This document shows positions 1 to 64,000 of a stretch of DNA of 64,000 nucleotides, one piece after another; the first letter of the stretch is position 1; each line of letters starts with the position of its first letter. The stretch is taken from positions 12,276,001-12,340,000 of the forward strand of contig NW_024704745.1 of NCBI RefSeq assembly GCF_018977255.1, in the 5' to 3' direction. Source of the stretch: Callorhinchus milii. Lineage: Eukaryota. The translations under genes and the position numbers were made by a program. The notes under the pieces were generated by a model. It made no database searches, was not told where the DNA came from, and saw only the letters and a list, made by a program, of their open reading frames with translations.

Positions 1-395
1 TGGTAAAACGTGTTTGCAGACAGCGGAAAAATAGACAAAATGTAAAACTGCAGAAGTTCTGGCACCAGAATAGGAGGCGAGAAACACGAAAAACTGCACA
101 AAACTCAACAGTGAGGATTTTGTGTTGTGGTTTTTTTTTGCAGGAACGAATCCTTGTTTTATTTCAATTTCTTTGTAGACGTGGGTGCAAAGATGGAACA
201 CAGACGAGCTTTAGCTTTTCTTTCAAAATATAAAAAAAAGACATAACATCAGTTAGTATTTGTTTGTGCTTTTTGGAGGTTTCTGGATTCTGCATTTTTT
301 TTCTTCTTCATTCCATCTCTCACATTTGCGCAAATATAAACTTTCAACGCGCAGTTGGTGCGCGAATGATTTCCAAATGTATGATTTATTTTAAG

Positions 396-695
396 CGAAA
401 CCCCAAATCAGTGTCTCAGCTGATCCGGAGAGTGGGACCTCTGGAGTTCAGACTCTGACCTGTGTGGCTGCGGGATTTTTCCCGAGAGATCTGAATGTTT
501 CCTGGACGGTTGCGGGAGATGTACCGCACGAGACAGAGTCCGCATCTCTCACAGTGAACGACGACGGGACCTTCACTCTGAGCTCACGGCTGAGCCTCCA
601 AACCCCTGACTGGCGCCTGGGCTCTGCTGTCACCTGTCAGGTTCAGCACATCACCCTCATCCCACCGGGTACAGAGAGGATCAGCTTCACTGCGG
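396..695 (+). CDS. SIRPA-like: SIRP-family receptor, membrane-proximal C1-set Ig domain exon (gene starts upstream of window)
   Basis: Acceptor ttttaag|CG and donor GCG G|gtgag; 300 nt, phase 1-1. Encodes KPQISVSADPESGTSGVQTLTCVAAGFFPRDLNVSWTVAGDVPHETESASLTVNDDGTFTLSSRLSLQTPDWRLGSAVTCQVQHITL. Has canonical C1 motifs (C...F.P..L.V.W, N.DGTF...S.L, TCQV.H) and closely resembles SIRPalpha domain 3 (W..NGNVSRTETAS...ENKDGTY, TCQVEH). Confidence 0.9.
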
Positions 696-769
696 GTGAG
701 TCACGTTTCGCTTTGCGTCAAAAAGGGATCGCGTTCTATCGGGTGCGACTGGAAACGATAGTCACATAA

Positions 770-902
770 AAATAAAAATCAAAATCAAAATAAAAATCAA
801 AATCAAAATCAAAATTAAAATTAAAATTAAAATTAAAATTAAAATTAAAATTAAAATTAAAATTAAAATTAAAATTAAAATCAAAATCAAAATTAAAATC
901 AA
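770..902. repeat. Hexamer microsatellite (AAAATT/AAAATC/AAAATA)n
   Basis: About 22 tandem units directly visible. Confidence 0.95.
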
Positions 903-940
903 ACCCCCGACTTTATGTTCACGGTTTTGCAGTGGAGCTG

Positions 941-942
941 TT

Positions 943-982
<40 letters not shown>

Positions 983-983
983 C
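941..983. repeat. (GTT)n microsatellite
   Basis: Directly visible; source of the poly-Val and poly-Thr ORFs. Confidence 0.95.
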
Positions 984-1115
984 GTCCTCCTGATACAGAT
1001 ACTCTTTGCATCACCGGTTATCACACGTTTGCAACTCACCGTCAATAACCTCTTTTCCAGCAAATTGCAACCAAGTCCCCCCCCAACAACGGGCGACGTT
1101 GCAAAACGGGGGGGT

Positions 1116-1116
1116 C

Positions 1117-1172
<56 letters not shown>
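1116..1172. repeat. (CT)n microsatellite
   Basis: Directly visible. Confidence 0.95.
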
Positions 1173-1178
<6 letters not shown>

Positions 1179-1572
1179 GAGAAATTTTCCCGAGGAACGT
1201 GTCCACACGAAATTGCTGCGGATTTCAGCCTCTCATCCATCCCCTCGTGATATCAGAACCGGTGATGATAATAATTCTCAGTGTTGCACACGACGCACAG
1301 TAAAACCAACTCATAGCCCCCCAACAGCCTCTCTCTCTGCAGGGACTGGGAAAGTCCTTCTTGTCATTCTCAGAGCCCAAATGACAGCAATTTCAACAGT
1401 GAAGTGGGGGGTTTCGTCTCTGGAAGCGATGGATTTGGAGGTGAAGTCTCAACGACAAAGTGCATTGCTTTCCTCTGATCGCGATCTAAGGGTTTTGCGC
1501 TTTTCGTTGAGTAAAATAAGCCTCGACCGTGTGGGGAAGGCGAAGAGCTTATCGTCGGCTCAGTCGTCAGCA

Positions 1573-1574
<2 letters not shown>

Positions 1575-1607
<33 letters not shown>
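1575..1607. repeat. (AG)n microsatellite
   Basis: Directly visible. Confidence 0.95.
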
Positions 1608-1611
<4 letters not shown>

Positions 1612-1781
1612 AAGACACCGAAGGCGAGAGATCGCAGCGTGCGTTTGCTGTGATGTATTTAGTGTAAGTTGTGAACGTGCTTTGCAACTTCATTTCCCAA
1701 TATTCGCCTTTTTCGATGTGTTCCCGTAGAGAGGTCTCATTGACGCTTTAAAAAGGAGCAGTGGATGTGCCTTTTGCAATC

Positions 1782-2103
1782 GTGTCCTGGAGCTCAGTGG
1801 TGAGAGCACTCGACTTTGCAAGCGAGAGACCTGGGTTTAATTCCAGGCAGAGGGCGAAACCTTGGGCAAGTTTCCTTACTCCACACAGAGCCTAATAATA
1901 ATCCCTCCAAAAACCCAAAACAATAATTAAATTGGTCATTTTCAATCCGCGACTGTTTGCGGGACATTGCTGCGCGCAATTGGCCGCCGCGTTCGCCCAC
2001 AAATATACAGTCAATTCACTTTACAGTGCGTTCTGTGAAGCGCTTTGGGACGTCCTCCCGACGTGAAAAGCGCTATATCAAATGCAAGGATTATTATTTT
2101 ATT
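1782..2103 (+). mobile_element. Young tRNA-Ala-derived SINE, short form
   Basis: Pol III A box (agctcagtgg) and B box (ggtttaattcc), TGC anticodon loop, body tgtttgcgggacattgctgcgcgcaattggccgcc, L2-type tail aagcgctttgggacgtcc...aaagcgctatatcaaatgcaagg(att)n. Confidence 0.9.
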
Positions 2104-2639
2104 GTTAGTCAGTCCTGCTGCATCAATAGACATGACAACACCGTCTTAACAGTGTGTTCTGTACATCATCGACATTAGTGCCTATGGTTTTGGGGATTTA
2201 TTAGTAGGTCACTGGGACCTTGGGGTTGACACCCAAAGGGGCACAATTGCACATTTAAGTCTTAAGTTCCACAATTTTCAAGTTATGCTTTCTCGTCAGT
2301 GTATAGTGAACTCTCTAGATGAGAAGCGAGATGAAGAGGAGAGAGATAGAAACACTCTAACTTAGATTAGCAAAGGTGCCAAGAGCCTTAACCTATAATA
2401 TTTGGTATTTAGAGTTGTGTTGGACTGCTTGTAACAAGTTGCTGGATGGAGTGGCACAGTAAGAATGTAAGTTTACAATAACTAATAGTTGACATTAATG
2501 TGATGCAGTTATATTAACTGTTTGTGGTTAGTGTGTTTCAGTGCCTTCACAAGAAACGAGGATAAAACTGGAAGGAGATACAATAAAAATATTCCACTGT
2601 AAAAATTCAGAAGTGACAATGTTAAAGTGATAAAATTGT

Positions 2640-3030
2640 GGAGTCCTGTAGCTTAGTGATTAGAGCACTCGCTTCGCAAGCGAGAGGACTTGGGTTCGAT
2701 TCCCCGTCAGGGCAAAATGTTGGGCAAGTTTCCTTACTCCACACACCTCTGTTTACCTAGCAGTAAGTAGGAGCCCAGTTGTTAGTCGATTGGTGGATTG
2801 CTTTTCCGGGGTAATAATCCCTTCAAAAAAATATTAATTTGATCACTGAATCCACGACTGTTTGTGGGACACTGCTGTGTGCAATTGGCTGCTGTGTTTT
2901 GCTCACAAAATATACAATCGATTCACTTTACAGTATATTCTGTGAAGTGCTTTGAGACGTCTTGAAGATGTAATCAGGCGCTATCTCAAATGCAAGGATT
3001 ATTATTATATTAATATTGTATTTATTATTC
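2640..3030 (+). mobile_element. tRNA-Ala SINE, long form
   Basis: Starts ggagtcctgtagc; carries the extra central segment cctctgtttacctagcagtaagtagg; same tail as the short form. Confidence 0.9.
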
Positions 3031-3320
3031 CATAATGTTACACAAATAATGCATGTCATCTATATCTGCATGCTGCATTTCGCTCACAAATATACAGTCA
3101 ATTCACTTTACAGTATGTTCTTTGAAGTGCTTTGAGACGTCTAGAAGACGTGCAAAAAGTGCTATATCAAATGCAAGGATTATTATTATTATTATATCGT
3201 GTGAGTAATATTGCGTGAAAAGAATTGAATGTAACTTCATTTAAAACGTTAGCACTTGTGGTACATTGCTTGCAATCCATCCATATGGTTTATCATTCAT
3301 TTTTCAATTGTAATGTCAAG

Positions 3321-3425
3321 GTTTTTCTAAGTATCACTTCAGCCTGTTGAGTCTCATCATCATTGTCATCTTGCCATTTTGTGTCTGGATCATAAGGAAT
3401 CAGCGGGCTAAAGGGAAGAATGAAG
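3321..3425 (+). CDS. SIRPA-like: SIRP-like receptor transmembrane exon
   Basis: Acceptor tgtcaag|GT and donor GAA G|gtaat; 105 nt, phase 1-1, in frame with the C1 exon. Encodes GFSKYHFSLLSLIIIVILPFCVWIIRNQRAKGKNE: an uncharged hydrophobic span followed by a basic stop-transfer cluster. Confidence 0.8.
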
Positions 3426-3846
3426 GTAATCAATTACAAGTTGTTGAATTACAATCCAATGTGATTTAATATTTAACTGAACATCTCAGAAGTTATGGAG
3501 AAACCATTTTAACAGGAAAAATGTGAACAATATGAACTTAATTTTCCATATACTGTATATAACAATGTAACACGGATATGTAAGGTAGTTTAACATAGCT
3601 GCAAAAATAAAAATGTCGTGATATGCAAATGTCTCAATGTTGCCAAAATACAAATAGCCTAACAAGTAACTTAGTTACAAGCTTAACAAAACAGCTTGAC
3701 AAGTAACATAATTTTAATATGTAACTATGATAACACAGTGAATGCAAATATAAATACACAATAGATGTATAATTTCCACAATTATCCTTGTTATTACTGC
3801 ATCTTGTTGAATAAACCACGACGTGTTGTCTGAAATATTTGTACAG

Positions 3847-3908
3847 ATGTATCAATCTGCAAAGATGATAGAAAAATAGGCCAAAGAGGAAATGAATCAG
3901 GTCATGAA
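3847..3908 (+). CDS. SIRPA-like: SIRP-like receptor short cytoplasmic exon
   Basis: Acceptor ttgtacag|AT and donor GAA|gtaagt; 62 nt, phase 1 to 0. Encodes DVSICKDDRKIGQRGNESGHE and supplies exactly the phase change needed between the TM and terminal exons. Confidence 0.8.
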
Positions 3909-4534
3909 GTAAGTATATTTTTTGATATTTTTTGAAATGTTCCTGTTAGAATTTGGTTCTATTTTATGAAGTTAATTGATATCTACCGTGTATAGATTAA
4001 ATTCTACGCAATATTCTAAATGTGGTTTGACGAGTGGTGCAGCCGTACAAGATTAGAACAACTCGTTTCAACTCAGAAAGAAAATGCAATTGATTTACCT
4101 CGGTGTGTCAGCCGAGCTCAATTGGTAGCACTCTCGCCTCAGAGTCTGGAGGTTGAGGCCGCACATCAGCACCATTGCAAAGTTTCTCTTCAGGTTTGAT
4201 ATTTCACGGTGGGACTTCTGTCTGAACAACACGGTCCAGTAAAAAAAATGTAATTTGGGTTTGCAGTCTACTTCTATTATTGGGACAAATTCCACTTGGG
4301 TCTATATTCACTGTATGTTTGTAGCTTCTCAGAGCAACAATAATAATAATAATTCTTGCAGTAAATATAACATCTGATCATGTCGATGAGGTGTCTCAAA
4401 GCGCTTTACAGGAAATACTGTAAAGTGGATTGACTGTGTATTTTGTGGGTGAACCCATGTGCACAATACTCCAAAATCAGGTGTTAGTTTATTTTTAAAA
4501 TGTTGTTAAATATTGCTTGTGAATCCAACTTATT

Positions 4535-4830
4535 TAGGGATTAGAGCACCTGTCTGGGTTTGATTCCTAGGCAGGGCAAAACTTTGGGCAAGTTTCATTA
4601 CTCCACATGCGTCTATTCAACTTGCAGCAAGTAGGAACATAGTTGTTAATCGATTGTTGGATCGCTTTTCCGGAGGTAATAATCCCTTCAAAAATAATAA
4701 CAACAACTTGGTCACTGCCGCGTTTTGTCCACAAAATATTCAGTCACTTTACAGTATATTCTGTGAAGCGCTTTGAAACGTCTCGAGGACATGATAAGAT
4801 CAAATGCAAGGATTATTTTTATTATTATTT
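4535..4830 (+). mobile_element. Diverged long-form tRNA SINE
   Basis: gggcaagtttcattactccac...gcagcaagtaggaac plus the family tail. Confidence 0.75.
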
Positions 4831-4989
4831 TCTATATGTCTAGCTGTATCATATATATATCTATACTTTAAAATAGCCAGTTGTACCAGAGATCTGTGAA
4901 GTTAAAGATAATTTTTAACACCATCGCATGAAAACAAGCACTTTCAAAACTTAGAACTTGCTCATTAATTTAAATAAAATGACTTGTTT

Positions 4990-5230
4990 TCACTTCTAAT
5001 AACAGTGGATGTAAGGACACTGGCTGATGAAAAAACAGGAAGCCTGACTCATTGGCAGTACTTGGAGGGGTAGAATTTTTTTCTACGCTAGCTGGGCAAG
5101 TAGTGGGAACTTTACCAGATAGTGCTCTGAATGGCAAGTTGTGCAGTTTTAGCGAGTTAAATTCCAGCAGTACTCGATCACACACTTCTGGAGTACAATT
5201 CAGCACTGATGCTAGATCAACTCAAAGGAA
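4990..5230 (+). mobile_element. Unclassified interspersed repeat (family X), diverged internal fragment
   Basis: Aligns by eye to 5660-5790, 30640-30770 and the reverse complement of 21560-21680. Confidence 0.55.
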
Positions 5231-5290
5231 ATAAGGAAGGTTTTTCCCAAGAACTCTGACGTGAATGTAAAACTCCAGTCTATGTTACAG

Positions 5291-5545
5291 GAAAATACGT
5301 TTCGCAGTGAGGATGCACAGAATTATGCCTCTATTATCTTCAAAGATCCTGTGAAAAGAAACAATAAACAACTGCAAATGCCAGATCCTGACCACACGAC
5401 AGAATACGCTGCCTTGAAGGTCAAAGATAAAAATAAACAATTCTATGAAGATTCGGTTTATTATGCCACAGTTACGGTACAGCCCACAACATACAGAAGA
5501 CAAACTGATGAATGCAATGCAACCACATTTGCCGTGCTCAAGTAA
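5291..5545 (+). CDS. SIRPA-like: SIRP-like receptor terminal exon with ITIM/ITSM-like tyrosine motifs
   Basis: Acceptor gttacag|GAA, phase 0. Encodes ENTFRSEDAQNYASIIF...PDHTTEYAALKV...YEDSVYYATVTV...ATTFAVLK*. HTTEYAAL and EDSVYYATV parallel SIRPalpha NHTEYASI and EDTLTYADL. Confidence 0.88.
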   Translation, partial: ENTFRSEDAQNYASIIFKDPVKRNNKQLQMPDPDHTTEYAALKVKDKNKQFYEDSVYYATVTVQPTTYRRQTDECNATTFAVLK

Positions 5546-5559
5546 AACATGTTTAATAT

Positions 5560-6000
5560 GCTGTTTCATCACCAGGACCTGGATGAGCAAACTCGTCACT
5601 GGGGGCAGGGAGTCATTCCACTCAGCTCCTGTTAACCCTGCAAAGCCAAAGCCCTAATGGGTAGGGTGGTCCTAGCTGGAGTAACAGCAGGAAAGCTTGC
5701 CGGACAGCAATATCAATAGCAAGCTATGTAGTTTTAGCTGGTTAGACTCCAGCAGCACCCCCAACGCACACTCTAGGGTCCCCAAGCCTTGACTGTTGGC
5801 AACCTGAGCCGAATACTTTCCGGAATTAGATAAGCAGGCTGCATCCTTCTAGGGAGAGAGTCTGGATTCATTTCCAACAATCTATCTCTGGGATTTTCAT
5901 GTGTAGTTAGATGCATGGAAATCTCAGTTTGGTTTGGATACTCTTAAGCATGGTGATGGGTTTCCGCATGAGTCACACGCCCGGTTGACCAAGAAACAAT
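5560..6000 (+). mobile_element. Unclassified interspersed repeat (family X) in the SIRP-like 3' UTR
   Basis: Matches the reverse complement of 21410-21760, and also 30550-30870 and 44990-45190; ends in an A-rich stretch. Confidence 0.75.
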
Positions 6001-6239
6001 TGTGTTCTTTTGTGCATTGTTGTAAATAGGCACTAGGTGTCAGTGCATCCTTCTCAGAAAAGTAGTCTATTCCTTTCAGACTTGGGTCACATATATTTTC
6101 ATTCTCCCTCGAGGCAAGTAAAAGTATAATACTGGTGTAATCAGTTATGATGTTTTATGATGAATATATGTTTGTCAGAGGTGCTCTACAGAAGGGAGGA
6201 TTTCTGTTTTTCCCTGGCTTTAAGATAATTAGCAAATGA

Positions 6240-6490
6240 GCAAATAGAGAGAGGGGGAGAATAATATTTTCATGCAGAGTACAGAGTTAGGATATGGAAT
6301 GTCCAGCCAAGCACAGTGGTTGAGGCAGAATCCATATTAGCTTTCACGAAGGAACTAGATAAATACCTAAAAAAAGAAACAAATACAGGAGTTATTAGAA
6401 AAAAAGGCAGGTAAATAGGACTGAAAGGAGCCAGCACAACCAGGATGGGCCGAATGTCCTTCTGTGCTGCAACTTTCTTATAGTTCTATG
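6240..6490 (+). mobile_element. CR1 LINE 3' fragment
   Basis: cagagttaggatatggaatgtccagcc...gggccgaatgtccttctgtgctg, typical of the CR1 3' end. Confidence 0.75.
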
Positions 6491-6818
6491 ACTCAGAAAT
6501 TGTTTTATTCCAATCAGGCAGCCAGAGCCCCATGGCTTTAGGTCTAATCAGTGCTAGTGGCCATTTACACTGATGTAAAATAACAGTGAAAGGCTTAAAA
6601 CAATACATATTTGAAGCTTATTAATGCCTTAAATATTGTCTGATTTTACCATTTTACAATCAGTATTTCTGTATAAAGTACTTTTTAACATTCCTTTGTA
6701 GTGACAGTTCAAAGTATTTTGCGGGCATCAAGTCATTCTTTAGACTTATGTAAATTATGCTTCATTTATTGCTTCTGAAAATGAGTTGAAATGACGCTGT
6801 TTGCTGGTTTAGTGATTT

Positions 6819-6824
6819 AATAAA
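6819..6824 (+). terminator. Probable polyadenylation signal of the SIRP-like gene
   Basis: AATAAA about 1.3 kb after the stop, followed by a GT/T-rich tract (gtttgttcaattttcctgtttgtgttttttg). Confidence 0.4.
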
Positions 6825-7649
6825 GTTTGTTCAATTTTCCTGTTTGTGTTTTTTGACTTACTTTGTAATAGAAAGCATTGTAGTTTGTGGAGCATTGCTG
6901 TGCATGATGTGCCTATGAATAATATCAGTGTTGGAACTTCCGTGACATCAGTTTCTTTCAGGTACCGTATAGGATATGCTAAAAATAAAACAAAGCATCT
7001 TTGCTATGTCCAAATAATGCATTTAAACGCCCAGCTTCAGGAAAGCATTACTGAATTCATAAGTGTGACATTTTCCATTTCCTGCATTAGTAAAGCATGT
7101 GGCGTATTTGGGTAAGGCTTGCAACTTTGTGTAACTTAATGATGAAATATTATCCGATCTATGCTGTGGATTTACGCACCTGGTTAGGTGTTAAGAGCTT
7201 ATGACCTATGTACAAATGAGAGTGGAAGACTGGGGGAGTAATGACTCAGTGGAAACTATCAGTTGGTGACGGTTGATATAAAGATATATAAGATGAAGGA
7301 GAGTGAGTTAAAAATAATCAGCCCAGAATTGCCATATTTCAAAGTACATTCTACGTTTTTTAAATTATTGTCGCCGAGAATTGTCCTGGTGTCTCAGTGT
7401 ATCTGAAAGTAATGTTTTCTATCCCAATTAACTTCTCACATACCTGTAACACTACTCTGAAACATTATTTTTCAAGGATAAAAAGATTTAAAAAAAGTTA
7501 ATTAGTTTCCGGGCTGCTTGTGGGGCATTGCTGTGTGCAAATTGGCTGCCAAGTTCACTCACAAAACACAACATTTGTTCAGAGTGTGAAACTTGCTTTT
7601 AGAAAAAAAAGTTTTTTCTTTGCAGCTGTGACATTTTCCATTTGCAGCT

Positions 7650-7865
7650 GCAATAATCCCTCCAAAAAACAAAAACAATAATAAATTGGTCATTTTCAAT
7701 CTACGACTGTTTGTGGGACATTGCTGTGCGCAATTGGCTGCCGCGTTCGCCCACAAATATGCAGTCAATTCACTTTACAGTGTGTTCTGTGCAGCGCTTT
7801 GGGATGTCCTCCCGACGTGAAAAGCGCTATATCAAATGCAAGGATTATTATTATTATTATTATTA
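7650..7865 (+). mobile_element. Young tRNA SINE, 5'-truncated
   Basis: Near-identical body and tail to the 10709-11029 copy. Confidence 0.9.
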
Positions 7866-7892
7866 GATGTAGATTGACATCTACAGAATAAA

Positions 7893-8240
7893 ACCCAGCT
7901 CAATTAGTACACTAGCACTCTTCGGAGTCAGAGGATTCGAGCCTCACGTTAAGAGTTTGAGCTCACATTCCAGGTCAATGCTGGAGAATGAGACATTGCC
8001 CTTCAGAATAGACAAAACCAAGGTCCTGTCTGCATGTTGAGGTGGGACATTAACAATCCCATGGCATTATTGGGAAAGAGAAGGGAGTCTCTCCTGGTGT
8101 CCTGGCCAACAATTCCCCAGATAAAATTGTCTATTCACTTCAAGGCTGTTTGAAGGATATTGCTATGCAGAAATTGGCTGCTGCTTTCACCTACAACTAC
8201 AGTCACTTCACTTTACAGAAAACTCTGAATTGCTTTGAGA
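7893..8240 (+). mobile_element. Old DeuSINE (SacSINE1-like)
   Basis: Deu-domain motifs cccatggcattattgggaaagagaagggagtctctcctggtgtcctggccaac. Confidence 0.75.
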
Positions 8241-8243
8241 TGT

Positions 8244-8621
8244 ATAATAATAATAAAAATAATCCTTGCATTCGATATAGTGCCTCATCACGTCTTCGAA
8301 ATGTCTCAAATCGCTTCACAGAATAGGCTGTAAAGTGAATTGACTGCGTATTTTGTGGGCGAAATGCAGCAGCCAATACTGGGATAGTAGTGTCCCACAA
8401 ACAGTCGTGGATTGAGCCACCAAATTAGTTTTTTTTAAGCGATTACTACCCCCGGAAAAGCAATCTGCCAATCGACCAACAACCGGGTTCCTACTTACTG
8501 CTAGTTGAACAGAGGCGTGTAAAGTAAAGAAATTTACCTAACGGTTCGCCCTGCCTGGGAATCAAATCCAGGTCGTCTCGCTTGCGAGGCAGGTGTTCTA
8601 ACTATTATGCCACAGGACTCC
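8244..8621 (-). mobile_element. tRNA-Ala SINE, long form
   Basis: Reverse complement of the 2640 type; ends ...cacaggactcc. Confidence 0.9.
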
Positions 8622-8999
8622 ACACAATGAGTGTTGAAGCAGAGTTAGCGTGACCAACACCACTCTATGGTTTATCAAGAAGTGAGACTGACCTTACTAA
8701 ATGTGTAACTGTGTCTCACCGATGGCAATACCACATAGCAGTGAGGCTGTATGAAGCTAATAATAGCAATCTGAATAAAAACCGAGATAGGCAGTGCTAA
8801 GGCTCACCACAAAAAATATGTGTTTAAGGTTGCGTTGATATGTGTTGATCTAACTAATGTAATGCAACAAGCTGGTGGAGAGAGCAATAGTTGGCTATAG
8901 AAGTAAAATCCGTAGGCCAAACTTTTTTCAAAAGCATACAATATAATCTTTGAGGGCATCTAGCATTGATTCACCAGAGCAATACCTGGGATGAAGTGG

Positions 9000-9220
9000 G
9001 TTAGCTATAATTCAAGTTGTCTGAGGAAACTTGGATTATATTTCTTAGATCTGCGAATGCCAATGGTAGTCTGATCTAGGTTTTTACATTAATTCAGGGT
9101 TTTTACAAGCTTAATAAAATATGTCACTTTCTTTTCTTTGAAGGATCCAAGACATGGGCACAAAGCCTTAAAATTGGAGCTAGGCCAGTGAGAAATGAAA
9201 CCAGAAGACATTTCTTTACA
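9000..9220 (+). mobile_element. CR1 LINE ORF2 C-terminal fragment, degraded
   Basis: gggcacaaagccttaaaattggagctagg...agacatttctttacagag. Confidence 0.6.
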
Positions 9221-9564
9221 GAGTTACGATAATAATATAATAATAATATTTTTGCATTTGATATAGAGCCTTATCATGTTGTCCAGATGTCTCAAAGCGC
9301 TTCACAAGAAATATGTAAAGTGGAGTGACTGAGTGAGTCGCACCAAGTCCTGTGAATCTGAATTTCTAGATCCCCTTGTTCCTCTTAGATTCCTACTATC
9401 CAGGGTCAATTTGGCTTCGTTTATTCTTACTACTGTTCCTTTATCCTACTTCACGTTGCTTGTGGGACCTCGCTGACTGCTACTTATACCTTAAACCAGT
9501 CACTACACTTGACAGTAATTACTGTGAGGCACTTTGAAATGTTTCAATGTAAAAATATTAATAC

Positions 9565-10005
9565 AATAATAATAATAATAATCAGTGCATTTGTATAGCA
9601 CCTTATCATATCGGAAGGACATCTCAAAGTGCTTCACAGGAGTTACTGTGAAAGGGAGTCACTGTATCTGTAGGCAAACATGGCAGCACAATTGTGCATA
9701 GCAATGTCTCACAAACAGCCATGAAATGAGTGATCAACTTTATTCGGGGGATTGTTGGCCAGGATACCCAGGAGGAACTCCACTTTCTTTTCAAAAAGTG
9801 CCATGGGATCTTTAACATCCATTGGAACAGGCAGATGGGTATGTAAGTTAATGTCTCATCTGAAGGATGGCACCTCTGACAATGCAACACAACCCCAACA
9901 CCATGTTGAATTGTCAGCTTAAACAATGTGAATTCATGTCCTGACGTGACACAAACTCTTGACCTTCTAACTCAGAGGTGAGAGCTACATCTAAGCCAAG
10001 CTGAT
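9565..10005 (-). mobile_element. Old DeuSINE (SacSINE1-like), near full length
   Basis: tgccatgggatctttaacatcca...tctcatctgaaggatggcacctctgacaatgcaac...ttctaactcagaggtgagagc. Confidence 0.85.
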
Positions 10006-10454
10006 AAGATACAAGAAGCCCAATTTTTTTTCTATTTTAGGAGGGATGGAAAGTTCGCAAATGTTCTGAAAAAGTCAAAAAAAACAACCACTGAGGTATG
10101 TACGTTATTTCACTTTGAACGCATGTATTCACAGTGGCTTAACAAGTCGACAGACTGAAACCAATGTTGTGGCCGGCTGCACAATACCCCGTGCATTCAA
10201 AGACAGCAGGAGGGACCCTATCATCATATTCTTGTTTCTGGTGTTGGTTGAAGACCCCTACGTGAGCTGGTAGTAATCACCTCTAGAAGCAGGACCTTGT
10301 GGTGATTATTTCAGCATTGCATCAAAAGCAGGGCCAATCTCGTCTGCTTATTTTGGATATAGGAAAGCGAAACTGTAACAGTGAGCGGGCAGGGCAGTTT
10401 ATGCAGGTTGTGACTCATCTGACAGCAGAGGTGGAAGTCTGCCTATTTTAGGTC

Positions 10455-10670
10455 TCTATCAGTCTGGCGCAATCGTCGTCTCTCTTGCCTCTGAGTCAAA
10501 AGGTTGTGGGATTCCAGCTCCACGTTGGGAGTTTGAGCTCATAATCTAGGCCAGGGCTGGCTAACCTGCAGCCTTATTACACTGTGTAAAATAGTCATGC
10601 TGGCCCATGGTCTAGGTTGGCACTAGTGCGTTGCTGGGAGGATGTTGCATTGTTCGAGGAACACTACAAC
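10455..10670 (+). mobile_element. Old DeuSINE 5' fragment with a small internal insertion
   Basis: gcctctgagtcaaaaggttgtggg...gagctcataatctaggc head; insertion at about 10552-10609. Confidence 0.6.
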
Positions 10671-10708
10671 ACAATATGATCGAGCATGGGATGTGAGCTT
10701 GAGGGTGA

Positions 10709-11029
10709 ATAATAATAATAATAATAATCCTTGCATTTGATATAGCGCTTTTCACGTCAGGAGGACGTCCCAAAGCGCTTCACAGAACACACTGTAAAGT
10801 GAATTGACTGTATATTTGTGGGCGAACGCGGCAGCCAATTGCGCACAGCAATGTCCCACAAACAGTCGTAGATTGAAAATGACCAATTTATTATTGTTTT
10901 TGGTTTTTTGGAGGGATTATTATTAGGTGTGTGGAGTAAGGAAACTTGCCCAAGGTTTCGCCCTCTGCCTGGAATTGAACTCAGGTCTCTCACTTGCAAA
11001 GCGAGTGCTCTAACCACTGAGCTACAGGC
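10709..11029 (-). mobile_element. Young tRNA-Ala SINE, short form
   Basis: Full-length with CpGs intact; near-identical to the 52195-52526 copy. Confidence 0.92.
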
Positions 11030-11799
11030 TGAATCCAGGAGCAAGTGATGGATTATCGATCTGATTGTTCCTTTTCAGTTTTTTAATATAGATTTATAAT
11101 ATTTCATGTTAGCTATATATTTGCTCCCTAATATTAAACCTCTCCAAATTTGTACCACTTCTCAGTCGCAGTGAGCAAAATAGCAATGATTCTTCTTGTA
11201 GTGCCAGTTGTTCACCACTAGACACCAATGTTGCATTTCCGAAACTACCCAATATGATTGTAAGTTGTCATCGAGTCCTTCACAAAGTAATCTTTGAACA
11301 GCACCAGTGTGACACATGAAAGATTTTGTTTTCACATTGCGCTATTGCAAATTTCTGAAAGATGGTCAATATGTTCAGTAGATTTGTGTGGTACTGTGAC
11401 AACTGTTTCACCCACAAAATAAGAGTCAATTCCTCACTTTACAGTGTATTCTGTGAAGCGCTTTGAGAAGACGCAAAGACGTGATAAGGCACTTTATCAA
11501 ATGCAAGGATTATTACTCTTATTATTATTATTATTAATCAAATGCCCCATTTGAGCAATGGGATTTCAATGAAAGGAATATCGTTACAATAAAATTTCTG
11601 CGTACTGTTAAATATCAATTAACATTAATTCAAGCCCAAATATAAGATTTATTAGGTTCCATGAATTTAAATTAATTATTGGGTTCTTAATTTAATTGGA
11701 TATTATTTGATTTCACTGTATAATTCAATAATGTATCTGTTGACTCCTGAACATTCCAGATGTCGTGATGGTATTTTCTAACAGTAAAGTATTAGAGCT

Positions 11800-11960
11800 T
11801 TAAAGGTGTGAAATGTGACCTGTCCTTAGCCTGTCAGACTATTTTGTGGATTTGTGCAAAATTGGTCTCAATTTAGAAGCCGGTCCTTTATAAACCGGCT
11901 TCCAGATTAAGACTGTATTTAAGAATTTTCCACAATTCTGCACCATCTTAAGTTTGTAGA
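11800..11960. mobile_element. Palindromic MITE-like element (family Y)
   Basis: Central hairpin GAAGCCGGT(11876-84)/ACCGGCTTC(11894-902); the right arm gcttcca.attaagact...aagaattttccacaattctg recurs elsewhere in the window. Confidence 0.5.
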
Positions 11961-12059
11961 CGACTGTATGCATAAACCCTGATGGGGGAAATGGGGGTGT
12001 AGTGGCTGAAAGCACGGCTGCCGATGGTTGTGCGGAAGGGGCAAGGGACGAACAGGAGG

Positions 12060-12215
12060 CAAAAGGGATTAAGGGATATGGGGATAAGGCAGGGTTAGGT
12101 TATTAGCTGAAGTTAGATTAGAAGATCAACCATGATTGAATGGTGGGGCAGGCTCGAAGGGCCAAATGGCCTACTCCTGCTCCTACATGTTATGTTATGT
12201 TGTGTTGTGTTGTGT
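12060..12215 (+). mobile_element. CR1 (HER1-like) 3' tail
   Basis: gggattaagggatatggggataaggc...gaatggtggggcaggctcgaagggccaaatggcctactcctgctcct followed by (ttatg)n. Confidence 0.8.
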
Positions 12216-12334
12216 TATGTTATGAGGCAGAGCCGGCTTATCCGTTAAACGACTCATCCGAAGAACGACACTGCAATGCTTCCCCAGCATTGCGCTGAGT
12301 GTCCGCATAGCCTTCAATGTCAACACAATGTCAT

Positions 12335-13215
12335 AGAATTGTTCAGCACAAAAAGAGGCCATTCGGCCCATCGAGTTTGTGCCGGCTCTTTGAAAAGAGC
12401 AATGTAATGTCAATCCCACTCCCCAGCCCTTTCCCCATAACCCTGCAAACCCGTCCTCCTCAAATACCCGTCCACCGCGTTTTTAAAAGTAGTTATCGAA
12501 TCGGCCTCGACCACCCTTTCAGGCAATGCGTTCCAGATTCAAACAACTCGCTGAGTGAAAACATTTCTTCTCACCTCCCCTCTGCTTCCTTTAGATACTA
12601 TTTTGAATCTGTGACCTCGAGTCACCGACACACCCACCAGTGGAAACAGTTTTTCCCTTTCTAACCTATCAAATCCCCTCATGATTTTGAAGACCTCTAT
12701 TAGGTCTCCTTGTAACCTTCTCTGCTCCAATGAGAATAATCCCAGCCTCTCTAGCCTTCCTCATAATCGTCCCTCATTCCTGGTACCATCCTCGTAGATC
12801 TCCTCTGCACCTTTCCAATGCCTTAACATAGTGTGGTGCCCAGAACTGGGCGCAGTATTCTAACTGAGGCCTAACCAGTGTTTTATATAGGTTAATCATA
12901 ACCTCCTGACTCTCGTACTCTATGCCCCTATTTATAAAGCCTAGTATCCCATATGCTCTTATTACAGCTTTATATACCTGTCCTGCATCCTTCAAGGATT
13001 CATTTACCTGCACCCCCAGGTCTCTCTGTTCTTTTACCCCCCTTAAGATTGTATTATCAGCCTGTATTGCCTTCCCTCATTCTTTCTACCAAAATGCATT
13101 ACTTCGCATTTCTCCACATTGAAATTCATCTGCCATATGTCTGCCCATTTTACCATTCTGTCTATGTCTTCCTGCAGTTGGCTGCTATCCTTCTCACTGT
13201 TAACCACCGTACCTA
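12335..13215 (-). mobile_element. CR1 LINE, 5'-truncated, RT C-terminus plus 3' UTR
   Basis: Peptides LQEDIDRMVKWADIWQMNFNVEKCEVMHFG, LYKTLVRPQLEYCAQFWAPHY, RRLQGDLIEVFKIM...TRGH. Confidence 0.93.
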
Positions 13216-14071
13216 ACTTTGTGTTGTGTGTCTTGATGTGTGTCTTGAACCCACAATCCTCTGACTGTACTACTACAGAGGAAGTGGCCTTTATTACCCA
13301 GTGAATCTTCTTGAACAAACTGAATGTTGTACTATTTCTAGTTGCTGAATTCCTGCTTGGCTGGTTTGATATCCTACTGTGGTGATTTACTATGTTTATA
13401 GTTATGACCAATATGATAATGGCAAATGCTCTAGTTTTTTTAAAATATATTTATAAACATAATATTTAGTACAACAGAAATCCGAAACAAACACAAGATC
13501 TTCTGTTACAATTTTTCCCTTCCTCCCAAAACCAAAAAATCATTCCGTTGTTTACAGTACATTCCTTCACCGCACATGGGTTGTGCACACGTTTTTTGGG
13601 ATGATCCCTTTACAAACTATCACTTCTCTTACAGCTATTGGGGTAAAAATTCTGTTTAGCATTGCGTGTAGCACTTTTAGTTATGCATGATTCTGATGGC
13701 GAAATCCCAATAGTGGTTGACCATTACCAAAGATGATGTGCACAATTTTTACTCCACTACTTTAGATGTCATTTTGGAGGCTTTCTCTTTATCCCACACT
13801 TAATGCCGCTATTGTTTTACAAGGTAACTGTAGTTTCTCTTACCCACCTGTATTTTTCCACCAAATTTATAATAATAATAATAATCATTACAGTTGATAC
13901 AGTGCCTTATCACAGTTCTGGTGTAGAGACATCTCAAAACACTTCATAGGATATACTAGAAAGTGGTGTGACTGTCTATTTTTGCTGGCGAATTGTTTAA
14001 AACAGAAATGTTTTACATTTCAATAATGGCTCATTATAATAAAACCTGGACTAGTCTATAACACTGAAGCA

Positions 14072-14303
14072 CAGTGGAGGATTCACAATGGTGCTAATGG
14101 CCCCGGGGGGCCAGGCCCATGTTTAGCTGCGGGAAATTTCACAAGTGCCCCTGCGATTGACTGCCGAGTGCCCCGAAAATCGTCGCCCCTCGTTTTAGCT
14201 CACAATCCTGTCTGCCACTTGGCTCATTACTTATAAATAGAAATGAAAATGGGGGCCCACAAATCTCTTTGGCACCAGGCCCACAAAAGGTTAATCAGCC
14301 CTG
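14072..14303. mobile_element. Non-autonomous hAT (Tip100-like) MITE
   Basis: Ends cagtggaggattcaca / ggttaatcagccctg; subterminal gggggcccacaaa...ggcccacaaaag; flanks ctgaagca / ttgaaaca match at 6 of 8 positions (degenerate 8-bp TSD). Confidence 0.6.
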
Positions 14304-14307
14304 TTGA

Positions 14308-14665
14308 AACATAAGAACATAAAAAATGCTAGACGGAACAAATACCAAGGTCCATCTAGTTTGCCTCCCACCTTCCTAGCAGTCACATGCACATATGTAC
14401 TACCTATGTACTATATCCAATAATGTTATTTCCTAAAAGAAAACTATCTAATCTGTGTTTGAAAGAATCAACACTTCCTGCTTTAACCGTCTCCCTGGGG
14501 AGCCTGTTCCACAGGTTCACTATTTGCTCACTGAAACAGTGTTTGTGTAGATTTGTTCTAAATTTACCCCCCTTCAATCGCAGGCCGTGTCCTCTGGTTC
14601 TACTAATCTGGACATGTTGAAACAGCCTGTCATGGATCTACATTATCTAGTTCCTTTAGATCTTA
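14308..14665 (-). mobile_element. CR1 LINE 3' end (same subfamily as the 39.3-41 kb copy)
   Basis: aacataagaacat tail; ttatttcctaaaagaaa.ctatctaatctgtgtttgaaagaatcaacactt is shared with 39620-39670. Confidence 0.88.
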
Positions 14666-14974
14666 AAGACAGAATCTTAAAGAAGCATTTCAAAGCACTT
14701 CATAGGCAATAGCTGTAAAGTGCACAGGAACAAATCTCCTCAAATCTTTTTTGAAAAATGTGGATAGCCAGCTTCCAGATCAAGACTGAAATTAAGTGTC
14801 TTCTAAAATTCTGTACAAATTAAAATTTTAAGACAATGGTCTTAAGCGTAAGACATAAGGACAAAACTATGGGAAGTCTGGGGCCTATGATGCTTTCACA
14901 CCTCTGCTCAATGTTGAATGTATTGTTCTTCCTTTATTTTTCACTTCAAAGCGCTTCGTAGGCAACAGCATGGA

Positions 14975-16060
14975 TTGAACAATAGCTAACGGGAAGAAAA
15001 CAAAGAGTAGGGATAAACTGGTCCTTCTCAGATTGGCGGGATGTGACTGGTGGAGTGCCACAAGGATCAGTGCTTGGGCCTCAACTATCTACAATCTACA
15101 TCAACGATCTCGATGAGGACATCGAACTTAATATATCCAAATTCACGGATGACACTAAACTAGGAGGGAGAGTAAACACCGAAGATGACATTAAAAAAAT
15201 GCAATGAGATATAGATAGGCTAGGGAGTGGGCAAATAGGTGGCAGATGAAGTATAATTTAGGGAAGTGTGAAGTCATCCACCTAGGTGGCAAAAACAGTA
15301 GAGCAGATTATGTTTTAGAAGGGAAGAGACTCGATAGTGTTAGCGTTCAGAGGGACTTGGGTGTCCTTGTACACCAGTCACAAAAAGTTAGTATTGCAGG
15401 TACAGCAAGCAATTAGGAAGGCTAACGGTATGTTGGCATTTGTTACAAAAGGGTTAGAATATAAGAGTAGAGAAGTCTTGCTGCAACTGTATGGGGCCCT
15501 GGTGAGTACCTAGAGTATTGTGTGCAGTTTTGGTCTACTTATTTAAGAAAGGATGTACTCCCCTTGGAGTGGGTACAACGTAGATTCACTAGGTTGGTAC
15601 CTGGGATAAGGGTGATGAGTAATGAGGATAGGTTGAGCAAATTAGGCCTATATTCTCTAGGATATAGAAGAATGAGAGGTGATCTTATAGAAACCTATAA
15701 GATTATTAAGGGGCATAACAGAATAGATAGTGGGAGACTTTTTCCCCTGGTTGGAGAAACTATAACCAGGGGTCACAGTCTTAAAATTCGGGGTAAGCCC
15801 TTTCGCACTGAGTTGAGGAAAAACTACTTCACTCAGAGGGTAGTGAATTTATGAAATTCTCTACCCCAAAGGGCTGTAGATGCTCAGTCCGTGAACATAT
15901 TCAAGACTGAGATTGATAGATTTCTTGTGGATAAAGAGATTAAGAGATATGGGGATAAGGTGGTAGGTGGAGTTAGAATAGATCAGCCATGATCTTATTG
16001 AATGGCAGGGCAGGCTCGAGGGGCCGAATGGCCTACTCCTGCACCTAATTCTTATGTTCC
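14975..16060 (+). mobile_element. CR1 (HER1-like) LINE, 5'-truncated, about 1.1 kb
   Basis: RT motif GVPQGSVLGPQL..IYINDL, FTDDTKLG, C-terminal RRMRGDLIETYKII...TRGHSLK, and tail gagggccgaatggcctactcctgc...ttcttatgttc. Confidence 0.95.
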
Positions 16061-16686
16061 TTTATTCTTATCTGTTTTTGCATAATTTTGTGTTTACAGA
16101 GATGCTAAATAAGCAATTATTGAAATGATAACATGCTTAATGAACTGGGTCTATTGGCAAATTCTCTCATGAATAATTAGTATATTTTAATTGCTAAAAA
16201 ACTGGCTAATGCAATTGACTTTGTAATAAAAGTTGCTCTTTTGCTCGCAGAGAGGTAAGTAAGGTAATTATTTGATTAATGAGCCAATTTGGTGAAGATT
16301 TTCCCTGAGGCTTCATTAACCATGTCTCTCTAGATTCTGTGAAATTGCACTCAATATGTACATTAATGTGTTTCCAATGATAAAATTGCTGATACTATTT
16401 CATCAGAATACTGATATTTTACATTTTCTCGCTATGAAATGACTGAAGTATTTATTAATTTAGTAAACCATTCAGATTCATTAAGCTTAAAAAGTGCAAT
16501 TTTAAAAAAATAAGTGGGAAGGTAATAGAGAGGTATGGGAGGGGGGATTAGGAGGGGTGGAGTCTCATATGGAGTACAAATACTGGTACAGACTAATTGG
16601 TCTGAATGGCCTATTTCTGTGCTGTAACAGTCTATGTAATTCAATGTTAGCCAAAGAATGTTGAGAAAATACCACATCATCTCTTG

Positions 16687-16765
16687 TCACTGAGAGATCA
16701 GAGAGGTGAGAGGTCCAGTCCATATCACTGAGTGATCAGTCAGGTGAGAGGTTCAGTCTGTGTCA
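16687..16765. repeat. Imperfect tandem duplication, about 38 bp
   Basis: tcactgagagatcagagaggtgagaggtccagtc / tcactgagtgatcagtcaggtgagaggttcagtc. Confidence 0.65.
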
Positions 16766-17574
16766 GAGAGCTGACATGTCAGTGATCCTCAATGCCTGTC
16801 ATAGGGAGGGTGGTGTATTGCTTTCGCTCCCCTGACTCGGTCCCTGGCAATCACAAAGTGATTACGAAGCCTGATTACTGAACTGAGTAGGAATCTGATG
16901 GGTCTTAAAATTGCCTTTATTTGATAAATGAATGCGATTGTAATCTTTCCAGGGAATATTATTATTTACCACAGATGGTACATGTTTTCCATGTATTTGC
17001 TATAGAGCAGACATAATTCTGGGAAATATCACCCAAAGGCTTTACTAAATATCTTTGCAGATTTCACTGAGCTCGCTTGGCAGAGCAGACTGAACATCTT
17101 TCTTGAACAATGTGGCTGCTCCCCCTTCCTGCCTGTGAGACTCCTGCTGTACACCTCATGTTCCCAAAGGTAACCAACATGTGGTAAAACACTAATTCCC
17201 CTCTCATATATAGTAGCACGATCTCCTTAGTATTCAATAATCCTTGCCTTAGCAGCTGCTTATATTATTGTGCCAGAACATTATTGACTGACCTACCTTT
17301 CTAATTCTGGTACTTAAAATAGACCTTCCATTCCAGCTCGCTATAATTGAAATTGCTGAGTTTTCTTTCAGTGGATTAATGGATTCTTCCACTGCTGCAG
17401 CCTTTTCAAATATTTTTTTTAATACCTGATTGAGTTGCTTCAGTGCTCGACTGGTGGACAACAGCAGTGCTGCTGGGCACCTATTATTCAGGGGAGGTTG
17501 TACTTCACTTTTATAATGTGGATTTGAGTTTCCAATCTCTCCTCCTCTTCTGTGCATCTCTTTTATCAACTTCT

Positions 17575-18393
17575 TGCATCATTAATAATAATAATATTAC
17601 TTATTATGTCCTTGCATTTAGTATACCGCCTTTCACATCAGGAAGATATCCCAGAGCTTTTCACAGGATTTCTTGTGAAGTGGAGTGATTGTGTATTTGT
17701 AGGCGAACTCGACAAATTGTACCCAAATGTGCCCAGTAATAATAATAATAATAATAATCCTTGCATTTGATATAGCACTTTTCACGTCGGGAGGACGTCC
17801 CAAAGCACTTCACAGAACACACTGTAAAGTGAATTGACTGTATATTTGTGGGCGAACGTGGCAGCCAATTGCGCACAGCAATGTCCCACAAACAGTCGTA
17901 GATTGAAAATGACCAATTTTATTATTGTTTTGTTTTTTTGGAGGGATTATTATTAGGCGTGTGGAGTAAGGAAACTTGCCCAAGGTTTCGCCCTGTCTGG
18001 AATTGAACTTGGGTCTCTCGCTCCCCCTTCCTCGCTCCCCCTTCCTGCAAAGCGAGTGCTCTAACCACTGAGCTACAGGACAATAATGTCCCACAAACAG
18101 CCATGGTGTGAGTGACCAATTTTATTTGGAGGATTGTTGGCCGGGACATCAGGCAAAGCTCCCTTCTCTTTTCAAATGATGCCATGGGATCTTTAACATT
18201 CACCTGAACAGACAGACAGCACCTCGGTTTAACATCCCATCCGAAGGACAGCACCTCTGACAATGCAACACCTACCCTAGTGTTGCACTGGAGAGTCAGC
18301 TGAGACAATGTTAGTTCATATCCCTACTTGAGGCTTCAACCCACAACCTTCTGACTCAGAAGTGAGAATGCTATCACTGAGCCAGACTGACAC
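17575..18393 (-). mobile_element. Old DeuSINE interrupted by a young SINE
   Basis: Tail at 17575-17735; Deu body and head at 18082-18393. Confidence 0.8.
17738..18081 (-). mobile_element. Young tRNA SINE nested in the old DeuSINE
   Basis: Full-length short form; anticodon arm carries a ctcgctcccccttc x2 insertion. Confidence 0.92.
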
Positions 18394-21300
18394 ACTGACT
18401 GTTGTGTAACAAACTGCCTGTCTCAACGCACTCTTCAAAATACACCAATGATCAGTCACAGCAACAACTTACTTGTCTCCCTGCAGCAAACTGTCAACTT
18501 GCTATCTTTCTGATCGCAATCTGTCTTCTTTTACCCTGCTCCTTTCAATAATCTCCAAGCCTCACTGCTTCTTGTATATACAGTATGTCTTTGAGTCTCT
18601 CGTGAATTGTACTCTCTCTTTCAGTGCGTTTTTCCACCACCCCAGTCTACCTAGTGTCTAATGATAACTAACAGGCTCGCTTGAAATTAAGATTGAATTT
18701 AAGAATTTTTTTCAATTCTGTGCAATTGTAAATTTTAACACTAAATGGTATCAGATAGACTAAGTGCTAAGATAGGTAGAATTTGGGGCCTATTTTTCCT
18801 TGCACTTGAAATGACGTCCACAGAATGACTCGTAACTACCCTCATTTATAACGCGGGTAAAATTTTCTGGATCTCAACAACAGTGATCTAATGGCATTTC
18901 CTGTAGGTGACAGTGAATTGAAACAGTGCTGAAACAGCAGAGAGTGAAAAGGCATTTCTGGGAAAGGCGGTAACTGTATTTGTTTCTGATACTACTGCTC
19001 TGAGAAACACAAGTGTCCCAGACGAGGTGAGAGACCTGCAGGATTTATTGCCTGGTGTAACAAGTGCCTTCCACCACAATCAGATGTTTTACAGCTAAGT
19101 AGAGAGTGTAATAGCCTTTGATAAGAGAGACCTCAAAGGGACAGTTTGTTGAAACCTTATATTTTTCTTAATATTGAAAAAAGCTTGACGATTTTTTTGT
19201 AGTGAATGAGTTATTTAGTTTAACAAGTGGATGAGCACTTATTGTTTCATTTATTTTGTAAAGTGAAGAATGAATTATAACTTTTTCTGTCATATTTTGT
19301 AAATGAGGGATTTATTTGACCATTATTTGTTTCTACTTATGGCTTTTCAAGATATTTTTCACTGGAGTGAAACACCTACTTATCTCAATACACCTTGGAA
19401 TCCTGATGGAATTTAAAACCACTGTTCATATTATGGAGCCTAATTATGTGTAGCAATCTCAGCTATAATTAGTGAACAATTGTGCACAACTTGGCAGCGC
19501 ATTGCTGATAAGGGAGATCTTGCCAAGAACACTTATCTTGCTAAGAACTATTTTGTTGTTTGTCGTCACTTGATATTTGCCATTACCTTAGGAATATGTC
19601 ATGATTTTGTGTCCATACGTTCCTTGAAGTGATGGAAAATATTTAAGGGTTAGAAATAAATAATTTGTTCACTCAATCCACGACTGTTTGTGTTCAATTG
19701 ACTGCTGCGTTTCTCCCACAAAATAGACAGTCAATTCACCTTACAGTATATTCTGTGAAGCTCTTTGAGATGTCTCAAAGATGTGATAAGGTGCTATATC
19801 AAAGGCAAGGATTATTATTATTATCATTATGTGCGGATTATTTTCTGAGGACCAGAAAACAAATCACCACTAGAGGGTAGGATTTGCATTGGATTGTGTT
19901 GTGTGGTTTTACAAGTTTCTCAGCATCAACCCACATTACCGCAAACTGAATGAAGACAAATGGTGTTTATCTGCTGTGCTTTTAGCTTCTAACCAACCCT
20001 ATCGCTCTAGAGACATCTATTATGTATGCAATTAGAAAAATCAAAGTCGAGACGACATTTAAATAGGAATACAAAAAAATTATATTTAAAAGATTGGAAA
20101 AAAAAGTCCTTAAACAGGTTAACTACCTTGTGTTAGCACCTGAAACAGACGAGCAGGATTCAGATTTTTGGGGGATAAAGTTTTGTTTTTAAGCAAACTG
20201 TTGCTTTGTGAGTGAATTTATAAATCCCAGTATTGTATGAAGTTGTGGAATTTCAGACAACATGTACTTAATAATGATAATAATAATCGTTGTATTTGAT
20301 ATAACGCCTTACCATGTCGTTGAGACATCTCAAAATGGTTCACAGAACACACTGCAAAGTGAATTGACTGTATATTTTGTGGGTGAAATATACGATTTAT
20401 CCAAATCTCTGTTGTTTCTAGTACAACAACAGCAATACTTTGCATTTGTATAGTTTCCTTGATGCGGGATGGTGTCTAAGAGAGCCTAATACTCTTTAGG
20501 ACACAGGGTTAAAAGAATATTCTCTACAAATCCTGTTGATATACCCCATTGTTCTTTGTCCTGTTAACAACAGGCTTGTATTGGGTAGATGTTTTGCAGC
20601 TGCTTCATTTCCTGGATCTGTCGCTGCTCCTGTTTTGAATAGCGAACTAACTCCAGACAGAGCAGGAGGGCAATTTATTTCTATATTGGAAAAGAGCATT
20701 TTGTTGCCACATCTTACTTGGCATAAATCACAATTCCCGAGAAGCAGGAAGAATAAAGAGAGTACAGGGCACTGCTCAGGTATAAGCTGGATACTTTATC
20801 ATAACCGCTCAATAAAGATTGCATTCAATCGTAAGATGACAGTCGCTCTGATAGTCAGCGAGCAGCCACAGATGGAGAGCATCAAATGACAAACACTGAG
20901 GTCAACAACATGGAGTTTGTGTGAGGGAGGGTGAATCAACCTTTTCAACAAATATATAAATAAAATTCAAATGCAATGTATTGATGCATAATAATAGTGT
21001 CAAACACTATGGTGACATTCACCATCTGCGCTCACACTTGACAAATGCCCATATAAGTGAGATATTGGGATGATAATGCCTGCAAGCTACCCGCAGAACA
21101 TCTAGAACAGCTGTCAGTGCCTAAGGCAAAAGGAAAAGAGGAAAGTGGATTTTTTAAAAAAAAAACAATTGCTTCTTTATTGCTTTTGCTGCTAAGTACT
21201 GCTACTGATAGCTACTTTCCTCCAGCGTTCCTTCCTTGATAATGGATTCTTTTTGAAATATTTGTTTTAAATGGTTTTAAAAATAGACCTGATTGGACCT

Positions 21301-21409
21301 CCTGTGTGGATCTTTGTTAGTGTTCATTTGAACAGTGATGTCAAGCCACGCAACTGTTCAATGCATTTGGTTTTGGGAAAAGGAGGTGAGATTTTTGGGG
21401 TTTGTTTTT

Positions 21410-21920
21410 TGTGGTTTGTTTTTTTGGTCCGCTGGGTGTCTGACACATGTGGAAACCCATCACCATGCTTAAGAGTTTCCAAACCAAGCTGAGATTTCAA
21501 TGCATCCCACCAACACATGGACAGTATTAGGCGCAGTTTGGCAAGAGCCAAGGCTTGGGGACCTCAAAGTGTGCGTAGGGGTACTGCTGGAGTCTAACCA
21601 GCTAAAACCACATAGCTTGCTCACTGACATTGCTGTCTGGCAAACTTTCCTGCTTATCCAGCTAGGACAACCCTACCCCTTAGGGCTTTAGCTTGCAAGG
21701 TTAACAGGAGCTTTGTGGAATGACTCCTTGCCCCCAGTGACTGGTCTGCCCTTCCAGGTCCTGCCGATGAGCCACGCTGAGCTGTGCTGTCATCAGCAGT
21801 GCCCTGGAATACTGCGGACTTGCCTGGCTCAGGAACTCAGCAACAGAGGGCTGGCTTGATTCCAGCATTTCATTGCCAGGAATGTCACCTGGAAGCCAGT
21901 TCAGCTGCAAGGGGACCCCA
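21410..21920 (-). mobile_element. Unclassified interspersed repeat (family X), long copy
   Basis: Reverse complement matches 5580-5995 and 30410-30790; A-rich tail (T-rich on +) at about 21395-21425. Confidence 0.78.
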
Positions 21921-22559
21921 CTTACCTCCTCCTCAAGGAGGATATCGAGTTTTCTCTGATACTTTATTAGATCACACCCCTTAATACCCTTATTCCTATA
22001 CATCTATCTTTCTACCTCCCTTTTGACATAAAATTTTTAACTAAGTATTTAAACACTTCACACTTCTGAAAGGGATGAGTGACGAAATGTCACAAGCCTA
22101 AACGTTCAGATTCTGATGATTTCTGATGGAAGTTGTAACAAGCATGAATTTTTAATGTGTTTTTCTTATAGGATCAACGAGGGCTAATTGATGGTTAGAT
22201 GCAAAGATCAGATTGCATGTCTGGCTTGAGTTTAAACTGCAGTGCATTTGACCCCAGCCTGGCAAGAAATCATCTCCCTGAAAGAGTAGTATTTCTGTGC
22301 CAGTATAACTTCATGATGTTCAATTCAGCAAGGCTTATGCTGCCAAGTTCATCTAAGAGTGCAGTCGGTGTTGAATTTATTCTGGCATAAACTTGGCCAC
22401 GGAGAAAGGGTGTTAACTTTCCATGTATTTCAATCAGCTGCGAACCGTGCATAATGAATCTGGCGTCTTAATGTTGCCACCGATTTCTTCAACCCATTAA
22501 CAATGACTGAAACTCAGTAAGTGGAAAAATGTCCACATTTCCCCCTCTGTATATAAAAG

Positions 22560-22865
22560 CATAATGTGCTTTAGGAGAACAAGGCAGTGTATTGAATGCA
22601 GACTGTTTAACAGCTTGATATGGCAGGATGGTGGTGCATCAAATGTGCTGTGGGTATCTAGGAATGACAGGACCAGTGTATTAAATGTAGGCTCTTAAGA
22701 CAGCCAAATACAGTAGGGTGATGCTGCATCAATGTGCTGTGGCAAGCTAGGAACAAGAGTGCCTGAGTATTAAATGTGGGTACTTAGACTATCCCATATA
22801 GCAGGAAGGTGGTGATTCAATGTGCTGTGGGAAACTTGGAGTAAGAAGCGTATTAAATGCAGACT
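22560..22865. repeat. Degenerate minisatellite, about 89 bp unit, 3.5 copies
   Basis: gtatt(g/a)aatg at 22589, 22678, 22767 and 22850; each unit also contains tcaatgtgctgtgg...ctagga. Confidence 0.8.
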
Positions 22866-23150
22866 GATCTAATCCCAATTTCCTGCTCTTTCCCTGCACC
22901 CGTATCTTTTTTAAATACTTAACCAACTTCCTTTTAAAAGTCTTCATGGCCCTTACTATAATAGCTACTTCTGACAATACTTTCCATAATAATAATAACA
23001 CTCTAATAACACACCTCATGAAAAAGATCCTTTTAACCTCCTTTTTAACTCTTCCAGTGACAATCTTACAACCCACCACCCCGCTTCTTACCAATTCACC
23101 AAACAGCAGGAGTAATCTTTCGATCCTATTAAAACATCCCTCTTACTGAG
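22865..23150 (-). mobile_element. CR1 LINE 3' fragment, degraded
   Basis: Minus-strand peptide KRIFFMRCVIRV...KTFKRKLVKYLKK, CR1 C-terminal style. Confidence 0.65.
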
Positions 23151-23901
23151 GAGCACAAAATGTTTCAAAAGGAAAGTTAAATGTGGCTCTGTTTTTAAGT
23201 GCCCGACTGAGAAATGTAGGCAGCACAATGTGAGGATTTGCATAAAGCGTAAATTCTTTTTAAGTCCCTCCTAGTTAATAGTCGTATCAACATCTAACGG
23301 TTTACATCTAATTCTCTATAGTAATTTTAACATCCAATTTCCTTTGTAATAATGAGCCATTAAAATCAGGGAGTAGGCTGCTTTCAACATTTCAGCATTT
23401 TCTGAATCCTCTCAGCTATACCATTAGCCCTCACTGCTATCTTTGAAGCTTATAAGGAATGCTTCCTGTGGTTCACTGCACTTCTGTTCTGGTTTAATTT
23501 GTTTGCAGAGAGTTTTTTTTGCCTGAACAGCATACCTTCAAATATTTCACCGCTCTTTAAAACTATTCAAATCAATATTATTGAATGGCACTAGAGGAGA
23601 GCAAACTGAGCTTTAAAATTGCTGCAGGGTATCGTGGAACCTTTGCCTCCATGAAGCATTTATTATGTACAAATCCATTCTCAGAACAAGCTTCACTGGT
23701 AAATCATGGGACGCTTCTCTTTCAATTTTGCAGTCTGAAATTTGCTGCTATTTCTAGCAGGATTGAAGTTAATAATAATAATACCAATAATCCTTGCATT
23801 TGATATAGCATTTTCATATTAAGACAATATTTCAAAGTGATTTATTGTAAAATGTAATGATAATTTATGGTATTGAGCAGCACAAACTGAAAGCAAATTG
23901 T

Positions 23902-24225
23902 GGAGTCCTGTAGCTCAGTTGTTGGAGCACTCGCCTCGCAAGTGAGAGACCTGGGTTCGACTCCCGGCAGGGCGAAACCTTGGGCAGGTTTCCTTACTCC
24001 ACACACCTGATAATAATCCCTCAAGAAAAAAAACAATAATAAATTGATCACTTCAATTCACGACTGTTTGTGGGACACTGCTGTGCGCAATTGGCTGTCG
24101 TGTTTCAACCATAAAATATAGTCAATTCATTTTACAGTATATTCTGCGAAGGGCTTTGAGATGTCTAGAAGACGTGATAAGGTGCTATATCAAATGCAAG
24201 GATTATTATTAATATTATTATTATA
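23902..24225 (+). mobile_element. tRNA-Ala SINE, short form
   Basis: ggagtcctgtagctcagttgttggagcactcgcctcgcaag...ggttcgactcc plus tail. Confidence 0.9.
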
Positions 24226-24229
24226 ATGT

Positions 24230-24508
24230 GTGTTGGAGGCAAATGAGACAGCCAATTTGCATATTGGGATAACAAGTCTTTCCCTTTTTTGAAGTTCTAT
24301 GAGATCTCCAGGTCCACCTGAACAAGCAGACAGGACCTTAGGTTAACATCTCATTGGAAGGATGGCACCTCCCAACACTGCAGCACACCCCCACCATTGT
24401 ATTGGAGTGTCAGCGCAGACTATAAGTTCAAAGTCCTGACATGGGGCCTGTACCCATAACCTACTAACTCCGAGGCAAGAGTATTACCAACCGAGCCAGG
24501 GTGACACT
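24230..24508 (-). mobile_element. Old DeuSINE
   Basis: ccacctgaacaagcagacaggacc...ggatggcacctcc...ggagtgtcagc...gagccagggtgacac. Confidence 0.75.
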
Positions 24509-24589
24509 TGAAAAGCTTTTATCCCCAGATGTCTTTAACAGCACTACACTGAGAGAAATTTTCTGACAGGAAAGGGTTTCTTCCTCTGG

Positions 24590-24880
24590 GTTTGATTCTC
24601 AAGCAAGCGAAATGTTGGGCAAGTTTCCTTACTCCACTCGCCTCTGTTTACCTAATAGTAAGTAGGAACCCGGTTGTTAAAGATTGGCGGGTAATAATTC
24701 CTTTCTTCCAAAACAAAATTGGTCACTCAATCCATGACTGTTTGTGGGACCCTGCTTTGCGCAACTGGTTGCCACATTTCGCCCACAAAATATACAGTCA
24801 ATTCACTTTACAGTATATTGTGTGAACTGCTTTGAGATGTCTAAAATTCATGATAAATGCAAGGATTATTATTATTATAA
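24590..24880 (+). mobile_element. tRNA SINE long form, 5'-truncated
   Basis: gggcaagtttccttactccactcgcctctgtttacctaatagtaagtaggaacccgg plus tail. Confidence 0.85.
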
Positions 24881-26094
24881 AAATATCTTTACAAATAAAA
24901 ATATCTGTGAGAACAAATATGCATTACCAGAAAACGAGTGGCTTTCGCCTTCAGGTGCCCTTAGCAGCCAGTGGCATTCCTACAGACATAAAAAAAGCTT
25001 TGTGTGCTTGTGTTGTCCTGAATAGTCTCTTTGTAAGTCTTTACACTAGTTTGCAAGCCATAAGCCAGAAATGTCCATCAGCAGGATAATTATTGCAGTG
25101 GTAGGATGTTCTTCTGGTTGTATATCGCGGAATTGCTGTTGGGAGACTTATGGAGAATTATACATTGAAATTCTGGAATGGAAACTTGTGGTCATTCTGT
25201 TCTGAATATATGCTAATTGATCTTCTATTTCCAATTGATTGACCCAGTTGATTAGAATTTTTTTAAAATTGGAGCATGCAGAGCATGCATTTTGCACTTC
25301 TTCGCCAGATGGTGGCCTCAAAATAATTCTAAAAGTAAAATACTGAAATACTGATTGGCTTGGTTTCCTGAACAAATGGGCTGAAATTCTGGATGGCATT
25401 AAGTGCAGTGCCTTTGGCAATCTTGGCTGGATTTCCACCTTATAATTCACTAAAGATGCTACAGACAATGACAACTGGAATTTCAATCCCAAAGGTTAAA
25501 CTACAACATGATGCTAATTCATTTTGAATTGGGCTGAAGGAGGAAACAATCTCCAGAAATCAGAAGAGTATTGAGCCCCAAACCAATTGTTAAGTGTAGG
25601 AAAAAAGCAGCACAAATTCTATCCACATGATAGTTAACACTGGTCTCAGGTATCACATTACAGACTACCAATCTTTCCCTATTATCTCCCTTAGCTCCAT
25701 TCTTGCTTACTAATTTTACATCTATCTACATTGGACTCCATTTGGCATCTGCTGACCCAGTTACTTGAAAGAACCAACTCCAAATTATTTAGCAGTCCGA
25801 TTGTGTTGTTTCCTACTGGTAGAAATCAAAATTCTTGCTTCTGACACTTGTGTCTTTAAGAGTATGTTTACCTGAAACCTGAGAACAGGTTGTATTCTCC
25901 AACAATCATTGACATGGGATTGATCAGCACAATCTGAAAGCAAATTGTGCTGGAGGTTGAATGCAGGAATCAATGTCAGCACATGGTTTCAGCATTTTAT
26001 CCACTTGCACTGCAAATTCAATGCATGTGAAATGATTCAGGCTCAGCCTAGCAGTATTCCCTTATAAGATCTTGGGCAATCCAATGGACCACTT

Positions 26095-26460
26095 ATTTAT
26101 AATAATCCTTGCCTTTACATATGGCCCCTGTTCCTAATCGCTTTACTGCTGAGAGCAATATTTCTTTGCTTCCAACAGTGTGTCATCAAGATGTCTCAAA
26201 GAACTTAACACAAATTACTATAAAGTGTAGCGACTGTGTATTTTGCAGGGGAATGCGGCAGCCAATATGTGCACAGCAACCGCTCATAAATAGCCATGAA
26301 ATGAATGACTAATTGCATTTGGTGAATTGTTGGCCAGAACACTAGGAGAAACTTTCTTCTCTTTTTAAATAGTGCCATGGAATCTTTAATGTCCACCTGA
26401 TCTGGCAGACAGGACTACGGATTAATATTTCATCTGAAGGACGGCACATCCAACAATGGG
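26095..26460 (-). mobile_element. Old DeuSINE, 3' part
   Basis: agtgccatggaatctttaatgtccacctga...ctgaaggacggcac. Confidence 0.75.
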
Positions 26461-29400
26461 AGTTAGTGGGTTAGCCAGTTAGTGGGATTCCTTTTCCAAA
26501 TCGCCTTAATGCTGAAAGCAATATTTCTTTGTTTCCAGCAGTATAAACAGGTCATTAAAGAGATGAGAAAAATAGCTTTAAACAAAGAGGAAAATTAAAA
26601 ACAATTACAATGTGGTTAGACTCGGATCCAATATCAAATTGATTTTCCAGTTCAGTTATTTTTAACACGTCATCAACATAGCTGAACAGCACGGATTTGC
26701 AAATCACAAACCATTAGAATATTCATCAAACAAATCAGTTCATCAGTACTGCTAAAAAGGTTCATTGCCATTTTACAGAGTTCACAAAAGCAACAAAAAT
26801 CATGCTGCCGAATATCTTTTTATGAGATCTTTTATTCTGCATGTTTGATAGGGAATTTCTGCAATAATAAAACATCAAGCACGAAATATGAATGGGGTCT
26901 CCAGCAGCACAGATTCTATTGAAGCCAAGTTCCAGAGGCCTGAGATTTGTCACAGTCTAAGACTTAAGAAGGTTGTCTTAAAATGTAAAATCGGGAGTGA
27001 TTTTAGAATTTGTTTGCATTCAACCTAAACTTGGAAGCCTGTTTTCCATAGTTCTTGAAAATATAAGAATTGTGGAAAATCCTGCAGCATCATCTTAAAT
27101 TTTAAGATTTAAATTGTAAAGTGTTACATTTAATTAAAAATAAAAGTTTTAATTAAATTAATTTAAGTCTTAAGGAATGAGAAATTTCCAGCCCCTGAAG
27201 CTCTGTGTGAAAGGTGTTTTCGGGAGTAGTGTGGCTTTGTATCTGTGCAGTATACAAAATGAGAGCACATATTTCTTTCAGTGTTCTGGTCAACATGCTT
27301 CCAGATAAAATTGATCATTCACTTCATGGCTGTTTGTGGGAAATTACTGTACAATGTTTGCCTACAAATACACAGTCAATATACATTACAGCAATTACCG
27401 TAAAGTGCTTTGAGAAGTTTTGACATTGTAAGTGCTAATATTAAATGCAAAAATTAAAGCCATTATTATTATTTGAATGAAGTGATTGCAAGTCATATGG
27501 CTGGGGCAGAATAAACTCAGCTTCCCGCTGTGCATTGCTTTACTGTCAAGAACCACGCATATGAATAAACACATTGTTATTTATATCAGAGACACTGAAG
27601 TGTTTTTTTTTCAATCTCTTGCGATAATAAGTGAGACACTCTGTGACTTCATTCATTTATTCAGCATATGAGAGTCATTTTGGCCCTTGTAAACTTGGCA
27701 ACTCTGAGGCTACAATCATGCACATACATTGGATGTACACATTGCTTAGAGTGAAAAAGCAAAGAGAAATTCCTCAGCATAGCACAGTACAGACGTGTGG
27801 CTTTTAAGATGTTGGAATCCACCTGAATTGTGCGCACTCTGACTTTATTTATTCAAGGAGCCTCAAGTGAAATGAAATTGATCAAAAAATAGGTCAAAAA
27901 CTGTATTGCACAGAGGAGTGCGGTACCAAGAGTTGAGAAAAATGTTCGGTTTTATTTGATCATCCTCCAGAGCATTGTCCTATTTGTTGTAACCTTGCTG
28001 CCTGTGAAGGGTAATAAAATGAGAGAGAGATCAGTAAATTTCATCGGGTTTAACCCTTCACCTAGTTGAGTAAAACTAAACCTAATTTTCAGCCAGCATG
28101 CCCCCCCCCCACCCTTTCAGTGTATACACAATGTAGCTTCTCATCTTCCTGAAATTTCATTAAACGTTAGCCTGAAAGGGCATTTCGTTTCTAACTTTAA
28201 GAGGAGAAAAATGCAAACATCTTCAAGCGTCAGCCTTAAAATGAAAATACCTGCTTCCAAATTAAGATTCGGCTTAAGAATTTTCCACAGGGAATCCTAA
28301 ATTTAAGATAATACAGTCTTAACATAAGGACAAGGAAGAATGTTTTGTCCTCTTTGTTCTTATCTGTTGGCTGGTTTGTATAAAATGATCATTATGATTA
28401 TCAGACGGTAGCTCTTACTGCCTGGTATGCCTGGCCTGGTGACTGCGAAAAGGAAAGTGTTTTATCCAGGTGTGTGAGAGAGACAGACATCCTTAAGCTC
28501 TCCTCATGCTGAGCGATTGTGAAGGACCAGATTGACAAGCGTTCAGTGCAATCTGTTCCACACTCCCAATAGAAAGAGACAGGTGGCGTTGAGCATCATA
28601 GAAGGAAGAAGCGAGAAGAAAATGGAGAACAGACAACCATAAACACTACAAGTAGTGCTCGAAAATAACTAGCATTTAGTGTTCCACTGAGCAAGCAATC
28701 CTATCAACAATTATCAGGTGAAGATGAAAGAAGATGCATGAATCCTAAAACAGAGCTCTTACTGTTTCTTAGACACTAGCTTCTGCTTTAGAGCGACTAA
28801 ATTGCTTTTGCTTGTAAAATTCTATGGAGAGTTTTGAAATGTTTCACCGTGATATCTAAGGTAAAGATTATTATTATTTAATACAAACTGCTCCCACACT
28901 GTGAAATGAAGATTGTATCACAGCTGTATAGAGGGAGTAAACGATTTGGTTTGAGATTAGATGTGAAGGAAGATAATGCAGAAAATGCACTGTAAAATGG
29001 ATCAGCATTGATGGTGGGTTTACACAACAGATAGATCTGCAGGCACTGGTATTCCTGGGACTTGAAATGTAAAGAAAGGAGCAGGCTTTGAGGTGGCATA
29101 CACTCACACATGACACAACAACCTCATACGTTGCCTGCATGCACATAACATTTTATGCTGCTTTCCAGACAACTGCTGCCTAAGTGATGGAAACAGAAAT
29201 AGGAGGAAAAGGTCCTGGAGCAAAGCAAGCTGTCATTTCAACCAGCGACCGATCAGGAAAATGTGTCTCAGATTTTCTGGGTTCATATACACTACGCGTA
29301 TGATGTAATCATCAAGTCAATTGCATGATCTAAAAGGAAATTAGATCAAAAGGTGGAAAATAACAGGTACAGGAAAGAGGAGGGGAAATGGCATTAGAGA

Positions 29401-29829
29401 AGAAATGCCATTTTTCAGTAGGGACTGAGCAAACCACAGACACGATGGACCAAATGGCCTCTTTTGTGCTAAACATGATTGAGTTTGAAACTATAATTCC
29501 AGCTTGCAGCCATCGGTACAGCTGTACCATAGCTTGCGCCTTTTTTTCTTGGTTGTTAGCACCCAGAGACCTAAAATAAGATTGGCTCTTCATTAAGGAG
29601 TTCAAGTGGAAAATTTCACACAGTCTTTTTTTTTTGCAAAGTGTGCAGTAGGAAATAAAGGGCTTGACGAATACTATGCCGGAACCATTGTTACCACGTA
29701 AGAATAAATAGTTGCAAAAGTTGTTTGAATCGCAAAATCGCAGCCAGAAAGTTGACTCCCAGTTTTCAAATGGTTAAGAATCAGAATAATTGAACTTAAA
29801 ATCTATTTAGGCATATCCATTTCAGAGTT

Positions 29830-30075
29830 TAGAATTGATATAGATGACAGTGTCGCCTGTGCACATTCCAATGCAACATAATTCAGTGTATTTGGGCAAA
29901 TCATTTATGGATACAGGAAGAGTAGTGAACTGACTATCAGGCCCCAAGGAAAAAACAACTGGAACAGGCAAAGGGTTGGAACACACAGAGTTTGTTTTAA
30001 CAACTATTTGCCTGAAGGATAAATAAGAACAAAACCAATTTGTCACCACTGGAGGGAAAGCTGAAGAGATCAATC
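29830..30075 (-). mobile_element. LINE reverse-transcriptase remnant (L2/Rex-like clade)
   Basis: WFCSYLSFRQIVV...PLPV...LGP....SINDLP...IGMCTGDTVIY resembles a degraded WFxSYL.R.Q.V...GVPQGSxLGP..YINDLP..YADD. Confidence 0.7.
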
Positions 30076-30409
30076 GTATCTTTAATATATGATGATTAAT
30101 AGTCTGAAAGACTTTAATATTGTTGTATTAAAAACAAAACCGTTTATAAAAAGACTTTAAAGAGATCAGAAAATATGACACAAATGTCTTGATGATATTG
30201 GTGGCTTTCCAATGGTGAATATAACTGTTGCCATCTTTACTGTAAACTAAGCTTCTCTACCTTCCGAAAAACCTGCAAATTTGTGAATTTATATTTACCC
30301 ATAAATATTTCCTTTTTTTTTCATTGCATCTGTAAAGGATTCAAATTTGATGAATGGGCTAGGAATGGAATTTGACTAAGCGCCTTGGGGAAAGATAAAT
30401 GATGTCTGC

Positions 30410-30880
30410 TTGGAGATGAGCTGGCTCCAAGGTGATGAGCTTGTCAACTGAATGTCGGAATTGAGTCAATTCACTGTGGCAATCTTGGTAGTTCAGTTCT
30501 GAGCTAAGCGGATATGCAGTACTCCAGGATATTGCTGATGAAAGTCCAGCCAGTTCATCAACAAGACTTCCAAAGGAGACCAGTCAATGCCAGGAGGGAC
30601 TCTTCCCATTCAGCTCCTGTTAACACTGCAAACCCAAACCCTAATGGGTGGGATAGTCCTAAATGGACAAGCAGTGGAAGCTTGCCAGACATTGCTCTCA
30701 ATGGCAAACTATATGGTTTTAGCAGGTTACACTCCAGCAGTAGCCCCAACATGCATTCTGGGGTCCCCAATTTGGATTCTTTTGCCAACCTGCCCTTAGT
30801 ATCCACAGAATTAGGTAAATAGGGTGCATCATTCGGGTGGGGGGTGGAGAGTGCACATTCCATTCTAGACACAGGGGAAT
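30410..30880 (+). mobile_element. Unclassified interspersed repeat (family X)
   Basis: gagctggctccaaggtgat...gcagtactccaggatattgctgatga...cagctcctgttaacactgcaaac...cagaattaggtaa. Confidence 0.75.
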
Positions 30881-33304
30881 TTCCTGTATTTGGAACTATA
30901 ATTATATTGCTATTATGGTAATGCAGGTGACCAAAACAAAAGACTAACAAATGCGGAACTGGAGTGCTTAGTGTTCAATTTCATAGTTATTTCTGATTTA
31001 AAGTAATAGATAAATGCAGGTCCCTTTAAGGAAGTTGCAGTTTTATTTGACATAATCCAGCTTTTAAACTTTGTTCATTCACGCATATAAGCCCCTGTGG
31101 ACTTTGATCACAAAGACCTTTTGACGCAATCTACAAAGCTCCAACCTGCTGCCATCAAAACCAACTGTTTTTTTTTCTCTCTTCATAAAAGGTGTGCTGC
31201 TTTTAGGAATGTTTCAGAGAGGCTCATGGTCTTTGCCTCGTACATTACTGGCCTTTGTGGTGCTTGATGACCCCCTAATTCCCTCTCTGTGCACCAGACT
31301 ATTAAAGTAGTTGGGTACATATTTAGCTCTGAATAGTGACCAGAACCATTTGTACACTTTTGAAAAAGCATCTCTCAGAGGAGTTTAGCAAATGGTCGAA
31401 AGACCTTATCCAAATTGATAATCTTGAGCTTGCAATAGAAAGGGACAGCTGCCACAAACAAAATACAGATGCTGGAAATCATTTTAAGAAAAAAGGTTCT
31501 ATTGATGGTTCTTTCCAGCTCTTTTTGAATCATTCAAATGGAAAGTGATCTTTGCTTTGTCTTTTACTGTGCGTAATTGTTAGAATTGAACTTATTGTCT
31601 TTTTTTTACCCGCTTATTGCAATATATAAAAGAAAAATCAATAAAAATCATCAAATCATCCTGACCTACTCTTAATGTAGTTTTGAGGTGGATCTAGTAT
31701 GCATGCTTGGTATAGTCTTCTATTGACAATGGCAATGGATTTACAAATATTGTGCTTGACACTCAGGGAGAATTTCCACTGGGTCCAGGTCTATTCTATT
31801 TATGTCATATTTCAGAGAGTCCAGAATTTGGCAAATTCTTATATACAGCCTTAATTTTGATGCTGGCTTTCTCTTAAGTTCTTTTAAGAACTGCAGAAAA
31901 CCAACTAACCAACTTCAAAATTAAGATAGGATTTAATAATTTGCCAATTTCTGGATACTCTGGAATGCTGCATAAACAGAATAAATCTGGACCCAGGAAC
32001 ACTCTTTCCTCAGGAGTCCAGAATGTCACGGCCATAGATGAAGGATAAATAAATGTCATACAGTTTTAAAGAAGCCTAAAATACACATTCCCCCAAATGT
32101 AGAACGTGTGATTTAAAAACTTTTCTTGCCAAATGTACATTATCATAAGCATTACGGTTGCGAACCACAGGAAAAAGGATTCACATTCACTCCTAAAAGT
32201 TTCCATCGACAGTAGTATTCCCTTGTTGAAATCACGCATAATCTTCATAGCTCAATGCCAGTCCTGTGCATTTGTTATTTTCACCCTCGCATTTGAAAAA
32301 GTGGATCTCATTGAGCTGCACATCAGGAAGCAATCAACTGCTTTTATAGTGGTTGGAAAGCAAAATCTTATTTATAGGTGCATCTGCTAGAATTTTTTGA
32401 TCAGAAAACATTCAGTTCTGCTTTCTGATCAGATGCCCACAGTCACAAGCAGAGGAAGGCCAGTCCAGGTCTTAATCCCCTCCATTTTCATGTTCTGGCA
32501 CAGTAATAAGTAATAGCTCACTGTTCTGATTGATGAATCTTCAGCAAAGCCTGCAATGACTCACTATTCAACAGGACATCATTTAATGAGAAAAGGTAGT
32601 TCAACCCACGAAACTCACTTGTTTCACAGTCAGGCAATATACCCGATCATAGACTGTACACAATTTATTTAGTTCTTTGATATCAATTTTCGCATAAACA
32701 CTCATTTTCAAAGGCAATGCAGAAAACTACCAGTATGTCTGACACATCATCCACCTGAGAGACCCACGCACCTCCTGTGGTGTATGTATCACTTTCTGTA
32801 CCATCATTTCATATAACAACTCCATTAAGCTGAGGATTAAGCATTAGGTTGTTCATAAATCCAGAAAAATTCCCATCACCATGAGCTAATTGTGTTTGTT
32901 CAGTTCAGTTCAATGCAATGTTATGCTGAAGTGAACATTAATATTACGGTAATTTCTAATATCACCAATATCAGTGGTTTTATTAGTCTGAGGCTAATCC
33001 TATACTGGTAAAATATACACTTGAAACACAATTTTCAAGCTATCAAAACACTGTAAATAATTAAATTTTCCTTGCCCTAAGGTCCCATGTTTCCCTATTC
33101 ATTTCTATTATCTTGTTTTCCTTTTTTTCATATCAACGTTTACCTTGTTGACCTTTCCCGCTGAAAACAATTGGACAGGTATCACTGCATTGGTATCACA
33201 CTGCATTAGATAGTCTGATTGTGGTGAAATTAAATAGATTAGAGTCAAAATGTCTTTTTAATATGTAAATACAGCTATAGCAAATGATTAAACTGTAGCT
33301 CAGT

Positions 33305-33597
33305 GGAGTCCTGTAGCTCAGTGATTAGAGTACTCGCCTTGGAAGCGAGAGAACTGGGTTTGATTCCCGGCAAGCCGAAATCTTGGGCAAGTTTCCTTAC
33401 TCCACATGCATGATAATAATCCCTCAAGAATAAAACGCAATAATAAATTGGTCACTTCAATCCACGACTGTTTGTGGGACGCTGCTGTGCGCAATTGGCT
33501 GGTGCGTTTTACCCACAAATATGCAGTCAATTCACTTTACTGCATATTCTGTGAAGCGCTTTGAAGACACCTTGAAGACGTGATAAAGTGCTATATC
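33305..33597 (+). mobile_element. tRNA-Ala SINE, short form
   Basis: ggagtcctgtagctcagtgattagag head; family body and tail. Confidence 0.88.
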
Positions 33598-33599
33598 GG

Positions 33600-33770
33600 T
33601 AGCTGAGCCTTCAGTTCCTACATCCCTAACCACTGCAATTCCCTCCCTCTATTACTTTATCTCAGCCCCTCTCTTTCTATCTTTAAATCCTGTCTTGAAT
33701 CCAACTTCTTTGAATGCACCTATAACCGTCGTTTACTGGCCTCTTCTCTTTCCCTTGCTTGGCATCCTAC
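33600..33770 (+). mobile_element. L2 LINE 3' fragment, old
   Basis: gccttcagttcctacatccctaaccactgcaattccctccctct...tttaaatcctgtcttgaatccaacttctttga. Confidence 0.55.
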
Positions 33771-34669
33771 CCTTTAAAGATGTTACCCAACATGAAGGCG
33801 CTATTTGCCTACAAGTACAGAGTTACTATTTTTCACAGTAAAATCCTGTGAAGTGCTTTGAGATGTCTCGATGGCATGATAAGGTGCTATACCAAATGAA
33901 GGATCATTTATTCATTATTGTTGTTCCCACATGCCACGGCACTTTTAGTATTCCAAAGGGACCTCAAGCGCCGTGTGAATTTATACTCACCTTAATAGAA
34001 TTTGACTGAATTCACGCTAGGTGCTAGGTAGATTAAATTCAAAGCAAAACACTGCGTGAAATTTTGGATTAGAATTAAATATTCTATTATGTATCTAATC
34101 CTAAATCAATAGATGGCTCTCGGTAAATCATATTTAGAAAGTCCTCTTCACAGTGAATGAATTCAATCAAGGAAAATCAGACTTCAAAGATTATTGTTTA
34201 ATTAAATAAATACTTTGCTTAAGAACATTGAAATCAACATGCTGAAAGGTCTGATTAAGTTGAAAGTCACTTTTTTTTAATAATTTCAGATATTAAACTC
34301 TCAACAAAATGAATGTAAATGGTTGTTTAACATTGGCAGCTTTGGAGCCCCTCCACAAAACTGATTTATCAATGATTCATTTATATTGAAATAAAACATC
34401 CCCGTACCAGAGGGACAGAAGTGAGGGCTACCTGATCTGGTTTACTTTTCAATGACTTCAGCTGTAATAGAAGTCCAGAGCTACACAAAGCCGAGGTCTG
34501 TCTCATAGCCTATCCAGTGTTCTCTTGATTTACGTCTATTCTGATCTGTTCCAGGAAATGCCATGTTGTGTCCCCATGTGTTGCTAAGCAACTGCAAAAA
34601 AGTAATTAAACACAGCCTTGCTGTGTCACATGAGACTGTTATAAAATAACTGGGCTAAAAAGAATACCC

Positions 34670-34808
34670 TCTTCCCCCCCCCCGTCTTCCACCCTCCGCG
34701 ATCCCGACACCCAGCTCAGGTCCGAAACACTGATTGTCCAGCGCCTTGGGACGTCCTCCCGACATGAAAAGCGCGATACAAATGTAATTTTGTTGTTGTT
34801 GTTGTTGA
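34670..34808 (+). mobile_element. L2 LINE extreme 3' end
   Basis: cagcgccttgggacgtcctcccgacatgaaaagcgcgatacaaatgtaattt followed by (gtt)n. Confidence 0.75.
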
Positions 34809-34919
34809 TCAAGAGTGACAGAAGCCAGTGTTTCCTAACCTTTTTTTAAACTAGAGACCAACTCGGTTTTTCCTTAAAATGTGGCAGGCCAGTCACGAAT
34901 TAGCCTGTCAAGACAATCT

Positions 34920-35360
34920 AAAACCTGTTCACTCAAAGTAAAGGGATCCCCAGTGTAAGAGGGAAAAGCTATCAGCAACGATTAGACAAGCTTGGGCTCT
35001 TCAGTCTTGAGAGAAGATGTCTCAGAGGGGACCTGAGAGAGGTGCATAAAATTTTAAATGGGTTTGAAAATGTAAACCCAGGACAGTACTTTAGAATGTG
35101 CTATGATAGTGGAACAAAAGGACACAGGTCTAGAATTGCAAACAAAGGGCAATTTCAGGACAGAAAGCAGGATGTTTTTCTTTACCCGGAGAGTAACTGA
35201 CAACTGGAATTGCAACAGGAAAGAAGGTTGAAGCCAAGACACTGGACTTGTTTAAAAATAAACTTGATGCTGTGATGGGAGGATGGTAGGGTGGGTATTC
35301 TGGAAGGATAAGATGAGACGGGCCGAAAGGCCTTCATCATCAGATCTAATCTTGTGATCT
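34920..35360 (+). mobile_element. CR1 LINE 3' fragment
   Basis: cttgggctcttcagtcttgagagaagatgtctcagaggggacctgagagaggtgcataaa...gggccgaaaggccttcatcatc. Confidence 0.85.
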
Positions 35361-37362
35361 CCGGCAATGAAGTTACCACAGACTGGCACCGATCCACAGA
35401 CCGGTCATGAAGAAATATTGGCTTATGTAACAGAGAAACGCTAGGTTACAGCAGTGCCCAATAATAAAATAATCACCAGAGCTTCAAACTGACCAGCTGA
35501 TTAGATTGATCTTAAGTTTCAGAAGTAGATCTTAGCCAAGTGGGCTCTTCTGCAAGTGGTAATGAAAAACACCTGCGGAGCAGTCAGTAAAATAAACATA
35601 CCAACTTCCTGTGTGTTTCAATGAGGTGTTAAATTAAAACACCGCTGGTTGTAATTTTTACCCCATTATCACTGTATCAGTTAATTGGTACATGCACAAA
35701 GCACCAGTGCGCCCCTTGATGGGCGAGGAAAAAGAGAAAGTTGGTGGTGCTCAGAATGCATTATTGAACTGCTAGTGCCTCCACTTTGGTCTTGCAGTCT
35801 GCGCCACAGGATGGATAATAAAATAATATAAGGCCAGGTATATTAGAGGCCTTTTGGAGCAAACCTCTCAGTTACATTGAATGCAACAGAGTGATATAAT
35901 CCTAGCTCCCCAATGTGAATCTATTTCTCATTTCAGCTGCCTTGTAGCGCATCTGTGCGATACTGCCCCATCAGTGCTAAATTACAGAGATTTTTCTGCT
36001 GTGCATTTGCTTGCCCAAGGAACTGGGTTGAGGTGGCCTAACCTTGTTGCATTTAAAATCAGTTACGAAGGAGAAGGAGTAGGAGTTCATCCTATCAGTC
36101 TGAGCTGGATGATGACCCAGAGGAAAAATGTTAGTTCTAACTCACTATATCAACCAGTCCTTGAGAACTCTAAACTATATTACCACTCGTTAAGCCTAGG
36201 CTATAAGTACACGATGGTTCTGTGATTGCCTACAAATACACAGTCTCTACACTTTACAGTGAATCCTGTGATGTTTTGATGATGCAATAAGGCTCTGTAT
36301 TGACAGCGAGGAATGTTGGTATTATTATTTGGTATAAAACAGGAAGCAGTTGATTTCACCAGCAGTGGAATCTCGTTTTGAAAAGCACGGAAATTCATAT
36401 GTGCAAAAGAATCAGCAATCCTGTTAATGTAACAATTTATTTTCTGACAAAACTGCTTAGATTAATGGAGCGTAACTACTACTGATGTGAATATCTTGTA
36501 TCCAATTGTCTCTGCCTTCAGTTAGAAGCAATTGGTAATAGGTCAGTAATCATCTTCAGTTTTTTTCCCCACTTAGTCTTCAGCAACTTGCTTCTAAATC
36601 TATGATTTGGAAGTTGACAGTTTCAAAGATATTATTTCTTTCCAGATTTTCAAAAAAGGCGTTTGGCCATTCATGAATAATCAGTAAAAGCGATGGATAA
36701 ATGCGTGCAATGAGTGAAGTGTATATTGTCTAAATACATTTAGCGCCGTGTAAACGGAATCCGAGCTTACGATAAATTATTTCCCAAACATTTCTTACAA
36801 CCAGCTTCCTTTCTGCTTTCCTCTGTTTGGTCTGAGTTCTCATTGTGCTTGGGGCTCACATCCTGCTTCATATCCAGCTTTTCTTTATTCGGCACAGTGT
36901 GCATAGTAAATTGGACAGCAACCAGAGGCAAGCTGAAGTAGCTTTAAACTTAAAGGAACTGTACACCAAAATAGCATGTACAAAATGCCCTGACTCTGCT
37001 AACAACTCTGGAACGTCTTTCAGTCACACAGCACAAATGTGGCCAGAATTTTACTGCAAATTGAACAGGTCTAGTTTAATTCACTCTCGATCCATGGGTG
37101 GCTGATATTGTCAGAAATATGATCAATACTAGATATGTCGCAAATTATATGCTGCCTGGTGTTAACCATCTAACAACACACAAGATTTCTGACCATCCCA
37201 AACTATTTGACAACTCTGTCTTGCCATTCTGCTCTTTCAGACTGATTCCCCTCTCCCTGAAGTGTCTTCTTCAATGGAATTCTTGAAACATGGTTACACT
37301 CTTCTTGGGCTTCCACTGTAAACCCTTCCATATTTTTCAGATGGCATTCCTTCATGTTTACT

Positions 37363-37398
37363 GGGTGATAGGTGGAAAGTGGGTGATAGGTGGAAAGT
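37363..37398. repeat. Perfect 18-bp tandem duplication
   Basis: gggtgataggtggaaagt x2. Confidence 0.95.
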
Positions 37399-38559
37399 CT
37401 TCCTAATTATTCCCCTCTCCTTTTCTTTTCCCTTAGCTATTTGGCTTATGTTGGGAAACAGTTTCATTCATTGACGTCAAACTATCTACTTAATCTATTT
37501 TAATTCCCAGTTGAAAAGGTATATCATCAGCTTTGCTGCTGAATGTTGCTTTTTGGGATGTCCTCCCAACCTGAAATGTAATTTTGTAATTATACAAATG
37601 TGATTTTGTAATGCTGTTTTGTTGTTTTTATTTTGCGCTATTCATTTGCGATTTGTGTAGGCTAAAATCTGAAAAAAAGGATGAGTAGGGCCTATTATAA
37701 GTCAATCATTGAAAATCACAGGGTAGACCTTGCAATATTTCTTAATGGATTTCTTACTGAAGAAATCAGAATGGGACTCCTTCCTAGAACTAAAGTACAG
37801 CACTTAACTTGTGGAAACCTCACTCCACAAATGGACTGAGTTGGGCAACAGGCATCTGGATTTCTTAATCAAGAAACCTGTTAAAAAATACTGGAAAATC
37901 AACCTCAGCTATATTTCCATTGAAGCTTTGTAATGGGATTTCCAATCTAAAAGCCACAATGAAAGCTCCCTACTTTTAATGATTATCATATGTGAGCTTC
38001 TGGTTCAGAGGGTGTAGTCGCAGTTACATTATTAGTGAGGTTTGAAAAATAAGTCAAGAAACAGTTCAAAGAACCAAGCCCATGATTTCATGTTTGAGTT
38101 TCAATTGAAAACATCTGCTGAACCCAAATGCCAATTAAATAGGATTTATTTTCATTATTGTGCTGTTTTAATTTGTATGTTTAATCATACTGGCAGTGTA
38201 TAATGTCATGCTATTCATGATGCATTAAAAATGTCCAATTCCAGTAATTAATTCTGAAATGGAATGAAAAGGTGCAATTAAGGAATAAAAATTAATCAGC
38301 TGAATGGTAGGTGTGCTATCAATAAAACTGCAGAACCTCAGCTTGACAATTTAAAACGCAGCTAAGACATTTCATTTTTTGCTAAATTGGGTGTTACTTG
38401 GGACTATAGACTTCAAAGCAACATGTGTGTAGGTACATTAGATAATGTCCAACTCTCTGAGAATGTTTGCTTTTACTCTTTGAAGCAATATCAAAATTAT
38501 CTTAAATTACTCTTCCCAAGCTTTTTGTCTGCTAAAATCTTGTAAATTATGTTTCTTAC

Positions 38560-39045
38560 ATGTGACCCCATCACACCCACCCTCGCCCGGCTCCACTGTC
38601 TCCCATCCCTCAGAGGATCAAGTTCAAAATTCTTGTCGTTACCTTCAAGGCTCTCCGTGGCCTTGCCCTCTCCTACCTCTCCGACCTGCTAACCCCTTAT
38701 TAACCTAACCACTTCCTCCCTTAGCAGGCTCCTGTCTGCTCCATGTGTCCCGCCTGACCCGCCCCACCATCAATGTTTTGTGCCTCTCTGACTCCATCAT
38801 CTGGAACTGCATCCCACATTCCCTTTGCCTCGCTCCCTCCCTTGCCTCCTTCAAGACAAGCCTCAAGACCCTCCTCTTCTACCGTGCCTTTGGCCACCCT
38901 CCTACCCTCTTTGCCCTACCCCCACCCCAATCCTACCAGCCCCCCCCAACCCCACCACTCTTAAGTCCTAATCCCTGACTGTTCAGCACCTTTGGACGTC
39001 CGCCCGACGTGAAAGTTGCTTTACCACTTTTGTATTGTATTGTAC
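38560..39045 (+). mobile_element. L2 LINE 3' end (ORF2 C-terminus plus tail)
   Basis: H.TP.LARLH.LP..QRIKFKILV.TFKALRGLA.SYLSDLL pattern; tail ttggacgtccgcccgacgtgaaag followed by (ttgta)n. Confidence 0.88.
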
Positions 39046-39276
39046 ATATGAATCATCACAGATTGCAGAACAGGCCCAGGCCTTTAGATCTGATTACCAC
39101 TGTAGCAGAGCTGGCTTTTTGAGCCCTGTGTGAATTGAACTTGAGGTACTTCCGAAACAAGTGTCTCAGCCTCAGATTGGATCACTCCAGCTTGCTTGAT
39201 CATGTGCAGTATACAGTAATAAACGTATCAGTAATTCTAATATTAAGCATATCTAAAGTAGAAATAGAGAAATATA

Positions 39277-40990
39277 AGAACATAAGAAATTCTAGAGGGA
39301 AAAAGAGCAAGTTCACCTTCCACCTTCCTGGCGGTCACATGCACATATGTCCCAAACTACCTATGTACTATATCCCATAATGTTATAATAATAATAATAA
39401 TTCTTGCATTTGATATAGCGCTTTTCATGTCTTCTCGACATCTCAAAGTGCTTCACAGAATAGACTGTAAAGTGAATATTTTTTTGGGCGATGTCCTCAC
39501 TTTCAAGGCCCTCCGTGGCCTTGCCCTCTCCTACCTCTCCGACCTGCTAACCCCTTATCAACCTGTTCGCTTCCTCCCCTTAGCAGGCTCCGGTCTGCTC
39601 CATGTGCATGCACATGTTATTTCCTAAAAGAAAGCTATCTAATCTGTGTTTGAAAGAATCAACACTTCTGGCTTCCACCATCTCCCTTGGGAGACTGTTC
39701 CACAAGTTTATTATTCGCTCACTGAAATAGTGTTTGTGTAGGTTCGTTCTGAATTTACCCCCCTTCAATCGCAGACTGTGTCCTCTGTTTTTACTATTCA
39801 GGACAAGTTGAAACAGCCTCTCATGATCTATATTGTCTTGCCCCTTTAGAATCTTAAAGACAGCAATCATGTTGCCTCTCAATCTTCTCTTTTCCAGCGT
39901 GAACAAGCCCAATTTATTTAGTCAGTCCTCATAATCCAGTCCTTCTATTCCCTCAATCATTTTGGTTGCCCTCCTATGTATCTTCTCGATTTCTCCAATA
40001 TCGTTTTTGTACTGCGGAGACCAGAATTGTACACAGTACTCTAAGTGTAGTCTTACCAATGATTTATACAGTAGCAGGATTACCCCACTATTTCTGCTTT
40101 CTCTTGATCTTTTGATACATGCCAACATCTGGTTTGTTTTACTCACAGCCACAGAGCATTGTTGGGAGAGCTTCAATTTATTGTCAATCAAGACCCCCAG
40201 ATCCTTTTCATTTTCTATACATATTATTTTCCTTCCGTTCAAATACTAGTCCCTTCCAGGATTTTGTGTCCCCATGTGAAGGACTTTACATTTCTCCACA
40301 TTGAATTTCATCTGCCAGCGATCTGCCCAATTCCCAAATATGTTCAAATCCTCCTGTAACCTATCTTGTTCAGCTTCGCAATCTACCACCTTCATTAGCT
40401 AGGTGTCATCTTAGCCACTGTGCTTGCGACTCCTAGTTCCAGATCATTTATAAAAATATTAAAAAATAGAGGTCCCAAAACATACATTTGTGCAACTCCA
40501 CTGATAACATTTTTCCAGTCTGATGTCATTCCCTGTACCACCATCCTCTGGGTTCTTCCTGTCAACCAATTGCGTATCTGTTGTAATATACCTCCATTGA
40601 TTCCCGCTTTCTTTACTTTCAGTACCAGCCTCTCAAGAGGAACTGTATCAAAGGCCTTACTGAAATCCAGATATACAATATCCACAGCCTTACCCTTATC
40701 AAGCTCCCTTGTCACATCGTCAAAGAAAACCAGTAAATTAGATTAGCAAGACGTTCCCTTTACCAACCCATATTAGCTATCATTTATGATTTTATTTCTG
40801 TCCAGATGCTCCCTAATTTTATCCTTAATAAGTCTCCATAATTTTACCCACAATGGATGTCAAACTTGTGGTCTGTAGTTTCCTGGGTCACTTTTGTTAT
40901 CTTTCTTAAGAATGGGAGTAACATCTGCCTTTTTCCAGTCCCACGGCATGCTCCAGTATTCGGATACTGAATAGATAATTTGAAAGATAA
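39277..40990 (-). mobile_element. CR1 LINE, about 1.5 kb, RT domain plus C-terminus, interrupted at 39386-39619
   Basis: VDIVYLDFSKAFDTVP...SGV.Q..VLGPLFFNIFINDL; LYKSLVRLHLEYCVQFWSPQY; LEKRRLRGNMIAVFKIL. Confidence 0.95.
39386..39619. mobile_element. Chimeric insertion: SINE tail (-) fused to L2 fragment (+)
   Basis: SINE tail 39386-39491, L2 piece 39492-39608, flanked by duplicated atgtta. Confidence 0.8.
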
Positions 40991-40994
40991 TTTC

Positions 40995-41345
40995 ACGAAT
41001 CAAATATAACTGTCAAATGGGAATAACTGTAGATCAATCCCACTATATAATAAATAATAATAATTACTTGCATTTGATTTAACATCTTATTACGCCATGA
41101 AAATGTCTCAGAGTGCTTCACAGAAATTACTGTAAAGTACAGTGACTGGGTAGTTGTAGGTGAATATGGCAGCCAATTTGCATTTAGTAATGCTCCATAA
41201 ACAGCCACGAAGAGAGTGACTAATTATATCTGTCAGGATACCAGGTGAAACTCCGGACAGGACTTCAGTTTAACGTTTAATCTGAAGAATGACACTGCCA
41301 ACAATATGGTGCTCCCCCAGCAATGCATTTACGTTTAAGCCTAGA
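40995..41345 (-). mobile_element. Old DeuSINE, degraded
   Basis: Tail ttacttgcatttgattt...gtgcttcacag; ggcagccaatttgca...aaacagcc; gtttaacgtttaatctgaag. Confidence 0.65.
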
Positions 41346-41909
41346 CTGTGAACTCAAAATCCAATCTCTAAGTACCGTATAGAATTTTAAAATGTCTAAC
41401 CTGGTGGAAAATATTTAATCCAAGAAACTTTTGCCTTTGGATTCAACCGTCTCACGATTTCTTGTAAATAGAAAGTCTTTCTTCCCTTAACATTACTGTT
41501 AAAATATAATTAATAAAAGTGCATTTATTTAAATATTCCGTTGAGATTCTAGGTCCTGATTTATATGTTAGCATTAATAAGGTAAGGATAATTAGAATTT
41601 CTCTGCTACTTTATACTTGGTCTGGTATGTGAAATTTATAATCATCTGATACGTGTCTCTTTGCTAGTCATTCTTTCTAGTGAACATTGTATAGTGCTCT
41701 CTAACTGTCTACAATATTAATAACAAACAGTCCATTCCTGCTTCTCGTACCTCATTGCATAGCGTTAAATGTTCTTGTGTAAAGGACATTAAATATGATC
41801 ACAGAGGTATCAGAATTTGGTAGCCCACAAAATATGAAGTCAATTCACTTTATACTATTATCTGTGAAGCTCTTTGAGATGTCGCAATGACCTGATAATT
41901 TGCTATATC

Positions 41910-42232
41910 AAATGCAAGGATCATAATAATATAATATTCCTTGCATTTGATATAGCGCTTTTCATGTCTTCTCGACATCTCAAAGCGCTTCACAGAATAG
42001 ACTGTAAAGTGAATTGACCGTATATTTGTGGGCGAAACGCGGCAGCCAATTGCGCATAGTAGTGTCCCACAAACAGTCGTGGATTGAAGTGACCAATTTA
42101 TTATTGTTTTTTGTTTTAGAGGGATTATTATTAGGCGTGTGGAGTAAGGAAACTTGCCCATGGTTTCGCCCTGCCTGGAATTGAACCCAGGTGTCTCGCT
42201 TGCAAGGCTAGTGCTCTAACCACTGAGCTACA
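41910..42232 (-). mobile_element. Young tRNA SINE, short form
   Basis: Full-length; ends ctctaaccactgagctaca. Confidence 0.9.
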
Positions 42233-44969
42233 TAATATTACTATTATCAATTATTAATTTGGGTTCTTTAATGCCTATTTCATTGATAAATTGTTAATAA
42301 CAACAATAATAAATCTTGCTTTTGATATAGCGGCTTATCAATAGTCTCAAGGCATTTCAGACGATTTCTACCGTGGAGGGCAGTCACTGTATTTCGTATC
42401 CTTTTTTATTCTTTCTTGCTGCAGATTTTTTACTTTTGTACACACAGAAATGCTGCTATCTTCTATAAATCACACTGAACCAATTCTATATTTAAGGTTC
42501 TTAGAGAGTTATGATTTCCCGCTGGCTGTTGGCAGCTCATTATTTCGGAAAGTTTTAAAAAATAATTGCAATATTTGTTTTATTGTAAAAAGAAAAACAC
42601 AGTCTTCTCATAATATTACTGTTAATACACAATTAAAATGTGTGTATTATTTTAAATAGCTGGACGAGACTCTATATCCTTAGTTATCCATTAATAGCAT
42701 AAACACAAGTAGAATTTCTCTTTTTGATCCAGTGTGTGACAAATTCATAATGTTAATAATTAATTGGACTTAGATTTCACAGACATTATTTGGCCCAAAA
42801 CATTCAAATTGCTAGTAAGTGATGACGCTTTAGATAGGACTGGCAGGATAGCCCTCTGGGCAATTATTTGATCATCATTGTATTTAATGTCAAAGATTAG
42901 TAATGTTGTCACCACAAGAGCAGATTTATTGAGAATTTTTAAAGAATTATCACCACTGGCCCTTACAAAGCAAATTGCTGGAATTCTTTATGGAATTTTG
43001 CCATGAATTTGCACCAATGCGTTATCTTCCACTCCAAGATGACTTGCTTTTAGAATTGTGTTTGTTTGAAAGAGAATGAGGACGCTTGGGAAATATGTGC
43101 CGTGACCTCTGTACCAACTTATATTGTTGGATCATATATTAGTGATTTACAGTTGGTGTGATTTCCCTAGAAATCTCAAGGGTCAAATTCATAAACACGT
43201 GTCCTGGGGTTTGCTGGGGTCCATTTTAGTCATATCCCATTGATTTTCCATGTAATATAAAGAAAGGAAAGATTTAGCTGCTCAGTTTTAGGTAAATTAT
43301 ATGAGATTCCTTCAGTAATTCTGGTACTAATGTTGATCGTAATGATCAGATCACACACCCACAAAAAATGTCACCCCAAGAAACGATGAAGCAAAATAAA
43401 GAGGGTTGAGTAGCATTCAAGGGTGCTTTTTATTGCTGACTTACAAACATTTGTGTGATTCAAGAGAGCTGGTGCGGAATCCCCTCATTCCAAATCAATG
43501 GGAAAAATACTAACCTCCCTCCCCCCTCTTTCCAGATTAAAATGGAAACGGATTGTGCCTGCACAGTTACCACAGAAACTCTTTCTCAGTTTCCTGCAGT
43601 TACTGTACGTCAATTTCCATTCACAGCCTAAATTATTCATAATGGCTTTGGGCCAGTAAGGATCATTCACAATGTTTGAGTCTGTGGGGGAGAGATTGCT
43701 AGCGATCCCATAGGTACTGATCAAGACGACATGGAGCACCATAGAGGGTATAAACTGACAATCATGAGAATATAACTTATAGAAGCTATAAACAGACAAA
43801 CACAAGAATAGAGCTTGTGAACACTCAAGTAACTGAGGAAAATGCTAATAATTTAATAATAGTTTGAGGATTTTAATGTAAAATGTAGCCACTGTGTATT
43901 TTGTAGGTGAAATGCAGCAGCGAATTTGCATTCAGCATCGTCCCACAAACAGCTGCGAAGTGAACAACCTAAAAAAGTGAGTTGCAAAGGATTTAAGTCA
44001 AATAATGAATGAGATCAAATGTGTTATCTGACTGATATCCCACATTGTATTTTGCTCTCTAACACCTGTGTGGGGAAATTTGTCTGAAAACAAAAATCGG
44101 ATTTGTACAAGCTTGAGAGCTCCATAGCAAAACATCATAAAACAGGCTCCAATTTTTTTGAACTGTAAAACAGCAAAGCTGCAGTTATACAATACATCAT
44201 GAGGCTCATGAGTGAGATATGATAAATGACTCCACACATGAGGCTAGCCATTATCCTCTTACAGAGCCATTTATCATGCAAGAACATAGAAGGCATGGAA
44301 TGAAAAAAAGATCGTTTTCGCCATCATAATGATCCCACCAAGAAATCATTTATGATTTACGCCATCACGACTCTTCCTAATTTATTGCCCCTGACAAAAA
44401 GCCCAAGATAAAGTTGAACATTTTCATTCAGTCTTTGCTTCCAAAAGGGGAACCTATATGCTATATTTCCCTTTACCTTCTCTGATTGAGCCTGGTGGTT
44501 TTTTTTAAATTGAGGAACCTCAATGAAGGGGCGAGGGCTCAGGCTAGGCCCACACTGCAGGAGACTGTCAGGTTTGAAAAGAGATGGTGAGAAAAAAGAA
44601 CAAGTCAAGAAACACTGTTTAAGTCATGCTAGGTTTAGAAGTCTTTGTTTCAGTACAGTGAAGGTGCACGCGAACAAAAACAATTGTAATTAAATTGTAT
44701 TTCATTTAACAATAAAATTGTAGTCAACATTAAAATTGTATTTTATCTATAACAAATCTATATTTCTCTTTGTAAATCTCTCCAATGACTGCTACTTTCC
44801 TTCAACTAATAAGACATTAAGCCTCAGCATATGCTGTTCCCTCTCCAGTACCATGTGATGGGAGGCAAAATCCTTTGGGCTAGGACTTGTTTAGCGAATT
44901 GTTTCTTCTCCCCTCCCCCTCTTCCAGTAATAGAGAATGCTCTTCTAACATGAGATGCTCTCCGGTCCC

Positions 44970-45200
44970 CAGCACTTGTGTCTTGCCATCTTTCGCCTAC
45001 TACTTCACGGAATTAGGTAAGCAGGATGCATCCCTCCACAGAGAGAGCGCATATTCTATCCAACAATCTACCTCTGGAATTTCTGGAATGTGTAGGTGGG
45101 ATGCATCTCCCAGTTCGGTTTGGATACTCTTAAGCATGATGGTGGGTTTCCTTCTGCGCATGTCAGACACCCGGCTAACCCAAAAAATCAAGAGATGCTC
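44970..45200 (+). mobile_element. Unclassified interspersed repeat (family X), 3' part
   Basis: ggaattaggtaagcaggatgcatcc...tttggatactcttaagcatgatggtgggtttcc...gtcagacacccggctaacccaaaaaa. Confidence 0.75.
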
Positions 45201-47984
45201 CATGAAATAATCTGCCAACTGGTGGAAGTTATCCACTTTAAACAGGTGCATTCAGATGTTCAACCCGCTGCAAAACATTGGTTTATCAATCCTTGAGCCA
45301 CCAGACCATATACATTCTTAGAAGATTACAAGTTGAATCCTATTAGTTCAGTTGTTTTATAATACAAGATAGGCAATATAAAATGACAAGTTACAGTTAG
45401 TATTCAGCATACTAATGAGCAGAATAAAGTTACTGACTTTAACACTGGGGGAAAATCCTATTAATGTCACATGGAAATTTGAAGACAAGAAGAACTCAAC
45501 TCCAGAATTAAACTATTCCCCACCACAACATGTAAAGGTGTAATATATTCTTATGACTAGAACATAACATTGTTTATGCTAAAAGCAACAAAGAATGATA
45601 TGCAATAAAGATTTAACAGAAGCTATTATCATTTTTAATACAGTATTTTTATTTTGAGTATGAGACAGAGGAATTTGCAAGTCACTGCACTTTACAATGT
45701 ATTCTGAGAAGTGCTTTGAGATGTTCCTCTGAGGTGAAAGGCACAATATGAAATGCAAGAATTATTATTATTATATGCATTTATGTGTGCGTGTCACAAA
45801 GAAACTGGAGTTTGTGGGTAAAATGTCACTCTCTGACCCTATTTACGTTACACTTTTTGCATTAAATCATGCAAAAATCACATTGATGAGTCGCAAAAAT
45901 CTAGAAGATAGGAGTAGAAAGTTAGAGTTTTGGCTATTGTCCTTGGTAAAGTAAAATTCAAAACAATTTAACTTCTAAAACTAGTTGAATGGAAAGTAAC
46001 ATTGAGAAAGGGAAAAAAATGCCCCTGTTCATATTCTTATAGTCTTTAATTATAGTTTGAGATTGTATTTCATGATGAGATGTTTGATGGTATTCTCTAA
46101 AGATGCCTCTAACAGGAGTCCCAGTGGGGTATTCTTATTCCTTTTGTAGTGATCATAGGTAATATTTAATTAAAACTGTGTATGTAAAAGCTTTTTGTTT
46201 TCTACAGTTCAATTGAACTTGCAAACCTAATTTCATATCAAGTAGAGCATGTTTTACATAATTTCATTCAGCTCAAGATTCCCTCCAATTATTTATCTAT
46301 AATCTGTGATATCTTGGAGTATAATGAACACGCTGAAAACTAACTGTATCTCTTCTCACAGTTGCCTGAATAAAATAAAAAAGCAATTATTTTCTTCGTT
46401 TCACATGTCCATTCGGAGAGGATGGTGCGCCTAAAGGGTGATAATTTGCTGAGATTGGATTTGGAAAGTTCAGTTAAAATGGTCATCCATTATATTAGTT
46501 GCTAAATTATTGTCGCTTTTATTACAATTAAGTGTCATATATCCCTGCATTAACATTGCTTCTGCATATGCCACTGGTTAGAATGCTCTGCTCCAACTGC
46601 AATATTATTTAATGCTTTAATGCTTTTGTCCCTAATGGAAAATGTCAGCCTTTTTTATTGTGGTGAGTGGACACACAATGTAGAGTGTATGCCGGACGCT
46701 GAGTAGGAAGGATAGGGAAGGGAGGAGATGACTGTACGCATAATCAAAGAGGTCATTTTTCAGGAAGTTTTTAAAGACAGGTAAATAATAATAATAATAA
46801 TTCTTGCATTTGATATAATGCCTTATCATGTTTTCGAGATATCTCAAAGTACTTCATTGAATATAATGTAAAGTGAATTGACTGTATATTTTATGGGCGA
46901 AACATTCTTAAAGAAGGAATGAGTTGGAAGAATATAAGGAATGACTTCCTTAATAAGGAATCATGCTATAATTCCTGTCAACCAGTGGACATCCCAATCC
47001 AGAGATTCTAATAGAGAAGAATTCTAATGGAGTTGTCAGTCTGAGGAACAGAAAGAGACCAGATTTGTGTGACTTGGATTCCTAATAGGGAATCTTGTTA
47101 AGAAATATTGCAAATTAGACCTTGATGAATGCAAACTCAAAACACACACAAGGCACTTCACCTGAAGCGATAACGGTTATGAAAAACAATAGCAAAACGT
47201 CCTCAAATATTTTATTTATAATTTCCCCAAACCTTTAACAGAATTCAGCCCAGAACACCTTTTCACACTGAAATAATTCTTGTCGCTTTAGTTGTACCAA
47301 ATGCAGCTAGGAATTATTTGGACTTAGGTTTGTACTTGGATTTCTTCATCGTGTAGTCAATACAATTTTGGTGGATAAAGATCGCAAGAAACAGATCACT
47401 GTTCAGTTTAAGTCTTCCTCCAGCAAATGCTTTTCCAGCCTAGCTCACTCAATACCCAGAAAATCCAGTGAATTTCTTGTAGTCTTACATCATTGTCAAC
47501 ATAAACTTCATGAACACCTCAATGTTTACTTTTAAAAGCAGGAACTAAACTGCACTTTACAATGATGTAGAATTGAAAGTACAAGAAATCTGGCTGTTAA
47601 AATTTACACTGTTAGCGTGACTGCTCAAAGTGACCCATAACTGCTTTAGGGAAATTACTTTATCACAATTGCTGAGTCTGAAAATGTTAGAGGGCCCTTC
47701 CTTCACAGTAGCTTGAGATCGATTTATTAGACCAGCACATTCCAACTAAATAGAAGTTAATTCTCAAATGATGATTAGTCACACAATACTTGCTGTGTGT
47801 TATCATTAGACTGAAATTATAAACCATAAAATTTGAGTCTTACTCAGGTTTCGCCTGAAGTAATTCTATCTGAGCGGATGTCCCGAATCTAGTAGAATTT
47901 TTGTAAATTTGTTGATGATTCCAGAGGAAACATCAACAATTTATTGTTGTGACTCACAAATTCAATAAAACCTAATGGTTGACT

Positions 47985-48230
47985 GCAGTAAAATGAATTA
48001 TACACAAGCACCCTTTACAAAATTGTATTAGTGAGTTATTAAAACATGGATTGCTTTTACATGAGTGGCTTCTCAGAGCAACATTTAAAAAGGAATCGGA
48101 TGAATATTTGAAAAGGAAAGATATGGAGAAAGAGCAGGGAAATTGGGGATTAGAGCAGCTGGCTCCACTTGAGGAGCAAGCACTGACACGGGCTTGAATT
48201 GGTAAATGGCCTTCTCCTAAGACGTAACTC
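47985..48230 (+). mobile_element. CR1 LINE 3' fragment
   Basis: gatgaatatttgaaaaggaaagat...gacacgggcttgaattggtaaatggccttctcct. Confidence 0.6.
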
Positions 48231-49028
48231 AATTAAATTTACGAAGAACTAAGCTTTGGGTTTTCCTTGAATGTTTTGGCACAAACACAAAGGGAAAGGT
48301 TAGTTTTAAATAAAAGTCTCACTGCTATTTAGGATTATTTAAAGAATGTATTTTGTTGGTTTCGCGAATCCAGGGTTATCTTTAAAAATAATGACTGTGG
48401 GGGGGGGAAGGGGGCCGGGGGTGGGTGGGAGGCTCAAGATATTCGTAGCCTTCTGCACTTATAGCCTGATAGAATTCTAATATGGAGAAGTTTCTCCCTG
48501 ACATCCCATTTCAGTGTTCCAAGACACTACTCCATGTAAAGGTCACGATATAAATGCAAGTTGTTTTTGTTGTAGTTTCCCTTGTGTTTTGTCCAGATGT
48601 TTCAGGTTTGGATTATCAAGGACATCGAATTTCTAATTCTATCTGTAATCCAATTTTGAATCTTCCACAAGGAATCAAATGCCATGGCCAAGCAGAGAGG
48701 GCAGGCTGCAAGATTGCTGCAATCGGGATAGGTTAGAGTCCTGACAAACATATTTTCGTAGAATGGAGATAAACCCAGCGAAAAAACTGGACCGAACATA
48801 ATCTGGATTAATATTTCAAATGCTTCACAATAGGATGTCCTCCCAACGTGAAAGGCACTGTACAAATGTAATTGTATTGTTGTTGTTGATGGGTTTCCTG
48901 AACCCAGTTAGACAGCAGTCCAGAGGTTATGGAGTAAAAAATGTTTTTTTTAAAATTATAATTGGAAATTTGAAAATGTTACATTTGAACTTTAGACTTC
49001 ATCTTACTCCTTCCAAGAGTGCTACAGT

Positions 49029-49029
<1 letters not shown>

Positions 49030-49071
<42 letters not shown>

Positions 49072-49545
49072 GCATCAACAGCAACATCAACAACAACAAT
49101 AAATGCATTTATATTTATATTGCGCCTTTCACATCAGGATAACGTCCCAAGGCACTGGATAGTGAAGGATTTTCACCCGAGCTGCGGGTTGGGATCAGAG
49201 AGTGGTGGAGGGCAAGGGAATGGAGGAGGGAGGATTACCAAGGCACTGTCGAAAAAGAAGGTCTTGGGATGGGCGTTCAAAGAGGCAAGGGAGGGGGTGT
49301 GGTAGAGGGACTTAAGTGCCTGCAGAGCAGAGGGAGTGGACATGTTGGTGAAGTTTTACTAGGTTGCAGAGAGTGGAAACCAGTTTTGAGAGGTTCAAAC
49401 AGGGAGTTGCTGGAGAGAAAAGAGAGAAGCTGGGGAGCAACGACTCGTTCCTGAACCTTAGGAAGAAAGGGAAGGTTGGAGATGCGTCGGTAGTTTAACA
49501 AGAGAGTTGGGTCAAGGGAACACTTAACACTCAGCATCTCGTTAA
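49030..49545 (-). mobile_element. L2 LINE remnant with internal deletion
   Basis: Peptide SLDPTLLLNYRRISNLPFLPKVQERVVAPQL..FLSSNSLFEP (L2 pre-RT) joined directly to an L2 3' end and (caa)n tail. Confidence 0.85.
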
Positions 49546-49989
49546 ACTAAGGGATTTTGCACAGGACAAATAAAAATTGATCTGGAATGGAATCAACCAT
49601 CTTTTGTGCCAGTGAAAGGGGAAAACTGAATCCTGTTCTTTAATAGATATCAACACTTGTTTTCCACTTTCCCATGTTTGTCACAGAATAAATTTGATTC
49701 AGTTGTTACAGTATTTCCACCCACCATGAAACAAACCTAAAAAAATCTTTGGAACTAATTACTTCAAAACTCAAATGGCAAAGTAGAATAAAAAAATCAA
49801 TTATATTGTCTCAAGGGTTTCACTCAATTATTAATGATATAAACCAGCTCCAAGACGGCTCAGCGCATGGTCTGCTGTGAGGGCTATATCCATGGATATT
49901 AGACAGGTTTGACCAGTTCATGATTTTTAAACAATTTATTGAGGTAACTAGCAGTTACATTTGCAGTTCGTATCTTCTCCTCATATTCT

Positions 49990-50640
49990 CCAGCGGAGCC
50001 TATCTTCAGTTCCCAATTTTCCCTTTCCTGCAACCCTCAATTGTCAGGATTATCTGACTGTAAGAGGGTGACCAGATAAGTACACAGTATTCCAGATAGG
50101 GTTGGACTAGTGCTCCACACACGTTCAGTGTCACTTCTTGCAATTTATATTCAAGCTTTGCAGCAAGATCACACTTGCTTGCTTTACTGCAGCTTGCTAT
50201 ACATTGTGCTGATGTTTTCAAAAGTCCAGCCACCAAATCGTTCACCGTGCAGACGAAGACTACTCACCTTATATTTCTACTGTTTATTTTCCTTTCCCAA
50301 TCTAACTGCTATTGACACTAGTCATTCTTGATGCCTTAACCTATCCAACCCTGTGTATTTGGCCATCCTATTCCCTAATTATTTACAACTCCTTCAGTTC
50401 AATATCATCAGCAAACATAACAAGCTTTATTTCTGTCCTCCAATTTCAAATTATTTATGTAGAGTGTGAATAGATTTAGCCCTAACACTGATCCCGGAAG
50501 CACTCTGTTAATTACCTCCTTTCAGCTTCTTGTACAATTAACTATCTAACATTTCCTATAACTTGAGTCAATTTTGGATTAATCTCCTCCCTATCCTAAA
50601 ACTCAATCAGTCAGTACCTTTCTGAGATACCAGTTGTATT
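49990..50640 (-). mobile_element. CR1 LINE fragments, degraded
   Basis: LVQPYLEYCVLIWSPSY; cagtgttagggctaaatctattcacactctacataaataatt (SVLG..LFTLYINN). Confidence 0.7.
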
Positions 50641-51074
50641 ACAAGTTTTGAATCAATGAGAAAAAACACATTGATTTAGTGTTAATAATGTTTCTTAAAA
50701 GTGCTATTGCCAGTTCAGCTGAAGAAAGCACATATTGATGCTAAATCTTTTTTCTAATGATGTCTGGTAAGTTTCACAAAATGCCTCAAAATCTGAAAGT
50801 GCATATATTGAGTATATAATGAAGTAGGTCCTTTGGACCTGAATTACTCTTTGAATCAGTGTTGAAAAACAACAAGTTCAGACGATACTGGGGACTATTT
50901 TGCTCCCAAAATATACAGTCAATTCACTTTACAGTATATTCTGTGAAGTGCTTTGAGACATCTCGAAGACGTGATAAGGTGCTGTGTCAAATGCAATGAT
51001 TATTATTATTGTTATTACAAACAAACTATTACATTCTTATTGTATTGCATTGAATTGTTTCTTAAGAGAATTAT

Positions 51075-51490
51075 ACTGCTGCTAATAATCCTCGGATTTA
51101 AGATAGAGCCTTATCATGTCATTGAGAAGTTTCATTGCGCTTCACAGGATATACTGTAAAGTGCAGTGACTATATTTTGTGGGGAAACATGGCAGCCAGT
51201 GGCAATGCAATGTCCCACAAACAGCCATGGAGTGAGTGACCAATTTTTTTCTATTTGGGGGATTGTTGGCCAGGAGAAACTTCTTTCTATTTTCGAGTAG
51301 TGCCATGGTTTCTTTAACATCCACCTGAACAGGCAGATGGGTCCTCGGCTTAACGTCTCATCTGAAGGATAGCACCTCCGACAATGCAACCCCCTGCCCA
51401 GCATTGCTTAGTCTATGTGGGTTCATATCCCAACAAGGGGCTTGTACCCCTCAGAGGTGAGAGTGCTACCACCGGGCCAAGATGACACCA
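51075..51490 (-). mobile_element. Old DeuSINE, near full length
   Basis: tgccatggtttctttaacatccacctgaacaggcagatgggtcctcggcttaacgtctcatctgaaggatagcacctccgacaatgc. Confidence 0.85.
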
Positions 51491-52194
51491 GCAAACCAGA
51501 TGTTTCCTCCAGCTGTCAATCAAAGATCCTCAATCTATGATGCTTTATCAGACAGCTCTCAAAATCATGTCACAGAAAATGGGTTTTTTAGGGCAAAACG
51601 GTTCCACAGAAAGGTTTCAGCAGTTAGATTGAAAGGTATTACTTTTAGACTTGCGCCTCACTATCAACATTGCATCAAGATGACCGACTGAAAAGTTAAC
51701 CATTTCACAAGAGATTTTCATAATGGCAGAAGCAGCAAGCGTGGAAAATGTGGTTTATCTGATAATCCATCTTCACGTGGAAGATGAGTATTTCAGAAAA
51801 ACAAGTTGCAGGCAGAGAATATCCTGGGCAGAAAGAAAGCACTACACAGGGATGAATTGTATTCCCTGGTGGTATATCACAGGAGCACTGAAGCACCATG
51901 TCTTACAATCCCTTAAGGTACTGTCTTTGCAATTCTCTTGCTGCCAAATGACGATTCAGGACCTATAATACTGTACACTTCTGCATAAAGACTCCAGAGG
52001 GGCTTCAGGGAGAAAATAATCTCACAAGATGCAGTGCTCGTACTGTGGCCATTTCTTTCCTGTGGTCAAAGCATAAAGCATTATTTTTTAAGAGTGGAAC
52101 AGTTAACTGCAGTTTTAAAACGCTGCCCACACGAAGGGATCTATATAAATTCAAGTTGTTGTTGAAGCTAACAGATTCTTAATATAAATAGTAT

Positions 52195-52526
52195 AATTTA
52201 ATAATAATAATAATAATAATCCTTGCATTTGATATAGCGCTTTTCACGTCGGGAGGACGTCCCAAAGCACTTCACAGAACACACTGTAAAGTGAATTGAC
52301 TGTATATTTGTGGGCGAACGCGGCAGCCAATTGCTCACAGCAATGTCCCACAAACAGTCGTAGATTGAAAATGACCAATTTATTATTGTTTTTGGTTTTG
52401 GAGGGATTATTATTAGGCTCTATGTGGAGTAAGGAAACTTGCCCAAGGTTTCGCCCTCTGCCTGGAATTGAACTCAGGTCTCTCGCTTGCAAAGCGAGTG
52501 CTCTAACCACTGAGCTACAGGACTCC
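52195..52526 (-). mobile_element. Young tRNA-Ala SINE, short form
   Basis: Full-length, ends ctacaggactcc; among the least diverged copies. Confidence 0.93.
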
Positions 52527-53079
52527 AGAGGTGATAAGTGGCTATTCCATTAAATCAGTATGTACAACATTTATAACACAGAGCAGGAAGAATTTGACAC
52601 ACTGAATAACCCCCCCAAAAATTGAATAACTTGCATTCAGTTAAAAGGTATAATAATAATAATAATAATAATCCTTGCATTTGATATAGCTCCTTATCAC
52701 GTCGTTGAGATGTCTCAATGTGCTTCACAGATTATATTGTAAAGTGGATTGACTGTATTTTGGACAAATGCAACAAACAATACTTTGTGTATTGACACAT
52801 ATGTAACTAACAGAGCAAAAACACTGTTGTGCAAGTATTATCCAGTTGGATATTTTGTATCACCAGTACAGATAAGAAAATAATAGAGGGAATTATGAAG
52901 TGGTAAAAATCGACAGTGTTCTTGTGAACCGTAAGTATCAGTATATTGCTCAATCTGTTTATAATTACCATCAGAACCTAAAGTTTGTTGTTCTGATTAG
53001 GTTCCTCTGACGTGTCTTATATCTTTTATGATACGTCAGGAATTTGAATTCACATAATCTTGGCTGACCCTTCAATGGA

Positions 53080-53430
53080 GTGCTGGGGGAGTGCTGTGTT
53101 GGAGGTTATTCAGATGAAATGTTAAACCAAGGTCCTATCTGCCTGTTCAGGTGAACATTTAAGATCCCATGACACTACTTGAAAAGAGAAGGGAGCTACT
53201 CTCATGAAATGGGGTTTCTCTCTGGCTAATGATTCCCCACATAAAATTGGTAGTCACTTCACACCTGTGTTTGGACATGGCTGTTATTATTATTATACAA
53301 ATCATCTGCTGTTTTTTCCCACAAAATGCACAGTCACTACACGTTACAGTATATCCTGTGAATAACTTTGAGTCTTCCTTCTGATATGATGCACTACATC
53401 AAATGCAAGGATTATTATTATTATTATACA
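53080..53430 (+). mobile_element. Old DeuSINE
   Basis: gttaaaccaaggtcctatctgcctgttcaggtgaacatttaagatcccatgacact. Confidence 0.78.
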
Positions 53431-53914
53431 ATTCCAATTTTTATTTCGAAAAGTTAAAATTGCTTGTGAATTACTGGGGGCTCAGATGATAGCAATGTGA
53501 ATAATTCAACAGAATTACTAACTGGAATGGTATCAGTGAGTACTGTTAGGAGTATTGTTAGGTAATCCAGTGCATATCATTCTGATCCAATAAAAGCTCT
53601 GCAGGACAAACAATGGAGGCAAGGAATAAATTAAACCTTTCTCAATGCCTAAAGCCTGAAGATGCAACACAAAGCACATTGTTTTCCCAGCACAGTAAGT
53701 TGGTGGGGGGAGGTTAGTTTGTGAAATGAACAAGATAAAAATAAGGATGATCTCCCCCCACCCACACACACAAACACAACTTCTCAATGTTAGAAGTGCC
53801 GTTGAAAGATCACAAGATCTTGATTCGTTCTCTCTCCCCGAAAAGGTTTGTCAACATTGTTTTGCAAAGCTTGTGCTCATTTTAGGAACAGTAAGACTGA
53901 TCATAATATTGCTT

Positions 53915-54335
53915 TGAATGAAGACGACCTTTCAGCCCATTTGATTTCCTCCTTCCTGAATAGTCACCCTCTGTCTTCCCAACACCATGTCAAGCTGTCC
54001 ACCCTTCCTGGTAATCTGTTCCAGTCATTAATTACATCCTGGATAAAGAAATATTTCCTGGTGCTCAATGTGAAATTGCCCTTTGAAACTTTAAACCTCT
54101 GCCCTTTTGTTCTACTGTGTTGGTGCATCCTAAAGTATTGTTTGGGGTTTATTTTTTCAATCCAATTTAAAAGTTTATACATCTCTATAAAATCTCCTCA
54201 GAGACATCTTCTCTCAAGACTGAAGAGCCCTAGCTTGTCTAATTATTGCTCGTGAATCATTTCTCTAGCAGTCGGGATCATCCTTGTTGCTGTCCTCTGC
54301 ATTGCCTCTTGGGTTTGGACAGCCCTTTATGTCAA
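53915..54335 (-). mobile_element. CR1 LINE 3' fragment
   Basis: KQYFRMHQHSRTKGQRFKV...RKYFFIQDVINDWNRLP. Confidence 0.85.
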
Positions 54336-55200
54336 CCAGAACAGTGTGCAGTTAATTGCGTGGACTTTTGTGTGGTAAGAATCATCTTTGGAATAATACC
54401 ACAATGATCCTACATGCTAACCAAGTTGGAAACGTGTCCTCAATTGAAGTAAGTAAAAATGATAGATCATTACTTGAATATACAACATGAAGCCTAACAC
54501 GTACATAGCGGCTGAATAGTTAATTCAATTTAATCAGACGTGAAGGTGTCAAGCCATGGAAATGTGAACACATTAAATTTAGTTGAACAAAAGTCATCAT
54601 CAGTGCATTGACATAATTTGAAAAAGCACTTTAGCAGTTTCCAATTATCAATGAGCTGAATAAAAATGAGAGGGTAAAATCTGTGATATTCTTTATTTAA
54701 TTCTACCATTGAACAATGTCAGAAAAAAACTGAATGACAGCACGCCCCTCCAGGGAAGTGATTTCTTCCTTTCCACATCCTTGTTCCCGCTATTTTTCTG
54801 TATCTGACGCAAGCAAATTTTATTTTGTAAATTTTTGGTTGTTTTCAGGTTAAATAGTTTTTTCTCAGTATTAGCCTGCCAAAGAGGCTAGAAATCTGCA
54901 CTCTCCTTGGTCCAAAAAATAATCTTTAGTGATGAACCTCGAGACCTTGAAGTTTTGTACTAATTGCTAAAACTAACAAGTTTTACATTATTCATATTTC
55001 AATTTACCATTAGAAACAAGCAATGCTATCTTTTAGTGATCTCACCTTTAAAAGCCCTCAATGACTCCACTTACATATGACTAATGTCCACTTTGGTGAG
55101 GTATCAAATGGTTATCGTATAGTCATACACAGTCAGTTAATACATTCAGAAGAGAGGAGAAAATCAACAAATTAATGTTTGACCTTCAAAACTATTTTCT

Positions 55201-55513
55201 TTATAATAATAATCCTTGCATTTGATATAGTGCTTTTCACGTCTTCTTGACATCTCAAAGCGCTTCACAGAATAGACTGTAAAGTGAATTGACTGTATAT
55301 TTGTGGACGAAACGTGGCAGCCAATTGCACACAGCAGTGTCCCACAAACAGTCGTGGATTAAAAATGACCAATTAATTATTGTTTTATTTTGGAGGGATT
55401 ATTATTAGGCGTGTGGAGTAAGCAAACTTGCCCAATGTTTCGCCCTGCTTGGAATTGAACTCAGGTGACTCACTTGCAAGGCAAGTGTATCTAACCACTG
55501 AGCTACAGGACTC
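55201..55513 (-). mobile_element. tRNA SINE, short form
   Basis: Full-length family match. Confidence 0.9.
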
Positions 55514-57949
55514 TACATTTATCATTATCAGAGAAGAGTATGTTATTCAATGGGTGAAATTTGTCATATTTTTCCCCAAATGACAAATACTCTTAAAGTT
55601 CTGTAGCAGATAAAGTTTACTCCAATTTTAACATTTCTTGATTCCGTAACAGCTAAGTATTCTCCACATGTTTTTATATAGCACCTTTCAAACTGGGTAA
55701 CGCCTTGGGAGTGCTTTACAGGATGGGGGTTGGACTCTGAGCAAGGGAGAGGGTGTGTGGCCATCTCCAAGACTTTAACAATAAAAATGAGTATAATAAT
55801 ATAATAATCCTTGCATTTGATATAGCACCTTATTACATCAATGAGATGTCTCAAAGCGCTTCACAGGATGTACTGTAAAGTGAATTGACTGTGTATTTTT
55901 GTTGGTGAAACGCGACAACCAAAGTATATAATATTCCTTGCTTTTGATATAGCACCTTTCTCTTTGGGATGCTATGGAATCTATTGAATTCAGCAAATGG
56001 ACGGTAAGGTGCAGACTAAAAACAAGTGCATGCCAGAAAAGTGACAGCTTTCTAAATATTGTGACATTCTGTCTCAGTAGTGAGCATAAAAGTAGTGTCT
56101 TTATCCCATCACTGGTACCAATTACAACAGCACCTGCTTGGCCGGTGTGAATGAAGCATTGAGGAAACATTTTGAAGTATTTTTCCAGATCAATTTGAAT
56201 TTGAATTGAAAAAAAATTCGGATATTCTGGAGAGCGAAAAAAATTAGAATGTTCACCTGTTCTTATTACGAGTTCAACGAGTATACAGTGAGGTAAATTC
56301 TTGTACATTGCTCTAAACATGTTTTGCATATGTATGTGCATTTTTTTTAATCACCCGAAAGGAAATCTAAAGAAACTTTATTTTGCGTTATTGGCTTTGC
56401 TGATGTGGTTTTGGCAGCTTTAAAGGAGTATCCAAAAGGTTTCTCCATTTTCCTTTCAATTAATTTTATGCTGGTGTCCAGCTGTTCACGAGTTTGAATG
56501 GTGACCCAGGAGAAAATTGTCTGTGGAATGACATTCCTTTCAGCTCTGGGGGAAAAAGGGTGACTCTACATTGTGACATCTAACTACCTTGCAGTGAAGC
56601 TTCATGCCAGAAAACTGACAACTTAATAAATGTAACGTGTTGTCAGGCTGGAATGTGAGCATAAAATGCAGGATCATTATACTAACCACTGCTACCAATT
56701 GTAATACACACCTGGACCCATGGAAGCTAAGTGTGGGGGGAGGGTATTTATACATGTTGCCTGGAAGCAGGAGATGGGAGTATATTCCCTGGTGCTCTGT
56801 GAAATTGCTTTCTACTCACAACCAGCATTTTTTTGTTTGAAGCGAGATTATTCCACTGAGCTAATCCTAACCTTTTTGGAGGAGGGAGGAGTTGAATCTG
56901 AAGTTAAAGTCATATAAATTTAGTATAAATAAATTAGTTCCCCGTCCACAGTAGATTTTGAGTGACATGCTGACAAAACAGGCCATGAGAGAGAAATGGC
57001 CAAGGTTTTTCTGGTTTGTGCACATTATTCAGTTTGCAATGTATTTCATAAAACAAGTTCCAGGGGGAAATGTCTGAGCACCTCTCTAATTGGCTCAGCT
57101 TCTCGGATGCATGTCATTACCTAAAGATAGAGCCTGAACAGCCTGCAGCTCTTAGAACTCTGCTGTTTCTGTAACATGGCGGTTTCTTTATTTTTTTCCC
57201 CTCGGTTCAGTGCATCCCCCACAGAAACATGGCTTCCTTCTTAATTGAATGAATTATCAAGCGAATTCAGCTCCTGACCTTCATCTGGGCTCTATTCACT
57301 GAGAAAGCCTGTTCTTTTTGGGGAAAAAAATTTCTTCCAGACTCCTATTGACTAGCTGTCACCTTCTCTGCTCCAGTAAGTTTCTTCTCCACTAATCTTA
57401 TGCTCTGTCTTGCTCTCCATGCTCACGTTGCGAGCAGAGAGAGAAAGAACATAACTAGAAGGACATTTATTTTAAATCCTTGTATTTTATGTGCCTACCA
57501 ATTTCCTTTTGGTCAGTCTGACACATGTGGAAACTCATGGGTTTCCCCAAAATGAGTGCTTATTATTCTCATTTTATCCTTCTGTTCAATTCTTTATTGT
57601 ATTTCTTCACACAAGTGCTAAAATATCCAAGGCATTAACCGTAACAGTTGTCAACCATGGTTGACCTACTTAACTTCACACTTTGTATGGCCATTACTCT
57701 TGTGATAACATAAATTCTCCAATTTAAAATGGTGAGCAGTCTGGAGGAGAGAGTGGTTTGGGTGGTACTGTGGGTTAGCATTCTGTCCTTTTTATTCACC
57801 ATTTAGTTTCCAATTCAACAAAAAAATGGCATTAAATTGTCAATCTCACTCAGCAAGGCTATGAGGAAGACTTGCATGAGAAGTTACAAGTTATCTGATT
57901 TCACTCTTTTGGTAAACTAAACCTACTGCTACCCATTTCAGCATTTCTT

Positions 57950-58370
57950 AAACGTGACAAGCATCCTGACCTCTACCGCCCTCCTTGGCAGCTCATTACA
58001 GCTATTGATTACCCTCTTTGGAAAAAAACCTTCCTGGTATCTTTCCAAAAATTGCTCTTCACAGCCCTAAACTTAGATCCTGGTACTATAATCGAGTGCT
58101 GTTTTGTGTTCAATTTCTCCTTATGGACTTCTATGACACCCATCTAATACAGCTCTTTTTAAAGCCAAAAGACCCCAAGCTTTAATTCAGTTGAATCATT
58201 TAATTTTATTTGATTGAATCATTCCATATAGCTTATTCCTCTGACACTAACAAACAACTCTGTTCCTCTTCTACTTCCTACTTGTAAGGCATATGTTTGG
58301 ATTGTCTTATATCACAATAACCGGAACTGTGTGTTGTATTCTAGGTGCAACCTGACCAAGGCATTACACA
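57950..58370 (-). mobile_element. CR1 LINE 3' fragment, degraded
   Basis: ctctaccgccctccttggcagctcattacag...ggaaaaaaaccttcctggt...aactgtgtgttgtattctaggtg. Confidence 0.55.
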
Positions 58371-59714
58371 CTCGACATTTTGTTAAACATGATATATGAC
58401 AACTGGTTTCTCCATTCCTTAATAAACTGATAATTTAGAGAGTTGCAATCTTTTGGGAAGTGATTATTATAAATCAGTAACTTTTTTACTTTGCCTAATG
58501 TCCCAAAGTAATTTTCCAAGACCTGATAGACACCTTAATTGCTTTTCAAATATATAAAACAAAATACATTTATGTATTTGGCAGATAGGAGGTTCTAGAT
58601 CAAAAGGAAGGTGAGGAAAATGTTGATATTGTGAGAGACTTCTTTAGGGAGCAAATGCACTTGTCTTTATTGAAACTGACCAGTGAAGCACAATTAAATC
58701 TAAATAATAACTTTCAGGCATACTGAAGTGCAGAACATCATGCAGAAACCCCTGGGGAACTATCACATCCTTCCAACCATTCAAAGTTGGATCCATGTTT
58801 GGAAGTAACTATCAAAGATTCTCATTGGGTTAGTAAAGTGTTTGTTTGTAATGACATATGCAAAACAAATAAACTAACTTCAGACACATGAAATGTGAAT
58901 TGACAATACCTATCAACTTATATTAAATGTTGAGTATATTTATAAATGATAGTAGAAACATTAACAGGACTAAAGGAGGCTATTCAATTTTTATGGTTAA
59001 AAATTCCATTGAATTTTACATGTGTTGTCTTTAGACGATGTTAGATCCATAAAGGAGGACTGTTTGCATACAGGTCTTGTATGCTGCAAGCTTGACCTGC
59101 ATTGGGACTTTGCTGTCATTGAAGAGATGAGTATGATCAGATTGCCATGCAGTCCTTCAGGCCAGTATCCAGGCAGAAGGTGGTGCTCCTCATGACCCTG
59201 ACGTACTGATAAAAATCAACAATCGGGACTGATGCCTCTCATGTCTTCCAATCTATACACTCGATGTCTTCTCTTGACCTTCGCAGAACCATTATTCTGC
59301 TTTCTGAAGCCCATTCTTGCGTCCTTTCCCCAACGCCTTTAACAAACCGAGACACATTAACGTACCACCTACAAAAGGAATTTTCATCACGGACATCCAT
59401 TGTATAAATATATATACAAGAGGGGATGCGGATTTGCGGAAAGCAAATTACTTGCGGCTTACGCCACAAGTCAGTTAAAGGTGTCATTCCCCACGAAGCA
59501 CAGGGTATCTTCCATCTTTACCCACTTTCCGGGAGAAAGATCCGAAAATTGGTACCGAACAGCGGCGGCGGCAGCAGCAGGTAGCGCAGTCTCGGCCGCC
59601 TCTTCCTTCTCTTGTTATCATTCCCACGAGATCTGCCCACCAAACAAGGCAGACGGCGTGGCAGGAGCAGCCCCCGTCGACGGCTTTGGAGACGTCTCGA
59701 CCGCCCGATAGTGC

Positions 59715-59718
59715 GAGG

Positions 59719-59753
<35 letters not shown>

Positions 59754-59762
59754 CATCATCAC
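59715..59762. repeat. (ATT)n(ATC)n tract, probably an eroded SINE tail
   Basis: Preceded by gctttggagacgtctcg...gatagtgcgagg, a GC-drifted version of the SINE tail. Confidence 0.7.
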
Positions 59763-60553
59763 TACACTTTCCAAAACATCATAATTCCGATAACCCGCTC
59801 TTCGGATTTCCTTGAGCGTTTACCATTGGACACCGGGGACCGACCCCCCCCCACCCCGTCACATCTTTTGAGACGACGACGACGACGACGACAACAACAA
59901 CAAAACGACGTTCGCCTCAAGAGGCGCTTCGCGGGAAACGCGGCCCACGTCCCGCAAAAGCGCTCCGGAGCCAGTGAGCCAACTTTGACGCGGTTGCCAT
60001 CGCAACGCCTGGGCGAGGAGGCATCTTCGGACCCGCATGGCGCCGGCACGGGCTCTTTGAAGGGGGGTGGGGGGGGTGGGGGGGGGGAGGGAGGGGTGGA
60101 GTGGGGGGGGTGACGGGGGCAGAGCAGCGCTCAGCTTCCCGGGCCGCCACGCGACGGCGAGGCACACGCGCGCGCGCGGCGGGAGGAGCGAGCGGCTGCG
60201 GTTTCTCCCGGGGCGCAGGCGCAGACCGCAAGGAGCGAGCAGGCTTCACCCCGCCCCCGCCCCCGACCCCTCCCCTCGCGCCTGCCTCACGACGCACGCG
60301 CAGACGGCAGGACCCGGGTCAGCCAACGTTTTTCACACTCTCCACCCCCTCGCCCCTCCCCCCTTCTCTCCCCCCCCCCCCCCCCACCCCACACCACCAT
60401 CACCGCCGCGCCGCCCGACTCCCACCGCGGAGGCTTCACGGCGCACGCGCACTGGTCCCACACCTGAGCTCCGCGAGCCCCCGACGGCGGTTGGTGGCGG
60501 CTCGAGCGAGCGAGCGAGTGAGCCAACGATCGAGCGAGAGAGCGAGCGGGAGG

Positions 60554-60580
60554 ATGCGGGAGTCCCGGCGGCGACCCTGA
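60554..60580 (+). other. Short upstream ORF (MRESRRRP*) before the MAN1A2 start
   Basis: aggATGc context with A at -3; TGA at 60578-60580, about 80 nt before the main ATG. TSS position is unknown. Confidence 0.45.
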
Positions 60581-60661
60581 GGTTTCCCGCGGCTGCCGGG
60601 GGCCGGGCGGACCTCCCTTGCCGGCTCGCGAGGAGGCGCGGTTGGGGGCTTATCGATGAGG

Positions 60662-61017
60662 ATGTCGAGCCCGGCGCTCCTACCCGTGTCCAGCCGTCGG
60701 CTCGCGGCTCTGAGCCCGAGCTCGTCCGCCTCCTTTTACCCGCATCACAGAGCCACCCTGCGGCTGTCGGAGAAATTTATCCTCCTGCTCATCCTCAGCG
60801 CCTTCATCACCCTGTGCTTCGGGGCCATCTTCTTCCTGCCCGACTCGTCCAAGCACAAGCGCTTCGACCCGCTGGGGCTGCACGACGTGCTGATCCCGCA
60901 CGTCGACCAGGCGGCGAGGCCGGCGGGACGAGACGGCAGCGCCGGGCCACAAGGAGGAGGCGGCGGCGGCGGAGTCATGGTGCATGGAGGCGGGGAGGAG
61001 CATCGGCACCGACACAG
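60662..61017 (+). CDS. MAN1A2: Mannosyl-oligosaccharide 1,2-alpha-mannosidase IB (GH47), coding exon 1
   Basis: Encodes MSSPALLPVSSRR...FYPHHRATLRLSEKFILLLILSAFITLCFGAIFFLPDSSKHKRFD.LGLHDVLIPHVD...EEHRHRH, near-identical to the MAN1A2 N-terminus and type II TM anchor. Ends at donor CAC AG|gtaccg (phase 2). An in-frame ATG lies 6 nt upstream at 60656. Exon 2 was not found within the window. Confidence 0.95.
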
Positions 61018-61404
61018 GTACCGACCGCAGCAGCAGCGGCGGCGGCGGCAGCGGCAGCGGCGGCGGTAGCCCCGTCTCTGCGTGTTGGTGACTGCTCGGG
61101 CGGGTTAGCGCCGCAAGTCAGGGCCAGAACAAGGGGAGGGAGATCCGTTCCTCCTGCGAAAAGAGGAAGGAAGGAGAGAGGGAGAGAGATAGGGAGGGAG
61201 GGGGGGGTGGGGGGGGCTGCGGGTTTAAAGCAGGAGACCCGGGAAGTGCAAAAGGATTTTTATTTTTATTTCGCCGCAACCCTGAATGAAAGATGAGGCA
61301 GTGTCAGAGCTGTGCCCCCGCCGATGGTCCGCGGAACTCGTCGTTGTGGCTGTTTAGTAGCATTAGGGCCCTGAACGCTAACAGCATCGCGCACCAACAC
61401 ACAC

Positions 61405-61500
61405 TCTCACTCACTCACACTCACACTCGCTCACTCTCACTCACTCACACTCTCACTCTCACTCACTCACACACGCTCACTCTCACTCACTCACTCACTC
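61405..61500. repeat. (CACT/CTCA)n low-complexity tract in MAN1A2 intron 1
   Basis: Directly visible. Confidence 0.9.
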
Positions 61501-62689
61501 GCACCCACACGCCCTCGGCTCCTGTCGCGGTTATTCAGAGACTTGTCAACGTTTGGGGGGGTGTGGGGTGGGGGGTGGGGGGGAATCGTCAAGGAGTTGA
61601 CATTTGCGATCAGTGTGAAAGTGACGCGGTTCGCGAAGCTGTTTTCGACTCCGCCAACTGTGCTTCGTGTTCAAGGTCGACGTGTACAGCTGCTTTTTTT
61701 TTGTGGTTAAAAAAATAATAACCCCGAATGAGCGATTTGTCGGTGTTGAGCCGGTGACACTCGCCGAGGACGGTTTGTTGTTGCGGTGATGAAATCCCCC
61801 CCCCCCCCCCACCCCCACACGCCCCCCGTCATGTTATCCTGGGTTTTTCCTCACCGCAGGTTCACAAGCCTCGTTCATCTTCAAACGTTTAAATGACCAA
61901 AGGTTAAGATTATTGGATGCCATACTATCAGTTACACAGTCACTGCCGTCTGTTCCGTGAAGCGCTTTGAGACGTCTGGAAGACGTGCAAAGCGCTGTAT
62001 CAAATGCAAGGATTATTATTATTATTATTATTATTATTAGTGCCACTGCTGTTTAATTCCCTCCCGTTCCAACAATACCACATCATTTAATTATTCTCCC
62101 CGTTGGTTATCCCACACTAAGCGGTAAACTCCTCATTCGGGGCTAATCCACGATCTTGTTTATCAGTTGGGTCAGTTTCCAGTCGTGTGTGGTTTTGGAA
62201 AATTCAGGTGAACAGAATTATTCTCAGCCCTAACGCTGTGGCGTGTCCCTTGGTAATCCGGTACAAATTCTCTCAAGTCTGTCTGCACTTTCAATAACCA
62301 CTAGTTTTGTTGATCAACACATTTGATTGTTAAGCTCCAATAATTGTTGCAGTGGACTCCAGCTAACTGAACCTTATTGGCAATGTAACGCAGTGTAGGA
62401 AAAGTAGACGTTATGCTTTTTTTGAGGATTATGTTACATGATGTGAAAATGGCAAAATACCATGACCATTTTTAATCTTTCTGTGGTACGTAATCATTTA
62501 ATTATTTACCTCGTGATGAAGTGTCTATGCTCTCCTCCATTCATAGATCCTTATAAATTCTTGCTGCTTCAGCCCCATTCCGAGACCGCTATGGTCAATG
62601 GCCTTGGTTGACAAGCATAGTTCATGGGCCTTCCTGCTCCCCACTGTTAGAGAGATAAGAAATGAACTATGATGAATGACTAGGTAAGA

Positions 62690-62950
62690 TGAAGAGTTCT
62701 TCACCCTTGAAAAGTTGTGTCTCAAAAGAAAACCTTATAGAGGGTATAAAAGATGCTAACTGGGATAGGAAAAAAAACAGAAAATATTTTCCGGTAATCC
62801 AAGCCAATCGGAAAATAAGTGGTGTTCAGGGTTTTGAACGGCAAGTTTAGGATAGACACTGGAGATTATTTCTTTAAACAGTTGTATTCAACAGCTGGAA
62901 TAGGTTACCATGAAGGATGGCTGAGAGCAGGACGCTGGACTCATTTAATA
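62690..62950 (+). mobile_element. CR1 LINE 3' fragment in MAN1A2 intron 1
   Basis: ttcacccttgaaaagttgtgtctcaaaagaaaaccttatagaggg...ggcaagtttaggatagacactggagattatttc. Confidence 0.65.
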
Positions 62951-64000
62951 TACAACAACAACAAGATTACATTTGTTAGTGCCTTTTACATCGGGAGGAC
63001 GTGAATATAGTCTGATTCTGTAATACAATGATGGTACGGTTGTTATCCGGGAAGAAGACAAAATGGGCCAAGAAACCTTCTGCATTCAAACTTCTTTAAT
63101 GATTTTGTGACAGTAGCCTGTGAGGACAAAATTATTTTCAGCCTAAGCTATGACATGCCCATTGGCAATCAGTATCTTTCTCCTGAGGGACACCTCAGAC
63201 TTGTTTATTTATTTTGTATGTTCCTGTTCACGGGCAATTAAGCAGAGTGAGGGATCGAACTGTCTTCCCACTCTCTGCTATGAACGTAAAAATACACTTC
63301 TCAGCACAATAGCTAAGATAAAGCATTGCTGTTAATCTGCGACAAACATAAAATTTGCTTTCTGCGAGTAAATAAACCTATTGTGTATAGGGTGCTACCA
63401 CCCCATTTACATGGAGTGATTTTGAGATCCCAGGTAGGATTGTTATTGAAACGCGTGTCTCACTGCATCAATTTGAGTAGTTTTAATTTGGGGTGGTGGA
63501 CTATTTTGTTTTTTAAATGTGTCACTTGGGAGTGAAGGATGATAAAAACTGTTGTGACTAAGTGGGACTTCCTGTCAGTTGTAATATTAAAGTGTCAATG
63601 AACACCATGTAAAAAAATCTGCAATTCAGTACTGACTGCTCAAGGAAGGGTGAGGGTTGTTTTCAGCATTAGGGAAGAATGTTTTTGTCATTTTCTCTCT
63701 TCCCACAGCAATATGACCAGTTAATTTCAGATGATTAATCTAATATTGGGGGCTTCACAAGTGAGCCCATTCCTCAACTCTAAATTTCCAAACACTTGGA
63801 ACTTCCAGCATTTAACTGGATAATAATCAGCAGTGGATACCTCTGGTATTGTGTGTCGCCCCACTCCCCCCGGTGAAGCTGGTGCCATTTGCCGAGGATA
63901 ACAATAACAAATTTCGGAAGCATATTAAAAGTGAGAGGAACAAGGCCAGAGCTCTGTGCCCCAGGTCCTCACCTCTTTACTATTTACATGCTTCCGTTCA

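What the first reader, a model, noticed from the sequence alone, without database searches (positions are those of the whole stretch)
396..5545. Reconstructable SIRP-alpha-like inhibitory receptor in a probable cartilaginous fish
Seen: four exons the ORF track does not link (396-695, 3321-3425, 3847-3908, 5291-5545) join with phases 1-1-0 into one frame: C1-Ig, uncharged TM, then a tail with QNYASI, TEYAAL and VYYATV. Motif spacing is 27, 19 and 22 codons (the last to TTFAVL). Established: mammalian SIRPalpha has four tyrosine motifs at similar spacing, recruits SHP-1/2 and delivers the CD47 'don't eat me' signal. Inference: a SIRPalpha-type checkpoint receptor exists in this early-branching jawed vertebrate.
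Basis: partly seen in the sequence, partly recalled or inferred. Interest (0 to 1): 0.7.

Follow-up and report, generated by a model that had tools for sequence, protein, structure and literature searches.

The report
Shark-lineage V-C1 inhibitory receptor gene tail
The four exons are the real 3' half of a chimaera gene for an immune-type surface receptor with inhibitory tyrosine motifs; it resembles mammalian SIRP-alpha in layout, but nothing here shows it to be the SIRP-alpha/CD47 "don't eat me" receptor.

Summary
Exons 396-695, 3321-3425, 3847-3908 and 5291-5545 (+) have AG/GT borders and phases 1-1-0. They splice into one 239-aa frame: C1-set Ig domain (Pfam E 1.2e-17), uncharged transmembrane helix, then a tail with QNYASI, TEYAAL, VYYATV and TTFAVL spaced 27/19/22.

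A database protein 98% identical uses the same junctions. The catshark orthologue has the same exon layout and phases (300/105/71/252 nt).

Full-length relatives were found only in sharks, rays and chimaeras. They read leader, one-exon VJ-type V, a single C1, TM, tail; SIRP has V-C1-C1.

A profile of the tail, searched against 1.84 billion proteins, found six proteins, all cartilaginous-fish, and no SIRP-alpha. V and C1 domains score no closer to SIRP than to Ig or TCR domains.

The gene lies 55 kb upstream of MAN1A2 exon 1. Shark paralogues abut a TTF2-like gene. That interval corresponds to human 1p13-p12, not the SIRP cluster at 20p13.

Best reading: a cartilaginous-fish VJ-C1 receptor with ITIM-type motifs, SIRP-like in design, with unknown ligand. 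NCBI already auto-names shark copies "SHPS-1-like". I found no paper describing the family.

The parts
396..695 (+). Exon encoding the C1-set Ig domain (phase 1 in, phase 1 out). Residues 1-99 are KPQISV...ISFTA, with the Cys pair C22/C79 and the FFPRDLNVSW and CQVQH hallmarks. The leader and VJ exons lie upstream of the window start.
   Evidence: Splice borders and frame. Pfam C1-set E 1.2e-17. tblastn with shark and chimaera proteins E 1e-28 to 1e-62. Catshark orthologous exon is also 300 nt.
3321..3425 (+). Transmembrane exon of 105 nt, phase 1/1. The uncharged helix FSLLSLIIIVILPFCVWII is at 3338-3394, followed by the basic stop-transfer RNQRAKGK. Because the exon is symmetrical, skipping it keeps the frame (a soluble isoform is possible).
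   Evidence: Catshark TM exon is also 105 nt. NCBI isoforms P0011 and P0012 lack exactly these 35-36 residues. P0014 is also listed as a shorter isoform, but its sequence was not read.
3847..3908 (+). Short cytoplasmic exon of 62 nt, phase 1 in, 0 out: (D)VSICKDDRKIGQRGNESGHE.
   Evidence: Same junctions in P0001. Catshark counterpart is 71 nt with the same phases.
5291..5545 (+). Last coding exon (84 codons plus TAA). It carries QNYASI (5318-5335), TEYAAL (5399-5416, ITSM-like), FYEDS (5441-5455), VYYATV (5456-5473, canonical ITIM) and TTFAVL (5522-5539). The last motif is Tyr in all sharks and Phe here.
   Evidence: The tail alignment shows the four tyrosines invariant across 7 sequences. 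tblastn E 1e-12 to 1e-53.
5566..5996 (.). Interspersed repeat directly after the stop codon, inside the presumed 3' UTR. It is not part of the coding gene.
   Evidence: blastn finds copies at 21420-21770 (-), 30595-30834 (+) and 44958-45186 (+), at 73-86% identity.
60662..61017 (+). Coding part of MAN1A2 (Golgi alpha-1,2-mannosidase IB) exon 1, ending at donor CACAG|gtaccg. It sits in a CpG island of about 59.5-62 kb. This is the downstream neighbour that fixes the synteny.
   Evidence: Database hits named MAN1A2 / mannosidase IB at E 1e-33 to 1e-29, 60-65% identity, about 88% coverage; MAN1A1 reaches only E ~1e-8. Donor site. GC 0.54-0.76 and CpG o/e 0.8-1.3.

Best explanation
The four exons are the 3' half of one member of a small multigene family found here only in cartilaginous fishes. 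The family encodes a non-rearranging, type I membrane glycoprotein: split leader, a single-exon VJ-type V domain (off the window), one C1-set domain, an uncharged transmembrane helix and a cytoplasmic tail of about 115 residues.

Proposed mechanism:
- The V domain binds an as yet unknown ligand, and the C1 domain acts as a stalk.
- On engagement, Src-family kinases phosphorylate the conserved tail tyrosines.
- The phosphorylated ITIM (VxYxxV) and ITSM-like (TxYxxL) motifs, 19 residues apart, dock tandem-SH2 phosphatases (SHP-1/SHP-2) and perhaps SAP-type adaptors. These dampen activating signals in the leukocyte that carries the receptor.

Shown here: the exon structure, the domain types, the motifs and their conservation, the taxonomic range and the genomic neighbourhood.

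Inferred: phosphorylation, phosphatase recruitment, inhibitory output and the cell type.

The gene works like SIRP-alpha and other ITIM receptors. It is not demonstrably a SIRP orthologue, and there is no evidence that CD47 is its ligand.
For: Gene model:
- Consensus splice sites and one open frame.
- P0001, 98% identical, uses identical junctions.
- Catshark exon lengths are 300/105/71/252 nt with the same phases, a 96-nt leader intron and a one-exon VJ.

Domains:
- C1-set E 1.2e-17.
- V-set plus C1-set in full-length sharks.
- J-like FxGxGTxLx[IV] motif in all members.

Tail:
- Y167, Y194, Y207 and Y213 are invariant across chimaera and sharks at 38-46% overall tail identity between this chimaera copy and the sharks.
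- The TM is uncharged.

Range:
- Full-length profile search: 15 hits, all Chondrichthyes.
- Tail profile against 1.84e9 representatives: 6 hits, all Chondrichthyes.

Multigene status:
- Extra Callorhinchus C1 exons at 85-91% identity.
- Two loci about 130 kb apart in Hemiscyllium.

Synteny:
- MAN1A2 exon 1 lies 55 kb downstream in the window.
- A V-C1 paralogue lies tail-to-tail with a roughly 1220-aa SNF2/Helicase_C gene in Hemiscyllium and in Cetorhinus; the Hemiscyllium product also has a GRF zinc ribbon. I read this gene as TTF2.
Against: - No expression or protein data were available, so function is inferred from motifs only.
- The first motif is not a canonical ITIM in this copy (Gln at -2), and the fourth has Phe instead of Tyr. 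This copy has one canonical ITIM plus one ITSM-like motif.
- The V exon of this particular copy is outside the window, so intactness of the whole gene is not shown.
- The 'cartilaginous fish only' range depends on HMMER and word-filter sensitivity. The exhaustive search was run on the tail only, not on the ectodomain.
Confidence: 0.75

Rival explanations
1. It is the true cartilaginous-fish orthologue (or co-orthologue) of SIRP-alpha. [quoted passage not shown]
For: - The design is the same: VJ-type V, C1-set, uncharged TM, and four tyrosine motifs in sharks. Their spacing of 27/19/22 compares with 24/17/26 in human SIRP-alpha (sequence from memory).
- The local alignment to the SIRP-alpha tail is collinear: motifs 1, 2 and 3 pair up, including HTEYA.
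- Full-length human SIRP-alpha is nominally the best of my reference set (50.9-60.7 bits summed over domains; V domain 18.9 bits).
- NCBI auto-names several members 'SHPS-1-like' or 'SIRP beta-1-like'.
Against: - There is one C1, not two. The ray's second C1 is a near-identical recent internal duplicate.
- The tail profile finds no SIRP among 1.84e9 proteins. The tail z-score of 2.3-2.8 is matched or beaten by CD33, up to 4.4.
- A 26/20/25 spacing also occurs in 2B4, so the spacing is not diagnostic.
- Per domain, the C1 scores higher against IgG CH3 (43.6 bits) and Ig kappa C (38.4) than against SIRP d3 (34.3) or d2 (24.8). The C1 tree is unresolved.
- SIRP V is absent from the top 60 PDB hits of the V domain.
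- The locus is TTF2-MAN1A2 (human 1p13-p12), not 20p13 (the human map is from memory).
Confidence: 0.12
2. In evolutionary identity it is closer to the antigen-receptor lineage (Ig light chain, TCR or UrIg-like) than to SIRP. It would be a non-rearranging VJ-C1 relic in an MHC-paralogous region that secondarily acquired an ITIM tail by exon shuffling.
For: - It has the split leader with a 96-nt intron and a one-exon VJ followed by a single C1 exon, which is the antigen-receptor gene layout (layout criteria as described in PMC12227049).
- The best PDB sequence hits of the V profile are Ig VL, TCR V-alpha/V-delta and shark NAR V, at 30-39 bits.
- The best fold matches are Ig light chains.
- NCBI names some isoforms 'immunoglobulin kappa light chain-like'.
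- The same TM/tail module is attached to a different V-type ectodomain in Callorhinchus P0009, at 69-71% tail identity. This suggests the tail is a mobile module.
- The TTF2-MAN1A2 interval lies near NOTCH2/CD2/VTCN1 in human, an MHC-paralogous region (from memory).
Against: - Typical antibody and TCR V domains score no better than SIRP V against the family profile (15-17 versus 18.9 bits). The high PDB hits are the extreme of thousands of diverse antigen-receptor V sequences.
- The C1 tree is a polytomy.
- The AlphaFold model is of low confidence in the V domain (mean pLDDT 65).
- P0009 may be a chimeric gene model.
Confidence: 0.1
3. This copy is a dead or mis-joined gene: a pseudogene fragment, or exons that are not spliced together in vivo.
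For: - The V and leader exons are not in the window, so intactness cannot be shown.
- The fourth motif has lost its tyrosine.
- Several Callorhinchus models of paralogous C1 exons run into intron sequence (P0005, P0007, P0008).
Against: - All four exons are open with consensus splice sites.
- There are only 4 amino-acid differences from an independent model that continues upstream into a V domain.
- Exon sizes and phases are conserved with the catshark.
Confidence: 0.03

Closest known systems
SIRP-alpha (SHPS-1 / PTPNS1) and the SIRP family
   Same: Non-rearranging VJ-type V domain followed by C1-set Ig, a rare combination outside Ig/TCR/MHC. Single-pass uncharged TM. A long tail with several Yxx[ILV] motifs at 17-27-residue spacing, including a shared (H)TEYA motif. 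The expected output is SHP-1/2 recruitment.
   Different: One C1 instead of two. No detectable tail homology by profile search. V and C1 are not specifically SIRP-like. A different chromosomal neighbourhood (TTF2-MAN1A2 rather than 20p13). The ligand is unknown. No charged-TM 'beta' partner was seen among the members retrieved.
Ig light chains / TCR chains (rearranging antigen receptors)
   Same: A two-domain V-C1 ectodomain, split leader with a short intron, the J-like FxGxGTxL strand, and the best sequence and fold hits in the PDB.
   Different: V and J are fused in one germline exon, so there is no rearrangement. It has its own TM and an ITIM-type signalling tail. It is located outside the Ig/TCR loci.
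UrIg / UrIg2 of elasmobranchs (PMC12227049)
   Same: A non-rearranging VJ exon plus C1-type domains, split leader, and restriction to cartilaginous fish. UrIg2 is the top PDB hit of the C1 exon, summed over its three C domains.
   Different: UrIg has three C domains, UrIg2 nine or more. They are MHC-linked or Ig/TCR-linked, and UrIg is secreted. The present family has one C1, an ITIM tail and lies in the TTF2-MAN1A2 interval.
VTCN1 (B7-H4), the V-C gene of the human TTF2-MAN1A2 interval
   Same: Position between TTF2 and MAN1A2 (human map from memory), and a V plus C two-domain ectodomain.
   Different: There is no sequence affinity: VTCN1 V scores 12 bits and VTCN1 C gives no hit (human sequence from memory). 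VTCN1 has a minimal cytoplasmic tail without ITIMs.
Other ITIM/ITSM receptors (CD33-related Siglecs, 2B4/SLAM family, PECAM-1)
   Same: Motif types LHYASV/L and TEY..[VIL]. The spacing resembles the four ITSMs of 2B4, 26/20/25. Tail similarity to CD33 is as high as to SIRP-alpha.
   Different: Their ectodomains are unrelated (V-C2 or I-set), and none has a C1-set domain.

Membership tests
SIRP family | Ectodomain of one V-set followed by two C1-set domains | tested here: not met
   Shark full-length members and the chimaera model P0001 have V plus one C1. Only the ray Hypanus has two, and they are near-identical to each other, so it is a recent internal duplication.
SIRP family | VJ-type V domain (J-like GxG strand G encoded with V in one exon) | tested here: met
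   FxGxGTxLx[IV] occurs in all members, including P0001. The VJ is one exon in the catshark. The V exon of this copy lies outside the window.
SIRP family | Domains group with SIRP domains rather than with Ig/TCR/MHC/B7 domains | tested here: inconclusive
   The C1 ML tree is an unresolved polytomy. Bits against the window C1: IgG CH3 43.6, IGKC 38.4, SIRP d3 34.3, SIRP d2 24.8. Bits against the V profile: SIRP d1 18.9, V-kappa 17.3, NKp30 16.0. SIRP is absent from the PDB top 60.
SIRP family | Cytoplasmic tail homologous to SIRP-alpha's four-tyrosine tail | tested here: not met
   A tail profile against 1.84e9 proteins gave 6 hits, all Chondrichthyes. Smith-Waterman z is 2.3-2.8 against human SIRP-alpha and up to 4.4 against CD33. 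The resemblance is at motif level only.
SIRP family | Conserved synteny with the SIRP cluster (human 20p13) | tested here: not met
   The window has MAN1A2 exon 1 55 kb downstream. In Hemiscyllium and Cetorhinus a TTF2-like SNF2 gene is adjacent to a paralogue. The human positions 1p13.1-p12 versus 20p13 are from memory.
SIRP family | Binds CD47 | not testable with these tools
   This needs a binding assay with the species' own CD47.
ITIM-bearing inhibitory Ig-superfamily receptors (functional class) | Type I membrane protein with an uncharged TM, so no DAP12/FcR-gamma pairing residue | tested here: met
   FSLLSLIIIVILPFCVWII at 3338-3394 has no K, R, D or E. The same holds in sharks.
ITIM-bearing inhibitory Ig-superfamily receptors (functional class) | At least one (S/I/V/L)xYxx(I/V/L) motif in the tail, conserved | tested here: met
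   VYYATV is at 5456-5473, and this tyrosine is invariant in the 7-sequence alignment A3; the incomplete Heterodontus model P0003, not in A3, has Cys there (VHCSAV). TEYAAL (TxYxxL) is invariant. QNYASI is a canonical LHYASV in most sharks.
ITIM-bearing inhibitory Ig-superfamily receptors (functional class) | Phosphotyrosine-dependent recruitment of SHP-1/SHP-2 and an inhibitory output | not testable with these tools
   This is an inference from motifs only.
Rearranging antigen receptors (IgL/TCR) | [quoted passage not shown] | tested here: not met
   The catshark L2-VJ is one continuous exon, 10137-10472 of L001, ending after ...GEGTKLNVQ.
UrIg / UrIg2 | VJ followed by three or more C1-type domains; MHC- or Ig/TCR-linked | tested here: not met
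   The family has one C1 domain and lies in the TTF2-MAN1A2 neighbourhood. The family definition is from PMC12227049.
B7 family (VTCN1 as positional candidate) | Sequence affinity of the V and C domains to B7 members; short tail without ITIM | tested here: not met
   VTCN1 V scores 12.1 bits and VTCN1 C gives no hit (sequences from memory). Pfam CD80-like C2-set scores only E 7.4e-5 against C1-set 1.2e-17. The tail is about 115 aa with ITIMs.

The most novel reading that the evidence does not exclude
The family may be a surviving non-rearranging VJ-C1 receptor lineage that dates to the origin of jawed-vertebrate immunity. It would be a sister of SIRP and/or of the antigen-receptor precursor, kept only in cartilaginous fishes in the TTF2-MAN1A2 interval of an MHC-paralogous region. 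It retains the split leader and one-exon VJ of antigen-receptor genes but is wired to an inhibitory ITIM tail. It would then be an additional data point, beside NKp30, PRARP, UrIg and UrIg2, for reconstructing where VJ-C1 genes sat before the RAG transposon invasion. It would also bear on whether inhibitory signalling was an early use of the V-C1 unit.
Probability: 0.2. Interest if true: 0.7.

Novelty: new member of a known kind. Interest (0 to 1): 0.4.

Why it matters
C1-set domains outside Ig, TCR and MHC are few: SIRP, tapasin, B7-H6 and UrIg. Each has been used to reason about how adaptive immunity was assembled.

This is a conserved V(J)-C1 receptor with an inhibitory tail, present in chimaeras, sharks and rays, and not detected in bony vertebrates by the searches run here. 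It shows that the SIRP-like design (antigen-receptor-like ectodomain plus ITIM tail) existed in the oldest living jawed vertebrates.

It does not show that the CD47-SIRP-alpha axis itself is that old. Automated names such as "SHPS-1-like" should not be read as orthology. The locus gives comparative immunologists a concrete place to look, between TTF2 and MAN1A2.

Tried and rejected
- **UrIg/UrIg2 identity.** The top PDB hit of the C1 exon was UrIg2. That score is summed over three C domains, and the architecture, linkage and tail differ, so I rejected it.
- **C1-only phylogeny.** A tree with human reference domains was unresolved.
- **Structure route.** AlphaFold on a 10-sequence alignment gave mean pLDDT 65, with a poor V domain. 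Foldseek returned only Ig light chains at TM about 0.3. This is uninformative beyond 'V plus C1'.
- **Word-filtered profile search of the full-length family**. It returned only cartilaginous-fish proteins, but it scores only 8000 word-sharing candidates. It is therefore weak evidence of absence elsewhere.
- **Neighbourhood look-ups.** Those for P0013, P0018, P0006 and P0019 showed no other gene within 10 kb. P0009 and P0015 were not on record.
- **Naming TTF2 from the PDB.** This failed because no TTF2 structure is held. The TTF2 call rests on domain architecture and size.
- **Other Ig exons in the window.** I looked for further Ig exons of this family or of the CD2-like P0009 and found none.
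- **Literature.** Eight searches found no description of this family. The Ohta 2019 'primordial immune complex' paper and the PRARP paper are not held.
- **VTCN1 as positional orthologue.** Rejected on sequence.

Full report

Yes. The four segments at 396-695, 3321-3425, 3847-3908 and 5291-5545 on the + strand are each preceded by AG, and the first three are followed by GT(A/G)AG. Their lengths (300, 105, 62, 255 nt) give intron phases 1, 1 and 0. Joined, they read as one open 239-codon frame ending at TAA 5543-5545.

- Pfam scores residues 9-86 as a C1-set Ig domain (E 1.2e-17, 64 bits against a cut-off of 21).
- The second exon encodes FSLLSLIIIVILPFCVWII, which has no charged residue.
- The last exon carries QNYASI, TEYAAL, VYYATV and TTFAVL, with the Tyr/Phe at residues 167, 194, 213 and 235.

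**2. Independent support for the splice model**

- A database protein (P0001, UniParc UPI0003D81EA5, 306 aa) is identical at 235 of 239 positions. It uses the same three junctions and continues upstream into the C-terminal part of a V domain.
- Shark proteins hit exons 1, 2 and 4 by tblastn.
- I reconstructed the catshark orthologue exactly from its genomic locus L001. It has a 40-nt leader exon, a 96-nt intron, a single exon for the rest of the leader plus the whole V domain including the J-like strand, then exons of 300, 105, 71 and 252 nt with the same phases as in the window.
- In two sharks NCBI lists isoforms that lack exactly the 35-36 residues of the 105-nt TM exon (P0011 and P0012). 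A third shorter isoform, P0014, was listed but not read. This fits the exon's symmetrical phase.
- RNA evidence could not be examined here.

**3. What the gene is**

Full-length relatives came only from Chondrichthyes: Heptranchias, Heterodontus, Mustelus, Scyliorhinus, Hemiscyllium, Stegostoma, Cetorhinus, the rays Hypanus and Narcine, a skate, and Callorhinchus.

- The complete shark models are 362-374 aa and read leader, V-set, one C1-set, TM, tail.
- The V domain ends in FxGxGTxLx[IV], so it is a VJ-type domain.
- Only the ray Hypanus has two C1 domains. They are almost identical to each other, so this is a recent internal duplication.
- Callorhinchus milii proteins carry further C1 exons at 85-91% identity. 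The window therefore comes from a chimaera (Callorhinchus or very close), and the gene belongs to a small multigene family.
- The window holds only the 3' half of one copy. No other exon of the family is present in the remaining 58 kb.

**4. The tail**

Aligning the cytoplasmic regions of this chimaera copy, a second Callorhinchus tail and five sharks gives 38-46% identity between this copy and the sharks. The four tyrosines Y167, Y194, Y207 and Y213 and much of the TEYAxLKVKDKN block are invariant.

- The VxYxxV site is a canonical ITIM, and TxYxxL is ITSM-like.
- The first site is a canonical LHYASV in most sharks, but has Gln at -2 in the chimaera.
- The last site is T(T/I)Y(A/V)SL in the five sharks whose tails reach it, but TTFAVL here, so this copy cannot be phosphorylated there.
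- Conservation of exactly these residues across the chimaera-shark split (several hundred million years, from general knowledge) is the main argument that the tail is a working signalling module.
- I searched a profile of the tails exhaustively against 1.84 billion representative proteins. It found six proteins, all from cartilaginous fishes, and no SIRP or any bony-vertebrate protein.
- A similar four-motif spacing (26/20/25) occurs in 2B4.
- The resemblance to SIRP-alpha is therefore at the level of short linear motifs, as among ITIM receptors in general.
- One Callorhinchus model (P0009) joins a different V-type domain to a 69-71% identical TM/tail. Either the tail module has been shuffled between neighbouring receptor genes, or that model is chimeric.

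**5. The ectodomain**

- Against all PDB sequences, the C1 exon is best matched by multi-domain Ig heavy chains and shark UrIg2, at about 32-39 bits per domain.
- A maximum-likelihood tree of these domains leaves the family in an unsupported polytomy with TCR C-beta, SIRP d3, IgM CH2 and tapasin.
- The V domain is very divergent. The family profile's best PDB hits are Ig VL, TCR V-alpha/V-delta, shark NAR V, CD4 D1 and contactin, at 29-39 bits, with no SIRP in the top 60.
- However, ordinary antibody and TCR V domains score 15-17 bits, about the same as SIRP-alpha d1 at 18.9. The high hits are the tail of a very large, diverse set.
- AlphaFold gave only a moderate model (pLDDT 65, with the C1 good and the V poor). 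Foldseek returned Ig light chains at low TM-score.
- Conclusion: this is a genuine VJ-C1 ectodomain, equidistant within error from SIRP and from antigen-receptor chains.

**6. Neighbourhood**

- ORF 60656-61069, inside a CpG island, is the first coding exon of MAN1A2. Database fragments named MAN1A2 or mannosidase IB match at E 1e-33 to 1e-29 with 60-65% identity over about 88% of the query, whereas MAN1A1 matches only a 25% stretch at E ~1e-8.
- The receptor gene therefore ends 55 kb upstream of MAN1A2, on the same strand.
- In the epaulette shark a short paralogue (P0016) lies tail-to-tail with a 1218-aa gene carrying a GRF zinc ribbon, SNF2 and Helicase_C domains. The full-length paralogue P0006 is about 130 kb further along the same chromosome, in the opposite orientation.
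- The basking shark shows the same adjacency, with a 1220-aa SNF2/Helicase_C gene.
- That architecture and size fit TTF2. This is an inference; no name-bearing tool could confirm it.
- In human (map from memory) the order is CD2-PTGFRN-CD101-TTF2-TRIM45-VTCN1-MAN1A2 at 1p13.1-p12, near NOTCH2, which is an MHC-paralogous region. The SIRP cluster is at 20p13.
- The family thus occupies the interval that holds VTCN1 (B7-H4) in human, but it shows no sequence affinity to VTCN1.

**7. How it most likely works**

Shown here: a type I protein with a VJ-C1 ectodomain, an uncharged TM and a tail whose conserved residues are tyrosines in ITIM/ITSM contexts.

Inferred, from the established behaviour of ITIM receptors such as SIRP-alpha, whose phospho-ITIMs recruit SHP-1/SHP-2 (PMC12975943):
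- Ligand binding by the V domain leads to phosphorylation by Src-family kinases.
- The pair Y194/Y213, 19 residues apart, then docks tandem-SH2 phosphatases, and activation of the bearing leukocyte is dampened.
- The TxYxxL site could also recruit SAP-type adaptors.
- TM-exon skipping could give a soluble form.

The ligand is unknown, and nothing here points to CD47.

**8. Comparison and novelty**

The closest known design is SIRP-alpha. The closest gene layout is that of Ig light chain and TCR genes and of UrIg. Membership in the SIRP family fails on three tested criteria (two C1 domains, tail homology, synteny), is met on two generic ones (VJ-type V, C1-set), and is undecided on phylogeny.

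I found no paper describing the family in eight full-text searches. Predicted proteins are already in public databases under automated names ('SHPS-1-like', 'SIRP beta-1-like', 'Ig kappa light chain-like', 'uncharacterized').

I therefore rate it a new, uncharacterised member of a known kind (ITIM-bearing Ig-superfamily receptor with a C1 domain). The specific claim of an ancient SIRP-alpha/CD47 checkpoint is not supported.

The most novel reading still open, at about 0.2, is that this is an old non-rearranging VJ-C1 lineage retained in an MHC-paralogous region. That would be relevant to the search for relatives of the antigen-receptor precursor discussed in PMC12227049 and PMC10751288.

**9. 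Caveats**

- Human reference sequences (SIRP-alpha, Ig, TCR, MHC, B7-H6, VTCN1, CD33, 2B4 and others) and human map positions are from memory.
- The V exon of this copy is off-window.
- No expression data were available.

Noticed in passing
window 60662-61017 (+), CpG island about 59500-62000: First coding exon of MAN1A2 (Golgi alpha-1,2-mannosidase IB), with a GC-rich promoter island: GC up to 0.76, CpG o/e 0.8-1.3. The exon ends at donor CACAG|gtaccg. The glycine-rich stretch GGGGGGG is an insertion relative to human.
   Followed up: yes
window 5566-5996; copies at 21420-21770 (-), 30595-30834 (+), 44958-45186 (+); weak partial copy 5088-5187: An interspersed repeat family (73-86% identity between copies) starts 20 nt after the receptor's stop codon, so it lies in the presumed 3' UTR. 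A degenerate piece also lies just upstream of the last exon. The first AATAAA after the stop is at 6819.
   Followed up: partly
window 2643-2714, 23904-23975 (+); 52453-52523, 55440-55512, 17987-18083 (-): ARAGORN calls tRNA-Ala-like (and one tRNA-Cys-like) structures. These are heads of tRNA-derived SINEs. The same element, with a conserved '...gggcaagtttccttactccaca...' body, recurs many times, including three times in introns 1 and 3 of the receptor gene (about 1780-2100, 2640-3000, 4540-4810).
   Followed up: partly
window 39580-40715 (-); also 13043-13411 (-), 15522-15854 (+): Broken LINE open reading frames. The one at 40398-40715 hits Pfam RVT_1 (E 3e-7). The others look like C-terminal LINE ORF2 pieces (similar '...LWNSLP...' ends) but gave no Pfam hit.
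   Followed up: partly
window 770-900, 945-985, 1115-1170, 1570-1606: Dense microsatellites in intron 1 of the receptor gene: (AAAAT/AAAATC)n, (GTT)n, (CT)n and (GA)n.
   Followed up: no
protein P0009 (Callorhinchus milii, UniProt A0A4W3HYH3), not in the window: A gene model that joins a different, CD2/SLAM-looking V-type domain (Pfam V-set only E 0.005) to a TM and tail 69-71% identical to the window's. This is either exon shuffling of the inhibitory tail between neighbouring receptor genes or a chimeric model. Its locus could not be retrieved.
   Followed up: partly
L004 (Hemiscyllium CM036670.1, 59.37-59.40 Mb) and L005 (Cetorhinus OZ077462.1, 35.01-35.04 Mb): In two shark orders a short V-C1 paralogue (216-237 aa, with no TM or tail in the model) sits tail-to-tail with a roughly 1220-aa SNF2-helicase gene whose Hemiscyllium product also has a GRF zinc ribbon (TTF2-like). 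It may be a secreted family member or a truncated model.
   Followed up: partly
protein P0015 (Hypanus sabinus): The ray orthologue has two nearly identical C1 domains in tandem. This isoform also has an alternative tail without the ITIM block, which points to lineage-specific remodelling of the family.
   Followed up: no
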